In this document: positions 1 through 64,000 of the stretch, in pieces
Numbering within the stretch: the stretch's first letter is position 1
Layout: each line of letters starts with the position of its first letter
NCBI GenBank assembly: GCA_964588985.1
Contig: CAZPQW010000002.1
Span: forward strand, 32,001-96,000
Reading direction: 5' to 3'
Length of the DNA: 64,000 nt
Source: an uncultured Solirubrobacteraceae bacterium
GTDB taxonomy: Bacteria > Actinomycetota > Thermoleophilia > Solirubrobacterales > Solirubrobacteraceae
Made by a program: the position numbers and the translations under genes
Notes under the pieces: generated by a model
What the model was told of the DNA's origin: nothing
Databases searched by the model: none
The model's input: the letters and a program-made list of their open reading frames with translations, nothing else

Positions 1-105
1 GAGGATCATGAACTCGCCGTCTGCGATCTCGAGCGACAGCTCGTCGACGGCGATCGCGCCGCCCGGGAACGTCTTGGTTATGTCCTCGAGCGTCACGCTG
101 GGCAT
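1..105 (-). CDS. Carbohydrate ABC transporter ATP-binding protein (5' part only, runs off the window)
   Basis: Minus strand reads MPSVTLEDITKTFPGGAIAVDELSLEIADGEFMIL, a MalK/MsiK-type N-terminus; GGAG RBS upstream of ATG at 105; follows two permeases. Confidence 0.85.
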   Translation of the reverse strand, partial: MPSVTLEDITKTFPGGAIAVDELSLEIADGEFMIL

Positions 106-124
106 GGTCTGCTCTCCTGCTCGG

Positions 125-1015
125 TCATTGCTTCACCCCGGTGAAGGCGATCGATCTGACGAACCAGCGCTGTGCGAAGAGGAAGATCGCGAGCATCGGG
201 ATCAGGCTCATCACGGTGCCGGCCATCAGCAGGTTCCATTCTGTGCTGTGCGCTCCCTGGAGCGTTGAGAGGCCGAGCTGTAGCGGCGCGTGGGAGGCGC
301 TGTCGATGATGATGAGCGGCCAGAGGAAGTCGTTCCACGACCACATGAACTGGATGATCCCGAGCGTGGCCAGGGCGGGGAGCGAGAGCGGCAGGACGAT
401 CTTGAAGAGGATCCCGAGGCGGGAGGTGCCGTCGATCCGCGCGGCCTCCTCGAGCTCGATCGGCAGCGTGCGGAAGAACTGGCGCAGCATGAAGATGCCG
501 AACGCGCTGCAGAGGTTGGGCATGATCAGGCCGCCGACGCTGTCCACGAGCCCCAGTTTCTTGACGATCAGGAACGTGGGTATGAGGATCACCTGGAAGG
601 GGACCATGAGCGTGGCGAGGAACAGCATGAACAGCAGTTCGCGCCCGAAGAAGCGGATGCGCGCGAAGGCGTAGGCGGCGAGGCTGCAGAACAGCAGGTT
701 CCCGGCGACGGTCGCCAGCGAGTACATGAGGCTGTTGAGGAAGAAGTGCCCGAACGGGACCGAGTTCCACGTGGCGGGGTAGTTGGAGAAGTGAAGCGTC
801 GAGGGAGTCAGCACCGGCGGGAAGCTGCTCGCCTGCTGCTTGGTCTCCAGCGAGAGGATCACCATCCACACGAACGGCACCAGCATGATCGCCGCGACCG
901 GCGCGAGGAAGAGATGCCAGGCGCTGAAGGGCAGGCGCGCGCGGCTCTTCCCGCGCGTGTGGGGGAGGGGCGGGAAGCGCTCGGGTGTGGCGGGGGCTAT
1001 CGAGTGGGCGGAGAT
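125..1015 (-). CDS. Carbohydrate ABC transporter permease (MalG-type)
   Basis: EAA motif ELEEAARIDG, WNDFLWPL, several TM segments; start uncertain (in-frame ATC at 1015 after GAGGAAG). Confidence 0.9.
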   Translation of the reverse strand: MSAHSIAPATPERFPPLPHTRGKSRARLPFSAWHLFLAPVAAIMLVPFVWMVILSLETKQQASSFPPVLTPSTLHFSNYPATWNSVPFGHFFLNSLMYSLATVAGNLLFCSLAAYAFARIRFFGRELLFMLFLATLMVPFQVILIPTFLIVKKLGLVDSVGGLIMPNLCSAFGIFMLRQFFRTLPIELEEAARIDGTSRLGILFKIVLPLSLPALATLGIIQFMWSWNDFLWPLIIIDSASHAPLQLGLSTLQGAHSTEWNLLMAGTVMSLIPMLAIFLFAQRWFVRSIAFTGVKQ

Positions 1016-1022
1016 GGCTTCC

Positions 1023-1964
1023 TCATGAGCTGTAGTGGACGCGTCGACGGCCGACCCAGAGCTGCAGCAGCGTGACGAGCAGGACGGCGAGGAACAGCAC
1101 GTAGGCAATCGCCGCGCCGTAGCCGGCGTTGAAGAACTGGAAGGCCTGCTGGTAGAGGTAGTAGACGATCACGGTGGTCGAGCCGAGCGGGCCGCCGCGC
1201 GTGGTGACGTAGATCTCGTCGAACAGCTGCAGCGCGTTGATCGTGGACCACACCACGAGGAACAGCGTGGCGGGGCCGAGCAGCGGCAGGACGACGCTGC
1301 GAAACGTCGACCAGCTGCTCGCACCGTCGATCTCGGCCGCCTCCAGCAGGTCGCCGGGAATCCCCTGGAGCGCGGCGAGGTAGATGATCACGTCGAACCC
1401 GAGCCAGCCCCACACGGTCATCGCGACGATGCAGTAGATCGCCTCGCTGGGGTCCTGCAGGAACTGCTGCTGGGGCAGCCCCACGAGGCTGAGGAGGTAG
1501 TTGACCAGTCCGAACGTGGGGTCGAGCAGCCACAGGAAGACGATCCCGGTGGCGACGGTGGAGGTGACGAGCGGCACGAACACCGCCAGGCGGTAGAAGC
1601 GGATGCCGCGGATCTTGCGGTTGAGCGCGACCGCGAGGCCGAGCGCCCCGATCATCGACACCGGCACGAACACGGCCGTGTAGAGGAGGGTGTGGCCGAT
1701 CGCCGAGCGGAACGCGGCGTCTTTGGACAGCGCCCGGTAGTTGGCGAGGCCCACGTAGTGCGCCGGTGCGATCAGGTTGTTGGCCTGGAACGACAGCAGC
1801 AGCGACCAGCCGATCGGGACCAGCGCGAACAGCGCGATCAGGATCAGGGCTGGGGTCACGAACGCCCAGCCGGCCACGTGCTCGGATGCGATCAGTCTCC
1901 TCGTCAGGGCCGGACGCTTCGCCTCGGCGGCCCGGCCCTGTGAGGGGTGCATACGCACGTTCAT
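1023..1964 (-). CDS. Carbohydrate ABC transporter permease (MalF-type)
   Basis: YVGLANY, LLEAAEIDGA (EAA motif), TRGGP, GYGAAIA. Confidence 0.93.
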   Translation of the reverse strand: MNVRMHPSQGRAAEAKRPALTRRLIASEHVAGWAFVTPALILIALFALVPIGWSLLLSFQANNLIAPAHYVGLANYRALSKDAAFRSAIGHTLLYTAVFVPVSMIGALGLAVALNRKIRGIRFYRLAVFVPLVTSTVATGIVFLWLLDPTFGLVNYLLSLVGLPQQQFLQDPSEAIYCIVAMTVWGWLGFDVIIYLAALQGIPGDLLEAAEIDGASSWSTFRSVVLPLLGPATLFLVVWSTINALQLFDEIYVTTRGGPLGSTTVIVYYLYQQAFQFFNAGYGAAIAYVLFLAVLLVTLLQLWVGRRRVHYSS

Positions 1965-1980
1965 CCAGCGAGCCGCCCCG

Positions 1981-3270
1981 TCATTCCGGCACGGACAGCA
2001 TCCCGTTCACCTGCTGGGCGGCCTGGCTCAGCGCCTGCTGCGGCTGAGCCTTGCCCAGCAGCACTCCCTGGACCGCCTGGCCGATGACCGTGGAGATCTT
2101 CGGGTAGAGGGTGGTGACCGGCCGCGACTGCGTTGCGTTTGCGAGGTTCTTCACCCACACCGCGATACCGGGGAACTTGCGCGTGTAGTTTGCGTACCCT
2201 GGCAGCTTGGTGACCGATTCCCTGATCGGCAGGTCCCCGGTCATGGTCGACCACTTGAGGTCCACGGCCGGGGAGGTGAGCCACTTCAGGAACTCCCACG
2301 CCGCTTTTTCGTGCGCGGCCCCGTTGTTGAACATCACCCAGTTGTCCGGCCCGGAGATCGTCTGGTGGTTGAGGTCGGCCGGCAGGATCTGCACGCCGTA
2401 GGGCACCTTCGAGGCCGCGATCGTCGCCAGATCCCAGGGCCCGGTCCACAGCATGCCGATGTGCCCTGAGGTGAACAGGCCGAGGTAGCTGTCGCTGCCG
2501 TTGTCGAGGTAGATCGAGTGATGCTGGGCGAGTGATTGCAGCAGCGTCAGCGCCTTGATGCCGGCGGTCGAGTCGAAGGCGGCGTGCTTGCCGTCGGGGG
2601 TCAGGATCGCGCCCCCCGCCTGCCAGAGCATCGCCCAGTAGCGCCAGACGGTGTCCTCGCTGGCGTCGTTGACGTAGGCCCAGCCGAACTGCTTGCTCGC
2701 CGTGTTGGTGAGCTTTATGGCGGCGTTTTCGAAGTCGCTCCACGTCCAGTTCGCGCTCGGCGGAGCGAGCCCGGCCTGGGCGAACAGCTGCTTGTTGTAG
2801 ACGAGCGCGAGGTTGTCGACGAGCGCGGGCACGCCGACGATCTTGCTCCCCACGGTGGCGACCTTGCGCTCCGAGGGCCAGAAGTCGTTCCAGTCGAAGG
2901 CGGGGTCTTCGGCGAGCTTGTTGAGCGTGACGACCTGTGGGTTGGTGGCGATGTTCGGCGCCCACGACCCGTACAGGTAGGAGATGTCGGGCGGCTTGCC
3001 GCCGGCGATCGCGGCGAGGACCTTCTGCAGCGCGTAGTCGCTGTTGCCCGAGAACTGGGCGTTGACGGTGATGTTGGGATGGGAGGCGTTGAACTCGGCG
3101 ACGAGCGTCGCGATCGATTTGGCCTCGATTTCCGTGTCGCCCTCCCATAGCGTGACCGTCACGTGACCGTTGCCGGCCGAGGTGCTGCTTGAGCTGCTGG
3201 ACCCGCCGCAGCCGCTGAAGGCCAGAGCGCCGGTGAGGAGGATCAGGAGTGTCGGGACTACGCGTTTCAT
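1981..3270 (-). CDS. Sugar ABC transporter solute-binding lipoprotein
   Basis: Lipobox LAFSGC, Ser-rich linker, LVYNKQLF and WTWSDF motifs of family 1 SBPs; GGGAGA RBS. Confidence 0.92.
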   Translation of the reverse strand: MKRVVPTLLILLTGALAFSGCGGSSSSSSTSAGNGHVTVTLWEGDTEIEAKSIATLVAEFNASHPNITVNAQFSGNSDYALQKVLAAIAGGKPPDISYLYGSWAPNIATNPQVVTLNKLAEDPAFDWNDFWPSERKVATVGSKIVGVPALVDNLALVYNKQLFAQAGLAPPSANWTWSDFENAAIKLTNTASKQFGWAYVNDASEDTVWRYWAMLWQAGGAILTPDGKHAAFDSTAGIKALTLLQSLAQHHSIYLDNGSDSYLGLFTSGHIGMLWTGPWDLATIAASKVPYGVQILPADLNHQTISGPDNWVMFNNGAAHEKAAWEFLKWLTSPAVDLKWSTMTGDLPIRESVTKLPGYANYTRKFPGIAVWVKNLANATQSRPVTTLYPKISTVIGQAVQGVLLGKAQPQQALSQAAQQVNGMLSVPE

Positions 3271-3292
3271 CGTTTCTCCCTGTGCGTCGGCG

Positions 3293-4171
3293 TTAGCCCA
3301 GCACGACGGACCTTGTCAGGTGCTGGGGGTTGTCGGGGTCCAGACCCTTCGACTCGGCGAGTGAGACCGCCGCGCGCTGCAGCGTGACGAGCTCGGCCAT
3401 CGGGTCTGCTGCGGCTTGCACGACCGTTGCGCCGGTGGCGCGCACGTCCTCGGCGAGGTTCGGATCGGGGGTGGAGAGCATCCACACGAGCGATGCCTGC
3501 CCGGCGACGCTGATGGGGCCGTGGCGGTACTCCATGGCGGGGTAGGACTCGGCCCACGCCTGTCCGGCCTCGCGGAACTTGAGCGCGGCCTCGGCGGCGA
3601 GGCCGACGGTCCAGTGGTGGCCGAGGAAGACGAAGTGCTCGAAGTCGGCGGGGTCGACGGCGAGTGGCGCGGCGAGGCCGCGCTCGGCGTCGGCGAGCGC
3701 GGGGGAGAGGTCGTGGCCTGAGTGGGCGCGCAGCAGCGCGAGCGCGGTGGTGGCGAACCGTGTCTGCACGATCGAGGTCTCGTCGGCGAAGGGCAGCACG
3801 ATCGCGTCGTCGGCTGTTTCGAGCACCGGTGTGCGGGGCACGGCGGAGACCGCGACGGTGCGGGTGTCGACGGGCAGCGCGGCGAGGCAGCGGACGACCT
3901 CGGTGGTGGTGCCGGAGCGCGAGATGGCGAGCACGGTGTCGTAGGTGCGCGCTGTGGGCATCTCGGAGGCGACGAACGCGTCGGTCTCACCGTGGCCGCT
4001 CTCCTCGCGGATGGCGGCGATGGCCTGGGCGATGAAATAGGAGGTCCCGCAGCCGACGATCGCGACGCGCTCGCCGGGGGCTGGTAGCCGCTCGGCGACG
4101 CTGGGCAGGGCCTCGATCGCCTCGCGCCAGGTCTGCGGCTGGCTGAATATCTCCCGCTCAGTGACGCTCAT
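3293..4171 (-). CDS. SIS-domain sugar-phosphate isomerase/deaminase (AgaS/GlmS-isomerase-like)
   Basis: EIFSQP, GCGTSY, SRSGTTTE, ALKFRE, EYRHGP, GLDPDNPQHLTRSVVL. Confidence 0.88.
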   Translation of the reverse strand: MSVTEREIFSQPQTWREAIEALPSVAERLPAPGERVAIVGCGTSYFIAQAIAAIREESGHGETDAFVASEMPTARTYDTVLAISRSGTTTEVVRCLAALPVDTRTVAVSAVPRTPVLETADDAIVLPFADETSIVQTRFATTALALLRAHSGHDLSPALADAERGLAAPLAVDPADFEHFVFLGHHWTVGLAAEAALKFREAGQAWAESYPAMEYRHGPISVAGQASLVWMLSTPDPNLAEDVRATGATVVQAAADPMAELVTLQRAAVSLAESKGLDPDNPQHLTRSVVLG

Positions 4172-4198
4172 TTCTGCACTATATACGCATAGATCGAT

Positions 4199-4216
4199 CA
4201 AAAAGCAACAAAAAGC
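4199..4216. promoter_or_regulatory. Tandem CAAAAAGC direct repeat (10-bp period), candidate DeoR/AgaR operator
   Basis: CAAAAAGC at 4199-4206 and 4209-4216 in the AT-rich divergent gap between the SIS gene and the DeoR gene. Confidence 0.4.
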
Positions 4217-4266
4217 CAGGATATATTTGTTCGGCTGTGTCGCTTTGCGCCTAGACTGAGCGCCAT

Positions 4267-5028
4267 ATGCACCAATCTGAGCGTCTCGGAAAGATCCTCG
4301 AGCGGCTTTCGCTCGACGGCAGCGTGAGCGTGGTGGAGCTCGCGCGCTCGCTCGATGTGTCGGCGGCGACGGTGCGCCGCGACCTGGTTGCGCTGGAGAG
4401 CCAGCGCCTGCTGGATCGCACGCACGGCGGCGCGGTGCCGCAGGGCGTCCTCTACGAGCTGCCGCTGCGCTACAAGGCCAACCGCCAGCCGGAGCAGAAG
4501 CGGCGGATCGCGCAGGAGGCGGCCAGCCGGGTGCTCGATGGGTGGGCGATAGGCCTGACGGGGGGGACGACGACGACGGAGGTGGCGCGCGCGCTGGTGG
4601 ACCGCCAGCGTCTGACGGTGGTGACGAACGCGCTGAACATCGCCTCGGAGATCGCGGTGCGCCCGAACCTGAAGCTCGTGGTGACGGGCGGCGTGGCGCG
4701 CTCGGAGTCCTACGAGCTGGTTGGTCCGATCGCGGAGAAGAGCCTCGAGGGCCTGAACCTCGACATGGCGTTCCTCGCGGTGGATGGGATCTCTTCCCGC
4801 GCGGGTTTGACGACCCACCACGAGATCGAGGCGGGTACCGACAGGGCGCTGATGGCGCGCGCGGATCAGGTGGTGGTGGTGGCCGACAGCTCGAAGATCG
4901 ACCACGTGGCGTTCGCGCGCATCTGCGAGCTCTCGGAGGTGGACGAGCTGATCACCGACGAGGGCGCTGACGCGGCGGCGGTGGCGGCGATCGAGGAGGC
5001 CGGCGTGCGGGTGACGATCGTCTCGTAG
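4267..5028 (+). CDS. DeoR/GlpR-family transcriptional regulator (AgaR-like)
   Basis: HTH VSAATVRRDL, RTHGGA, GGTTT, VVTNALNIA, ADSSK. Confidence 0.95.
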   Translation: MHQSERLGKILERLSLDGSVSVVELARSLDVSAATVRRDLVALESQRLLDRTHGGAVPQGVLYELPLRYKANRQPEQKRRIAQEAASRVLDGWAIGLTGGTTTTEVARALVDRQRLTVVTNALNIASEIAVRPNLKLVVTGGVARSESYELVGPIAEKSLEGLNLDMAFLAVDGISSRAGLTTHHEIEAGTDRALMARADQVVVVADSSKIDHVAFARICELSEVDELITDEGADAAAVAAIEEAGVRVTIVS

Positions 5029-5031
5029 ATC

Positions 5032-6333
5032 TCAGGGACGGATGCCCGGCGGCAGCAGCGCGCCGTGGGCGTCGATCAGCTCGTCGACGAGCTCGTGGAT
5101 CTGGCCGATGGTGAGCGTGGCGGCGGCGTTCGGGTCGAGCATCACGGCCTGGTAGACGTGGTCGCGCCTGCCTTCGAGGGCGGCGAGCACGGTCAGCTCG
5201 ACGACGTTCATGAACGTGCGGTTGAGCGCGGCGCACTGTGGCGGCAGCTTTCCGATAGCGATCGGGTGCACGCCGTCGCCGTCGACGCGGCAGGGGACCT
5301 CCACGCACCACCCGTCGGGCAGGTTCTCGATCAGCCCGTCGTTGCGCACGTTGCCGTACTCGATGCGCTCGGTGCCGGTGGCCATCGAGTGTATGTAGCG
5401 CGGCGCGAGCTCGCCCTCGTTCAAGACCTCGAGCGGCTCGCCGGCGGCGAGCTTGCGCTTTATCTCGGCGTACTCGTCGAGGTTCTCGTGGGAGCGGCGG
5501 ATGTACTCGTCGACGGGGATATTGTACCGCTCGATCTGATCGTCGTGGCGCATGAACCACGGCAGGTACTCGGCGGAGTGCTCGCTTGACTCGGTGGGGA
5601 AGTGCCCGAACTGGCGGTATAGCTCGACGCGCACGCGCCTGCCGAGGCCGTCGGGGTCGCGGGCGATCGCCTCGTCGAGCAGCGGGTAGAGGCTCTTGCC
5701 GTCGCGCTCGAACCTGAGCACGAACGCCTGGTGGTTGACGCCGGCGGTGAGGAAGTCGATCTCTCCGACAGGCACGTCGACGATCTCGGCGATCTGTTCG
5801 TGGGTGTTCTGCACCGAGTGGCACAGGCCGACGACGCGTGTGCTGCGCCCGCTCGCCCAGATCGCCCACGGCAGCATCGCCATCGGGTTGGTGTAGTTGA
5901 GCAGCGGCGCGTGCGGGCACACCGCGGCCATGTCGTCGGCGATGTCGAGCAGCACGGGGATGGTGCGCAGCCCGCGGAAGATGCCGCCCACGCCGAGCGT
6001 GTCGCCGATCGTCTGGCGCAGCCCGTAGCGCTTGGGGATGTCGAAGTCGCGCAGCGTGGCGTCGAAGCCTCCGACCTGGATCTCGTTGATGACGTAGTCG
6101 GCGCCGTCGAGCGCGGCGCGGCGGTCGAGGTGGGCCTCGATCCGCAGGTGGGCGCCGGTCGCGCGGTTGGTCGCGGCGGCGATCAGCTCTGCGGTGGTGA
6201 GGCGCTCGGGGTCGATGTCGTGCAGCACGACGGTCGCCTCGGCGAGCTCGGGGAACGCGATCAGGTCGGCGAGGAGGATCCTGGTGAACTCGACGCTGCC
6301 GGCGCCTATGAGGACGATACGTGGGGAGAACAT
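5032..6333 (-). CDS. Glycoside hydrolase family 4 (alpha-galactosidase/alpha-glucosidase, MelA-like)
   Basis: IGAGSVEF NAD-binding motif, QTIGDTLGVGG, NYTNPMA, GLCHSV, AGVNH, TESSEHSAEYLPWF. Confidence 0.92.
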   Translation of the reverse strand: MFSPRIVLIGAGSVEFTRILLADLIAFPELAEATVVLHDIDPERLTTAELIAAATNRATGAHLRIEAHLDRRAALDGADYVINEIQVGGFDATLRDFDIPKRYGLRQTIGDTLGVGGIFRGLRTIPVLLDIADDMAAVCPHAPLLNYTNPMAMLPWAIWASGRSTRVVGLCHSVQNTHEQIAEIVDVPVGEIDFLTAGVNHQAFVLRFERDGKSLYPLLDEAIARDPDGLGRRVRVELYRQFGHFPTESSEHSAEYLPWFMRHDDQIERYNIPVDEYIRRSHENLDEYAEIKRKLAAGEPLEVLNEGELAPRYIHSMATGTERIEYGNVRNDGLIENLPDGWCVEVPCRVDGDGVHPIAIGKLPPQCAALNRTFMNVVELTVLAALEGRRDHVYQAVMLDPNAAATLTIGQIHELVDELIDAHGALLPPGIRP

Positions 6334-6371
6334 GATCGAGATTGTTCTCTTTCCGCTAGAAATTTGCAAGA

Positions 6372-6391
6372 GTGAGCACGACTGTGAGCAC
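6372..6391. promoter_or_regulatory. GTGAGCAC direct repeat, candidate operator in divergent promoter
   Basis: GTGAGCAC at 6372-6379 and 6384-6391 between the GH4 and PfkB genes. Confidence 0.35.
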
Positions 6392-6424
6392 AATAACCGG
6401 ATCGAGCGCGATGATGTACCGACG

Positions 6425-7381
6425 ATGATCGTCTGTGTCGCAGGGAACCCCTCCGTCGACAAGCTGTTCGAGGTCGAGGAGCTGGTGCACGGAGAGATCC
6501 ACCGGCCTGACGCCTTCCTGTCGCTGCCCGGCGGCAAGGGCATCCACGTCGCGCAGGTCGCGACGGTGCTCGGCGCCGAGGCGCTCGCGACAGGGATCCT
6601 CGCCGGCCACACCGGCCGGTGGATCGCCGATACGCTCGCGGCGGAAGGCGTTCCGGCCGAGTTCGTGTGGGGCGACGGGGAGACGCGCTCGAGCCTCTCG
6701 GTCGCCGATCGCGCCACGGGACGGCTGACCGAGTTCTACGAGGACGGCATACCGCCGCGTCCGGAGGAGTGGTCGGAGCTGGTGCGGATCGTCGAGGGTC
6801 TGATGGGGCGGGCGAGCTGGCTCGCGCTGGCGGGGTCGCCGCCCGCGGTCGACGGGGAGGGTGAGAGCTACTCGAGCTTGATCGCCGCTGCGCACAGAGC
6901 GGGCGTTCCCGTCGCCGTCGACTCGCGCGGGGCGGCGCTCGCGCAGGCGCTCGAGAGCGCTCCCGAGTTGATGAAGATCAACGTCCACGAGGCCGAGGAG
7001 CTGCTCGGCCGGGCGGTCGAGGGCATCGAGCAGGCGCAAACGGCGGCGGTCGAGATTCGCTCTCGCATCGGCGGTGAGGGGCACGCGTGTGTGATCACGC
7101 TCGGCGAGCGGGGCATGGTGCTGGTCGATCCGGCCGGTGATGCTTGGCACGGCGCGGTCGCGGTGCGCGGCTCCTACCCGGTTGGCAGCGGCGACGCGTT
7201 CCTCGCGGGGCTGCTCACGGCGCTGAGCCGCGGCGACTCCTGGTCACAGGCCGCGGCCCTCGCCCTGGGAGCCGCGGCCGCGAACGCCGAGGCTCCCGGG
7301 GCGGCTCGCCTGGAGCCGGAGCGGGCGCGGGCGCTGGCTGGCCGCGCTGAGATCCGCACACTCAGTGAAGTTCCATCTTGA
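6425..7381 (+). CDS. 1-phosphofructokinase/tagatose-6-phosphate kinase family (PfkB)
   Basis: NPSVDK, GGKGIHVA, KINVHEA, TLGERG, VGSGDAFLAG. Confidence 0.9.
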   Translation: MIVCVAGNPSVDKLFEVEELVHGEIHRPDAFLSLPGGKGIHVAQVATVLGAEALATGILAGHTGRWIADTLAAEGVPAEFVWGDGETRSSLSVADRATGRLTEFYEDGIPPRPEEWSELVRIVEGLMGRASWLALAGSPPAVDGEGESYSSLIAAAHRAGVPVAVDSRGAALAQALESAPELMKINVHEAEELLGRAVEGIEQAQTAAVEIRSRIGGEGHACVITLGERGMVLVDPAGDAWHGAVAVRGSYPVGSGDAFLAGLLTALSRGDSWSQAAALALGAAAANAEAPGAARLEPERARALAGRAEIRTLSEVPS

Positions 7382-8405
7382 GCAGCTGGAGCCGGCTCCA
7401 GGGGAAGGACGCTGTGATCTGCTGGGCGCCCTTGCCTTCGAAGTATCCGCTGGCGCCGATGTACGGATTGCTCCCCGTGGGAGTCGGATCCTGCGCGTAG
7501 AACGTCACGTTCGAGGACTTGTCCCTGACGACGATCCCGTAGCGCTGCGCGGCTTCGGCCAGCATCAACGTCAACCTGGGGAGATGCAACGAAGCGAGGT
7601 TGAGCGTCGGGTCGAGGCGCAGATGCGCTCCCTCCGGCAACGACGTCGGTTCGGTGGACGTGCCGTCGGTCCGCTGCGCGGGCCAGGCAGAGACTCCGGT
7701 ACGTGGGCTCGGAACCGCCATCGCCAACGCGTGGTTGATCTGCCCCGTTGCGAGATCCTCCAAGGTGATCAACCCTCCGACGATCGGGAGTGAACAGGCG
7801 CTCGCGCCCCACAGTTCGCTGGCGCCGAGCCAAGCCGTGGGAGAGTATGCGCCCGAGCTCTGGCTCACGTTGGCCATCGCGCCACCCCAACGAGCGGTCG
7901 GACCGGTAGCCGTCCGGGCGAAAGCCCAGAACTCCCACATGCGGTCGGTCGAGGGCTGCCAGACCACCAACTGGCCATCGCCGCCTTTCGCGGGTGACGC
8001 GTTCGCTGGGAGCGGGACCGCTGTCCACGCGGCCTGCAACGGGCTGGTCAACGCGTTTGTCCTGTTGAGTGCCACCTTCACCAAAGGCTGCCGAGCGGGC
8101 ACCGTGTAGATCGGGACGGACCATGACGTGGTGTTGATGTTCACGCCTCTACCTGCCGCCATGGATTCTGCGATCTGGCGATTGAGGGCGCCGACGATTT
8201 CAGTTGAGGCGGGATCCAGCGGCACGGCGCCGGATACCACCTTGTTCCAAATGCTTCCAGCGCCGAAGAATCGGAATGGACTGGAGGATGCCTGTGCGAT
8301 AGGCGCCGACGCTGTTGCCAGGGCAAGAGCTGTGACTACCAAGATCGTGGTGCTGAAGACTGATAGGCGGGTTCGAACCGCCGACATGCGGTGCGCACGT
8401 GACAT
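7362..8405 (-). CDS. Secreted hypothetical protein
   Basis: Signal peptide (ILVVTALALATASAPIAQA), GGAG RBS, conserved-looking motifs (D..L.V..P..D..WEFW, INHAL, QRYG..V.D). Confidence 0.7.
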   Translation of the reverse strand: MSRAHRMSAVRTRLSVFSTTILVVTALALATASAPIAQASSSPFRFFGAGSIWNKVVSGAVPLDPASTEIVGALNRQIAESMAAGRGVNINTTSWSVPIYTVPARQPLVKVALNRTNALTSPLQAAWTAVPLPANASPAKGGDGQLVVWQPSTDRMWEFWAFARTATGPTARWGGAMANVSQSSGAYSPTAWLGASELWGASACSLPIVGGLITLEDLATGQINHALAMAVPSPRTGVSAWPAQRTDGTSTEPTSLPEGAHLRLDPTLNLASLHLPRLTLMLAEAAQRYGIVVRDKSSNVTFYAQDPTPTGSNPYIGASGYFEGKGAQQITASFPWSRLQLLKMELH

Positions 8406-8720
8406 GGGAACTCCTTGCATATGGCAGGTGTATGTCGGAGAAACACCTGCGGGCGGGAACTTGTGGTGCAAGTATCGTTTCGCCGCTCAAGTCAGATGAG
8501 GCGAGTTGGAGAACGCTGGACGTTTGTCACCGCCGGCGTACCGCGAAGCCGGTCGGTCAGGTCAAGGCCGCGCTGCGTTGGCTTGCGCGCAAGCGGCATG
8601 AGTCACAGCGCGTTGAACGCTGATCCAGACTGGGCACTGTGGCAGCTGGCCTCGACAGGCTCGCAGCCCATCGAGGCCAGACAGCTGTCGGCGAGTGCTG
8701 GGACTCGCCGTCCCTGCGTG

Positions 8721-9998
8721 TTACCCGAGCCCGACGGCCGTCCCGACGAACGTCCCCTGCTTGACGGCTTTGGCGGCTTTCTTCCCGTTGGGAACGCCAC
8801 AGGTGGCCCCGCCGGTGAAGCTCTCCGACACGGTTCCGCTGACGATGGTGAGCGCTTCCGTGAGCGGCCCGCCTTCGAGCTTCCCTTCGAGAGGCACGCC
8901 GGGCACTTCGGTCGCGGGCACGACCAGCGACCCGTGCGAGTTGCCGAGTCCCTTGGGCGCCCATTTGACGACCAGCGAGGTCGACGTCGTGGTCGGTTCC
9001 GAGGAGATGCTCGCGAGCGTCGCGCAGGTGACTTCTTCGGTCGTGGTGAGGTGCGCCACGTAGGTTCCCCCGGCGGGTTCCTGGGGCCCGTCACAGCCCG
9101 TCAGCACGCCTTTGATCGTGATCGTCTGGACGTGCGGGGTTTCGGTCAGGCCGGGGGAGAGCTTGATCGTCCCGCTGTTCTGTTCGCAGGTCTCGGTCGC
9201 GGGAGTCCCGCCGCCTCCGCCTCCACCGGTGCCGCCGCCTTCACCGTCCTGGTTGGGGCTCGTGACTTCGAACGAGCCGGCTGCACTGGTGCCTTCGGCG
9301 TCGGTGTTCGTCACGGTGACCAGGTAGGTCGTGTTCGGTTCCACCGGCCCGAGGGCCGCGCTCGACCACGTGCCGGCGACCGTTGTCGTCAATACAGGCG
9401 GACCCGGTTTGACGGGTGTGGCGGTGACCGTGGAGGAGGTGATCAACCCGGCCGTTTCGCCGGCCAGCGTCCAGCCGACCGTCATCCGCAGGTATTCGGT
9501 TTCGCCCGCTTCGTAGAGCCCGACGTATGCGCTCACTTCGGTTGGCGCGGCCGGCGGCTGCAGCGGCGGCGTGCCCGTTTCCAGGAACGCGCTCGTGCCG
9601 ACGTTGTAGATGTGGTCGCCGTGGGCGTCTTCGGCTGAGAAGGTCGTGCTGCCTTCGGCGGCGCCTTCGAGTCGAGCGAAGGAGCGGGTGTCGCCGACCC
9701 AGTCCCATGTCACGCTCGCCCACGCGGAGTAGGTCGTCGTTTTGTAGCCGCCGCCGCGACCGCTTCCGCCGCAGCGCGTCTGCATGTAGACGTTGCCCTC
9801 CGGAAGGCCGTTCGGGGCGAAGCCGGTCGCGTACACCTTCTCCTGGATGCCGCCGCAGGAGTGCCCGAGCAGCGAGAAGGCCGCGCCCTGGCTCAGAACC
9901 AGCTGGATCGGCGTTGACGCGCTGGCCGCGGGAGCCAGCGCCAGGCAGCCCAGTCCAGCGGCGATTGCGCTCACGATGGTGCGTCGGGCACTGGTCAC
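8721..9998 (-). CDS. Secreted protein with fibronectin type III-like domain
   Basis: Signal peptide ending ASA; PAAPTEV...PNTTYLVTVTNTDAEGTS FN3 pattern; Gly-rich linker; Cys pairs; GAGAGGGG RBS. Confidence 0.72.
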   Translation of the reverse strand: MTSARRTIVSAIAAGLGCLALAPAASASTPIQLVLSQGAAFSLLGHSCGGIQEKVYATGFAPNGLPEGNVYMQTRCGGSGRGGGYKTTTYSAWASVTWDWVGDTRSFARLEGAAEGSTTFSAEDAHGDHIYNVGTSAFLETGTPPLQPPAAPTEVSAYVGLYEAGETEYLRMTVGWTLAGETAGLITSSTVTATPVKPGPPVLTTTVAGTWSSAALGPVEPNTTYLVTVTNTDAEGTSAAGSFEVTSPNQDGEGGGTGGGGGGGTPATETCEQNSGTIKLSPGLTETPHVQTITIKGVLTGCDGPQEPAGGTYVAHLTTTEEVTCATLASISSEPTTTSTSLVVKWAPKGLGNSHGSLVVPATEVPGVPLEGKLEGGPLTEALTIVSGTVSESFTGGATCGVPNGKKAAKAVKQGTFVGTAVGLG

Positions 9999-10040
9999 AG
10001 ACGTTCCCCTCTCACGTGGATTGCTTGCATCTGCGGGCGC

Positions 10041-10078
10041 CGAAGACCCCTTCGAAGACCCCCTGTCTATTAGAAGAC
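10041..10078. repeat. CGAAGACCCC tandem direct repeat in divergent promoter
   Basis: CGAAGACCCC at 10041-10050 and 10053-10062; partial GAAGAC at 10073-10078. Confidence 0.45.
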
Positions 10079-10198
10079 AACCCTACAGCCGAGAAATCAC
10101 GCGGACATGAGAATTTATTTTCGATCTCGCGTACGCTGTCAGGCGTATTTCGGCGTGGATGCTTGGGTCATGGACGTTTCGGGCATAGGAGATGGAAC

Positions 10199-12277
10199 AT
10201 GAGGAACGCAAGGCTGCTGGGCGCACTCGCATCGGTCTCCGTAGGCGCATTCGCCGCGGCTGGAGCGGCCCAGGCCGCGCCGTCGCGCACGGTGGTGCAG
10301 AGCAGCGCACCCGCCGCCGCCTCGGCCAACGAGGTCGCCGCGACGCCCGCGTCCACGCCGATCGAATTCAGCGTGGGCCTGCGATTGAGCGACCCGGCAG
10401 GCGCGGTTGCGCTCGAGCGCGCGGTCTCGGACCCGGGCAGCCCCAGCTTCCACCGCTACCTGACCCCCGCCCAGTGGGAGCAGCGCTACTCGCCCACGCC
10501 GGCCTCGGTCCAGGCCGTCACGGCCTGGCTGAAAGCGGAAGGCATCGCCGTCGAATCGGTCCCCCCCGACCGCATGACCGTTCACGCGAGCGCATCGGCG
10601 GCCACGATCGAGCGCGCGTTCGGCACGAGCCTCGGCGAGTTCCGCCACCAGGGTCGCGTCGTGCGGCTCGCCTCGACGCCTCTGCAGGTGCCAAGCGGGA
10701 TCGCCTCGCTCATCACCGGCGTCACCGGGGTGGACCAGAGCCTCGCAACTCCAGGCGCCACCGGCGCCGACACCCGCCGTGCGGCGAAGGTCTCCGGGCA
10801 GGAAATCCCGCAGCCGCCCGGCTTCCGCAACGCCACGCCGTGCTCGCCCACGTACGGCAAGCAGCTCGACACCACCGATCCCGCGTACGGAGGCGGCTAC
10901 CCCACGCCGCTGCCATACGCGGTCTGCGGCTACATCCCGGCCCAGCTCCAGGGCGCCTACGGGCTCACGCCGAAGATCGCCGCCGGGATCGACGGCAAAG
11001 GCGTGACCGTCGCGATCGTCGACGCGTACGCATCGCCGACGCTGCTGAGCGACGCGCAGCACTACAGCCAGCTCAACCAGCCCACGCAGGTGCTCGGCAG
11101 CGGCCAGTTCAGTGAGCTGCTCAGCAAGTCCTTCAGCGACATCGAACTCTGCGAAGCCAGCGAATGGTCCGGCGAGCAGACGCTCGACGTCGAGGCGGTC
11201 CACGCGACAGCGCCCGGCGCGAAGATCCTCTACGTGGGAGCGAAGAACTGCATCGGCGGTCTCTACGACTCTGTGCAGCAGATCGTCGATGGGCACCTCG
11301 CGAGCATCGTCACCGACTCCTGGGGAGACGACGGCGGGGACCTGCTCGACTCGCCGCAGTCCCGGGAAGGCTTCGACAACGTCCTGCTGATGGCGGACGG
11401 GACGGGCGTCGGCGTGCAGTTCTCCGCGGGCGACGAAGGCGACGAGTTCGCCAACCTCGGGATGACGGTCGCGGACTACCCGTCCTCGAGCCCGTACGCC
11501 ACCTCGGTCGGCGGCACGAGCCTGCAGGTCGGTGAGCACGGCGCCCGCGTCGGCGAGCTGGGCTGGTCGACCTCGAAGAGCGTGCTCTGCACCCCGCTGT
11601 TGCAGCTCGAAGGCTACCCCGGCTGCAAGGCGGCAAAGCTCGGCACGTGGCTGTCGCCGGCGCCCGGCGCCTACCTCTACGGTGGAGGCGGCGGGACGAG
11701 CTACGAGTACGCCGAGCCGTGGTACCAGGAAGGCATCGTGCCCGCGGCGCTCGCCGAACGCAACAGCAGGATCACGGGCATCGCGAACAGGGTCGAGCCG
11801 GACATCTCGATGGACGCGGACCCGACGACCGGCATGCTCGTCGGCGAGACACAGGAATTTCCCGACGGCACCTACTACGACCAGTACCGGATCGGCGGGA
11901 CGAGCCTGTCCTCGCCGCTGTTCGCGGGCGTGATGGCCGACGCAGACCAGGCGGCCGGGGTCTCGCTCGGCTTCGTCAACCCACTTCTCTACAAGCTGGG
12001 GGCTTCTCCCGGCTCGGCGGCCGCCGACTTCTACGACGTGGTGCCCGGCGGCAAGCAGGCGCTCGTCAGGAACGACTACCTCGACGGCGTCGACGCGAAC
12101 GAAGGGACGATCACCTCGGTGCGCGTGCTCGACTACCAGGGCCGCGAGATCTTCTGCAGCGGCACGGGCAACTGCACCAAGCAGAAGGTCGCGCTCGACA
12201 CGGCGCCCGGGTTCGACTCGATGACCGGGCTCGGCACGCCGCGCTCGGCGCTGATCGCGGCGCTGGCCAAACCCTGA
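10199..12277 (+). CDS. S53 (sedolisin/kumamolisin) serine peptidase with pro-domain
   Basis: Signal peptide, pro-kumamolisin region (RYLTPAQW), EQTLDVE catalytic Glu/Asp, SAGDEG, GGTSLSSP catalytic Ser, GFDSMTGLGTP. Confidence 0.93.
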   Translation: MRNARLLGALASVSVGAFAAAGAAQAAPSRTVVQSSAPAAASANEVAATPASTPIEFSVGLRLSDPAGAVALERAVSDPGSPSFHRYLTPAQWEQRYSPTPASVQAVTAWLKAEGIAVESVPPDRMTVHASASAATIERAFGTSLGEFRHQGRVVRLASTPLQVPSGIASLITGVTGVDQSLATPGATGADTRRAAKVSGQEIPQPPGFRNATPCSPTYGKQLDTTDPAYGGGYPTPLPYAVCGYIPAQLQGAYGLTPKIAAGIDGKGVTVAIVDAYASPTLLSDAQHYSQLNQPTQVLGSGQFSELLSKSFSDIELCEASEWSGEQTLDVEAVHATAPGAKILYVGAKNCIGGLYDSVQQIVDGHLASIVTDSWGDDGGDLLDSPQSREGFDNVLLMADGTGVGVQFSAGDEGDEFANLGMTVADYPSSSPYATSVGGTSLQVGEHGARVGELGWSTSKSVLCTPLLQLEGYPGCKAAKLGTWLSPAPGAYLYGGGGGTSYEYAEPWYQEGIVPAALAERNSRITGIANRVEPDISMDADPTTGMLVGETQEFPDGTYYDQYRIGGTSLSSPLFAGVMADADQAAGVSLGFVNPLLYKLGASPGSAAADFYDVVPGGKQALVRNDYLDGVDANEGTITSVRVLDYQGREIFCSGTGNCTKQKVALDTAPGFDSMTGLGTPRSALIAALAKP

Positions 12278-12400
12278 GCGGCACAGCAGGTCGGACTGCT
12301 TGCGAGCGTTCGCACGCCGGTTGAACGCCTGTCTAAACCACCACGTCCAGATTTTGGCCCGCTGATCATGTGGGCGCTCGACACGCGCTGCAATAGTCGA

Positions 12401-12503
12401 CATCGCCCTAGGGTTCCGCTGCCACCGCTGGCAGGTCTGGTCCGAGAGGGCGGGCCGGCACTTACATAGCCGAGCTGACACGGAGGGATAAAAGCCCGGG
12501 AGA
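12401..12503 (+). ncRNA. Guanidine-I (ykkC-yxkD) riboswitch
   Basis: CTAGGGTTCCG...CTGGTCCGAGAG...GACACGGAGGGATAAAAGCCCGGGAG matches the ykkC consensus; P1 CGCCC/GGGCG, hairpin CTGCCA/TGGCAG; lies upstream of cgdAB and atzF. Confidence 0.93.
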
Positions 12504-12527
12504 CATCGTGATCTCTCGGGCCTTTTT
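12494..12527 (+). terminator. Riboswitch-controlled intrinsic terminator
   Basis: GCCCGGGAGA (12494-12503) pairs with TCTCTCGGGC (12512-12521), followed by CTTTTT; left arm overlaps the aptamer 3' end. Confidence 0.88.
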
Positions 12528-12546
12528 GCGTTGAAAGGTCGTCTTC

Positions 12547-13161
12547 TTGCAGCTGATCGGCAGGACAGCACTGATTCTGATCGATGTCCAAAAGGGCGAG
12601 GTGCTGCCCGGCGAGCACGGCATCGCGATCATGTCGGGCGGCGAGGAGAGGCACGAGCGCACACAGGCGCTGCTCGCGGCCGCACGGGCCGCGGGGATAC
12701 CTCCGATCTTCATCCAGGAGGTCCACAAGCGCTCGCTCGTCGACTTCGGTCGCGAGCTCGACGGTGAGGAGACGATTCACTGTCTCGAGGGAGATGTGGC
12801 GACCGAGCTGGCGGACGGCATCGAGCCGCTCCCCGAGGAGTACCTGATTCGCAAGCGCCGCTACTCGGCGTTTTTCGCCACCGAGCTCGAGCTGGTCTTG
12901 AAGTCATATGAGATAGAGACGCTCGTGTTGGTCGGCGCACTCACCGACGTGTGCGTTCACTACACCTTCGCCGACGCCCACCAGCACGACTACCACTGTC
13001 GCGTCGTCACGGACTGTGTGGGCGGTTCCTCCGACGCGGCGCACGAAGCCGCGCTGTCCGCGATGCGCTACCTGCAGCGCGACTGCCTGACGACCAGCGA
13101 CGAGGTGCTCGACGCGTTTGCCGAGATCGGCGCCCGGTCGAGCGTGGGTGCGCTCGCATGA
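12547..13161 (+). CDS. Isochorismatase-family cysteine hydrolase
   Basis: Asp-Lys-Cys triad motifs IDVQ, KRRYSAF, TDVCVHYT; TTG start with GAAAGG RBS. Confidence 0.9.
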   Translation: MQLIGRTALILIDVQKGEVLPGEHGIAIMSGGEERHERTQALLAAARAAGIPPIFIQEVHKRSLVDFGRELDGEETIHCLEGDVATELADGIEPLPEEYLIRKRRYSAFFATELELVLKSYEIETLVLVGALTDVCVHYTFADAHQHDYHCRVVTDCVGGSSDAAHEAALSAMRYLQRDCLTTSDEVLDAFAEIGARSSVGALA

Positions 13162-14975
13162 GCATCATCGAGAGACGGCCCGCGCTGGAGGTGGAGGACC
13201 TCCATGTCACGTTCCGCTCTCCCGCGGGGGACGTCCAGGCGCTGCGCGGGGCGACGCTCACGGTCGGGCGCGGTGAGATCGTCGGCCTCGTGGGCGAGTC
13301 CGGCTCGGGCAAGACGGTGCTCGGGTTGACGGCGCTCGGCCTGCTGCCGCGCACCCCGCACCCGGAGGTGACCGGCACCGTGCGCCTCGACGGGGAGGAC
13401 ATGGTCGCGGCGAGCGAGGACGAGCGTCGCGCGCGCCGCGGCTCCTACATCACAGCCGTCTTCCAGGATCCGATGGGCTCGCTCAACCCGTCGATGCGCA
13501 TCCAGGCGCAGGTCGCGGAGGCCCTCGGCGGCGAGGGCGAGGGCGATCAGTCCGAGCTGATCCACGAACTGCTCGCCCACACGGGGATCCCCGAGCCGGA
13601 TGTGAAGGCCCGCTGCTACCCGCACGAACTCTCCGGCGGCCTGCGCCAACGGGTGATGATCGCGATGGCGCTCGCGCGCAACCCGCGTCTGGTCGTCGCC
13701 GACGAGCCCACCACCGCGCTCGACGTGACCGTCCAGGCGCGCGTGCTCGACCTGCTCGCCGGAGCCGCACGCGAGCGCGGGGTGGCGCTGCTGCTCGTCA
13801 CTCACGATCTCGGTGTCGCGGCCCGCGTGTGCGACCGCATCGCGGTGGCGTACGCCGGCAAAGTGGTCGAGATCGGCAGGGCCGCGCAGATCCTCTCGCG
13901 TCCGCGCCACCCCTACACCGTAGGTCTGCTCGCGAGCCGTCCGCGGCTCGACGGCTCGATCGCCGGCGGGGACCTGCCGACGCTTCCGGGCCAGCCGCCC
14001 GACCCCCGCAGCCCAGCCGTGGGCTGCGCGTTCGCCGCGCGCTGCCCGGTCGCCGACGAGCAGTGCGCCGCACCCGCTCCCGTCGTGCTCGAGGAGGGGA
14101 GACGGTGCGAGTGCCACCGCCCGGGGGCTCTCGAGACGTGGCCGCTCGCGCCGCTCCGAGTGCGCAGCGGCGAGCCGGTGGGTATCGGCCATCCGCTGCA
14201 CGTAGCCAACGGCTCGATCCCGATCCCCGCACTCGTCGTCGAGGACCTCGAATGTCACTTCCCGCGACCGCGCCGCCACCCACTCGCGTCCGCTCCCGAG
14301 CCGCTGCGCGCCGTCGCCGGAATCAGCCTCAGGGTCCCGGCCGCGGGCTCCCTCGCGATCGTCGGCGAGTCCGGCTCCGGCAAGTCGACGCTGCTGCGCG
14401 CGGTCGTCGGGCTGCTCACGCCCACCGCCGGAACCATCACGCTCGGCCCGGGCGCCTCGCCGCAGCTGATCTTCCAGGACGCGGGCGCCTCGCTCACGCC
14501 GTGGATGCCCGTCGGCGCGCAGATCTCCGAGCGTCTCGCGACGCTGAACGTGCCGCGCGCCGAGCGCGCCGCCCGCGTCGCGAGCACGCTCGAATCGGTC
14601 GGGCTGCCGGCCGAGGTCGCCGCGGTCGTTCCGCGCAAGCTCTCCGGGGGACAGCGCCAGCGCGCGGCGATCGCCCGCGCGATCGTCGTACCGCCCGCGC
14701 TGCTCGCGTGCGACGAGCCTGTCTCCGCACTCGACGTGTCGCTCGCCGCGCAGGTGCTCAACCTCCTGTGCGAGCTGCGCGCCACGCTCGGCATCGCGCT
14801 GCTGTTCGTCACGCACGACCTCGCCGCCGCGCGTGCGGTCGCCGACGAGGTCGCCGTCGTCAAGGAGGGCATCGTCGTCGAGCACGCCGCGACCGAGCAG
14901 ATCTTCATCTCGCCGCAGCACCCGTACACGCGCGAGCTGATCGCCGCCGTTCCCGACCTAGCGGAGGCCGCATGA
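13158..14975 (+). CDS. Peptide/nickel-type ABC transporter ATP-binding protein (fused OppD-OppF)
   Basis: Two Walker A GESGSGK motifs, LSGG signatures, [21 protein letters not shown]. Confidence 0.93.
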
Positions 14976-15898
14976 GCCTCGCGGTGGATAGGCGCGTGAC
15001 GCCGGTGGCGGCCGTCGCCGCGGGGAAGCCCGAGTCGGTCGGCGGACCCCAGCCGCTGCGCCTGCGCCTGTGGCGCGGACGCCCGCTCGCCTCCGCGGGG
15101 AACCAACGCGCGGGGGTAGTCGCCGCATTGATCCCGGTCGGGGCGATGACGCTCGTCGCGCTCGCGGCGCCGCTGCTCGCGACGCACACCGCGACCGGCG
15201 TCACCACGATCGGGCCGCTGCACGCGCCCACCTTCAGCTACCCGTTCGGCACCGACGACATCGGCCGCGACGTGTTCTCGCGCGTGCTGTACGGGATCCG
15301 CGAGTCGTGGCTCGGCGCGATCGGGGTGATCGCGGTCGGCGCGCTCTTCGGCGGGCTGCTCGGCGCGCTCGCCGGCGCGATCGGCGGGTTCGTGGACACC
15401 GTGCTGATGCGCCTCACCGACCTGTTCCTCGCGCTGCCCGCGCCGGTGCTCGCGATCGCGGTGATCGCCTCGATCGGCCCGAGCCTGTTTCACACGCTGC
15501 TCGCGCTCTCGATCGTGTGGTGGCCGTGGTACGCGCGGATCGTGCGCGGCGAGGTGCGCGCGCTCGCGTCGCGGCCGCACGCCGAAGCCGCCCGTCTGGC
15601 GGGCGTCGGTCGCGTGCGGCTCGTGGTCCGCCACCTCGTGCCCGGGGCGCTCGCGCCGGTGATCGTGACGATGTCGCTCGACGTCGGCAACCTGATCCTC
15701 GCGCTCTCGAGCCTCTCGTTCATCGGCCTCGGTGCGCCGCCGCCGGCGCCCGAGCTCGGGGCGATGAGCTCTCAGGGGCTCGAGTACCTCTTTGGACACG
15801 CGTGGGTGCCGCTGGCCCCCGCCGCCGCTGTGGCGCTGCTCGCGCTCGCGGCCAACCTCATTGGTGATCACGCCAATCGGAGACTCGACAAAGGATGA
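14972..15898 (+). CDS. Peptide/nickel ABC permease (DppC/OppC-type)
   Basis: FGTDDIGRDVFSRVLYG, LSFIGLG..PP.PELG; ATGA overlap. Confidence 0.92.
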   Translation: MSLAVDRRVTPVAAVAAGKPESVGGPQPLRLRLWRGRPLASAGNQRAGVVAALIPVGAMTLVALAAPLLATHTATGVTTIGPLHAPTFSYPFGTDDIGRDVFSRVLYGIRESWLGAIGVIAVGALFGGLLGALAGAIGGFVDTVLMRLTDLFLALPAPVLAIAVIASIGPSLFHTLLALSIVWWPWYARIVRGEVRALASRPHAEAARLAGVGRVRLVVRHLVPGALAPVIVTMSLDVGNLILALSSLSFIGLGAPPPAPELGAMSSQGLEYLFGHAWVPLAPAAAVALLALAANLIGDHANRRLDKG

Positions 15899-15902
15899 CC
15901 AG

Positions 15903-17471
15903 ATGATCCAGCGACACCGAATCACCCTTGCCCTGATCGTCCTGATGGGCATGGCTCTCGCCGGCTGCGGCTCGGCCTCCACGACCTCGTCCACCAGCAC
16001 CACGGCGAGCACCACGAGCGGCGGCAGCGACATCCTGCGGATCCCCTATCTGGCGGATATGTCGGTCCCCGACCCCGACATCTTCTATGACATCGAGGGC
16101 AACTCGGTGATCCTGTCGACCTACGAAGGGCTGCTCACATACGCCCCCGGCACCACCAAGCTGGTGGGGGCGCTCGCGACGAGCTGGACGGTCGCACCAG
16201 ATCGACTCACCTACACCTTCCACCTGCATCCGGGCGTTCACTTCCACGATGGGACCGCGCTCACATCGAAGGCGGTCAAGGCGAGCTTCCTGCGTCGCCT
16301 CGCGGTCGGCCAGGCGCCGTCCTACATGCTCAAGCCGATCGCGTCGATGAGCACGCCCGACCCGCTCACGCTGGTCGTCAAGCTCAAACACCCGGTCAAC
16401 CCGTTCCTCGACTACCTCGCCTCCAGCTGGGGCCCGAAGATCATCGGCCCCGAAGCGATCGTCACCCACGCCGGCAGCGACGAGGGTCAGAAGTGGCTGC
16501 AGACGCACGACGACGGCACCGGTCCGTTCCGGCTGACCGCGTTCGAACGGGGCCGCCAGTACGTGCTCACCCGCTCGGCGAACTACTGGGGAGCGAAGCC
16601 GTTCTTCAAAGAGGTCCTGATCAAGATCACGCCCGACATCGGCACCCAGCAGCTCGAGCTCAAGAACGGTGGGGTGGACGCGATCCTTCACTCCTTCCCC
16701 GCCTCCGAACTCAGCTCGCTCCCGTCGAACGTGCGCGTCGAGGAGGACAAGTCGTTCCTGCGCCTGCTCCTGTACGTCAACACGCAGAAGCCGCCGTTCA
16801 ACGACCCGGCGGTGCGCGCGGCGCTGCGCTCCACGATCAACATCCCGCAGCTCGTGAGCGAGGCGTACTCGGGCACCGCGACCGCATCCACCGGCGCGTA
16901 TCCCGACGGTCTGCTGCCGAGCCAGCCGCCGCTCGAATACACGCCCAGCACCGCGGCCGCGGCCGCCGGTGTGAAAGCCGCGTCGACCAAGTCCATCACC
17001 CTCGGCTACACGGCCGACGAGTCCGGCGTGCAGCGACGCGTCGGCGAGCTGCTGCAGGCGGACCTCGAAGCCGCCGGCTGGCAGGTGACGGTCAAGGAGG
17101 TGCAGCTGCCGCAGGTCTACGGCTACATCAACGACCTCAAGGCCGCGCCCGACCTGCTGCTGCAGACCAACACCCCGGACGCGGCCAACCCCGACACGTG
17201 GGCGCGGATCGTCTTCTACTCGACCGGTGGCCTGAACTTCCTCGGCTACCACGACGCGAACGTCGACCGTCACCTCGACGAAGCCGTGAGCGCCGAACCC
17301 GCGAAGGCGACCGCGCTCTACCAGCAGGTGGGCAAGGAAGTGATCGAATCGAACGAGATCTTCTTCCTCGGCGACGTGAAGAACGTGTTCGTGCTCAACA
17401 AGTCCCTCTCGGGCGTCGAGCAGATCCCGGCCTACCCGTGGACCGTGAGCCTCGCGGCGCTGAAACGGTGA
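15903..17471 (+). CDS. ABC transporter substrate-binding lipoprotein (family 5, DppA/OppA-type)
   Basis: Lipobox ALAGC, YEGLL, LATSW, YTFHLHPGVHFHDG, GTGPF. Confidence 0.92.
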   Translation: MIQRHRITLALIVLMGMALAGCGSASTTSSTSTTASTTSGGSDILRIPYLADMSVPDPDIFYDIEGNSVILSTYEGLLTYAPGTTKLVGALATSWTVAPDRLTYTFHLHPGVHFHDGTALTSKAVKASFLRRLAVGQAPSYMLKPIASMSTPDPLTLVVKLKHPVNPFLDYLASSWGPKIIGPEAIVTHAGSDEGQKWLQTHDDGTGPFRLTAFERGRQYVLTRSANYWGAKPFFKEVLIKITPDIGTQQLELKNGGVDAILHSFPASELSSLPSNVRVEEDKSFLRLLLYVNTQKPPFNDPAVRAALRSTINIPQLVSEAYSGTATASTGAYPDGLLPSQPPLEYTPSTAAAAAGVKAASTKSITLGYTADESGVQRRVGELLQADLEAAGWQVTVKEVQLPQVYGYINDLKAAPDLLLQTNTPDAANPDTWARIVFYSTGGLNFLGYHDANVDRHLDEAVSAEPAKATALYQQVGKEVIESNEIFFLGDVKNVFVLNKSLSGVEQIPAYPWTVSLAALKR

Positions 17472-17478
17472 GCCGCTG

Positions 17479-18480
17479 ATGCCCACGCTCCTCGCCCAAC
17501 GCCTACTCGCCCTGGTAGCGGTCCTGTTCGGGCTGGCGGTGATCGTGTTCGTGCTGCAGGCCGTGATCCCGGCCGACCCGGCACGGGCGATGGTCGGCGC
17601 CAGCGCACCGAAGTCGGTGGTGGAAGCCAAGCGCCACGAACTGGGCTACGACAAACCGCTGCCGCAGCGGTTCCTGGAGTACGTGGACCGCCTCCTCCAC
17701 GGCAACCTCCAGGAATCGCTGCGGACGCGCAACCCGGTGAGCAAAGACCTCGCGACGTTCGCCCCGGCGACGCTCGAACTGGCGCTCGCCGCGGCGGCGA
17801 TCGCGGGGGTGCTGGGCGTTGGGCTCGGGCTGGCGCTCGTCGGCGCGGGACGGGCGGCGCGGCTGCTGCGGATCGTGCTGATCAGCGGGGCGTCGGTGCC
17901 GACGTTCCTCACGGCGCTGCTCGCGATCCTGCTGTTCTACTCGACGCTTCACCTGCTGCCGGCGTCGGGGAGGGTGGACGACACGCTCGTGTTGCCGTCC
18001 GGGCCGACGAAACTGCTGCTGGTCGACTCGCTGCTGCACGGCGAGCCGAACCTGCTGTGGAGCACGCTCACGCACCTGCTGATGCCCGCGCTCACGCTCG
18101 CGCTGCTGCCGGCGCTCGCGATCGCGCGCACGCTTGCGACGTCGTGCGAGAAGGTGATGCGCGAGGACTACGTGCGCACGGCGCGCTCGAAGGGGTTGAG
18201 GGAGCGCAGGGTGCTGCTGCGCCACGCGCTGCGCAACGCGAGCGGCCCCGCGCTGACGATGAGCGGGCTGCAGTTCGGCCTGCTGCTCGGCGGGATCGTG
18301 GTGGTCGAGCAGATCTTCGCGTGGCCCGGCCTCGGCCTCTATCTCGACCAGTCGATCGCCTATGCGGACTTCCCCGCGATCACCGGCACGACGCTGCTGC
18401 TCGGCACCGCGTACGTGCTGGTGAACTTCCTCGTCGACCTCTCCCAGGCATGGGCGGACCCGCGCATCAGGACGGTTTAG
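17479..18480 (+). CDS. Peptide/nickel ABC permease (DppB/OppB-type)
   Basis: PADPA, LGYDKPL, ATLELA, DYVRTARSKGL, FAWPGLG, DPRI. Confidence 0.93.
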   Translation: MPTLLAQRLLALVAVLFGLAVIVFVLQAVIPADPARAMVGASAPKSVVEAKRHELGYDKPLPQRFLEYVDRLLHGNLQESLRTRNPVSKDLATFAPATLELALAAAAIAGVLGVGLGLALVGAGRAARLLRIVLISGASVPTFLTALLAILLFYSTLHLLPASGRVDDTLVLPSGPTKLLLVDSLLHGEPNLLWSTLTHLLMPALTLALLPALAIARTLATSCEKVMREDYVRTARSKGLRERRVLLRHALRNASGPALTMSGLQFGLLLGGIVVVEQIFAWPGLGLYLDQSIAYADFPAITGTTLLLGTAYVLVNFLVDLSQAWADPRIRTV

Positions 18481-18482
18481 AA

Positions 18483-19208
18483 ATGTCCGCTGCCACAGGG
18501 GCACAACCGCTCTACCAGGACGAGCTCCCATCCGCGGGCGCTCGCTCGTGGACGTGCCGTCGCGGCACCGCGCTCACTCTGACCGACCTGGCGGGCGGGG
18601 CGAACGTGTCCGCGCTGCTCTACAGCGCAGCGAACCCGCTCGAGCGCTACTGCATGCCCGACACGCTCAAGGCGCAGCACGTCAGCCGCCTCACCGCGGG
18701 TGTTGCGCTGTATTCCGACATGGGGCGCGTGCTCGCCTCGATCGTCGAGGACGGATGTGGCTGGCACGACACCATCTCCGGCCACGCCACGGCCGAGACG
18801 GTCGCCTCGAAGTGGGGAGCAAACACGTACCAGCAGGCGCGCAACGAGTGGAGGCGCAGTGCACGAGAGGCGTTCCTCGTGGAGCTCGCAAAGCACGGCC
18901 TTGGACAGCGTGACCTACATCCAAATATTAATTTCTTCTCCAAGGTGGAGGTCGAGGACGAGGAGACCGGCGCGCTCAGTTACGTCGCGGGCAACTCTCC
19001 CGCCGGCTCGCACGTGACGCTGCGCTTCGAGCTGGACACGCTGATCGTGCTGTGGAACGGCCCGCACCCGCTCGCCGAGGAGTGGCTTGCGCGACCGGTG
19101 CGCGTCACGCTCGAGCACTTCCCGACGGCCGGCGCCGACGACGCGGTTCGCACGAGCTGCGAGGAGAACGAACGCGGCTTCGCGGTCACCGAGGCGGCGC
19201 TCGCGTGA
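18483..19208 (+). CDS. cgdA: Urea-carboxylase-associated DUF1989 protein 1 (carboxyguanidine deiminase subunit)
   Basis: [38 protein letters not shown]; position next to the carboxyltransferase gene. Confidence 0.88.
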
Positions 19209-19852
19209 GCGTGTCCGTGCAGAGCGAGGAGCGCTCCGAGCTCGCCGCGCGGCTCGTCCTAGACGTGCCCGCCGGCGAGGGCTTCGCGCACGAGCTCGCC
19301 GCGGGGGAGACGCTTCGGATCGTCGACCTGCACGGCAACCAGGCCGTCGACACGCTGTTCTTCGACGCGCACGACTACGCCAACCGCTACAGCGCGGTCG
19401 ACACGCTGCGCGAGCAGGGCGGCGTGTACCTCGGGCTCGGCTCGCGGCTGCTCGCGCTCGACGGGACGGCGCTCGTGACGATCGTGGGGGATACGTGCGG
19501 ACGCCACGACACGCTCGGCGGCGCCTGCTCGCAGGAGTCGAACGTGGTGCGCTACGGCGAGCACACCCGCCACATGCACGCGTGCCGCAACACGTTCCTC
19601 GCGCAGGCGCGCGAATGGGGGCGAGGACTCGACAAGCGCGACCTCACCGCGAACGTGAACTTCTTCATGAACGTGCCGCTCACACCCGAGGGTGGCCTGG
19701 AGTTCGTCGACGGCGTCTCAGCGCCCGGGAAGTACGTCGAGCTGCGCGCCGAGCGCGACACGCTCGTGCTGATCTCCAACTGCCCCCAGCTCAACAACCC
19801 CTGCAACGCGTTCGACCCGACCCCGGTGCGCCTGCTCTTCTGGCCGTCATGA
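19205..19852 (+). CDS. cgdB: Urea-carboxylase-associated DUF1989 protein 2 (carboxyguanidine deiminase subunit)
   Basis: [41 protein letters not shown]. Confidence 0.9.
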
Positions 19853-21816
19853 GCGCGATCGAGGTCCTCGCGCCGGGCGCGTTCACGACCGTCCAGGACT
19901 GGCCTGGGCGCACCGGCTTCTGGGAGGTCGGCGTGCCGCCGTCCGGCCCGATGGACAGCCGCTCGCACAGGATCGGCAACCGCCTGCTCGGCAACGCCCC
20001 CGACGCGGCCGGCCTCGAGGTCACGCTGACGGGCCCGAAGCTCCGCTTCCTCGTGGACGCGACCGTCGCGATGACGGGCGCGCCGCTCGCCGTCACGCTC
20101 GACGGCGAGACAGTCCCGCAGTGGACCGCGCTCGACGTTCCCGCCGGGGGAGTGCTGTCGCTCGGCACGATCCGCGGCGCCGGGATGCGCGCGTACGTGA
20201 CGGTGCGCGGCGGCATCGCGGGCGCACCGGCGATGGGCAGCCGCGCGGTCTTCTCCCCGGCTGGTCTCGGGGGCGGGCAGCTGCGCCGGGGCGAGCTGCT
20301 CGCGCTCGCCGGCGGCGAGACGCGGGGGAGCGCATCCGAGTTTGCTGTCAGCCCGCCCGCGTTCTCCAACGAGGTCAGCCTGCGCGTCGTGCTCGGCCCG
20401 CACGGCGCCCCCGAGCTCCTCACACCCGACGGCCTCGTGGAGCTGCTCGACGCGGACTGGGTCGTGGACCCGCACTCCAACCGCGCGGGGGTGAGGCTCG
20501 CCGGCCCACGGCCGGGCTGGTCGCGATCGGACGGCGGCGAAGCGGGCCTTCACCCGTCGAACATCCTCGACAGCGCATACAGCGTCGGCACGGTGATGCT
20601 CACCGGCGACATGGCGGTGATCGTCGGGCCGGATGGCCCGAGCCTCGGCGGCTTCGCAGCGTTCGCGCAGGTGATCCAGGCCGACCTGTGGCGCCTCGGG
20701 CAGCTGCGCGCTGGCGACCGCGTGAGACTGCGGGCCGTCGGCGTTCGCTACGCGGCCGCGCTGCACGCCGACGCGGAGCGCGAGATCGAAGGCGGCGGCG
20801 TGGGGCTGCGTGCGCCGGTCTCGACGAACGCCCTCAAGCCCACCGTCGAGTTCGACCGCGCCTACGACGGCGCGCACGGACTCGCGACGTTCCGCCGCGC
20901 GGGCGAGCGAGCGGTGCTGATCGAGTTCGGCGATCCGGTGCTCGACCTGCGCTCGCGGGTGCGCGCGCAGACGCTCCGGATCGCGCTCGAGGAGCTCCAC
21001 ATCGACGGCGTGCTCGACATCACCCCGGGCGTGCGCTCGCTGCACATCCAGCACGACCCCGACACGCTCGCCGCGGAGAGCCTGATCGACGCGCTCGCGC
21101 GCCTGGAGTCCTCGCTGCCGGCGCCCGAGCGGTCGGCGATCCCCGGGCGCACGGTGCACATGCCGCTGAGCTGGGGCCACAGCGAGGTCCTGCGGGCGGT
21201 CGGACGCTACGAGAGCGTCCGCGCGGGCGCCCCCTGGTGCCCCGACAACGTCGACTTCATCCGCCGCATGAACGGCCTGCCCGACGAGCGCGCGGTCCGC
21301 GAGATCGTCACGAGCGCCGCGTATCTGGTGCTCGGGCTGGGCGACGTCTACATGGGCGCGCCGGTGGCGGTGCCGCTGGATCCGCGCCACCGGCTCGTCA
21401 CCACCAAGTACAACCCTCCGCGCACCTGGACGCCCGCCAACGCGGTCGGGATCGGGGGAGCGTTCCTGTGCGTTTACGGCGTCGAGGGGCCCGGCGGCTA
21501 CCAGCTCGTGGGCCGCACCACGCCCGTGTGGCACGCCGGCGACGACCCGCCGTGGCGGCTGCGCCACTTCGACCAGCTGCGCTTCGAGCTCGTCGAGGAG
21601 GACGAGCTGGAGGAGCTGCGCAGGCTGAGCGAGCGCGGCGCGTGGGCGCCGCGGACCGAGCCGACCGCCTTCTCGCTGGTCGAGCACGAGCACTTTCTGG
21701 AGGAGCACCGCGAGGAGATCGCGGCGTTCACCGCGCGGCGCGACGCCGCGTTCGCCGCCGAGCGCGACGCGTGGAGCATGACCGAGACCGCCACCACGGC
21801 AAAGGTCGCGGCGTGA
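19849..21816 (+). CDS. Urea/guanidine carboxylase carboxyltransferase domains only (no biotin carboxylase, no BCCP)
   Basis: [85 protein letters not shown]; 655 aa, ends at AAERDAW plus a short tail. Confidence 0.9.
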
Positions 21817-23546
21817 AGCTCGACATCGCCACGCTTCTCGCCGGCTACCGCGACGGCTCCACGAGCCCATCGCGCGTCGCGCAGGAGTTGATCGACCGGC
21901 TTGCCAAGCCACAGGAGCAGCAGCTATGGATCGCACGGGTGAGCGACGAGGCGCTGCGCGCGGCGGCCGCCGCGCTGGACGAGGCCGACCCGTCGCTTCC
22001 GCTCTACGGCATCCCGTTCGCGGTGAAGGACAACATCGACGTCGCCGGCATGCCGACCACGGCCGGCTGCCCGGGCTTCTCATACGCCGCCACGCGCACC
22101 GCGACGGTCGTGCAGCGGCTCCTCGACGCCGGCGCGATGCTGATCGGCAAGACGAACATGGACCAGTTCGCCACCGGCCTCGTCGGTACGCGCAGCCCCT
22201 ACGGCAGCTGCTCCTCGGTGGCCGACCCGGCGCGCATCAGCGGAGGCTCGAGCTCCGGCTCGGCGGTGGCGGTCGCGCTCGGTTACGCGTCGTTCGCGCT
22301 CGGGACAGACACCGCCGGATCGGGGCGCGTCCCCGCGGCGTTCAACGGCCTCGTCGGCGTCAAGCCCACACGGGGCCTGCTCAGCACCCGCGGCGTCGTG
22401 CCCGCGTGCGCGAGCCTCGACTGCGTGTCGGTGTTCACCGGCACCGTCCCCGACGCCGCGCGCGTGCTCGACGTGGTGGCGGCGTTCGACCTGGAGGATC
22501 CGTGGAGTCGACCCGAGGCCGTGTGCGACTCGCCGCGGCGTGGACGGATCGGCGTGCCGCTCGTCGGCCAGGTCGAGCAGGAGGAGTCCGCGGCGACGCT
22601 CGCGTGGGCGCAGGCGGTCGAGCGCGCCGGCAACCGCTGGACGCTCGTGGAAGTCGACATCGACCCGCTCCTGAAAGCAGCGCCGCTCCTGTACGAGGCG
22701 TGGGTCGCGGAGCGGACCGCCGACCTCGCACCGCACATCGAAGCGGAGCCAGAGGGCCTCGACCCGACCGTCGCCGCGATCGTGCTCGGCGGGCGCGAGA
22801 CGAAGGCGACCGACGTGTTCCGCGCGCAGCACCGCCTGCGCGAGCTCGAGCGCGCGGCCGCCTCGATCTGGGAGCGGGCCGACGCGCTGCTGCTGCCCAC
22901 CACCGCTCTGCATCCGACGCACGCCGAGGTCGCAGCCGATCCGGTGGGGACGAACAGCCGCCTCGGGCGGTTCACGAACTTCGTCAACCTGATGGACCTC
23001 TGCTCGCTCGCGCTGCCGGGCGCGCCGCGGCCCGACGGGCTGCCGTTCGGCGTGACGCTGCACGCGCCCGCCCACCACGACCGCCGGCTGCTGGAGCTCG
23101 GCTGCGAATGGAGCTCGCAGCCGGCCAGCGTCGAGCTGCCCGGCGTCGTGAGGCTCGCGGTGGCTGGCGCCCACATGACGGGGATGCCGCTGAACGACCG
23201 CCTCACCGAGCGCGGCGCGCGGCTCCTCGGCACTGCTCGCACGGCGCCCAGCTATGAGCTGTACGCGCTCGCGAACGGCGGCCCGATCGCGCGCCCCGGC
23301 GTCGTGCGCGTCGAGGACGGCGGCGCGAGCATCGAGGTCGAGGTGTGGGAGCTGTCTCGCGCGGCGCTGGGCGCGATCGTCGAGGAGGTGCCGGGCCCGC
23401 TCGCGATCGGCCACGTCGAGATGCTCGACGGCACGCGGATCTGCGGGTTCGTGTGCGAGGGCTACGCCGTCCACGGCGCAACCGACATCACCGCCCACGG
23501 CGGCTGGCGCGCATACCTCGAGGCGCCCGTGACGACGCCGGCGTGA
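21813..23546 (+). CDS. atzF: Allophanate hydrolase
   Basis: LPLYGIPFAVKDNID, GKTNMDQFATGLVGTRSPYG, GGSSSGSA, GTDTAGSGRVPA, TNFVNLMD; C-domain VAGAHM.GMPLN and GGWRAYL. Confidence 0.95.
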   Translation: MKLDIATLLAGYRDGSTSPSRVAQELIDRLAKPQEQQLWIARVSDEALRAAAAALDEADPSLPLYGIPFAVKDNIDVAGMPTTAGCPGFSYAATRTATVVQRLLDAGAMLIGKTNMDQFATGLVGTRSPYGSCSSVADPARISGGSSSGSAVAVALGYASFALGTDTAGSGRVPAAFNGLVGVKPTRGLLSTRGVVPACASLDCVSVFTGTVPDAARVLDVVAAFDLEDPWSRPEAVCDSPRRGRIGVPLVGQVEQEESAATLAWAQAVERAGNRWTLVEVDIDPLLKAAPLLYEAWVAERTADLAPHIEAEPEGLDPTVAAIVLGGRETKATDVFRAQHRLRELERAAASIWERADALLLPTTALHPTHAEVAADPVGTNSRLGRFTNFVNLMDLCSLALPGAPRPDGLPFGVTLHAPAHHDRRLLELGCEWSSQPASVELPGVVRLAVAGAHMTGMPLNDRLTERGARLLGTARTAPSYELYALANGGPIARPGVVRVEDGGASIEVEVWELSRAALGAIVEEVPGPLAIGHVEMLDGTRICGFVCEGYAVHGATDITAHGGWRAYLEAPVTTPA

Positions 23547-24574
23547 AAGCCCGCTACCACCACCTTCCGGCCACCCCCGAGAACGTCCACTGGGGATACT
23601 TCGACCACGCGCTCGAGCCGGTGCTGACGGTCTCCTCGGGCGATCTGGTCGCTATCGAGACGCTCACCCACCACGCGGGCGACGCGCCCGACCTGCTGAT
23701 GGACGCGGGCATCGAGCGCGTGTTCGAGCAGGTGCAGGAGCGCGGGCCCGGGCCGCACCTGCTGACCGGGCCGATCGCGCTCGCCGGCGCGCGCCCGGGC
23801 GACGTGCTCGAAGTGGAGATCCTCAGCGCCGAGCCGCGATTGCCGCACGGCTCCAACCTCGCGGGGCACTGGGGCGCGCTGTACGAGGACTTCGCCAAGG
23901 AGCGCGTGACGATCTTCGAGCTCGACCTCCAGGCGATGCTCGGACGCGCGCTGTTCGCGTTCGACTGGCAGACGACCCCGCTCGTGGACTCGCCGGGGAC
24001 GATCGTCGTGCCCGGCAGCGTCGCGCGCGAGGCGGCGCTTGAGGGCGTCACGATCCCGCTGCGGCCACATCTCGGGACGATGGGCGTGGCGCCCGCGGCG
24101 AAGGGGAGGCACTCCTCGGTCCCGCCGGGCGAGCACGGCGGCAACATCGACAACTGGCGGATCGGCGCGGGCGCGCGGATGCTCTACCCGGTGCAGGTGC
24201 CCGGCGCCCTGCTCTCGCTCGGCGACCCGCACGTCTCCCAGGGCGACGGCGAGATCAGCGGCACCGCCCTGGAGGCGTCGCTAGACACGGTCGTGCGCCT
24301 CACGCTGCGCTCGGACATCACACTCAGCGGGCCGCTGCTGGAGACGCCGACCGAGCTGATGGTGCACGGGTTCGGCGACGACCTCGACGAGGCGATGGGA
24401 GTTGCCGCGCGGCGCACGATCGAGCTGCTGGGCTCCCGCTTCGGGCTCAGCCGCGACGACGCCTACTCCTTCTCGAGCCTCGCGGTGGACTTCACCGTCA
24501 CGCAGGTCGTCGACTCCCGCCAGGGCGTGCACGCCCGCATCGACAAGCGCTGCTTCCCCTTCGCCGGCGCGTGA
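23543..24574 (+). CDS. Acetamidase/formamidase family protein
   Basis: VHWGYF, HLLTGP, GGNID, GDPH.SQGDGE.SGTA.E, QVVD. Confidence 0.9.
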   Translation: MKARYHHLPATPENVHWGYFDHALEPVLTVSSGDLVAIETLTHHAGDAPDLLMDAGIERVFEQVQERGPGPHLLTGPIALAGARPGDVLEVEILSAEPRLPHGSNLAGHWGALYEDFAKERVTIFELDLQAMLGRALFAFDWQTTPLVDSPGTIVVPGSVAREAALEGVTIPLRPHLGTMGVAPAAKGRHSSVPPGEHGGNIDNWRIGAGARMLYPVQVPGALLSLGDPHVSQGDGEISGTALEASLDTVVRLTLRSDITLSGPLLETPTELMVHGFGDDLDEAMGVAARRTIELLGSRFGLSRDDAYSFSSLAVDFTVTQVVDSRQGVHARIDKRCFPFAGA

Positions 24575-24978
24575 TCGAGTCCTGGACGTTCACCCCCGCC
24601 GAAGGCGTCCCGCCGCGGGTCGCGCCGTTCGCGCACGCGACCGCCACCGGCGAGACGCTCTACGTGACCGGCCAGATGCCGACGGGCCTCGACGGCGAGC
24701 TGATCGCCGGCGGGGTGGTCGAGCAGACCGATCGGGTGATGCGCAACCTCGCGCGCGTGCTCGAGATGCTCGGCGGCGGGCTCTCCGACGTGGCGCAGAC
24801 GCGCGCCTACCTGCTGCACTGGGACGACTACGCGGAGTTCAACACCGCCTACGAGCGGTGGTTTCCCGAGCGCCTGCCGAGCCGCACGTGCGTGGGCGTG
24901 AGTGGGCTCGCGGCGGGCGCGCTCGTGGAGGTCGACCTCGTCGCGTGGCGCGCGGGAGGCTGGGCCGCCGCGCCATAG
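24571..24978 (+). CDS. RidA/YjgF family imine deaminase
   Basis: YVTGQMP, FNTAY, PSRTCVGV..LA.GALVE. Confidence 0.9.
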   Translation: MIESWTFTPAEGVPPRVAPFAHATATGETLYVTGQMPTGLDGELIAGGVVEQTDRVMRNLARVLEMLGGGLSDVAQTRAYLLHWDDYAEFNTAYERWFPERLPSRTCVGVSGLAAGALVEVDLVAWRAGGWAAAP

Positions 24979-24988
24979 CGGTTCGGGG

Positions 24989-25822
24989 CTACTCGGGCAC
25001 CGAGTGCGTGGGCGCCGCCACGTCCGGCGCCAGCTCCCTCAGCAACTGTGGCCACACCTCGGGGTCGTGCCCCGGGATCAGCCGGTAGCCGCGCTCGGCT
25101 GCGATCGCGTTGAGCCGGCGGATGGCGGGGAGCGTGTCCTCGGCCTGGCAGTGGACGAACCCGCCGACAGCCAGCTCGCGCTCGAAGTTCTCCGTCAGAT
25201 CGCCGGCGTCGAACGCGAACACGTAGCCGCTCCCGTCGGGCATGTCGATCACGAAGCTCTGATGCCCCGGCGTGTGGCCGGGTGTGAGCACAGCGGTGAT
25301 CCCGGGCGCGAGCTGTGTGTCGCCGTCCATCAGGCGCCAGTCGATGTCGGGGTCGTCGTAGTCGATCCGGAACATGCCGTGGCGCTCGGGGAAGGGGTGA
25401 TCGGCGAGCCCGTACTCCAGCTCAGACCGCTGCACCCACACGGGCACGCTCGGATCGAACAGCCGCAGTCCGCCAGCGTGATCGTTGTGCAGGTGGGAGA
25501 GATAGATACGCGTGACGTCCGCGAGCCGGACGCCGTGCGCCGCGAGCGCGTGCTCCAGGGGCTCGCCGTCGCCATCGGGCAGGATCGCGGTGATGTCGTG
25601 GTTACGCCCGTGCAGACGTTCGCGCAGCGGGAGGTCGCGGATCAGGGCGGTGTTGAAGCCGGTGTCGAGCAGCGTCCAGCCGTCGTCGGTGTCGAGGAGG
25701 ACCGCGGGGACCGGCTCGATCAACATCGCGCCGGATTCCTCGCCGTGGACCGAGTAGGACTTCGGCAGGCGCTCCCAGCCGAGGATCAGGGGAATCACCC
25801 TGCGCACGCTCGTCTCGCTCAC
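24989..25822 (-). CDS. N-acyl homoserine lactonase-family metallo-beta-lactamase
   Basis: SHLHNDHAGG (HxHxDH), TPGHTPGHQS, FDAGD, PGHDP; TAAGAT -10 box 7 nt before GTG. Confidence 0.88.
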   Translation of the reverse strand: MSETSVRRVIPLILGWERLPKSYSVHGEESGAMLIEPVPAVLLDTDDGWTLLDTGFNTALIRDLPLRERLHGRNHDITAILPDGDGEPLEHALAAHGVRLADVTRIYLSHLHNDHAGGLRLFDPSVPVWVQRSELEYGLADHPFPERHGMFRIDYDDPDIDWRLMDGDTQLAPGITAVLTPGHTPGHQSFVIDMPDGSGYVFAFDAGDLTENFERELAVGGFVHCQAEDTLPAIRRLNAIAAERGYRLIPGHDPEVWPQLLRELAPDVAAPTHSVPE

Positions 25823-25900
25823 ACGCTGGATCTTAGGCGTGTACGCCGGCGGCGTTCGTGTCAACCTCGGACTCGGTGGGGTCTGTCACCCTGTCTGGAG

Positions 25901-27271
25901 GTGAACGCCCTCCCTCCCGGACCGACGGAGTCCCCCGCGGTGCAGATCACGCGCTGGCTGGTGCGCCCGATCGCGTTCATGGAGTCCTGCAGGCGACGCT
26001 TCGGCGACGCGTTCAGCGTGCGCTTCCCGGGCTTCGAGCGGCCGATGGTGATGCTGTCCGACCCCGAGGCGATCAAAGCCCTCTACACCGCGCACGAGCA
26101 CGGCCTCCCGCCGGGGCGCACGGTCACGCTGCTGCCGGTGATGGGGCCGAGCTCGATCCTGCTGCTGGAGGGCGGCGAGCACCTCGCGCGACGCAAAATG
26201 ATGCTGCCGCCGTTTCACGGCGCGCGGATGCGCTCGTACGAGTCGATCATCCGCGAGACAACCGAACGCCAGATCGACACCTGGCCCACTGATCAGCCTT
26301 TCGCGCTCCACCCCCACATGCAGGCGATCACGCTCGAGGTGATTCTCGAGGCGGTCTTCGGCGTGACCGACCAAGCGCGCGGCGAGCGGCTGCGCGAACG
26401 CCTGCCGATGCTGCTGCACGAGACATCCTCCACGGCTATCCAGTTCCGCTTCATCCTCGCCAGGCGCCTCGGAGTCGGCGACCCGCTGGCCCGGCTGAAG
26501 GAGATCACCGCGGGCATCGACGAGCTGCTGCTCGCCGAGATCTCAGACCGCCGCTCGGACCCCCTGCTGGACGAGCGCGAGGACATCCTCTCGCTGCTGA
26601 TCGTCGCGCGCTTCGACGACGGCGGCGCGATGAGCGACCGGGAGCTGCGCGACCAGCTCGTGACGCTGCTGCTCGCCGGCCACGAGACGACCGCGACGGG
26701 GCTCGCGTGGACGTTCGACCTGCTGCTCCGTCACCCAGCGGCGCTCGCGCGCCTCACAGCCGAGGTCGATGCGGGCGAGGACGTCTATCTGCGCGCGGTC
26801 GTCAGCGAGTCGCTGCGGCTGCGCCCGGTCGTGCCGCTCGCCGGACGGCGCCTGGCCTCAGAGCTCCACGCGGGGGAGTTGAACCTCCCCGCCGGCGCGG
26901 ACGTCACGCCCGCGATCTGGCTAACACACACGAGGCCGGACCTGTATCCCGAGCCGTACGCGTTCCGCCCCGAGCGCTTCGTGGAGAACCCGCCCAGCGG
27001 CTATGGGTGGATCCCGTTCGGCGGCGGCGTGCGGCGTTGCCTGGGGGCGAGCTTCGCGGAACTCGAGATGCGGGTGGTGCTCGAGACGATCCTGCGCCGC
27101 AGCGTGCTGGAGTCGGCGAGCGCGCGCGCGGAACACCCCACGCGCCGCAACGTGACCCTCTCACCGCGCAAGGGCACGCGGGTGCGCAGCCACGGACGGG
27201 TGGGCGCGCCCACTCGTGTGATCCGCGACGCGGACGGACTGAGCGCGGAGCCGGCTGGCGTCAGCTCGTAG
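25901..27271 (+). CDS. Cytochrome P450
   Basis: LPPGP, AGHETT, ESLR (ExxR), PERF, FGGGVRRCLG heme motif. Confidence 0.95.
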   Translation: MNALPPGPTESPAVQITRWLVRPIAFMESCRRRFGDAFSVRFPGFERPMVMLSDPEAIKALYTAHEHGLPPGRTVTLLPVMGPSSILLLEGGEHLARRKMMLPPFHGARMRSYESIIRETTERQIDTWPTDQPFALHPHMQAITLEVILEAVFGVTDQARGERLRERLPMLLHETSSTAIQFRFILARRLGVGDPLARLKEITAGIDELLLAEISDRRSDPLLDEREDILSLLIVARFDDGGAMSDRELRDQLVTLLLAGHETTATGLAWTFDLLLRHPAALARLTAEVDAGEDVYLRAVVSESLRLRPVVPLAGRRLASELHAGELNLPAGADVTPAIWLTHTRPDLYPEPYAFRPERFVENPPSGYGWIPFGGGVRRCLGASFAELEMRVVLETILRRSVLESASARAEHPTRRNVTLSPRKGTRVRSHGRVGAPTRVIRDADGLSAEPAGVSS

Positions 27272-27318
27272 CGGTCTGCTCCGGGGGACATCGGTGAGGC
27301 CGCGCTAGATTGAGGGCC

Positions 27319-28308
27319 GTGCCGAGCAGCCCCGAATCTCCCTCCGGCGCGGCGGTCAGCGTGAAAGGGCTCGTCAAGTCCTACGGCTCCGTGCGCGCGC
27401 TCGTCGGCGTCGACCTCGAGGTCGCACCCGGCACGGTGCTCGGCCTGCTCGGCCCCAACGGAGCGGGCAAGACCACGATCATCCGCATCCTCACCACGCT
27501 GCTGCGCCCCGACGCGGGAACCGCCGAGGTGGCGGGCCTCGACGTGGTCAGGGACGCGGCGACGCTCCGGGAGCGGATCGGGCTCGCGGGGCAGTACGCG
27601 GCGGTGGACGAGAACCTCACGGGCCTCGAGAACCTCACGATGGTGGGGAGGCTGTACGGCGAGACGCGCGCGGTCGCCAAGCGCCGCGGCAACGAGCTGC
27701 TCGAGCGCTTCGACCTGCTGGATGCGGCCGGCCGCGCGGCGAAGACCTACTCGGGTGGCATGCGTCGGCGGCTGGATCTCGCCGCGGCGCTCGTGGCGAA
27801 GCCCCCGGTGCTGTTCCTGGACGAGCCGACCACGGGCCTCGACCCGCGCAGCCGCCTGCAGCTGTGGGAGACGATCGAGGGTCTGGTCGCGGAGGGCACG
27901 ACCGTGCTGCTGACCACGCAGTATCTCGACGAGGCCGACCGTCTCGCGACCGAGATCGCGGTCATCGACCACGGCCGCGTGCTCGCGGGCGGCACCCCGG
28001 ACGAGCTCAAGGACCGTGTGGGGGGCGAGCGCCTGGAGATCCGCCTCGACGACGCGTCCTATGCGCAGCGCGCCGTCAGCGCGCTCTCCCCGCTCTGTGA
28101 CGAGCCGCCCACCGTCACGGGCGATCTCGTGACCGTCGGCGTGCGCGCACGCGGCGGCGCGATCGTCGACGCGGTGCGTCGACTCGACGAGGCCCAGGTC
28201 GGCGTGGAGGACATCGCGCTGCGCCGCCCGACGCTCGACGACGTGTTCCTCGCGCTCACCGGGCACGCCGCCGAATCCGACGACGAACGCGAGGAGGCCG
28301 CGGCGTGA
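27319..28308 (+). CDS. DrrA-family ABC exporter ATP-binding protein
   Basis: GPNGAGKTT, YSGGMRRRLDLA, LFLDEPTTGLDP, PTLDDVFL.LTG. Confidence 0.93.
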   Translation: MPSSPESPSGAAVSVKGLVKSYGSVRALVGVDLEVAPGTVLGLLGPNGAGKTTIIRILTTLLRPDAGTAEVAGLDVVRDAATLRERIGLAGQYAAVDENLTGLENLTMVGRLYGETRAVAKRRGNELLERFDLLDAAGRAAKTYSGGMRRRLDLAAALVAKPPVLFLDEPTTGLDPRSRLQLWETIEGLVAEGTTVLLTTQYLDEADRLATEIAVIDHGRVLAGGTPDELKDRVGGERLEIRLDDASYAQRAVSALSPLCDEPPTVTGDLVTVGVRARGGAIVDAVRRLDEAQVGVEDIALRRPTLDDVFLALTGHAAESDDEREEAAA

Positions 28309-29069
28309 GGCGCCTCGTGACCGACACGCTCGTGATCGCCGAGCGCAACCTCGTGCGCCTCCCGCGCGCCCCCGAGCTGCTCGTCGCGTTCACCGTGCAG
28401 CCGATCATGTTCGTCTTGTTGTTCCGCTACGTCTTCGGCGGCGCTATCTCGACGCCCGGCTTCAGCTACGCGGACTTCCTGATCCCGGGGATCATCGTGC
28501 AGAACATCGCCTTCGGCGGGTTCGTGACCGCGCTCGGCCTCAACGAGGATCTGCACAAGGGGCTGATCGACCGCTTCCGCTCGCTGCCGATGGCGCGCGC
28601 GGCGGTGCTCGCCGGGCGCACGCTCTCCGACGTGGTCACCAATGCCCTGTCGGCGACGATCCTCGTGATCACCGGCCTGATCATCGGCTTCTCCTTCCAC
28701 ACGAACGTTCCGCACGTGCTCGCCGGAGCCGCGCTGCTGCTGCTGTTCGGCTACGCCTTCTCGTGGGTGTTCGCGTTCCTCGGGATGCTCGTCAAATCCG
28801 CCGAAGCCGCCAACTCGGTCGGGTTCATCGCGGTCTTCCCGCTCACGTTCATCTCCTCCGCGTTCGTGCCCGTGCACTCGATGCCGGCGGTTCTGCGCGA
28901 CTTCGCGGAAGTCAATCCGTTCACGATCACCGTTAACGCGATGCGCTCGCTGTGGCTCGGAGCGCCCGCCGGCGACAACGTGTGGGGCGCGTTCGTGTGG
29001 GCGCTCGTGATCGTCGCGATCTTCGCTCCCCTGGCGGTCGCGCGCTACCGGCGCGCGGCGGGTCAATAG
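28305..29069 (+). CDS. ABC-2 (DrrB-like) permease
   Basis: QPIMFVLLF.YVFGG, DRFRSLPM, NP.T; GTGA overlap with the ATPase gene. Confidence 0.92.
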   Translation: MRRLVTDTLVIAERNLVRLPRAPELLVAFTVQPIMFVLLFRYVFGGAISTPGFSYADFLIPGIIVQNIAFGGFVTALGLNEDLHKGLIDRFRSLPMARAAVLAGRTLSDVVTNALSATILVITGLIIGFSFHTNVPHVLAGAALLLLFGYAFSWVFAFLGMLVKSAEAANSVGFIAVFPLTFISSAFVPVHSMPAVLRDFAEVNPFTITVNAMRSLWLGAPAGDNVWGAFVWALVIVAIFAPLAVARYRRAAGQ

Positions 29070-29078
29070 GGTCCCGCT

Positions 29079-30299
29079 ATGACCTACATCCCTCCGCAGG
29101 AGATCCTCGAGCGCTACGCATCCGTCCTCGTCAACTTCGCCCTCGGCGGAGGCGAGGGGGTCAAACCCGGCGAGGTCGTCAGAGTCGTAGCGCCCGAGAG
29201 CGCGAAGCCCCTCTACGCAGAGCTGAACAAGGCGGTGTGGCGGGCGGGGGCGCACGTGATCGGCGGCTACCAGCCCGACGACGATGATCAAATAAATCTC
29301 TCTCGCGACTTCTTCGAGATCGCGAGTCCCGAGCAGCTCGACCACTTCTCCGCCCTCTACACGCGCGGTCTGGTCGACGAGATGGACCACCAGGTGTCGG
29401 TGATCGCGGAGAGCGACCCGCACGCCCTGGACTCGGTCGACCCGGCGAAGATCATGCGCAAGGGCGAGGCGATGCGCCCGCTGCTGGACTGGCGTGGGGA
29501 GAAGGAGAACGAGGGGCGCTTCTCTTGGACGCTCGGCCTCTACGGCACGCCCGCGATGGCCGCCGAGGCGAGGATGTCGGTGGAGGAGTACTGGGAGCAG
29601 ATCGTGCACGCGTGCTACCTAGACGAGGAGGATCCGCTCACGCGCTGGCGCGAGGTGGGGCAGCGCCTGGACGAGACGCGCGAGCGCCTCGACGCGCTCG
29701 ACATCGCCCGCGTGCACATAGTGGGCGAGGACGCCGACCTGTGGGTCAGCCTCGGCGAGCAGCGGCGCTGGCTCGGCGGACGCGGTCGCAACATCCCCAG
29801 CTTCGAGATCTTCACCAGCCCCGACTGGCGCGGCACGGAGGGCTGGATCTACTGCAACCAGCCGCTCTACCGCTACGGCAACCTCGTCAAGGGCGTGCGC
29901 CTGACGTTCGTCGACGGGCGCGTGACCGACGCGAAAGCGGAGGAGAACGAGCGCGTGCTGACCGAGATGATCGCCACCGAGGGCGCGGACCGCATCGGCG
30001 AGTTCTCGCTCACCGACAGACGCCTCTCGCGGATCACGCGCTTCATGGCCCACACGCTGTACGACGAGAACGCGGGCGGCGAGTTCGGCAACACGCACAT
30101 CGCCGTCGGGCGCTCCTACCAGGACGCCTACGACGGCGACCCCAGCGAGGTGAGCAGGGAGCGCTGGGAGGAGCTCGGCTTCAACAACTCGAGCGTCCAC
30201 ACCGACATCGTCTCCACGACCGACCGCACGGTCACAGCTGTGCTGCGGGACGGCAGCGAACGCGTGATCTACCGCGGCGGCGAATTCCAGCTCGACTAG
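29079..30299 (+). CDS. Aminopeptidase, M29 (AmpS/aminopeptidase T) family
   Basis: NIPSFEIFTSP, GEFSLTD, TLYDEN.GG, HIA.G, SSVHTD. Confidence 0.9.
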   Translation: MTYIPPQEILERYASVLVNFALGGGEGVKPGEVVRVVAPESAKPLYAELNKAVWRAGAHVIGGYQPDDDDQINLSRDFFEIASPEQLDHFSALYTRGLVDEMDHQVSVIAESDPHALDSVDPAKIMRKGEAMRPLLDWRGEKENEGRFSWTLGLYGTPAMAAEARMSVEEYWEQIVHACYLDEEDPLTRWREVGQRLDETRERLDALDIARVHIVGEDADLWVSLGEQRRWLGGRGRNIPSFEIFTSPDWRGTEGWIYCNQPLYRYGNLVKGVRLTFVDGRVTDAKAEENERVLTEMIATEGADRIGEFSLTDRRLSRITRFMAHTLYDENAGGEFGNTHIAVGRSYQDAYDGDPSEVSRERWEELGFNNSSVHTDIVSTTDRTVTAVLRDGSERVIYRGGEFQLD

Positions 30300-30325
30300 C
30301 CGCGCGCGCGTCCATCAGCCAGAGA

Positions 30326-31174
30326 ATGTCCGACTCCACCGCAGAGGAGATCGAGGTCGTCGACCTCATGCACCTGGGTCACCCGCAGGTGATCGGCACG
30401 TGGCGCGTCGGCGACGTGGTCATAGACCCGGGGCCGAGCTCGTGTCTCGCGCAGCTGCTTCCCGTCCTCGAACGCCACCCGCCGCGCGTGATCGTGCTGA
30501 CGCACATCCACCTAGACCACGCCGGAGCGACCGGCACGCTGCTGCGCCGCTTCCCCGACGCGGAGGTGTGGGTGCACGAGATCGGCGCCCGCCACCTCGC
30601 CGACCCCTCGCGCCTGCTCGCGAGCGCCACCCGCCTCTACGGCGAGCACATGGACCTTTTGTGGGGCGAGGTCGCTCCGGTTCCGGCGGAGCGGATCAGG
30701 GAGCTGCGCGGTGGAGAGACCGTCGGCGCGTTCCGCGTCGCGTATACGCCCGGGCACGCCTCGCACCACGTCTCCTACCTGCACGAGCCGAGCGGGCGCG
30801 CGTTCACGGGCGACGTGGCCGGGGTTCGGATCGGCGACGGGCCGGTGTTCGCGCCGACGCCGCCGCCGGACATCGACCTCGAGGCGTGGCGCGACTCGAT
30901 CGAGCAGATCGAAGCGTGGCGGCCGCGGAGCCTCGCGTTCACCCACTTCGGCAGCTGCGACGACGTCGACAGCCACCTGGCCGCGCTGCGCGCCCGCCTC
31001 GACCAGCTCGAGACGATGGCGAGCAACCTCGACGAGGAGGGCTTCGCGGCGGCCGTGAGCGCCGAGTTGGCCGCTTCGAGCACTCCGGAGACGGCCGCGA
31101 CATACACACAGGCGATGCCTCCCGAACAGAGCTTCCACGGGCTCGCTCGATACATGCGGGGGCGCGAAGCGTGA
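30326..31174 (+). CDS. MBL-fold metallo-hydrolase
   Basis: THIHLDHAG, TPGHASHH, GDVAG, THFG. Confidence 0.9.
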   Translation: MSDSTAEEIEVVDLMHLGHPQVIGTWRVGDVVIDPGPSSCLAQLLPVLERHPPRVIVLTHIHLDHAGATGTLLRRFPDAEVWVHEIGARHLADPSRLLASATRLYGEHMDLLWGEVAPVPAERIRELRGGETVGAFRVAYTPGHASHHVSYLHEPSGRAFTGDVAGVRIGDGPVFAPTPPPDIDLEAWRDSIEQIEAWRPRSLAFTHFGSCDDVDSHLAALRARLDQLETMASNLDEEGFAAAVSAELAASSTPETAATYTQAMPPEQSFHGLARYMRGREA

Positions 31175-31187
31175 GATAGTTCGCAGT

Positions 31188-32342
31188 GTGCACTCTGGGG
31201 AGGGGACGCACGCGGGCCAGGCGGTGCTGGTTCTCGGCGAGGCGGGAGGTCTGGGGGCGGCGCTCGTGCGCAAGCTCGAGCAGCAGGGCGTCCCCGTGCG
31301 CGCGGCGCTGTCGCTGAGCGACAGCCAGACCGCCGAGATCCTGAAGCAGGAGAGCTGGAGCTCGGTTGCGGTGGTCGCACGCGATGACGTGCTCGCGCTG
31401 CGCCTCACGCTGCTGAGCGCTCACCTGCGCCCCGACCTGCCGCTGTGGGTGACGATGTTCGACCGCACGATCACCCGCGAGTTGCAGCACGTGGCGCCCG
31501 CCGTGCACGTGATCTCGCCCTCTGAACTGGTGGCCTCCGATCTGGCCGAGCACTGCATCGCGGTCGCGGGCGAGGCCGCTACGCACAGGCGCAACGGCAC
31601 GCGGCTGGTTGACGACGCGCTGCGGCTGCTCGCGATCGCCGGCTGCGGCCTGCTCGCGACGCTCGTCTTCGAGGCGGTGCTGGCGATGGCGGCGCTGCAC
31701 GAGAACGTGGTCGACGCGCTCTACTACAGCACCCGTTCGGTCGCGACCGTCGCCGGAACGCCCGGCGCCTCCTCCGGCTCCGCTCTATACAAGGCGCTGT
31801 CCGCCGCGGACACGCTCGTCGCGCTGGTGCTCGTGGCGGTGTTCACCGCCGCGCTCGTGCGCCGCCTCAGCCGCCCGCGCCTCACCACGCTCGTCGGCCC
31901 GCGCGCCGCTCCCGCCCGCGGGCACGTGCTGCTCGTGGGCTTCGGGCAGGTCGGCTTCCGCCTCGCGCAGGAGCTGCGCCGCCGCGGCTTCGCTGTGCTC
32001 GGCGTGGAGAGCGACCCCGACGCGCCATGCGTGCGGCTCGCGCTCGGCGCCGGCATCCCGGTGGCGATCGGCCGTGGAGACGATCGTGCGACGCTCGAAC
32101 GGCTCGGCATCCGTCGCTGCGCGGCGGTCGCCGCGGTCACCTCGACCGATCTCGTCAACGTAGCCGTCGGCCTCGCCGCGAGCGATCTCGCGCCGGGGAT
32201 CCCGCTCGTGCTGCGCCTCGGCGACGGAGAGGTCGCCGCGGAGACCGACTCGCTGCTTCACCTCGGGCGCATCTGCGACGCCCACAAGATCGCCGCCGAG
32301 ACGCTCGCGCAGGGGCTCGCGAGCCTCGGCTCAGACGGCTAG
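31188..32342 (+). CDS. TrkA/RCK-domain protein with 2-TM ion-channel-like core
   Basis: N-terminal RCK-like region, TM-DALYY..TVA-TM segment, HVLLVGFGQVGFR NAD-binding motif, DLVN. Confidence 0.75.
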   Translation: MHSGEGTHAGQAVLVLGEAGGLGAALVRKLEQQGVPVRAALSLSDSQTAEILKQESWSSVAVVARDDVLALRLTLLSAHLRPDLPLWVTMFDRTITRELQHVAPAVHVISPSELVASDLAEHCIAVAGEAATHRRNGTRLVDDALRLLAIAGCGLLATLVFEAVLAMAALHENVVDALYYSTRSVATVAGTPGASSGSALYKALSAADTLVALVLVAVFTAALVRRLSRPRLTTLVGPRAAPARGHVLLVGFGQVGFRLAQELRRRGFAVLGVESDPDAPCVRLALGAGIPVAIGRGDDRATLERLGIRRCAAVAAVTSTDLVNVAVGLAASDLAPGIPLVLRLGDGEVAAETDSLLHLGRICDAHKIAAETLAQGLASLGSDG

Positions 32343-33824
32343 CGGCTCGGCCTGCCTGGGCGCTGGCTGGGCGCGCGAGAAGATCATCGCGCCGTCCTCC
32401 AGCTCGCCGCGCTTGAGGCCGACGATGTCGAGCATGTAGTTCTGGTGCAGCCGCCACGGCGCCTTCGCTCCCTGCCGGGGGAACCTGTCGATCGAGCGCA
32501 GCACGTAGCCGGAGGCGAGGTCGATGAACGGCTGGTCGTCCGGCTGCGGCTCGCGCGCCTGCGGCATGCACTGCCGGTAGCCGTGTGCGTCCATGTGGTT
32601 GAGCAGGCGGCACACGTACTCGCACACGAGATCGCACTTGAGCGTCCACGAGGCGTTGGTGTAGCCCGACGTGAGCGCGAAGTTCGGCACGCCGCTGAGC
32701 ATCATGCCCTTGTAGCCGGTGGTCTCGGAGATGGCCACGTCGCGGCCGTCGACCGCGAGTTCCATGCCGCCGAGCGCGAGCAGGTCGAGCCCCGTGGCGG
32801 TGACGACCACGTCGGCGTCGAGCTGCTTCCCCGAGGCTAGCCGGATGCCGGTCTCGTTGAACGTGTCGATGTGGTCGGTCTCGACCGACGCGCTGCCGTC
32901 GCCGAGCGCCCGGAACAGGTCGCCGTCGGGCACGAGGCACAGGCGCTGCGTCCACGGGTCGTAGCTCGGCTTGAAGTGCGTGTCGATGTCGTAGCCGGCG
33001 GGCAGCTGCCTTTCGAGTCCCTTGCGCAGGATCGCCTTCATCAGCTTCGGCCGGCGCTTTGAGAGCTGGACGCTGAGCATCGTCAGCAGCACGTTCTTCC
33101 AGCGCACGATCGGATACGCGATGCGCGCCGAGAGCTTGCTGCGCAGGAAGTTCGCGATCGCGTCTTCGCCGGGGCGAGACACGATGTAGGTGGGGGAGCG
33201 CTGAAGCATCGTCACGTGCGCCGCCGTCTTCGCCATCGCTGGCACGAGCGTCACCGCGGTCGCGCCGCTGCCGATGATCACCACGCGCTTGCCCGCGTAG
33301 TCCAGATCCTCGGGCCATTGCTGCGGATGCACGACCTGCCCGGAGAAGCGCTCGAGGCCCGGGAAGTCGGGCGTGTAGCCGCTCTCGTAGTTGTAGTAGC
33401 CCGTGCACACCAGCAGAAAGCCGCAGCTGATGCTCACCGTCTCCTGCGTGTCGGTGCGGGTCGCGTGCACCGTCCAGCGCGCGTCGGCGGTGGAGTACTC
33501 GGCGCGCTCGACGCGGTGGTTGAAGCGGATGTGTCTGTCGATGCCGCCCTCGGAGGAGGTGTCGCGGATGTAGGAGAGGATCGACGGGCCGTCGGCGATC
33601 GCCTTCGCCTCTGTCCACGGCCGGAACGAGTAGCCGAGCGTGTACATGTCGGAGTCCGAGCGGATCCCCGGGTAGCGGAACAGGTCCCACGTGCCGCCGA
33701 TGCGGTCGCGGCTCTCCAGCAGCGCATAGGTCTTGCCGTGACAGTTGCTCTGCAGGTGGTGCGCGGCGCCGATTCCGGACAGTCCGGCTCCGACGATCAG
33801 CACGTCGACGTGTTCGAGCGGCAA
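32331..33824 (-). CDS. Flavin-containing (Baeyer-Villiger, EthA-like) monooxygenase
   Basis: GAGLSG, GGTWDLFRYPGIRSDSDM, F.G.VVHPQQWP, GSGATA, GYTNASWTLK; TTG start after GGAG. Confidence 0.92.
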   Translation of the reverse strand: MPLEHVDVLIVGAGLSGIGAAHHLQSNCHGKTYALLESRDRIGGTWDLFRYPGIRSDSDMYTLGYSFRPWTEAKAIADGPSILSYIRDTSSEGGIDRHIRFNHRVERAEYSTADARWTVHATRTDTQETVSISCGFLLVCTGYYNYESGYTPDFPGLERFSGQVVHPQQWPEDLDYAGKRVVIIGSGATAVTLVPAMAKTAAHVTMLQRSPTYIVSRPGEDAIANFLRSKLSARIAYPIVRWKNVLLTMLSVQLSKRRPKLMKAILRKGLERQLPAGYDIDTHFKPSYDPWTQRLCLVPDGDLFRALGDGSASVETDHIDTFNETGIRLASGKQLDADVVVTATGLDLLALGGMELAVDGRDVAISETTGYKGMMLSGVPNFALTSGYTNASWTLKCDLVCEYVCRLLNHMDAHGYRQCMPQAREPQPDDQPFIDLASGYVLRSIDRFPRQGAKAPWRLHQNYMLDIVGLKRGELEDGAMIFSRAQPAPRQAEPLAV

Positions 33825-33925
33825 GTCAGCTTCTCCAGGGTTCTCGGGCGGGCAGGGCGTGGAGTGAGGCGGGGCGTTGCACGGAAGCTTAAGCGATGTT
33901 TCGCGCCCTCCTGCCGCGCGCGGCC

Positions 33926-34855
33926 TCAGGGGATGCGAGGCGGCGCTGCGAACAGTTCGTTCAGGCGGCCGCTGCGAGGGTCCGCCGCTCCACCCAGCAG
34001 CGGCAGGCCGAGTGCTTCCTCGACGCTCGCGAGCACTCCGTAGTGGTCGATCAGCCGACTCTCGCGAGCTCCGCGGCGCACCGTCGGGCCCGCGACGATC
34101 GTCGCGATGTGTCCTCCGTGCGCGGCCGAGCCGCAGCAGCCGCGGTCGGAGCTGCCCTCGTCCCACGTCAGGATCAGAAACCCGTGCGGGCCGAGCTCGC
34201 CCAGCAGCGCCGGGACGGTTCGGGCGAGGAAACGGTCGCCGCCCGCGACGCCGCAGTCGTGGCCGTCGTCGCACAGGTTCGGCGTGATCCACGCATACGT
34301 GGGGAGCGTGCCCGCGTTGAGGTCGGCGGCGAGAGCGTTGAAGTCCACGAGGTGGGCGCAGCGATGCGGCGAGCCGGCGACGTCGGTGTAGTAGGCGAAC
34401 GGGTTGTGCTTCTTGGCGTAGCCGCCCGCGCCCGCGCCGGGGAAGCACGTGCTCGGCTCGTCCTCCAGGTAGGCCTTCCACGAGATGCGAGCCGTTTCCA
34501 GCTGGTCCACGATGCCCGGCGCGCTGACCGAGCATTCCGTGCAGTCGGAGCTAACCCCGTGCGTGGCGCCGCTCGTCAGCGCGAGGTAGTTCGGCAGTGA
34601 CGGGTGGCTCACGGCGAAGCTCTGCGTCGCGAGGCCGTAGCGGTGGATGAGCGCGTTCGCGTACGGCGCTGCGCTGTTGCCGACGATGCTCGTGTCCTCC
34701 TCGTTCTCCATCACCATCACGATCACGTGGGAGGCGGTCGAACGGGGGAGGGTCGACGAGAGCGCGAGGGGCTTGCCCGCGGGGGCGGAGCCGCATCCGA
34801 GCGCTAGCAGTGCGATAGCGATCGCGGTTGCGCTCCCGGATAGGCTTCGCCGCAC
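33926..34855 (-). CDS. Phosphoesterase/acid phosphatase family lipoprotein
   Basis: Lipobox LALGC, MVMEN, HPSLPNY, YAKKHNP, PNLCDDGHD, TWDE, DHY. Confidence 0.88.
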   Translation of the reverse strand: MRRSLSGSATAIAIALLALGCGSAPAGKPLALSSTLPRSTASHVIVMVMENEEDTSIVGNSAAPYANALIHRYGLATQSFAVSHPSLPNYLALTSGATHGVSSDCTECSVSAPGIVDQLETARISWKAYLEDEPSTCFPGAGAGGYAKKHNPFAYYTDVAGSPHRCAHLVDFNALAADLNAGTLPTYAWITPNLCDDGHDCGVAGGDRFLARTVPALLGELGPHGFLILTWDEGSSDRGCCGSAAHGGHIATIVAGPTVRRGARESRLIDHYGVLASVEEALGLPLLGGAADPRSGRLNELFAAPPRIP

Positions 34856-34897
34856 GCGGGAATCATCGCATCGTGGGCGACTAACCTTCGCTGCGCG

Positions 34898-35203
34898 ATG
34901 CCGGACCCGTTTGGAGAACAGCCGACGCCGTGGTGGCGGAGCAGCGACTGGTGGAGGAAGCAGTTGTTGGGCTCGAAGAGCGTCGTGCCGACGCGCTACT
35001 CGCGGCCTTTGGCGGCCTTCAGCGCGATTGTCGGGGCCGTGGCCATAGGGGAACATCTGGATCCGACCGAAAGGATCGTCGTGGGCGCGATCGCGGCTGG
35101 CATCCCGTCGATCTTTCTCGAGCGATGGTGGAAGCAGCGGCGGCGGTACGAGTCGGAACGGCTGCTGATCTCGCCCGACGCAGGCGATCGTGAGCCTTCG
35201 TGA
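34898..35203 (+). CDS. Small membrane hypothetical protein
   Basis: Two hydrophobic segments; GTGA overlap with the GNAT gene. Confidence 0.55.
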   Translation: MPDPFGEQPTPWWRSSDWWRKQLLGSKSVVPTRYSRPLAAFSAIVGAVAIGEHLDPTERIVVGAIAAGIPSIFLERWWKQRRRYESERLLISPDAGDREPS

Positions 35204-35676
35204 ACAGCTCATCCGGGTCTCACACGATCGACCTCGTCACGCCCGCCGACCTCGACGCGCTGCTGCCGCTCGTGCGCGCGTACTGCGATTTCTACGAGAC
35301 CGCTCCCACCGACGAGGCGCTGCTCGATCTCTCCGGCGCGCTGATCGCCGATCCCGAGCGCGAGGGCGTCCAGCTGATCGCCCGCGACGGGGGCGCTCAG
35401 GCGGTCGGTTTCGCGACGGTGTTCTGGAGCTGGGACACCACGGAGGGCGGTCGCATCGGGATCATGAATGACCTGTACGTGGCGCCCGAGGCGCGCGGAT
35501 CGGGGCTCGCGGACAGTCTGATCGCGGAGTGCGTCGAGCGCTGCAGGACGCGCGGCGCGTCGCGCCTGGAATGGCTGACGGGACCGGAGAACGTGAGAGC
35601 CCAGGCTGTCTACGACCGCGTGCGGGGTGAGCGGGAACCGTGGTTCGTATACACGCTCGCGGTGCCGCCCGCCTGA
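35200..35676 (+). CDS. GNAT-family N-acetyltransferase
   Basis: DLYVAPEARGSGLA acetyl-CoA motif, N.RAQAVYD. Confidence 0.9.
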   Translation: MNSSSGSHTIDLVTPADLDALLPLVRAYCDFYETAPTDEALLDLSGALIADPEREGVQLIARDGGAQAVGFATVFWSWDTTEGGRIGIMNDLYVAPEARGSGLADSLIAECVERCRTRGASRLEWLTGPENVRAQAVYDRVRGEREPWFVYTLAVPPA

Positions 35677-35683
35677 GGCTCGC

Positions 35684-36559
35684 TCACGCCCGCGCGCTCG
35701 CCTGCGGATCCAGGCGCGACATCGTCACGGACGCGTTCAGCTCGGACTCGGCGCCGCCCATGTAGAGCCCCTTGACCGGGGGGACGTCGGAGTAGAAGCG
35801 CCCGTGGCCGATCTTCACGTGCGTCTCGCCCGCGAGGCGGCGGTTGGTGGGGTCGGCGCTGACCCACACCGGCTCGCCGTGTCCGTCGCTGCACGGAAGC
35901 AGCGCCTCGAGCCACGCGTGCGTGTCCACCTCGACGGAGTCCGTGCCCTCGTCCTCGGGCGCCGACCACAGGTAGCCGGAGACGTAGCGCGCGGCGATGC
36001 CCCGGCGACGCAGGAGCACGAGTGAGAGGTGGACGAAGTCCTGGCAGACGCCCGCGCTCGCTTCGAGCAGGTCTTCGACGGTGGAGCCCACGTACGTGGC
36101 GCCGGGCCGGTATTCGAAGCGGTTGGGGATCATCTCGCAGAGGTGTTCGAGCGTCTCCAGCGGGCTGTCCTGCGCGAGCTCGTCGTGCATGAAGTCGAGC
36201 CCGCGAATCGCCGGCTGGTCCTGCCAAGGCAGTGCGAACTCGCCCGCGGCGTCGATGTAGGAGGAGCTTTGCAGGCTCTCCCACGAGCCGTCCGGCGGCT
36301 CGGGTGGGGAGGAGGTGACGACGCGCGCGCGCACGTCGATCGTGAGATGGTCGTGGCTGGTTGGGATGCCGAACTCGAGCACCTCGGTGCCGAAGTAGTC
36401 GAGGTGGCGGCTCACGCGCGCCTCGGGCTCGATGCGCGTGTGGAACTCGTCGCAGCGCTGCGTCGAGGTCGTGGCGGGGCGCACTCGCAGCGCGTTGAGG
36501 TTGTCGGTGACGGGGCCGTCGTAGCGGTACTCGGTTAGGAAGCGGATCGCGAAGTGCAT
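35684..36559 (-). CDS. Transglutaminase-like protein
   Basis: GVCQDFVH catalytic Cys, ARYVSGYL, HAW.E, DPTN, G.GR.YSDVPP. Confidence 0.93.
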   Translation of the reverse strand: MHFAIRFLTEYRYDGPVTDNLNALRVRPATTSTQRCDEFHTRIEPEARVSRHLDYFGTEVLEFGIPTSHDHLTIDVRARVVTSSPPEPPDGSWESLQSSSYIDAAGEFALPWQDQPAIRGLDFMHDELAQDSPLETLEHLCEMIPNRFEYRPGATYVGSTVEDLLEASAGVCQDFVHLSLVLLRRRGIAARYVSGYLWSAPEDEGTDSVEVDTHAWLEALLPCSDGHGEPVWVSADPTNRRLAGETHVKIGHGRFYSDVPPVKGLYMGGAESELNASVTMSRLDPQASARA

Positions 36560-36566
36560 CGGGCGC

Positions 36567-37502
36567 TCACCTCCTCAGCCCGGCCGCCGCGGCGCCCGCG
36601 AAGTAGCGCTCGGCGACGTCTTGGTCGATCCGTGCGAGCTCCTGCTGTGTGCCTTCGCATATTCCCGTCAACTCGGCTCCGTCCGGTAGCGCCCTGCGCT
36701 GGAAGTCTAGGTCCGCCGCCAGCCGACTCACCCGAAGGACGGGCTTGGAGTTGCGCGGCCCCGCGTCGGCGGCGGTGAACACCTCGTGCAGGGAGTCCAC
36801 GCACGCGGCGACGCTGTCGGGGTACCCACGCTCGAACAACAGGAAACGCGCAACCGGGTGCGCGTTCGGCGGCGAGGTGACCGCGCGCAGGTAGGCGTGA
36901 AAGCCGCCTACCGCCTGCAGCAGGATCAGTGCGTGTCCGTCCGCGGCGGCGGCGTCGGCTGACGGCAGCGCGACGCGCAGCATCCGCAGCACCATGTCAG
37001 AGACCTCGATCAGCCCGCCCGCGTCGAGGAAGCACTTGGCCTCGTCGCGCAGCATCGAGCGGTTGGAGACCCCCCAGATCAACGCGGTGCGCTCCTTGAC
37101 GTACTGCGAGGCGAGATACGGTCCCGCGGGCGCCGCCCAGCCTGGTTGACCGCCGCCGCGCAGCCCGAGCGCGGTCGTGTTGATCGCCTCCCACATCTCC
37201 GCGCTGATCACGTCGCGGACCGTGCGGGCGCCCTCGCGCGCGCGCTCGATGCTCGCGAGCATCGACCCGGGACGGTCGGCGTCGAGCGTCAGCTGCCCGA
37301 GCGCCTGGCTCGAGCGCTCGCTTTCGTCGACGTCGCCGAACATCGCCAGCAGGCCGCCCGAGCCGAAGCTCACCCCCGGCTTCGTGTCGGACGCCCCCTG
37401 CAGCTCGGCCTGGAAGACCGCCTCGACCGCGCGCGCGGTGAACTCGGCGCGCGCGAGGTTGCGGCCCAGCCAATACAGCTCGTGCGCGATCCGCGCGAGC
37501 AT
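36567..37502 (-). CDS. Alpha-E domain protein
   Basis: MLARIA..LYWLGR...RAE..AR, ARE.AR.VR..IS.E.WE.IN. Confidence 0.92.
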   Translation of the reverse strand: MLARIAHELYWLGRNLARAEFTARAVEAVFQAELQGASDTKPGVSFGSGGLLAMFGDVDESERSSQALGQLTLDADRPGSMLASIERAREGARTVRDVISAEMWEAINTTALGLRGGGQPGWAAPAGPYLASQYVKERTALIWGVSNRSMLRDEAKCFLDAGGLIEVSDMVLRMLRVALPSADAAAADGHALILLQAVGGFHAYLRAVTSPPNAHPVARFLLFERGYPDSVAACVDSLHEVFTAADAGPRNSKPVLRVSRLAADLDFQRRALPDGAELTGICEGTQQELARIDQDVAERYFAGAAAAGLRR

Positions 37503-39145
37503 CAGCCGGCGGCCCGCGGAGCCGGTTGCTCCTGTTGCTGCTGGTGGTGTTCCTGTTGTTGCTGTTGCTGCTGGCCTGTCCACGCGCCGTAGCGCAGGTC
37601 GGGCAGCGCGGGCGGCTGCGTGTCGGCGATCGGCGGGCCGGCGCGGTCCGCGTCGTCGCCGTCCTCCAGCACCCACGTGTCCTTCGAGCCGCCGCCGCGC
37701 GAGGAGTTGACGATCAGCGAGCCCTCCTCCAGCGCGACCCTCGTGAGCCCGCCCGGAACGATGTCAATCCGCTCGCCGAAGACCGCGAACGGGCGCAGGT
37801 CCACGTGGCGGGGCTGAAGCACGCCATGCTCGCCGACCGTGGGGACCGTCGAGAGCCGCACCACGTCCTGCGCGATCCACCGTTCGGGGTGGGCGATGAC
37901 CGTCTCGCGCATCCGCTCGATCTCCTCCTCCTCGGCGTGCGGGCCGATCATCACGCCGCGGCCGCCCGACTCGCCCGTGGGCTTGACCACCAGCTGGTCG
38001 AGGCGCGCGAGCACATGCTCGAGCTGCTCGGGATCGGAGAGCAGGTAGGTCCTGACGTTCTCGAGGATCGGCTCCTCGCCGAGGTAGAAGCGGATCATGT
38101 CCGGCACGAAGCAGTAGATCGCCTTGTCGTCGGCCACGCCCGTGCCGAACGCGTTCGCGATCGCGACGCTGCCCGCGCGATAGGCGCGCACCAGTCCCGG
38201 CACGCCCAGCAGCGAGTCCGGGCGGAACTCGAGCGGGTCGACGAAGTCGTCGTCCAGGCGCCGGTAGACCGCGTGCGCGCGCTCCAGGCCGCGGGTTGTG
38301 CGCATGTAGAGGACGTCGTCGCGGACGACCAGGTCGGAGGCCTCGACCAGCTCGACGCCCATCTGGCGCGCGAGGAACGCGTGCTCGAAGTAGGCCGGGT
38401 TCGCTGGGCCGGGCGTCCACACAACGACCGTCGCCTCGCTCTCGGCCGACGGCGCCACCGAGCGCAGCGCGCTCAGCAGCAGCTGCGGGTAGTGGTCGAC
38501 GGGGCGCACGCGGTAGGAGGCGAACAGCTCGGGCACGAGGCGCGCCATCGCCGCGCGGTTCTCGAGCACGTAGGAGATCCCCGAGGGGATGCGCACGTTG
38601 TCCTCGATCACCTTCCACGTGCCGTCGGAGTGGCGCACGAGATCGCAGCCCGCCACGTGCGTGTACACCCCGCCTGGCGGGCGGATGCCGTGCACGGCGC
38701 GCGCGAAGTGCGAGCAGGACGCGACGAGCCGCCACGGCACGATCCCCTCGCGCACGATCTCGCGCGCGTGGTAGACGTCGTCAACGAAGTGGTTCAGCGC
38801 GCGGATGCGCTGCGCGAGGCCGCGCTTGATGTCTCGCCATTCCTGGCCGCTCAGCACGCGGGGCACCAGGTCGAGCGGGAACGGCCGTTCGTGCGACGAG
38901 CCGCCGCCTCCGCTGGTCTCGAACGTGATCCCCTGCTGCATGAAGATCGCGTCGCGGCGCCTGCCGGCCTCGATCATCCCCTCCGGCCCGAGCAGCCTGA
39001 GCTGCTCCACCAGCGCGCTCGCGGCGGGCCTCGGCGTGCCGTCGAGCTCGAACAGCTCGTCGAGGAACGGCGCCTGCGGACGGTACTCGCTGGCAGGCGT
39101 GACGGCCCCTGCGTCCTCGGCGGGTGTCTGGGTATGAGATATCAC
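37502..39145 (-). CDS. Circularly permuted type 2 ATP-grasp protein
   Basis: PLDLVPR, EDN.R.PSG.SY.LENR, YRR.DDDF.DP, GVADDK, RHVDLRPF, NSS.GGGSKDTWVL; Gln-rich tail. Confidence 0.95.
   Translation of the reverse strand: MISHTQTPAEDAGAVTPASEYRPQAPFLDELFELDGTPRPAASALVEQLRLLGPEGMIEAGRRRDAIFMQQGITFETSGGGGSSHERPFPLDLVPRVLSGQEWRDIKRGLAQRIRALNHFVDDVYHAREIVREGIVPWRLVASCSHFARAVHGIRPPGGVYTHVAGCDLVRHSDGTWKVIEDNVRIPSGISYVLENRAAMARLVPELFASYRVRPVDHYPQLLLSALRSVAPSAESEATVVVWTPGPANPAYFEHAFLARQMGVELVEASDLVVRDDVLYMRTTRGLERAHAVYRRLDDDFVDPLEFRPDSLLGVPGLVRAYRAGSVAIANAFGTGVADDKAIYCFVPDMIRFYLGEEPILENVRTYLLSDPEQLEHVLARLDQLVVKPTGESGGRGVMIGPHAEEEEIERMRETVIAHPERWIAQDVVRLSTVPTVGEHGVLQPRHVDLRPFAVFGERIDIVPGGLTRVALEEGSLIVNSSRGGGSKDTWVLEDGDDADRAGPPIADTQPPALPDLRYGAWTGQQQQQQQEHHQQQQEQPAPRAAG
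37526..37573 (-). repeat. CAG/CAA poly-glutamine coding tract
   Basis: Encodes QQQQQQQEHHQQQQEQ near the C-terminus of the ATP-grasp protein. Confidence 0.85.
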
Positions 39146-39268
39146 CGCAAGATGTTCCCGCTGCGGGCCCCTTTCAACCATCGACGGTTGGAGAAACCGA
39201 GGCGCCCCCGGCTGCTCAGCTGTCGCAACCGCCCGGCGGCGGCCGCCAGGAGCACGGAGTGGGCCCGT

Positions 39269-39541
39269 TCAGCTGGGCCAGCGACCGTGAAGGTCGAAGT
39301 ACTCGCGCGCGGCGTCCTCGCGGTCGCGCTCGAGATCGCCGTCCGCGCCGATGCGAAACAGCCAGTTGATGAAGTAGATCGCCAGCCCCGCGCTGAGGAT
39401 GCTCGCGCCGCCCTCGAGGTCGGTTTCGCTGCCCATCGCCATGATCACCACGCCGGCGAGAGAGACCACGACCGGCAGCACGTAGCGAATCGCCACGAGC
39501 GCCCAGGTGGGCTTCGGCGGAGTGGACGCTTGGTCGTTCAC
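39269..39541 (-). CDS. Small two-TM membrane protein
   Basis: Two TM helices, C-terminal RE..AR.YFD.HGRWP; TAGGAT -10 box 6 nt before GTG. Confidence 0.75.
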   Translation of the reverse strand: MNDQASTPPKPTWALVAIRYVLPVVVSLAGVVIMAMGSETDLEGGASILSAGLAIYFINWLFRIGADGDLERDREDAAREYFDLHGRWPS

Positions 39542-39649
39542 CGTTCCATCCTAGGACGACGCATGGTCTCGTGCGACGGCCCATCACGTCAGAGACGGGC
39601 GAAGCCAGAGTGCGGTGGATGGCTGGACTTGTGTGTAGCGTTCGTAACG

Positions 39650-40309
39650 ATGCCCGCGCCGACCATCGATGAGATCACGCTCGCCGACGAGCCCGAGCGC
39701 TGGGCGGCGCTCGGCTTCGTGGTCGCGGGCGGGGTCTGCCAGCTCGCGGACGTGCGGATGCGCTTCGCCGGCGAGCAGGCCGGACGCGGGATCGTCAGCT
39801 GGTCGCTGCGCGACGTGAACAGCACCGAGCTGGACGGTCTGCCGACGACGCTCTCCACGCGGCCCCTGCCAGCGGAGACCGCGCCCGAGCACCCGAACGG
39901 GGTGGTCGCGATCGATCACGTCGTCGCGATGTCGCCGGCGTTCGAGCGCAGCGTGGAGGCGCTCGAGCTCGCCGGACTCGATCTGCGGCGCGTGCGCGAG
40001 GAGCCCACGCCCGCGGGCGCTCCGCGTCAGGCGTTCTTCCGACTCGGACGCGAGATCCTCGAGCTGGTGCAGGAGCCCGAGGAGGTCGTCGAGCGCGCGG
40101 GTGGGCCCGACCATCCGGTGTGCTTCTGGGGGCTCGCGCTGCTCGTGGACGACCTCGACAGCACCGTGGAGGCGTTCGGTGCGCACGTGGGCGAGCCGCG
40201 TGCGGCGGTGCAGCCGGGGCGGCGGATCGCCACGGTGCGTCGTTCGGCGGGGCTGTCGGTGCCGCTCGCGCTGATGAGCGCCGTGCAGCGGGTCGAGGCG
40301 ACGTTATGA
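39650..40309 (+). CDS. Glyoxalase/VOC-like protein
   Basis: HPNGV..IDHVV, QAFFRLG..ILE.V, A.QPGR.IAT; TAGCGT -10 box upstream. Confidence 0.75.
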   Translation: MPAPTIDEITLADEPERWAALGFVVAGGVCQLADVRMRFAGEQAGRGIVSWSLRDVNSTELDGLPTTLSTRPLPAETAPEHPNGVVAIDHVVAMSPAFERSVEALELAGLDLRRVREEPTPAGAPRQAFFRLGREILELVQEPEEVVERAGGPDHPVCFWGLALLVDDLDSTVEAFGAHVGEPRAAVQPGRRIATVRRSAGLSVPLALMSAVQRVEATL

Positions 40310-40983
40310 GCGACGACGTTTGGAGCGAGGTCGATCGCTACGTCGCCGACCGCCTGCTCGGCGATGACCCCGTGCTCGACGCCGCGCTCGCGGACAGCGC
40401 CGCGGCGGGATTGCCGGCGATCGCGGTGTCGCCGCCGCAGGGCAAGCTGCTGCACCTGCTCGCGCGTGTGCACGGCGCGCGGAGGATCCTCGAGGTGGGG
40501 ACGCTCGGCGGCTACAGCACGATCTGGCTCGCGCGAGCGCTCGGCGAGGATGGCCGGGTGGTGACGCTGGAGCTCGATCCGCGCTACGCGCAGATCGCCC
40601 AGGCAAACGTCGAGCGGGCCGGCCTTGCCGGCCTCATAGAAATCCGTGTGGGCGACGCGCACGAGAGCCTCGCCGCCCTGATCGCAGAGGCGCCAGAGCC
40701 GTTCGACATGGTGTTCATCGACGCCGACAAGCGGAGCACGCCCGAGTACTTCACCGCCGCGCTCGAGCTGTCGCGCCCGGGCGGTGTGATCGTGGTCGAC
40801 AACGTCGTGCGCGGCGGCGCGCTGATCGACGCCAACGGCCAGGACCCCGGTGCACAGGGGATGCGCCGCTTCCACGAGCAGCTCTCGGGCGATGCGCGGG
40901 TGAGCGCCACGACGATCCAGACGGTCGGCAGCAAGGGCTACGACGGGTTGACCGTCGTGCTGATCGAGGGTGGACAGCCGTGA
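40306..40983 (+). CDS. O-methyltransferase (caffeoyl-CoA OMT-like)
   Basis: LEVGTLGGYSTIW, FIDADK, VDNVVR.G, KGYDG. Confidence 0.93.
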   Translation: MSDDVWSEVDRYVADRLLGDDPVLDAALADSAAAGLPAIAVSPPQGKLLHLLARVHGARRILEVGTLGGYSTIWLARALGEDGRVVTLELDPRYAQIAQANVERAGLAGLIEIRVGDAHESLAALIAEAPEPFDMVFIDADKRSTPEYFTAALELSRPGGVIVVDNVVRGGALIDANGQDPGAQGMRRFHEQLSGDARVSATTIQTVGSKGYDGLTVVLIEGGQP

Positions 40984-41026
40984 GCGCACGCGTTCCTCAC
41001 GCGGTGAGGCTGTAGGCTCGCGGGCG

Positions 41027-42070
41027 ATGGCGCGCGATCTGAAGCTCGGCATGAACACCGGCTACTGGGCCGGCGGGCCTCCCCCCGGCGTGGTCGAGGC
41101 GATCGCCGAAGCCGAGCGGCTCGGCTACGACTCGATCTGGACCGCCGAGGCCTACGGATCGGACTGCCTCACGCCGCTCGCCTGGTGGGGCGCATCCACC
41201 GAGCGCGTCAAGCTCGGCACCGCGATCGTGCAGATGTCCGCGCGCCAGCCCACCGCCACCGCGATGGCCGCGATGACGCTCGACCACCTCTCCGGCGGGC
41301 GCTTCATCCTCGGGCTCGGCGTCTCCGGCCCGCAGGTCGTCGAGGGCTGGTACGGGATGGAGTTCTCAAAGCCGCTCGCGCGCACCCGCGAGTACATCTC
41401 GATCCTGCGCGACGTGTGGGCGCGCAGGGGGCCCGTCACCGCGCCCGGGCCCGCCTACCAGCTGCCGCGCCCCGACGGGACCGGCCTCGGCAAGCCGCTG
41501 AAGTCCTCGATCCACCCGTTGCGCGAGGACATCCCCATATACCTAGGCGCCGAGGGCCCGAAGAACATCGCGCTGTGCGCGGAGCTGTGCGACGGCTGGC
41601 TGGCGATGCTGTTCTCCCCGACCGTCTACGACGAGCTGTACAAGCCATCGCTGGAGGAGGGCTGGGCGCGCGAGGGAGCGCGTCGCGGCGCTGAGGACTT
41701 CGAGGTGTGCGCGACGGTGCCGCTGATCGTCACCGACGACATCGAGTCCGCCGCCGACGCGCTGCGCCCGTTCTACGCGCTGTACTTCGGCGGGATGGGC
41801 GCCAAGGGCGCCAACTTCCACGCCAACGTGCCGATCCGCATGGGCTACGAGAAAGAGGTCGAGGAAATCCAGGACCTCTACCTGAGCGGAAAGAAGGAGG
41901 AGGCCGGCGCGAAGATCCCCACCGCGCTGATCGAAGAGCTGTCGCTGATCGGCCCCGCGGAGAAGATCCGCGATGACCTCTCCCGCTGGCGCGAGTCGGT
42001 CGTCACCACGCTGCTCATCTCGGGCGACGCCGCCACGCTGCGCGCCGCCGCCGAGCTCGTCCTCGGCTGA
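41027..42070 (+). CDS. LLM-class F420-dependent oxidoreductase
   Basis: WTAEAYGSD, LDHLSGGRF.LGLG.SGPQVVEGWYG, GAEGPKN. Confidence 0.92.
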   Translation: MARDLKLGMNTGYWAGGPPPGVVEAIAEAERLGYDSIWTAEAYGSDCLTPLAWWGASTERVKLGTAIVQMSARQPTATAMAAMTLDHLSGGRFILGLGVSGPQVVEGWYGMEFSKPLARTREYISILRDVWARRGPVTAPGPAYQLPRPDGTGLGKPLKSSIHPLREDIPIYLGAEGPKNIALCAELCDGWLAMLFSPTVYDELYKPSLEEGWAREGARRGAEDFEVCATVPLIVTDDIESAADALRPFYALYFGGMGAKGANFHANVPIRMGYEKEVEEIQDLYLSGKKEEAGAKIPTALIEELSLIGPAEKIRDDLSRWRESVVTTLLISGDAATLRAAAELVLG

Positions 42071-42194
42071 GGTTCGGGCGCCCCAGGGCTCCCTTGGTTT
42101 GATCTTTAGGGCCTTCAATGGCTCGAAATGTCAATTCGTCCAGCCGTCAGCTGACTGCTGCCCATTGTGCTAGCGACCGCCGATAGGCCATCGC

Positions 42195-43277
42195 ATGGCA
42201 ACGGCGATCGCCCCATCCATCCCCCGTCCGTCGCGTCCCGAGGACGCGCCGTCCGACACGAACAGCACGTGGCTGATCGAGGGCGGCATGGACCGCGAGC
42301 GGATGCTCGACATGGACCGCCTGGTGGCGCCCGTGCGCCAACGCTCGTTCCTCGTGATCGCCGCCGCGCTGCTGCTGTGCGGGCCTTGGCTGGGGTGGTG
42401 GACGATCGTCCCTCTGGCCGTCGCGGGCGTGGTGTTCAAGCTCGCCGACGACGCCGTCGGACGGGTGACGCATCCCGAGTACCTGCTGTTCGCGGCGTGG
42501 GCGGGGTCGGAGGTGATGATCGAGGTGAGCGTCGCGCTGACCGGCGGGCCCAAATCCCCGGCGATGGCGTGGTTCGCGATTCCGATCGTGACGCTCAGCG
42601 CGCGCTTCCCGCTGCGCGGCGTGCTGCTCGGAGTGGGCGTGACGGTCGCGCTGATGGTCGCGGTCGCATTCGGCGTGGACGCGCACGCGGTGATCGTCCA
42701 CCCGCCGCTGCTGATCATGCCGCTCGCACTCACGATCGCCGTCGCGATCCTCTCGACCGCGCTGATGCAGTCCGACGTGCGCCACCGCAGCGAGGCGGTC
42801 ATCGACCAGCTCACCGGCATGCTCAACCGCAACTCGCTCGCCGACCGCACCGTCGAGCTCGCGCACCAGTCCGAGCGCACCGGGCAGACGGTCGGGCTGA
42901 TCGTCGGCGACCTCGACAACTTCAAGCGCGTCAACGACGAGCACGGTCACGCGACCGGCGATGCGGTGCTGCAGGACGTCGCGTACATGCTGCGCAAGCA
43001 GCTGCGCGCGTTCGACCTCGCCTATCGCATCGGCGGCGAGGAGTTCCTCGTGCTGCTGCCCGGCGCGGACCTCGCGCAGACCGCCGCGATGGCCGAGCGG
43101 CTGCGCAGAGGGGTGGCCGCGGACACCGTCGGCGGCGGGCTGCGCGTGACGATGAGCTTCGGCGTCAGCGCCTCGCGGCCGGGCGACGCGTTCGACTACG
43201 CGGCCGTCTGCGCGCAGGCCGACGCGGCGATGTACGAAGCGAAGCGCAAAGGGCGCAACGAGGTGTGCGGAGGGTAG
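42195..43277 (+). CDS. Membrane-bound diguanylate cyclase (GGDEF)
   Basis: TM N-terminus, DQLTGMLNR, D.DNFK.VND..GH..GD, RAFD I-site, GGEEF. Confidence 0.94.
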   Translation: MATAIAPSIPRPSRPEDAPSDTNSTWLIEGGMDRERMLDMDRLVAPVRQRSFLVIAAALLLCGPWLGWWTIVPLAVAGVVFKLADDAVGRVTHPEYLLFAAWAGSEVMIEVSVALTGGPKSPAMAWFAIPIVTLSARFPLRGVLLGVGVTVALMVAVAFGVDAHAVIVHPPLLIMPLALTIAVAILSTALMQSDVRHRSEAVIDQLTGMLNRNSLADRTVELAHQSERTGQTVGLIVGDLDNFKRVNDEHGHATGDAVLQDVAYMLRKQLRAFDLAYRIGGEEFLVLLPGADLAQTAAMAERLRRGVAADTVGGGLRVTMSFGVSASRPGDAFDYAAVCAQADAAMYEAKRKGRNEVCGG

Positions 43278-43287
43278 GGTCTAGGGC

Positions 43288-44475
43288 ATGAGCGACGAGG
43301 ACGCCGTGCCCCAGCAGCTGTTCGCGAACTTCCAGTACGAGATCTACGGCTACGGGCTCGCCGGCGAGAAGCCGAAGCTCCCGATCTCCGTCGCCGCGCT
43401 GCAGGACCGCGCCGCCGAAGTCATGACCCCCGAGGCGTACGGCTATGTCGCGGGGGCAGCCGGCGCGGAGCGGACGCTGCGCGCGAACCGCGACGCGTTC
43501 GAGCGCTGGGAGATCGTGCCGCGGATGCTCCGCGACGTCTCCACGCGCGATCTGAGCACGTCGATCCTCGGCACGCCCATGCCCGCGCCGGTGATGCTCG
43601 CGCCCGTCGGCGTGCAGAGCATCGTCCACCCCGAGGGCGAGCTCGCGGTCGGTCGCGCCGCCGCCGCGCTCGGACTCACGTCGATCCTCAGCACCGCGGC
43701 GTCGCACACGATCGAGGAAGTGGCTGGCGCGGTAGGAGACGCCAGCCGCTGGTACCAGCTCTACTGGCCCAGGGACCGCGACCTCGCCGCGAGCTTCGTG
43801 CAGCGCGCGGTCGAGGCGGACTACGCGGCGATCGTGGTGACGCTCGACACGTGGATGCTCGGCTGGCGCCCGCGCGATCTGCAGAACGGCTACCTGCCGT
43901 TCCTCAAAGGCGAGGGCGTCGCGAACTACTTCAGCGACCCGGTGTTCCGCGCGGCGCTCGAGGTCACGCCCGAGGAGGACCTCGGCCCGGCGATCGGGCA
44001 CTGAGCCTACCAGTTCGCCAACCCCACCGTCACGTGGACGGATCTCGCGTGGCTGCGCGAGCAGACCGAACTGCCGATCGTGCTGAAGGGGATCCTCCAC
44101 GAGGACGACGCCAGGCGCGCGCTCGACGCGGGCGTGGACGGGCTGATCGTGTCCAACCACGGCGGGCGCCAGGTGGACGGCGCGATCGGAGCGCTCGACG
44201 CGCTCCCGGCGGTCCGCGACGTGGTGGGCGGCGACTTCACGGTCCTGTTCGACAGCGGCATCCGCGGCGGCGCGGACGTGCTCAAGGCGCTCGCGCTGGG
44301 GGCGGACGCGGTGTGCATCGGGCGCCTGTTCATGTGGGGGCTCGCGCTCGGCGGGCAGGCGGGCGTGGAATACGTGCTCCGCTGCCTGCTCGCCGACCTC
44401 GACCTGACGCTCGCGCTGAGCGGCTACACCGAACTCGCCCAGGTGGACGCGGCGGCGCTCAGACGATCGGCCTGA
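43288..44475 (+). pseudogene. Lactate 2-monooxygenase / FMN alpha-hydroxy-acid oxidase interrupted by in-frame TGA at 44002-44004
   Basis: ORFs 43288-44004 and 44080-44475 share a frame; LAPVGVQ, YQLYW, LKGI, SNHGGRQVDG, DSGIRGG.D. Confidence 0.85.
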
Positions 44476-44491
44476 GCGGGCGGGCCCGGCC

Positions 44492-46087
44492 GTGGCGCCC
44501 GTGCCGATGCCAGCGAGCGCCCGCGCGAAGCGCCTCACGCTGATCGCGTGCATCCTCGGTTCGGGGATCGCGCTGCTGGACGGGACGGTGGTGAACGTCG
44601 CGCTGCCCACGATCCAGCGCGCCCTCGGCGGCGGCCTCGCCGCGCAGCAGTGGGTGGTGAACGGCTACCTGCTGACGCTCGGCTCGCTGATCCTCGTGGG
44701 CGGCTCGCTCGGGGACCTCTACGGCGAGCGGCGCATCTTCGAGCTCGGCGTGAGCGGCTTCGGCATCGCCTCGCTCGGCTGCGCGCTCGCGCCGACGATC
44801 GGCTGGCTGGTGGCGGCGAGGGCGCTGCAGGGCGTGACGAGCGCGCTGCTCACGCCGGCGTCGCTGGCGGTGATCGTGAACACGTTCCCCGAGTCCGAGC
44901 GCGGCGGGGCGATCGGAGCGTGGACGGCTTGGGGGACGATCGCGGCGGTGCTCGGGCCGCTGCTCGGGGGCGAGCTGCTGGCGGTCGCCTCGTGGCGCTG
45001 GATATTCGTCATCAACGTCCCGTTCGTGCTCGCGTGCGTGGTGATCATCCGCGTGGCGATCCCGCGGGCGCCCGCGCGCGCGACCGGGGCCCGGCGCGTC
45101 GACGTCCCCGGCGCGCTGCTGTGTGCGGGCGGCCTCGGCGGCGCGGTGTTCGCGCTGATCGAGCAGCCGCGCCTGGGCTGGTCGAGCCTCGGAGTGCTCG
45201 CGCCGCTGCTCGGTGGGGCGGCGCTGCTGGGCGCGTTCGTTCTCTACGAGTCTCGAGCGAGGGACCCGATGTTGCCGCTGCGGCTGTTCGCGCGGCGGAA
45301 CTTCTCGGCAGGGAACGTCGAGACGTTCTCGATGTACGCGGGGCTGGCGATCGTGTTCTTCTTCCTGATCCTCTTCCTGCAGCAGATCGGCGGCTACTCG
45401 CCGCTGAAGAGCGGCCTGACGACGTTGCCCGTGACGGTCGTGATGTTCCTGCTCTCCCGCCGCTTCGGCGCGCTCGCCGACCGCTTCGGTCCGCGCCTGT
45501 TCATGGGCGGCGGGCCGCTCGTGTGCGCCGGCGGGCTGCTGCTGTTCCAGCGCATGGGCATTCATGTGGATTACCTCGGCGACGTGCTGCCGCCGCTCCT
45601 GCTGTTCGCGCTCGGCCTCTCGCTGACGGTCGCGCCGCTGACCGCCGCGGTGCTGGCCGACGCGACGAAGGACGACGCGGGGATCGCCTCGGGCGTGAAC
45701 AACGCGATCGCGCGCGTGGCTGGGCTGCTTGGCACTGCGGCGGTGGGGGCGGCGGTGGCGGGATCGTTCGTCGCGGATCTACAGAGCCGCTTGTCAGGTG
45801 TGAACCTCGGCCCGGCTGCGCGTGCTGCGGTGGCTGCTGCCAAGCGCCTTCCCCTCGGGCGCCCTGACGTCCACACCCTGCCTGCGGGCCAGGCTCGGGC
45901 GCTGACGAGCGCCGCGGAGCAGGCCTCGTTGCACAGCTTCCACGTCGGCATGGCGATCGCCGCGGCGCTCGTCGCGCTTGGCGGTATCGTGGGTGCGGCG
46001 GGGATCCGCAATCCGCAGCGCGGCGACGTCCACGCGGCCAGTTGTCCGGGCGGCGCCTTGGTGGGGGCGAGCTCGGAGGCGATATGA
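44492..46087 (+). CDS. MFS transporter (DHA2/EmrB-QacA type)
   Basis: LDGTVVNVALP.I, GGSLGDLYGERR, RALQG, GP.LGG, WRWIF.INVP. Confidence 0.93.
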   Translation: MAPVPMPASARAKRLTLIACILGSGIALLDGTVVNVALPTIQRALGGGLAAQQWVVNGYLLTLGSLILVGGSLGDLYGERRIFELGVSGFGIASLGCALAPTIGWLVAARALQGVTSALLTPASLAVIVNTFPESERGGAIGAWTAWGTIAAVLGPLLGGELLAVASWRWIFVINVPFVLACVVIIRVAIPRAPARATGARRVDVPGALLCAGGLGGAVFALIEQPRLGWSSLGVLAPLLGGAALLGAFVLYESRARDPMLPLRLFARRNFSAGNVETFSMYAGLAIVFFFLILFLQQIGGYSPLKSGLTTLPVTVVMFLLSRRFGALADRFGPRLFMGGGPLVCAGGLLLFQRMGIHVDYLGDVLPPLLLFALGLSLTVAPLTAAVLADATKDDAGIASGVNNAIARVAGLLGTAAVGAAVAGSFVADLQSRLSGVNLGPAARAAVAAAKRLPLGRPDVHTLPAGQARALTSAAEQASLHSFHVGMAIAAALVALGGIVGAAGIRNPQRGDVHAASCPGGALVGASSEAI

Positions 46088-46105
46088 GTTGGCAACATTG
46101 CCTCC

Positions 46106-46501
46106 TCAGCGAGCGAATCTCCCAGCGGTGAATTTGACTCTGGCTTCACGGTTCAGCCCGAATCTGCCGGTCCTGGGGTCGACCGTTGCAGCTTGCGTGT
46201 AAATTCCGCTGCCGTACTTGCCTGCGAAGTGGGCTGTGCAGACCATCGCACTTCTGGATATTGGCCTACACTCTGTGCTCCGTACGACCACGCCCGGCGG
46301 TACCCGCGCGTCGATCGCTCTCTCGACTCGTTGCGTGAGCGAGGGATTGCCCGTCCTGCTGTGCCTTGTGGCGAGGTCGCTGGTGCGTGCACCAAACACA
46401 AGCGCGACGCCGACGCCACACAGTGCCGATGTGAGCATGACGGTGCGGACATGCGTAGCGCGGACACGCAACCATTGTGCGATCTTAATGACACCGGACA
46501 T
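46106..46501 (-). CDS. Hypothetical exported protein
   Basis: N-terminal hydrophobic segment, Cys pair (EC...VC); AT-richer islet. Confidence 0.5.
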   Translation of the reverse strand: MSGVIKIAQWLRVRATHVRTVMLTSALCGVGVALVFGARTSDLATRHSRTGNPSLTQRVERAIDARVPPGVVVRSTECRPISRSAMVCTAHFAGKYGSGIYTQAATVDPRTGRFGLNREARVKFTAGRFAR

Positions 46502-46516
46502 GGCACATTGCTCAGG

Positions 46517-46951
46517 CTAGCTCTGGCGCAGCCACGTAGTCTCGGGTCTTTCTGCTCCTCCGTTCAACGTGTACTTGGTGATCAGTGTCCTGTTGGTGGG
46601 TGCAAAGAAGCCCACTGCGGGGATTTTCACCGTCATGGTGCAGCTGCGCGCTTCGTTTGCGAGAAGTGTAACTTCGACCCCCGCGCATGTGGTTCCAAGT
46701 TCAAAGGTGCCAGAACCTAAGCCAGCAGCACCGAGTTCCTGTTTTGTAATCTTGAACCGTCCTGGTCCTCTGGCCCAAGCGGTGACCGCGAGTTCTCCTG
46801 ATGCAAAGAATACTACTTGCGGAGGAACCGAGCCACCGGCCCCAGAGCCGCAGCCATTCGCAAGCATGCTCATGGCAACCAACGTCAGCGCGACAAGTAT
46901 GTGTGGTGCGCGTAAGGCGAAGAATGGGGAAGACTTGGCATTTGACCTCAT
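46517..46951 (-). CDS. Hypothetical lipoprotein
   Basis: Lipobox-like MLANGC, AGGGGG RBS, beta-rich with Cys pair. Confidence 0.55.
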   Translation of the reverse strand: MRSNAKSSPFFALRAPHILVALTLVAMSMLANGCGSGAGGSVPPQVVFFASGELAVTAWARGPGRFKITKQELGAAGLGSGTFELGTTCAGVEVTLLANEARSCTMTVKIPAVGFFAPTNRTLITKYTLNGGAERPETTWLRQS

Positions 46952-47297
46952 TGAATGACCCCCTATATCGGACGTCCACTTGTCAAGTTTAGTTGGCTTT
47001 CTCGTATTGGCTGAGTGAGCTTGGAGGCCGCTATCGCGGAGCCCGAAAGCCAAGACGGCGGCTCCGTGAGCATTTGTACGCCTGGAGGTGAGCTGCGTCA
47101 AGAGTCCTCACCTATCTTGACGACGTACAGCCTAGAACGAGCGTCAACCGCAGCGTAGGCCGAGAGTAGTTCGACAGTTATGTCTCCGACTATCTCCGGT
47201 TTCTTGACTGATCAAGGCCGCGTTGGTAGCGTCGCATCGTGGGGTATAAATTTCTTTGCCGCGGGGTCGGTTTCGAACTAAACAGGAGCGCTGGATT

Positions 47298-47882
47298 ATG
47301 AGGGATCTTCGATTAGTAGGTGTGGCTGCTATTGCGCTACTTGTGCTCGGTACGATCGCACATGCTGGGGCTCACGAATTCGTTGCGAGCACGACGGGAA
47401 CGCTCAAAGCCACGAAAGGCAAAGAGATCTTCACATTTGGCTCAGCAAAAGTTACGTGTACTCAGCTCTCGGTCAAAGGCAGTGTCGCGACGGCGAAAGA
47501 GCAGACTCAGAATGTTACTGTTTTACCCAGTAAATGCGAAGGATTCGGATCGGCCAAAGTAACTGTGTCGGAAGCGGAATTCTTATTCGAAGCCTCGCTC
47601 GGGGCTTCAGAAATCGGTCCGATTGTAGTGCTCACAAATGCGGTGGGGAAATGTAGCATCAAAATTGAGGGTGCGGGTGCGGAAGGCACAAGCAAAGGCG
47701 GCGAAGGCACGCTCAAATACACCAACACTGGCAAAGAAATCAAGACTACTCAGTTAGTTACCGAAATCGAGTACGAATCCAGCGGCGGCGTATGTGGTGA
47801 ACCTGAAATGGCATACACGAACGGTACGATCGAAGCCGAAGGCACCGTAGAAGTCGAAAAAGGGACCATAAAATGGACATAG
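47298..47882 (+). CDS. Secreted beta-rich hypothetical protein
   Basis: AGGAG RBS, signal peptide ending AHAGA, Thr/Lys/Glu/Gly-rich with 4 Cys; AT-rich codons. Confidence 0.75.
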   Translation: MRDLRLVGVAAIALLVLGTIAHAGAHEFVASTTGTLKATKGKEIFTFGSAKVTCTQLSVKGSVATAKEQTQNVTVLPSKCEGFGSAKVTVSEAEFLFEASLGASEIGPIVVLTNAVGKCSIKIEGAGAEGTSKGGEGTLKYTNTGKEIKTTQLVTEIEYESSGGVCGEPEMAYTNGTIEAEGTVEVEKGTIKWT

Positions 47883-47891
47883 TCCTGGCAG

Positions 47892-48195
47892 CTAAATAGG
47901 CTCGCGCGCGTACTCGCGCATCGCGTCGACGATCGGTCCGAGCCTGCGTCCGCGCGCGGTCAGCCGGTACTCGACCGTGGGCGGGCTCGAGGGGATGACC
48001 TTGCGCTCGACGAGGCCCGCGCCCTCGAGGTCGCGCAGGCGCTCTGAGAGCATCCGCGGTGAGATGCCCGCGACGGCCTGGGCGAACTCGTTGAAGCGCA
48101 GCGCGCCGGTGAGCGCGGCGTAGATGATCGACAGCTGCCAGCGCCGCTCGAGGAGGTCCGCGGCCTCGCGGACCTCCATCGGGACGGGCTCACAT

Positions 48196-48215
<20 letters not shown>
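47892..48215 (-). CDS. HxlR-family winged-helix transcriptional regulator
   Basis: RW...I, RFNE, GISPRMLSERLRDLE, PP.VEY.LT..G; alternative start at 48179. Confidence 0.92.
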
Positions 48216-50544
<2,329 letters not shown>

Positions 50545-50631
50545 AGGTAACCGCTCCATATGAGCTTACGAAAGTTTAGTTAGTATAGCGCGGGGTGGTT
50601 GTGCGCGCAAGTAGTTTGGGGTGTATGTCGG

Positions 50632-50653
50632 ATTTGGCTTTGTGGAGCCAAAT
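50632..50653. repeat. Inverted repeat ATTTGGCT-N6-AGCCAAAT
   Basis: Perfect 8-bp inverted repeat in the gap between lon and the divergent membrane gene. Confidence 0.5.
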
Positions 50654-50718
50654 ATCGTCAGCCGGCGAGAGGCGAGTGGGCCGCGAGTACCGTCTCAAGC
50701 GATCGATAGAACCCGTGC

Positions 50719-51174
50719 ATGGCTCAATCGATCGAGGAGCTCAGCTACGAGCTGACGGCCAACGCGCTCGCCGAGCAGGAGCGCGCGTTTTCGGGATTGA
50801 GACTGTGCGCGAGCACGGCTCTTGGCGCAGCTTCCGTTGCTGGCTCGTTCCTTGGCGCGAAGGCAATCCACGGATCGCTCGATGGATGGAGCCTCTTCGC
50901 GCTGATCTCATTCAGCCTCTGCGGAGGCAGCGCCATCTGGGTGCTTGGCCCACACGATTTCGTTTTTGCGTTCCGGGGCGAGATCATCCTCGCCGAAACC
51001 GGCGATGAGCAGGCGCAGGACATACGCGAGGCCTATCGCGCCGCCAGCGTCTGGATCGAGTCCTGCTTGGATGCGAACTCACGCAAGATCGACGACCTGT
51101 CGGTTTGGCTGACCTTGAGTTGCGTGTCCCTGGCCGTGGAGATCATCGCGTGGACACTCGGGATCATTGGGTAG
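50719..51174 (+). CDS. Three-TM membrane hypothetical protein
   Basis: Helical N-terminus, three hydrophobic segments, atypical codon usage. Confidence 0.7.
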   Translation: MAQSIEELSYELTANALAEQERAFSGLRLCASTALGAASVAGSFLGAKAIHGSLDGWSLFALISFSLCGGSAIWVLGPHDFVFAFRGEIILAETGDEQAQDIREAYRAASVWIESCLDANSRKIDDLSVWLTLSCVSLAVEIIAWTLGIIG

Positions 51175-51183
51175 GCTGACGCC

Positions 51184-51363
51184 ATGGTCTTCAAACGTCT
51201 CAAGAGGGAAACCAGAAGCGAGCCAGCAGAACCCCGGCTGAAAGCGAGGCCTCCTAAGGGGTACTCAGCGACCCCTCCACCAGGCTTCGCGATCGTCGAG
51301 AAACGCGGCAAACTGTTTCGCGGGCGGGAACGGGCAAGCATCACGCAGGCTCATCGAAACTGA
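51184..51363 (+). CDS. Small basic protein (59 aa), probably leaderless
   Basis: MVFKRLKRETRSEPAEPRLKARPPKGYSATPPPGFAIVEKRGKLFRGRERASITQAHRN; TAGGCT -10 box 6 nt before ATG. Confidence 0.4.
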   Translation: MVFKRLKRETRSEPAEPRLKARPPKGYSATPPPGFAIVEKRGKLFRGRERASITQAHRN

Positions 51364-52336
51364 CCTCGACGTTCTCCTCGTCGACGCGCTCCTCGACCTC
51401 GGCGGATGACGTGAGCGCCCGCCTGTCAGCATCCAGCAGCGGTTCGGAGAAGAAGCTCCTCGGCCATAGACGGCGAGCCCGGACGACGTTCACCTCGGCT
51501 GCGATGAGCGTGACCTGGGCACCGAGATAGAGCCAGGCGAGCATGCCCAGCACCAGGGCGAAGAAGCCTGAGGTCTCCTTGGCGTGGCGTATGACGTGGT
51601 CGACGTAGAGGCCACCGACGTGCTGGAGGATCTGCCAGAGAACTGCTCCGAATATCACGCCGGGCAGGAGATCTCTCGTCTCGATCTCCGCTGCGGTAAG
51701 CAACCTGAAGGCAGTGAAGAACAGCAGCAGATTGACGATCAGCGCGACGAGCACCCCGCCGAGGATCGCGAGGATGCCAGCGCCGCCTGCGGTCACGAAC
51801 CCAGCGGCGACCGTGGAGACGATCGCGAGCAGGCCGAGGATGACCAGTAGTCCGAGACCGCGCAGCCGGGAGATCAGGAAGTTCGGCCGGTCCTTGTGGG
51901 GAACGTGCCAGACCTGGTTGAAGGCGTTCTGGCTGGCGCCGGTGATGCCAAGGCCGGCAAACAGCGATCCGACGATGCCGATCGCGAGGTCGAGACCGCT
52001 GCCTTTAAGCGAGCCGACGTTTTTCTGCAGCTGCGTGCCGATGATGGGGAACTGGCTGAGCGTCGAGTGCAGCACGCTGGCTCGAGCGCTGGGGTTGCCC
52101 TGAAGCACGAAACCGAGCACCGTCACGAGCACCAGCAGCAGCGGGAACAGCGAGACAAAGCCGTAGTAGGCGATCAGGGCGGCGAGCTGTCCAGCCTGGT
52201 CGTCGCCGAACTTCTTGATCACCGCGGCGATGAAGCTAAGCCGAGGGCTCCGCTGCTGGTGGCGATCGAGCGCGCGGAGACGGTCGGTGAGGCTCATTGG
52301 GAGGGGGGCCTGGGGATCGTGGGTGTCGACATCCAC
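51341..52336 (-). CDS. YihY/virulence factor BrkB family membrane protein
   Basis: KKFGDD, AA.IAYYGF.SLFPLLL, W.YL.AQ..L..AE.N; start may be 52297. Confidence 0.92.
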   Translation of the reverse strand: MDVDTHDPQAPLPMSLTDRLRALDRHQQRSPRLSFIAAVIKKFGDDQAGQLAALIAYYGFVSLFPLLLVLVTVLGFVLQGNPSARASVLHSTLSQFPIIGTQLQKNVGSLKGSGLDLAIGIVGSLFAGLGITGASQNAFNQVWHVPHKDRPNFLISRLRGLGLLVILGLLAIVSTVAAGFVTAGGAGILAILGGVLVALIVNLLLFFTAFRLLTAAEIETRDLLPGVIFGAVLWQILQHVGGLYVDHVIRHAKETSGFFALVLGMLAWLYLGAQVTLIAAEVNVVRARRLWPRSFFSEPLLDADRRALTSSAEVEERVDEENVEVSFDEPA

Positions 52337-52338
52337 AT

Positions 52339-52995
52339 GTGTCTACCCGAAACGAGCAGCAAACACGAAGCGCGGGCGCGAGCTGGCGCTCGGACCCAGC
52401 GGAGGAGGTGGCGCTTGTCGCTCGCGCCAGACGCGATCTGCTGCTGCGCGCGCACCGCTTCCGGCTGCGCCCCGAGGATCTCGAGGATGCTTACAGCCAA
52501 GCGACGCTCGAGCTTGTCGCGCACGCGCGCAGAGGTGGACGATTCGTCAGTCGCGACCACCTGGCAAACGTAGTCGAGCAGCGGTTTCTGTCGAGGATTC
52601 ATGACCGCCGCCGGGCGCTATCCGGGCGCAGTCCGATGCAGGCGGCGCTCGAGGAAGCCACGTCGCTCCACGGCGCGAAGGAGGGTAGCGTCGACCTGGC
52701 GGACGCTCGGGCCGAGCTGGAGCGGCTCGTGATTCTTCGCCAGGAACTGCAGCGGATCCAGACGGTGGCCCGTGAGCTCAGCTACGAGCAGCGACTCGTA
52801 ATCGCAACGCAGGTTGCGCTGCAGATGGGCTGCGGCGAGTTCTGCGAGCGCTACGGATGGACGGCGGAGAAGTACCGCAAGGTTGCCCAGCGCGCTCGGG
52901 CCCGGCTGCGCCGGCTGATGGTGCTCGAAGACGGAGTTGTGGGTGTCCCGTCTTCGCGCGGTGCGTCGGAACAGAAAGCAGGGACCAACCTATGA
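52339..52995 (+). CDS. Divergent sigma-70/ECF-like RNA polymerase sigma factor
   Basis: Region-2-like PEDLEDAYSQATLEL...DRRR; region-4-like LSYEQRLVI...G..E....GW....RARARLRR; start uncertain. Confidence 0.7.
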   Translation: MSTRNEQQTRSAGASWRSDPAEEVALVARARRDLLLRAHRFRLRPEDLEDAYSQATLELVAHARRGGRFVSRDHLANVVEQRFLSRIHDRRRALSGRSPMQAALEEATSLHGAKEGSVDLADARAELERLVILRQELQRIQTVARELSYEQRLVIATQVALQMGCGEFCERYGWTAEKYRKVAQRARARLRRLMVLEDGVVGVPSSRGASEQKAGTNL

Positions 52996-53159
52996 AATCT
53001 CTCCCCCCACTCATAGGCGCGTCCCCTGGGACGCCGGCGGTCGGTTCATCGGACGACCACACGGCGAGGCCCATCCGCGCGCAAGCGACCGGGACCCAGA
53101 GTTCTCCCCGCTCAGGTTCCCGGTCGCCCGCGTGCAGGCTTGGTAGTGAGGCGCGATGA
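52992..53159 (+). CDS. Small 55-aa ORF, translationally coupled at both ends
   Basis: ATG overlaps the sigma stop (ATGA at 52992) and its TGA overlaps the next ATG (ATGA at 53156). Confidence 0.5.
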   Translation: MKSLPPLIGASPGTPAVGSSDDHTARPIRAQATGTQSSPRSGSRSPACRLGSEAR

Positions 53160-53644
53160 GATTGCCGCGCCGTGCCCCTCGCGAGGTCTACCGACTCTTC
53201 GACGAGGACGAGTACCTAGCTGGCGCCACCTGGGAGCCGGATGTCGATGCGGTGACTGCTCGAAGCCTCAAGGACTCACTGTGGCCTCGGATTGTGAGTG
53301 CGGCAATTCTGCTCGGAACAACCGGCGCTGTCGGAGGGTTGGTCCTCCTCAACAGCCTCACTCATCTGAGAGGCTCCGGTCGCCGCGCGGGGCCGCGAAT
53401 ATCGTCTGCCGCTGGTCCCGCGGCTTCGACCACCGTCTCAGCCGAGCAGAACGACGCGTATTCGCACCACGGGACAACGACCCGTCGGCTGCCCTCACGT
53501 GCGAGGTCTAATCGTCGTAAACGCCGCCGCTCGAGGTTGGCGATAGCCGATACCGCAATGGCAGCGAGTTCCGCTCGCGTCACGACGAGCGTGTACGTAG
53601 CGTCCGAGGGCGCGCATCTGGCTGAGTTCGGCTTCGAGCGATGA
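53156..53644 (+). CDS. Single-pass membrane protein
   Basis: R.PREVYR.FDEDEYL N-terminus, one TM helix, low-complexity tail ending EFGFER; ATGA overlap with tcpC-like gene. Confidence 0.7.
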   Translation: MRLPRRAPREVYRLFDEDEYLAGATWEPDVDAVTARSLKDSLWPRIVSAAILLGTTGAVGGLVLLNSLTHLRGSGRRAGPRISSAAGPAASTTVSAEQNDAYSHHGTTTRRLPSRARSNRRKRRRSRLAIADTAMAASSARVTTSVYVASEGAHLAEFGFER

Positions 53645-54519
53645 GCAGCCACACCGAAGCAAGCGGCCTTGCATCGGCAAAGGTGAGTCTCACCACTCAT
53701 CCGCTGTGGCGCATCAGACTTACGCGAGACGCGCCTCGGTATTTGTTGAGCGCACTGTCGCTGGCGGGGATCGCCGCAAGCGCCCGATTTGCGCTCGCCC
53801 CGCCGATACCGACGCTCCCAAAGACGTCGCTGCTTGCGCCGGTACCGGCAGATCGCGCGGCGGAAGGATACGCGGTGCTGTTCGCGCGCCGCTATCTGAC
53901 ATGGAATGCAGCAGAACCTCAGGCCAGCGAGCGTTCGCTGGAACCGTTTCTCGGGGCGGGCATGGAATCCGGTGCCGGCATCCAACTGCCCGCGACTGGC
54001 GAGCAGCACGTCGAATGGGCCGAAGTCGTGCAGGCGCGCGAACCCGCTCGCGGTGAGCACATGTTCACAGTCGCCGTGCAAACCGACACAGGAGGGCTCC
54101 AGTACCTGACCGTGGGCGTGACGCGCACACACGACGGCAGTCTGGCCCTGTCGGGATACCCGGCACTCGTGGGTTCTCCGACTGCGGTCGGAGCACAGAG
54201 TCCTCAGCGATTGCGCGAAGTCAACGATCCGACGCTGACGGTGGTGTCGCAGCGGGTGCTGCGCAACTACCTCGCGGCTTCTCCTTCCGAGCTCGCTGCC
54301 GATCTCGCGAGCGGCGCACACGTCGCGCTGCCCACGTATGCCCTGAGCCTAGAGACCGTGGAGCGCTTGGACTGGTCCACCGACGGCAGCTCAGTGCTGG
54401 CAGTGGTGCAGGCCCGAGATGGACGCGGCGTGCACTACACGCTCGCCTACGAAGTCGAAGTCGAGCGGACTCAAGGGCGCTGGGAGGTCTCAGCGGTGCA
54501 GATGGATCCAGACGCCTAG
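53641..54519 (+). CDS. Conjugal transfer protein, TcpC/Tn916 Orf13 (VirB8-like)
   Basis: N-terminal TM, FARRYLTW, YLTVGV, YPALV, two NTF2-like halves; operon context. Confidence 0.82.
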   Translation: MSSHTEASGLASAKVSLTTHPLWRIRLTRDAPRYLLSALSLAGIAASARFALAPPIPTLPKTSLLAPVPADRAAEGYAVLFARRYLTWNAAEPQASERSLEPFLGAGMESGAGIQLPATGEQHVEWAEVVQAREPARGEHMFTVAVQTDTGGLQYLTVGVTRTHDGSLALSGYPALVGSPTAVGAQSPQRLREVNDPTLTVVSQRVLRNYLAASPSELAADLASGAHVALPTYALSLETVERLDWSTDGSSVLAVVQARDGRGVHYTLAYEVEVERTQGRWEVSAVQMDPDA

Positions 54520-54541
54520 ACAACCAACACCAGGAGATCAG

Positions 54542-54913
54542 ATGAAGACCAGGCTCTTGTACCTGTCGATGGCGGCGCTTGCCGCGTGTACGTGTATATC
54601 CCTTGCACCCGTGCCGGCTGTCGCGGCGATCGGAGGCAGCACCGCCGGGAGGGCTCCAAGTACTGCTTCGGGCGAACGGACTGGCAGCTCCCTGGAATCG
54701 GCAGCGGCCAAGGCCGGGAGCACCGGGCGGGCTGTGGCGATGAGCTTGATCGGGCTGGCGTTCTCGGTAGCAGCCACCGTGCTGGCATTCCGCCGGGACT
54801 TCAAGGAGGCGGCGGGTGTATTCGCCGTGGGGATCGTTTCAGTACTGCTGGCGACGCCGGCGGGGGTGAGTCTCTTGCAGGACACCGTCACCTCGCTCTT
54901 CGGCGGGCGCTGA
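54542..54913 (+). CDS. Pilin-like / TcpD-like small membrane protein (VirB2-like)
   Basis: CAGGAG RBS, signal peptide, two hydrophobic helices split by FRRDFKE; lies between tcpC-like and tcpE-like genes. Confidence 0.6.
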   Translation: MKTRLLYLSMAALAACTCISLAPVPAVAAIGGSTAGRAPSTASGERTGSSLESAAAKAGSTGRAVAMSLIGLAFSVAATVLAFRRDFKEAAGVFAVGIVSVLLATPAGVSLLQDTVTSLFGGR

Positions 54914-55524
54914 TGGAGATTCGCTCCTACCGTCGCGTCTTTGACCTCGAGCGGCGCGTCTACAGCGTCGATCGCATGCGCCTGAACCCAGGTGGCGTGC
55001 CGGTGAGGGGGATTGTTTACTTCGTAGCGATACTCGCGGCGGGAACAGCGATTGCAAGCCTGCCACTTCTCGGTGGTGGCGTCCACGCACTGCCGTGGTA
55101 CCTGCGCGATCTGGCGCTACCAGGGCTAGTCGCGACTGTGCTCAGCGCCATCCGGGTCGAGGGCAGAACCTTTCACCTGGCCGCGCACGCTCTTGTACGT
55201 CATGCGTTCGGGTCACGCCGGGTCGCGGGGGTGGGGCGCAGATCGGAACTGGGGCGACGGTGGTCCCCATCGGACATCGTATTCTTGCCGGACGGTTCCG
55301 ACGCTCGGATGCGTCGATTGCGCTACACCGGCCCGGGTGCTGTGCTGGTCGCCCTCGAGTGCGAAGTGGTCAGTCGATCAAGCAGCATCTGGCCGAGAGG
55401 CGGGAGTGCAACTCTTGCGCTTCGGCCGGCGCCTCGCGCAGCATCCCTGGATAGGGCTCAGGTGATCTCGCTCGCGCCTGGCGCACGACTCCTGGTGCAC
55501 GCGCACGAGCCCGATCGGCGGTGA
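54913..55524 (+). CDS. TcpE family conjugal transfer membrane protein (VirB3-like)
   Basis: MEIRSYRRVFDLERRVYSVDRMRL..GGVP, two TMs, EGR motif; immediately before the VirB4 ATPase. Confidence 0.82.
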   Translation: MEIRSYRRVFDLERRVYSVDRMRLNPGGVPVRGIVYFVAILAAGTAIASLPLLGGGVHALPWYLRDLALPGLVATVLSAIRVEGRTFHLAAHALVRHAFGSRRVAGVGRRSELGRRWSPSDIVFLPDGSDARMRRLRYTGPGAVLVALECEVVSRSSSIWPRGGSATLALRPAPRAASLDRAQVISLAPGARLLVHAHEPDRR

Positions 55525-55525
55525 C

Positions 55526-57964
55526 GTGGTGAAGGCGCCGCTCGCATTCGTGCACGGTAACTGCGTGTTCGCGGCAGGCCTGGACGATGCATGGGCGGCG
55601 TTCTCCGTCGAGACGTTCTCCTACGCATGGCTCAGTGAGGATGCAAAGCGAACCCGACTGCTCGCGCTGCTCGGTGCGTTGGAGGCTGTCGAGGCAGATG
55701 TACAGGTGATGCGCGTCTGTCGACACTGGCAGCTGGAGCGCTACGTCAGCGATGCGTGCCGTGAGGGTGCGGCGCGGACTCAGGAGAGTGCGCGCAGGCG
55801 TTATGTCGAGGAGCACGCGATGCGCTTGCGGGATGTCGGGCTGGCTCAGCCATCGATCTTCCTGCTTGTGAGCTTGCGTGAGCCCGAGCGCGATGTCGCT
55901 TCCTACGTATCGAACGCGGTTGCGCAACATCCGCGCGAATGGTGGGAGGCAGCCCGCCGTGCATTGTCGATGCGCGACCAGCGCATCCTGCCCGTGTCGG
56001 AGCTAGAGCGGGTCAGGGTGCGTGCGGACCAGATCCACGCACGCCTCGAAGACTTCCTGCCGGTGCGCCCGGCGCGCGGCGTGGAGATCCAGTGGCTGAT
56101 ACGCAGAGCATTTTGCCGGGGCGTGGGCGAACCTGTCGTGGACGGCCTGCACGAGCCCCGGGCTCTCCTCTTCGAGCGCAACGGAAAGGCTGCACTCGCT
56201 CCGCTGGAGGGTGACGTGATGCGCTGGGCCGACAGCCTCGTGGAGCATCGAGGGCGGACGCTCAGGATCGAGTCTGAGCTCGGCATTAGCTGGCAGGCAC
56301 AGTTGGTGCTGGGCGCGCTGCCGGAGCGTGTGCAGTTCCCGGGCGCTCGCGCGGAGTTGATGTTCGCGCCGCCCGAAAGCCTTCCGTTCCCGATCGACCT
56401 CTCGCTGAACGCGCGCTTCCTACCCAACGAGCTGGCACTGAGAGTCGCTCGCAGGAAGATCCAGGACGCCGACCAGATCGTGCGCGCGGAGTCAGATGGC
56501 GAGCAGGGAGTGTCCGATCTGGGCTACGAGCGGACACAAGAGGCCAGGGATCTGCTCGCGTACCTGCAAGCGTCGAGCAGGCCGCCGCTGCTGCGTGCGA
56601 CGCTGGGCATTGCGGTTGGAGCGTCTGATGAGCGGGAGCTCGAGGAGCGCGTGGAGATGTGCCGGCGCGCCTACGGCGAGATACGGCTGCATCGCCCGGT
56701 AGGTGACCAGCTGCAGCTTTTCCTCCAGCACCTGCCTGGGCAGCGCACGAGGCTGGCCGGCTACGACGACACGCTCACCAGCGAGCAGGTCGCGGCGATG
56801 ATGCCGCATGCCACACATGCGGTGGGCTCGAGGCGCGGCTTCTATCTGGGGCACACGCTCTCGGGCTCCAGACAGGCGGTTACCTTCAATCTCAGAGAGG
56901 GTTCTGACAGCGACCGCAACACGACGATCCTCAGCGTCGGAGCGCTCGGGTCAGGCAAGACCACGCTCGCCCAGAAGCTCAAGTACGAGGGCTTCCTGCA
57001 GGGCGCGCGAGTGATCGACTGCGATCCGAAGGGCGATCACCGCTTCCACCTGCTCGAGGACGTGGCACCGCACACGGAGTGCATGACGCTGAGACCGGAT
57101 CCCGCACTGCGCGGGATGCTCGACCCACTGCGAGTGGCGCCGGAGCATCTGCGGCAGGACGCCACGGTGTCTTTCCTGCGCGACCTGCTGCCGGGGCGCG
57201 CCGAGCCAGCGTGGGAGACCGCGGTCGTCGGCGCGGTCGATCGTGTGATGAGGCGTTCGTCAGAACCTACGTGCCTGGAGGTGGTGAAGGCATTGAAGGA
57301 AGGTGATGACACCGACTCTCAGGTGGGAAAGACACTCGAGGTTTATGCACGCTCGGGGCTCACCCAGCTCGGGTTCGCGGACCCTGCAGTGAAGCTGCCG
57401 CCGATCGGCCAGCACCAGGTCACCTACTTGCCGATTCGTGACCTGCCCGCGCCCGAACCGGGCATGCGTCGCTCGGAGTACTCGCAGGCTGAGCGAGTGG
57501 GCGAGCAGATCGTCCGTCTCATCGCGATGTTCGCGATGCACATGATGGGCGCCGAGCGCGAGCGTCTCAAGTTGTTCTCGTTCGACGAGGGCTGGCGCCT
57601 GCTGGGCGACCCAGTCGGGCGCATGCTGCTCAGTTCACTTCAGCGGATGGGTCGCTCGGAGCTCGCGGTGCCGATCATCAGCACCCAGCTCGTGACAGAT
57701 GGGCTGGCCGGGGAGCGAGAGTCGCTCGAGAACCTCATCGGCGCGACGTTCGTGTTCGGGATGCGCTCGGAGGCCGAGGCGGCGCGTGCGCTCACCCTGC
57801 TCGGGCTCGACCCAGATGACAGGCGTATGCGTCAGATCCTGCTCGAGCTGGACGCAGGACGGTGCCTGTTCCGCGATCACAGCGGACGTATCGAGGCGAT
57901 CCAGGTGGATGTGGTGATTCCGTCATTGCTTCGGGCGTTCTCGACCACCCCGCGAGCGGAGTGA
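55526..57964 (+). CDS. VirB4-like conjugation ATPase (TcpF/ConE/Tn916 Orf16 type)
   Basis: Walker A GALGSGKT, DPKGD, LDPL, Walker B FSFDEGW, RMGRS, STQ, G.CLFRD..GR; 812 aa. Confidence 0.9.
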   Translation: MVKAPLAFVHGNCVFAAGLDDAWAAFSVETFSYAWLSEDAKRTRLLALLGALEAVEADVQVMRVCRHWQLERYVSDACREGAARTQESARRRYVEEHAMRLRDVGLAQPSIFLLVSLREPERDVASYVSNAVAQHPREWWEAARRALSMRDQRILPVSELERVRVRADQIHARLEDFLPVRPARGVEIQWLIRRAFCRGVGEPVVDGLHEPRALLFERNGKAALAPLEGDVMRWADSLVEHRGRTLRIESELGISWQAQLVLGALPERVQFPGARAELMFAPPESLPFPIDLSLNARFLPNELALRVARRKIQDADQIVRAESDGEQGVSDLGYERTQEARDLLAYLQASSRPPLLRATLGIAVGASDERELEERVEMCRRAYGEIRLHRPVGDQLQLFLQHLPGQRTRLAGYDDTLTSEQVAAMMPHATHAVGSRRGFYLGHTLSGSRQAVTFNLREGSDSDRNTTILSVGALGSGKTTLAQKLKYEGFLQGARVIDCDPKGDHRFHLLEDVAPHTECMTLRPDPALRGMLDPLRVAPEHLRQDATVSFLRDLLPGRAEPAWETAVVGAVDRVMRRSSEPTCLEVVKALKEGDDTDSQVGKTLEVYARSGLTQLGFADPAVKLPPIGQHQVTYLPIRDLPAPEPGMRRSEYSQAERVGEQIVRLIAMFAMHMMGAERERLKLFSFDEGWRLLGDPVGRMLLSSLQRMGRSELAVPIISTQLVTDGLAGERESLENLIGATFVFGMRSEAEAARALTLLGLDPDDRRMRQILLELDAGRCLFRDHSGRIEAIQVDVVIPSLLRAFSTTPRAE

Positions 57965-60468
57965 TTTCGCGCTCCGTCTTGCTATCGACACGAGCGGTGG
58001 TCTGTGCGCTCATTCTCGCCGGTGCTTGCCTGGGCACGGCCACCGAGGAAGCGGAGGCAATCGAGCAGACCAACGCTCCCGGTGTCGCACGGAGTACGAG
58101 TACGCCCTCTAGCCGTACCGTCGGATCGCGCGCACCTAGTCGACCGCCGCTCACCTCGGGAGCAGAAGATGGCGCCGCCGGAGAAGGTGCAACGGTCGCT
58201 ATTCAGGGAGAAGCAGATCCGCTCGTGAGCAACGGACTGGCCAGCCCCAGTTGTCGGGGCGCTCTTGCGCTCGAACTGTCGGCGAGCGACAGGAGCAACT
58301 GCGAAACCTCGGGCTTCGTGGCCGCACCCGCGCCGACCGGCAACTACGGAATCGACGTGCACATCGACACGGGGCTGCTCGGTGGCCTCAGCTCTGGCGG
58401 GCTGCTCAGTGCTGTGCAGGATCTGTTCGTGACGCCGTTGTGGATGGCGTTGGTGTGGTCGATGCACGCGCTCGTCGTGATGCTCGAGTGGTGCTTCACC
58501 GTCGACCTGCTGGACAGTGCAGCTGCCGGCGGGCTTGCCAGGGGACTGCGCCAGGCTCAGACGGCGCTCACCGACCCCTGGCTGCCGCTGGTTCTGGCGG
58601 TGGCCTCGGTGCTCGCGCTGTACCAAGGGCTGATCCGTCGGCGCGTTGCCGCGACGGTTGGAGAGGTGGTGGTGATGGTCGCGATGATGGCTGGTGGGAT
58701 CTGGGTGATCGCCGATCCGACGGGCACTGTCGGCGCGCTCGGACAGTGGGCGAACCAAGCGGCATTGGGGACCCTCGCAGTTGCCGCTCGTGGCGCACCG
58801 TCGGCGCCGGGGCAGGCCCTCGGAGATAGCCTCGACGTTGTCTTCGCGTCAGCGATCGAAGCGCCGTGGTGCTACCTGGAGTTCGGGGATGTCGACTGGT
58901 GCAGGAATCCGGCTCGGCTGGAACCCGAACTGCATGCTGCCGGTCTTGCGCTCTCCGTTCAAGAGCTTGCGCTGGCCCACTGCAACGCGGAATTGTGCAG
59001 GGCCCTCGGCGGATCGGCAGCGGCGGGGGAGCACAGCGCGGAGCTGTTGCGCCATGCGCGCAGCAACGGGGCAGTCTTCCTCGCGCTGCCTGCAAACGGA
59101 GCCGCGCGCAACTCGATCAACGATCAGGGATCGCTACTGCGAACGATCTGCCGCAGCAGCGAAGCGACCAACTGCCACGGGCCGGCTGCAGCACCGGCGC
59201 AGTTCCGTACCGCGGGGCAAACCTGGGCTCGAGTTGGCGGACTGCTGCTGATCGCGGCTGGCCTGCTCGGGATGCTGCTGCTGCTCGGCTTCATCGCCGT
59301 ACGGTTGTTGACAGCGGCGGTCTTCAGCCTCCTCTATCTGCTGCTCGCTCCAGCGATGGTGCTCGCTCCAGCGCTCGGCGAGGGCGGGCGCGCACTGTTT
59401 CGCAAGTGGGTCGCACAGTTGCTCGGCGCGGTGGTCTCGAAGTTGCTGTTCTCGTTCCTCCTGGGTGTGGTTCTGGCGGTGCTCGCGATCCTCTCGGACC
59501 TCAGTGCGATCGGCTGGTGGACTCAGTGGCTGCTGATGTCCGCCTTCTGGTGGGGTGCGTATGCGCGTCGTCACCAGGCGCTCGGGATCGTGGGAGGCGC
59601 GATGGGAGGCGATCACGCACGGCACCGCTCGGTGGTGCGGAGGGTCGGTGACGTGCTCGAGACGCGCAAAGCGAACGCTGCCGTCCGCTGGATCAAAGCC
59701 AGACAGGATCGCTCAGCACCCGCGGTCGAGGCGCGCCAGTGGTCCGAACCAGCAAGTCGTGCAGCGTCCAAGCCCCCTCCAGCCAGGGCCGACGAGCAGG
59801 TGACGAGGGTGCTGGAGCGCGAGCACGCAGACGCTAGCGAGCGTATGGCGGGCGCTCCGGAGCTAGAAGAGGGGATCTCGGCCATGCGCAGCAGGCTCGG
59901 GCGAGTACGCCTCGAGCGTGCCAAGGCACTCGCCGACGGCGATTGGCGCAGGGCGGCTCGACTCGGTGGTCGCAGCGAGAACATCGAGCGTGAGATCGAG
60001 CAGTCGCAGGACACGCTCGGGGACACTCGGCGGATTTCGGGGGTGGGTAGTAAGTCGTTCGCGCGCGAGCACCACGAGGAACGGGAGCGATTCCTGAATG
60101 CCCAGGCGGCGTTGCCGGGCAGTTCGGTCCGCGCGCGAAGTCGTGCGGCGGGCGAACATCGCGACTACTCACGCCTGGCTCCGCTCGCGGGATACGCGCA
60201 GCAGGGCTACGAGCAACTGGACCCTCGCGCTCAGCGTGTCGCTCGCCTGCAGATCGATCGCGAGTTGGCGTCGCGCAACGAGTTGATTGGGAGCAGGGGA
60301 GCAAGTACGACGTCAGCCACGACGCAGGTCGGTCGGCGCCCGAGTTCTAAAGCGAGCAACGAGAGCGCTCCTGAGCGGCGACCAGCGGAGCCCGAATCGA
60401 GCGTGATGCGCGATATACGCGAGGTTGCCACAGGATGCAAGCGTCAGCATGGACGGGATAACGCTTGA
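57961..60468 (+). CDS. VirB6-like polytopic membrane protein (TcpH/ConG/Orf15 type)
   Basis: Many TM segments, PWCYLEFG motif, long charged C-terminal helical tail; GTGA overlap with the ATPase gene. Confidence 0.78.
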   Translation: MISRSVLLSTRAVVCALILAGACLGTATEEAEAIEQTNAPGVARSTSTPSSRTVGSRAPSRPPLTSGAEDGAAGEGATVAIQGEADPLVSNGLASPSCRGALALELSASDRSNCETSGFVAAPAPTGNYGIDVHIDTGLLGGLSSGGLLSAVQDLFVTPLWMALVWSMHALVVMLEWCFTVDLLDSAAAGGLARGLRQAQTALTDPWLPLVLAVASVLALYQGLIRRRVAATVGEVVVMVAMMAGGIWVIADPTGTVGALGQWANQAALGTLAVAARGAPSAPGQALGDSLDVVFASAIEAPWCYLEFGDVDWCRNPARLEPELHAAGLALSVQELALAHCNAELCRALGGSAAAGEHSAELLRHARSNGAVFLALPANGAARNSINDQGSLLRTICRSSEATNCHGPAAAPAQFRTAGQTWARVGGLLLIAAGLLGMLLLLGFIAVRLLTAAVFSLLYLLLAPAMVLAPALGEGGRALFRKWVAQLLGAVVSKLLFSFLLGVVLAVLAILSDLSAIGWWTQWLLMSAFWWGAYARRHQALGIVGGAMGGDHARHRSVVRRVGDVLETRKANAAVRWIKARQDRSAPAVEARQWSEPASRAASKPPPARADEQVTRVLEREHADASERMAGAPELEEGISAMRSRLGRVRLERAKALADGDWRRAARLGGRSENIEREIEQSQDTLGDTRRISGVGSKSFAREHHEERERFLNAQAALPGSSVRARSRAAGEHRDYSRLAPLAGYAQQGYEQLDPRAQRVARLQIDRELASRNELIGSRGASTTSATTQVGRRPSSKASNESAPERRPAEPESSVMRDIREVATGCKRQHGRDNA

Positions 60469-64000: not shown

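Follow-up and report, generated by a model that had tools for sequence, protein, structure and literature searches.

Introduction

Guanidine carboxylase operons controlled by Guanidine-I riboswitches have been described in Pseudomonas syringae, Raoultella and Vreelandella boliviensis (PMC12186494, PMC12508155, PMC11410670). The residue at position 1330 of the carboxylase (K. lactis numbering) discriminates between substrates, with Asp for guanidine and Asn for urea (PMC12186494, PMC11410670), and the published criteria for a guanidine carboxylase demand Asp1330 (PMC11410670, methods). Lys1605 is the likely essential general base of the carboxyltransferase (CT) reaction (PMC5770610). Free-standing homologues of the urea carboxylase CT are also known: in the cryo-EM structure of the M. 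smegmatis long-chain acyl-CoA carboxylase, MSMEG_0435-0436 hold the biotin of a biotin carrier (BCCP) domain of AccA3, 'positioned to participate in a carboxylation reaction'. According to the available text of the preprint, they have no urea carboxylase activity and both were read as regulators (bioRxiv 10.1101/2025.10.28.685139). The locus described here combines a Guanidine-I riboswitch with a CT-only carboxylase homologue, CT*.

Organization of the Locus

Genes were assigned with Pfam and NCBIfam models and the riboswitch with Rfam, in the 64-kb window (the whole stretch of DNA analysed) and in the 3.41-Mb genome. Eleven tightly coupled genes on the + strand follow a Guanidine-I riboswitch and terminator (12397-12530), in the order isoC, Opp/Dpp/Nik-type ABC importer genes, CgdAB, CT*, AtzF, FmdA/AmdA-family amidase and RidA. 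Gene starts were refined for the solute-binding protein (15903), the first DUF1989 gene (18483) and the amidase (23543). The features are as follows:

12397..12504, +, Guanidine-I riboswitch aptamer (RF00442, 82.8 bits, gathering score 63, E 3e-13, model positions 1-107 of 107)
12494..12530, +, intrinsic terminator (expression platform), 10-pair stem and T-run, sharing the GCCCGGGAGA strand with the last helix of the aptamer
12547..13161, +, isoC, predicted isochorismatase-family cysteine hydrolase (PF00857, 142 bits)
13158..14975, +, fused double ATPase of an Opp/Dpp/Nik-type ABC importer (ABC_tran x2, oligo_HPY x2; DppD/OppD/NikD-type NCBIfam matches)
14972..15898, +, ABC permease, DppC/NikC-like (BPD_transp_1; best NCBIfam matches Opp2C and NikC, all below cut-off)
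15903..17471, +, family-5 solute-binding protein with a signal peptide or lipoprotein-like N-terminus (SBP_bac_5, 210 bits)
17479..18480, +, ABC permease, DppB/NikB-like (BPD_transp_1, BPD_transp_1_N)
18483..19208, +, carboxyguanidine deiminase subunit, UAAP1-type DUF1989 (TIGR03425, 271 bits, cut-off 206)
19205..19852, +, carboxyguanidine deiminase subunit, UAAP2-type DUF1989 (TIGR03424, 308 bits, cut-off 285)
19849..21816, +, CT*, carboxyltransferase-only homologue of guanidine/urea carboxylase, with no biotin carboxylase (BC) and no BCCP part (TIGR02712; alignment to 3va7 and 5i8i)
21813..23546, +, allophanate hydrolase AtzF (Amidase and AH_C; TIGR02713, 702 bits, cut-off 511)
23543..24574, +, FmdA/AmdA-family amidase, accessory (PF03069, 106 bits)
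24571..24978, +, RidA-family protein, accessory (PF01042, Ribonuc_L-PSP, 93 bits)

Pfam and NCBIfam agree for every named gene and Rfam for the riboswitch; the riboswitch, the terminator and the gene list and order are thus confirmed as given in the earlier note on this DNA. Its description of mostly overlapping stop/start codons is also correct, as 7 of the 10 junctions are 4-nt overlaps and the genes at the remaining three are 2, 4 and 7 nt apart. The upstream neighbour encodes a sedolisin-like peptidase, and a convergent metallo-beta-lactamase gene and a P450 gene lie downstream; since these flanking genes are unrelated, the operon limits first given, 12401..24978, hold.

CgdAB and AtzF are canonical by the cut-offs of the curated models. 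The solute-binding protein reaches no NCBIfam cut-off, and the ligands of its nearest solved chains are varied. The amidase scores 70 bits against the formamidase model (cut-off 500), its best solved chain being 3b9t; an orthologue at a related locus, L068, is 84% identical, and the gene is absent from two others, L008 and L046. The RidA orthologue at L068 is 77% identical.

Riboswitch and Terminator

At gathering level Rfam finds nothing in the 64-kb window but this aptamer, and RF00442 matches nowhere else in the genome. The Rfam search of the window found no internal Guanidine-II element. The terminator has a 10-pair stem (12494-12521) followed by CTTTTTG, and its hairpin dominates the fold, being present in both the minimum-free-energy and the centroid structures. 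The 3' strand of the last aptamer helix doubles as its 5' arm. Free guanidine is the signal of the operon, with this helix competing with the terminator, and the strand overlap points to an ON switch in which guanidine binding would prevent termination.

The Carboxyltransferase-Only Protein CT*

CT* is a single chain of 655 aa with only CT_A_B and CT_C_D as Pfam domains. It matches TIGR02712 at positions 447-1114 of 1201, with 769 bits, under the cut-off of 1304. A non-canonical pathway with a carboxylase devoid of BC and BCCP, as the earlier note had it, is borne out. Met250 of CT* stands at position 1330, where guanidine carboxylases have Asp, and position 271 is Ala, at a site where Cys is 99-100% conserved in Asp- and Asn-type enzymes alike; position 209 differs too. 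D499, K520 and Y543 (equivalent to Asp1584, Lys1605 and Tyr1628) are retained and are invariant across a 44-row alignment. Since Asp1330 and the Cys are replaced, the loss of BC and BCCP went together with a remodelling of the active site, and this could reflect different chemistry or a different substrate.

CT* is a conserved family and an undescribed lineage, not an accident. Its relatives form at least 119 clusters of 611-708 aa with 60-76% identity, and Met is found at the 1330 position in all 119 short relatives aligning at that column. The 120 closest longer proteins, in contrast, are full-length, only 48-53% identical to CT*, and have Asp at 1330 in all 120 aligned. In the tree, CT* falls inside the carboxylase family, in a clade (support 0.996) of which every member is without BC and BCCP, has Met or Ile at 1330 and has lost the conserved Cys. 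A second CT-only lineage (L100-L102) keeps both Asp1330 and the Cys, with no BC found within about 8 kb; BC and BCCP were thus lost at least twice in Actinomycetota, independently. Some distant CT-only relatives (the 'degenerate' group) are without the catalytic residues.

It could be thought that CT* carboxylates guanidine without biotin or ATP, with a more hydrophobic pocket (Met/Ile for Asp) binding neutral guanidine and dissolved CO2, and with the unfavourable carboxylation pulled by CgdAB and AtzF, possibly in a complex. Consistent with this, throughout the clade the absence of BC and BCCP goes with Met or Ile in place of the charge-pairing Asp and with a retained general base, the gene is translationally coupled to cgdB and atzF, and the minimal riboswitch operons described below encode nothing else able to activate guanidine. 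However, the intact Asp site of L100-L102 means that loss of BC and BCCP needs no new chemistry, and no DUF1989-CT fusions were found among 10 representatives scanned. In addition, the equilibrium of carbamate formation from guanidinium is estimated to be very unfavourable, and we know of no precedent for such an enzyme, which makes this explanation improbable.

A biotin-dependent CT* acting on another substrate (for example an alkyl-guanidine, a neutral amidine or a ureide), with guanidine only as inducer, is also unlikely. The Met/Ile pocket would fit a non-polar substituent, the published discriminating residue 1330 (PMC12186494, PMC11410670) is hydrophobic in all five CT* subclades, and the operon has extra amidases besides its unusual Opp-type importer. 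Against it, CgdAB and AtzF score above the equivalog cut-offs set for the canonical enzymes, three Met-type CT* subclades are found under Guanidine-I switches, and methylguanidine was rejected by the single Guanidine-I example that PMC12508155 tested.

Related Loci and the Role of the Hydrolase

Besides the window, Guanidine-I riboswitches are present at L053, L008 and L046, and at L052 and L054 they directly control cgdA-cgdB-CT*-atzF only. No isoC orthologue was found in the L052 and L054 genomes, and their operons contain no other candidate source of carboxyguanidine. This minimal arrangement without the hydrolase suggests that CT* deals with guanidine. In place of a riboswitch, the four Ile-type clusters have a GntR/UTRA regulator. 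CT* invariably sits, with overlapping codons, between cgdB and atzF. In the 10 loci examined, the sequence up to about 10 kb from CT* has no BC or BCCP gene, and genomic context thus links it to no particular partner.

The Asp-Lys-Cys triad of isoC (D13, K103, C136) is invariant in 8 of 8 aligned sequences. The protein scores 80 bits against the BiuH model (cut-off 370) and is 35% identical over 184 residues to the guanylurea hydrolase of P. mendocina MET (BB_00025), being no closer to it than to biuret hydrolase or N-carbamoylsarcosine amidase; its orthologues carry conserved motifs of their own. Orthologues occur in 8 of the 11 carboxyltransferase-cluster genomes of the order sample; among its remaining 140 genomes there is at most one, a weak match of 34%. 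The linkage is seen in three different gene arrangements. The hydrolase thus belongs with the pathway, as originally claimed.

What the earlier note made of this linkage is less tenable. It proposed that a guanylurea-like compound is imported and hydrolysed by isoC to carboxyguanidine, which feeds CgdAB without ATP or biotin, leaving CT* at most as a binding or channelling protein for a labile intermediate. BC and BCCP are indeed neither in the operon nor nearby, isoC comes first behind the riboswitch and has the triad of a superfamily that includes guanylurea, biuret and N-carbamoylsarcosine hydrolases, and Asp1330 and the conserved Cys are gone from CT*. Nevertheless, riboswitch-controlled CT* operons occur without isoC (L052, L054), and at L051 (genome G132) isoC adjoins a full-length BC-CT carboxylase that bears the Asp signature. 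Because of these two arrangements, isoC does not explain the missing modules. Further, the scheme leaves the conserved catalytic Asp and Lys of CT* without a role, the switch senses free guanidine, which the isoC route could not degrade, and isoC is without the two insertions of the characterised hydrolase. The related clusters have an APC permease as importer, and in nitrifiers permeases of this type are predicted to take up guanidine itself (PMC11410670). Carboxyguanidine as the immediate product of GuuH was a chemical inference of the earlier note; PMC9800807 gives guanidine. The scheme as a whole is therefore quite doubtful: a non-canonical pathway and a linked hydrolase stand, but not the hydrolase as the reason for the absent BC and BCCP. 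We infer that isoC is a lineage-specific, pathway-linked accessory or feeder, not a carboxylase replacement.

Biotin Supply and Proposed Pathway

The genome (95.9% complete) has a single BC domain, fused to BCCP (AccBC-type), and four PF01039 (AccD-type) carboxyltransferase genes as candidate partners of AccBC. Neither urease alpha nor an arginase-family protein was found in it, and thus no other guanidine route. By analogy with MSMEG_0435-0436, supply of carboxybiotin to CT* in trans is plausible, and most likely CT* itself handles guanidine with carboxybiotin from this one BC-BCCP protein.

The same precedent (bioRxiv 10.1101/2025.10.28.685139) would allow CT* to be a non-catalytic regulator sequestering the biotin of AccBC, in line with the 'degenerate' relatives. 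This is very improbable, since CT* keeps D499, K520 and Y543, holds a constant place between cgdB and atzF, and is under the guanidine switch together with catabolic enzymes.

With carboxybiotin supplied in trans, free guanidine would turn the operon on through the switch, the AccBC-type protein would charge CT*, acting like a beta subunit, and CT* would convert guanidine into carboxyguanidine. CgdAB would then give allophanate and NH3, and AtzF 2 NH3 and 2 CO2 from allophanate. The likeliest role of isoC is to remove an N-carbamoyl or N-acyl group from a precursor that enters through the Opp-type importer, which would feed guanidine, carboxyguanidine or allophanate into the core route; the amidase and RidA would be further accessories. 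Guanidine-induced nitrogen scavenging by a variant guanidine carboxylase pathway, with CT* so supplied, has in our estimate an even chance of being the function of the operon.

Comparison with Known Systems

PxpBC (KipI/KipA) of the ATP-dependent 5-oxoprolinase has the same CT_A_B and CT_C_D folds and works without biotin, but CT* scores only 120 bits against the PxpC model (cut-off 500) and 51 against PxpB (cut-off 146), and the operon has no PxpA gene. The guanylurea hydrolases (GuuH of P. mendocina GU; BB_00025 of P. mendocina MET, PMC9800807) share the isochorismatase-like fold and the Asp-Lys-Cys triad with isoC, and the enzyme feeds the guanidine carboxylase pathway in its host (PMC9800807); the insertions of the MET enzyme are of 5 and about 13 residues.

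MSMEG_0435-0436, like CT*, are actinobacterial, free-standing urea carboxylase CT homologues with no BC or BCCP of their own, and give a structural precedent for biotin from a shared AccA-type alpha subunit. Unlike CT*, they are two separate small proteins without key catalytic residues and, in the available text, without a link to CgdAB, AtzF or guanidine. By its scores CT* is much nearer to true carboxylases (474 bits to 3va7 versus 103 bits to 3mml). Its CT domain aligns end to end with that of the full-length K. lactis TIGR02712 carboxylase (3va7/5i8i), with Asp1584, Lys1605 and Tyr1628 in common, and differs in having Met at 1330 and Ala for Cys at query position 271.

With the Guanidine-I-controlled operons the locus shares the leading switch, CgdA and CgdB above equivalog cut-offs, AtzF and an encoded importer. 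It differs in the carboxylase without BC and BCCP and with Met instead of Asp1330, in the Opp/Dpp/Nik-type importer, where the available parts of those papers draw a different ABC type, and in having no internal Guanidine-II element. It adds the cysteine hydrolase, the FmdA-family amidase and RidA; insertion of extra 'feeder' genes is also seen in the V. boliviensis operon, with mgdH/mgdL.

Guanidine-I riboswitch and operon layout

The Guanidine-I riboswitch proposed in the earlier note was recovered by Infernal as a full-length RF00442 aptamer (model positions 1-107 of 107), scoring 82.8 bits where the gathering score is 63. No other Rfam match reaches gathering level in the 64-kb window, and the genome (G000; 3.41 Mb, 95.9% complete) has no second RF00442 match. 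A G+C-rich terminator hairpin of 10 pairs, followed by CTTTTTG, uses the 3' strand of the aptamer, GCCCGGGAGA, as its 5' arm, and the expression platform competes with the aptamer. Transcriptional ON switches are usually laid out in this way, and we infer the ON logic from this overlap between terminator and aptamer strands. A Shine-Dalgarno-like GAAAGG precedes the 11 genes of the operon, and ATGA or GTGA overlaps are found at 7 of its 10 junctions.

Features of the region (window coordinates)
9527-12277, + strand: peptidase of 916 aa with pro-kumamolisin activation and S8/S53 domains (sedolisin-like); upstream flank, unrelated to the operon
12397-12504, + strand: Guanidine-I aptamer
12494-12521: terminator hairpin
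12547-24978, + strand: 11 operon genes
19849-21816, + strand: CT*, carboxyltransferase-only homologue of guanidine and urea carboxylases, 655 aa
24989-25864, - strand: metallo-beta-lactamase-fold protein; downstream flank, convergent, unrelated to the operon
25916-27271, + strand: cytochrome P450; downstream flank, unrelated to the operon

Every gene family named in the earlier note was matched by Pfam and NCBIfam. CgdAB corresponds to two adjacent DUF1989 paralogues above their cut-offs (TIGR03425, 271 vs 206; TIGR03424, 308 vs 285), and AtzF carries amidase-signature and AH_C domains and exceeds the TIGR02713 cut-off. At L008, the locus of the closest genome relative, a tRNA gene (2373-2444) lies about 115 nt 5' of the riboswitch; none was found in the whole 64 kb of the window.

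Domain content and family of CT*

The match of CT* to TIGR02712 covers only model positions 447-1114 of 1201, at 768.7 bits, below the cut-off of 1303.85. With the match beginning at position 447, the ATP-grasp biotin carboxylase (BC) domain is absent; at the other end the match stops at 1114 and Pfam shows no Biotin_lipoyl domain, so that the C-terminal biotin carrier domain (BCCP) with its biotinyl-lysine is absent as well. Since the cgdB stop codon overlaps the CT* start, there is no hidden BC remnant.

This reduced form is shared by a family. In a collection of 5.8 billion proteins, the best 120 matches of similar length (611-708 aa) have 60-76% identity and CT domains only, and several bear the name Solirubrobacteraceae. 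The best 120 longer matches in the same collection, about 1200 aa in length, are full-length carboxylases with only 48-53% identity. Any full-length close relative of CT* would stand above them in the ranking; the collection holds none. Wider single-protein scans of genome and metagenome contigs gave few close loci (L008, L068, L070 and short pieces, with L071 looking the same as L008), the remaining matches being 30-36% relatives. No DUF1989-CT fusion was present among 10 representatives scanned.

Active site and phylogeny of CT*

In the available text of Palatinszky et al. (PMC11410670), guanidine carboxylases are recognized by Asp at Kluyveromyces lactis positions 1584 and 1330, and urea carboxylases have Asn at 1330. 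The numbering was transferred through alignments to 3va7 and 5i8i, and K. lactis itself shows the expected residues, Asn and Asp, in the columns so obtained. CT* has Asp at 1584 (D499) and Met at 1330 (M250). At the latter column, Met was found in 119 of 119 aligned CT-only homologues and Asp in 120 of 120 aligned full-length ones, taking the best 120 of each. CT-only proteins from genomes have Met in the window and at L008, L046, L052, L053, L054, L055, L068, L069 and L070, and Ile at L047-L050, while the full-length carboxylase of genome G132 (L051) has Asp.

All five CT* subclades differ from the Asp type at six positions. Among these are the Asp-to-Met/Ile change and the loss of a Cys at query position 271, which is 99-100% conserved in Asp- and Asn-type enzymes alike. 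Throughout the 44-row alignment D499, K520 (Lys1605) and Y543, which we take to be K. lactis Tyr1628, are invariant. PMC5770610 regards Lys1605 as probably the indispensable general base in CT catalysis. With these residues kept, a non-catalytic, regulatory role is considered highly improbable. A biotin-dependent enzyme with an altered substrate would be consistent with the change at 1330, and is judged rather unlikely for a gene that recurs under a guanidine riboswitch.

A tree of 96 CT regions was built with FastTree (LG+gamma, midpoint root) from rows with a coverage of 560 or more of the 655 columns, leaving fragments aside. In it the CT-only Met/Ile sequences group as a single clade (20 tips, SH-like support 0.996), in which one degenerate Val sequence is nested. 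The clade adjoins the Asp-type group, their joint node being weakly supported (0.80). Whether CT* works with or without biotin, the published recognition rule for guanidine carboxylases (full-length, Asp1330) overlooks the entire CT* clade, so that counts of guanidine users among soil Actinomycetota would come out too low.

Gene neighbourhoods and the cysteine hydrolase

Neighbourhoods were compared in 151 genomes drawn evenly from the order, with a phylum sample of 401 genomes. A carboxylase-family CT gene was found at E < 1e-140 in 11 of the 151, ten CT-only and one full-length (G132). Three arrangements occur. In (a), seen in the window, L008, L046 and L068, the riboswitch is followed by isoC (the isochorismatase-family cysteine hydrolase), an Opp ABC importer, cgdA, cgdB, CT* (Met) and atzF, the last being missing from its cluster position in L046. 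In (b), at L047-L050, the order is GntR/UTRA regulator, APC permease, cgdA, cgdB, CT* (Ile) and atzF; isoC is the last gene in three of these four loci, the GntR gene was not seen in L047, and no Guanidine-I match was obtained in any of the four. In (c), at L052 and L054, the riboswitch precedes cgdA, cgdB, CT* (Met) and atzF alone, adjoined by a divergent APC permease. At L053 (G013) a Guanidine-I aptamer lies directly before the second half of a permB gene (8865-9596), apparently after a deletion in which isoC was lost along with the greater part of the ABC importer. In this locus the match to the CT* gene falls into two pieces.

Orthologues of isoC (at least 47% identity) are present in 8 of the 11 cluster genomes, against one weak match (34%) in the other 140, which bears out the earlier view of the hydrolase as a member of the pathway. 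In G110 it lies on a separate contig, and in G132 it adjoins the full-length Asp-type carboxylase. From this distribution and the three arrangements it follows that isoC belongs to the pathway, yet is dispensable and uncoupled from the loss of BC and BCCP. The gene set of the window recurs, in L068 even with the amidase (84% identity) and RidA (77%); arrangement (c) does without isoC. There the guanidine switch governs only CgdAB, CT* and AtzF, and CT* is the sole candidate for making the CgdAB substrate.

These loci bear directly on the mechanism of the earlier note, in which isoC would supply carboxyguanidine to CgdAB by hydrolysis and BC and BCCP would be missing for that reason. The linkage of isoC to the pathway agrees with it. 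The explanation fails for the L052 and L054 operons, which have no isoC, and for G132, where isoC stands beside a full-length enzyme, and this hydrolytic model is now considered unlikely.

In isoC an isochorismatase-like fold is combined with a catalytic-type Asp-Lys-Cys triad (D13, K103 and C136 in alignment A3), and the protein also has conserved motifs of its own. It shares 35% identity over 184 residues with the purified guanylurea hydrolase of Pseudomonas mendocina MET (encoded on plasmid pMET-2), whose gene was picked by the description, in the accessible part of PMC9800807, of a cysteine hydrolase adjoining a nucleoside deaminase. The same part states that guanylurea hydrolases have up to 65% identity to family members of different function. 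Insertions present in the MET enzyme and in biuret hydrolase are absent from isoC, whose scores are much the same for biuret hydrolase, for N-carbamoylsarcosine amidase-like structures and for unassigned ones. No NCBIfam cut-off was reached; the match to BiuH (NF050097) involves residues 82-174 only, at 80 bits, below the cut-off of 370. An economical guess is that the substrate would be an N-carbamoyl or N-acyl compound giving guanidine, carboxyguanidine or allophanate.

Possible source of carboxybiotin

A single BC domain (PF02785) is present in the genome, joined to BCCP in a 606-aa AccBC-type protein on a different contig (contig 8). As there are four AccD-type carboxyltransferase genes, one alpha subunit for several partners is already normal in this genome. 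Between 2 and 4 BC domains occur in other CT*-bearing genomes, none of them close to the cluster.

Losses of the biotin modules are also seen elsewhere. In three genomes of another family of the phylum (G218, G232 and G259; L100-L102), the CT-only proteins of cgdA-cgdB-CT(-atzF) clusters have retained both Asp1330 and the conserved Cys; in the tree they make up a separate clade (support 0.999), surrounded by full-length actinobacterial enzymes. No BC was found within about 8 kb of these loci, nor a Guanidine-I match. They represent a second, independent loss of BC and BCCP. Three Asp-type homologues of 873-896 aa (P0243, P0244 and P0246) have no BCCP, and their N-terminal stretch of about 224 aa shows no more than a Biotin_carb_C trace below threshold. 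They could be stages in the erosion of BC, or else fragments produced by gene calling.

A structural precedent comes from Mycobacterium smegmatis, whose AccA3 complex is bound by the free-standing CT homologues MSMEG_0435-0436, which hold the BCCP biotin in a position fit for carboxyl transfer; the available part of this preprint reports that urea carboxylase activity was not detected (Liang and Rubinstein, bioRxiv 10.1101/2025.10.28.685139). Together with the CT-only losses elsewhere, this precedent makes supply of carboxybiotin in trans structurally credible in the phylum; for CT* itself it is a proposal. That CT* handles guanidine with carboxybiotin supplied in this way is our preferred reading, with roughly an even chance of being right.

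Absence of both biotin modules would also fit carboxylation of guanidine by CT* without biotin or ATP, which is improbable. The mechanism envisaged would have the hydrophobic pocket formed by Met or Ile hold neutral guanidine beside CO2, with Lys and Asp doing the proton work and CgdAB and AtzF pulling the reaction. If true, this would be a CO2-catalysed, energy-free path from guanidine to three ammonia and a new mode of guanidine activation.

A free-standing biotinyl protein of 70 aa (L003, 1501-1710, - strand, contig 19) gave the best match to the carboxylase BCCP model. By eye, it lies between biotin synthase-like and enoyl-CoA hydratase-like genes. It was considered as a specific partner of CT* and rejected, as its presence in 145 of 151 genomes (a tally that includes G057 and G036) makes it near-universal in the order and leaves no co-occurrence signal. 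On the contig of the operon, about 54 kb past the window end (L005, 150389-152131, - strand), a 624-aa open frame encodes an AccD-type CT (PF01039, 275 bits) and also holds a biotinyl-domain match; it may be a CT carrying its own BCCP-like domain.

Importer and other guanidine routes

The importer is of the Opp/Dpp/Nik type; the sister clusters have an APC permease, a kind of transporter for which guanidine uptake is predicted in nitrifiers (PMC11410670). Its binding protein could not be assigned by family models or solved chains. As to a possible nickel importer, the best model matches include NikA/B/C/D/E types, all below cut-off except one double-domain ATPase score, and no Ni enzyme was found near the operon. 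Neither a urease alpha subunit nor an arginase-family protein was found in the genome (95.9% complete), and the operon is therefore its only recognizable route to guanidine nitrogen. A pathway-linked cysteine hydrolase and an Opp-type importer point to a natural guanidine precursor.

Comparison with known systems

No description of the CT* clade, of a BC-less guanidine carboxylase or of this gene combination was found in the literature searched, primary pathway papers and bioRxiv supplements lying beyond that search. What is new lies in the CT* clade and in its control by the guanidine switch rather than in a hydrolytic bypass. Should CT* work with the housekeeping AccBC, the urea carboxylase family would have its first member built like actinobacterial acyl-CoA carboxylases, in which one alpha subunit serves many carboxyltransferases, and CT* would also offer a catalytic reading for the unexplained KipA/KipI-like binding to the mycobacterial AccA3 complex.
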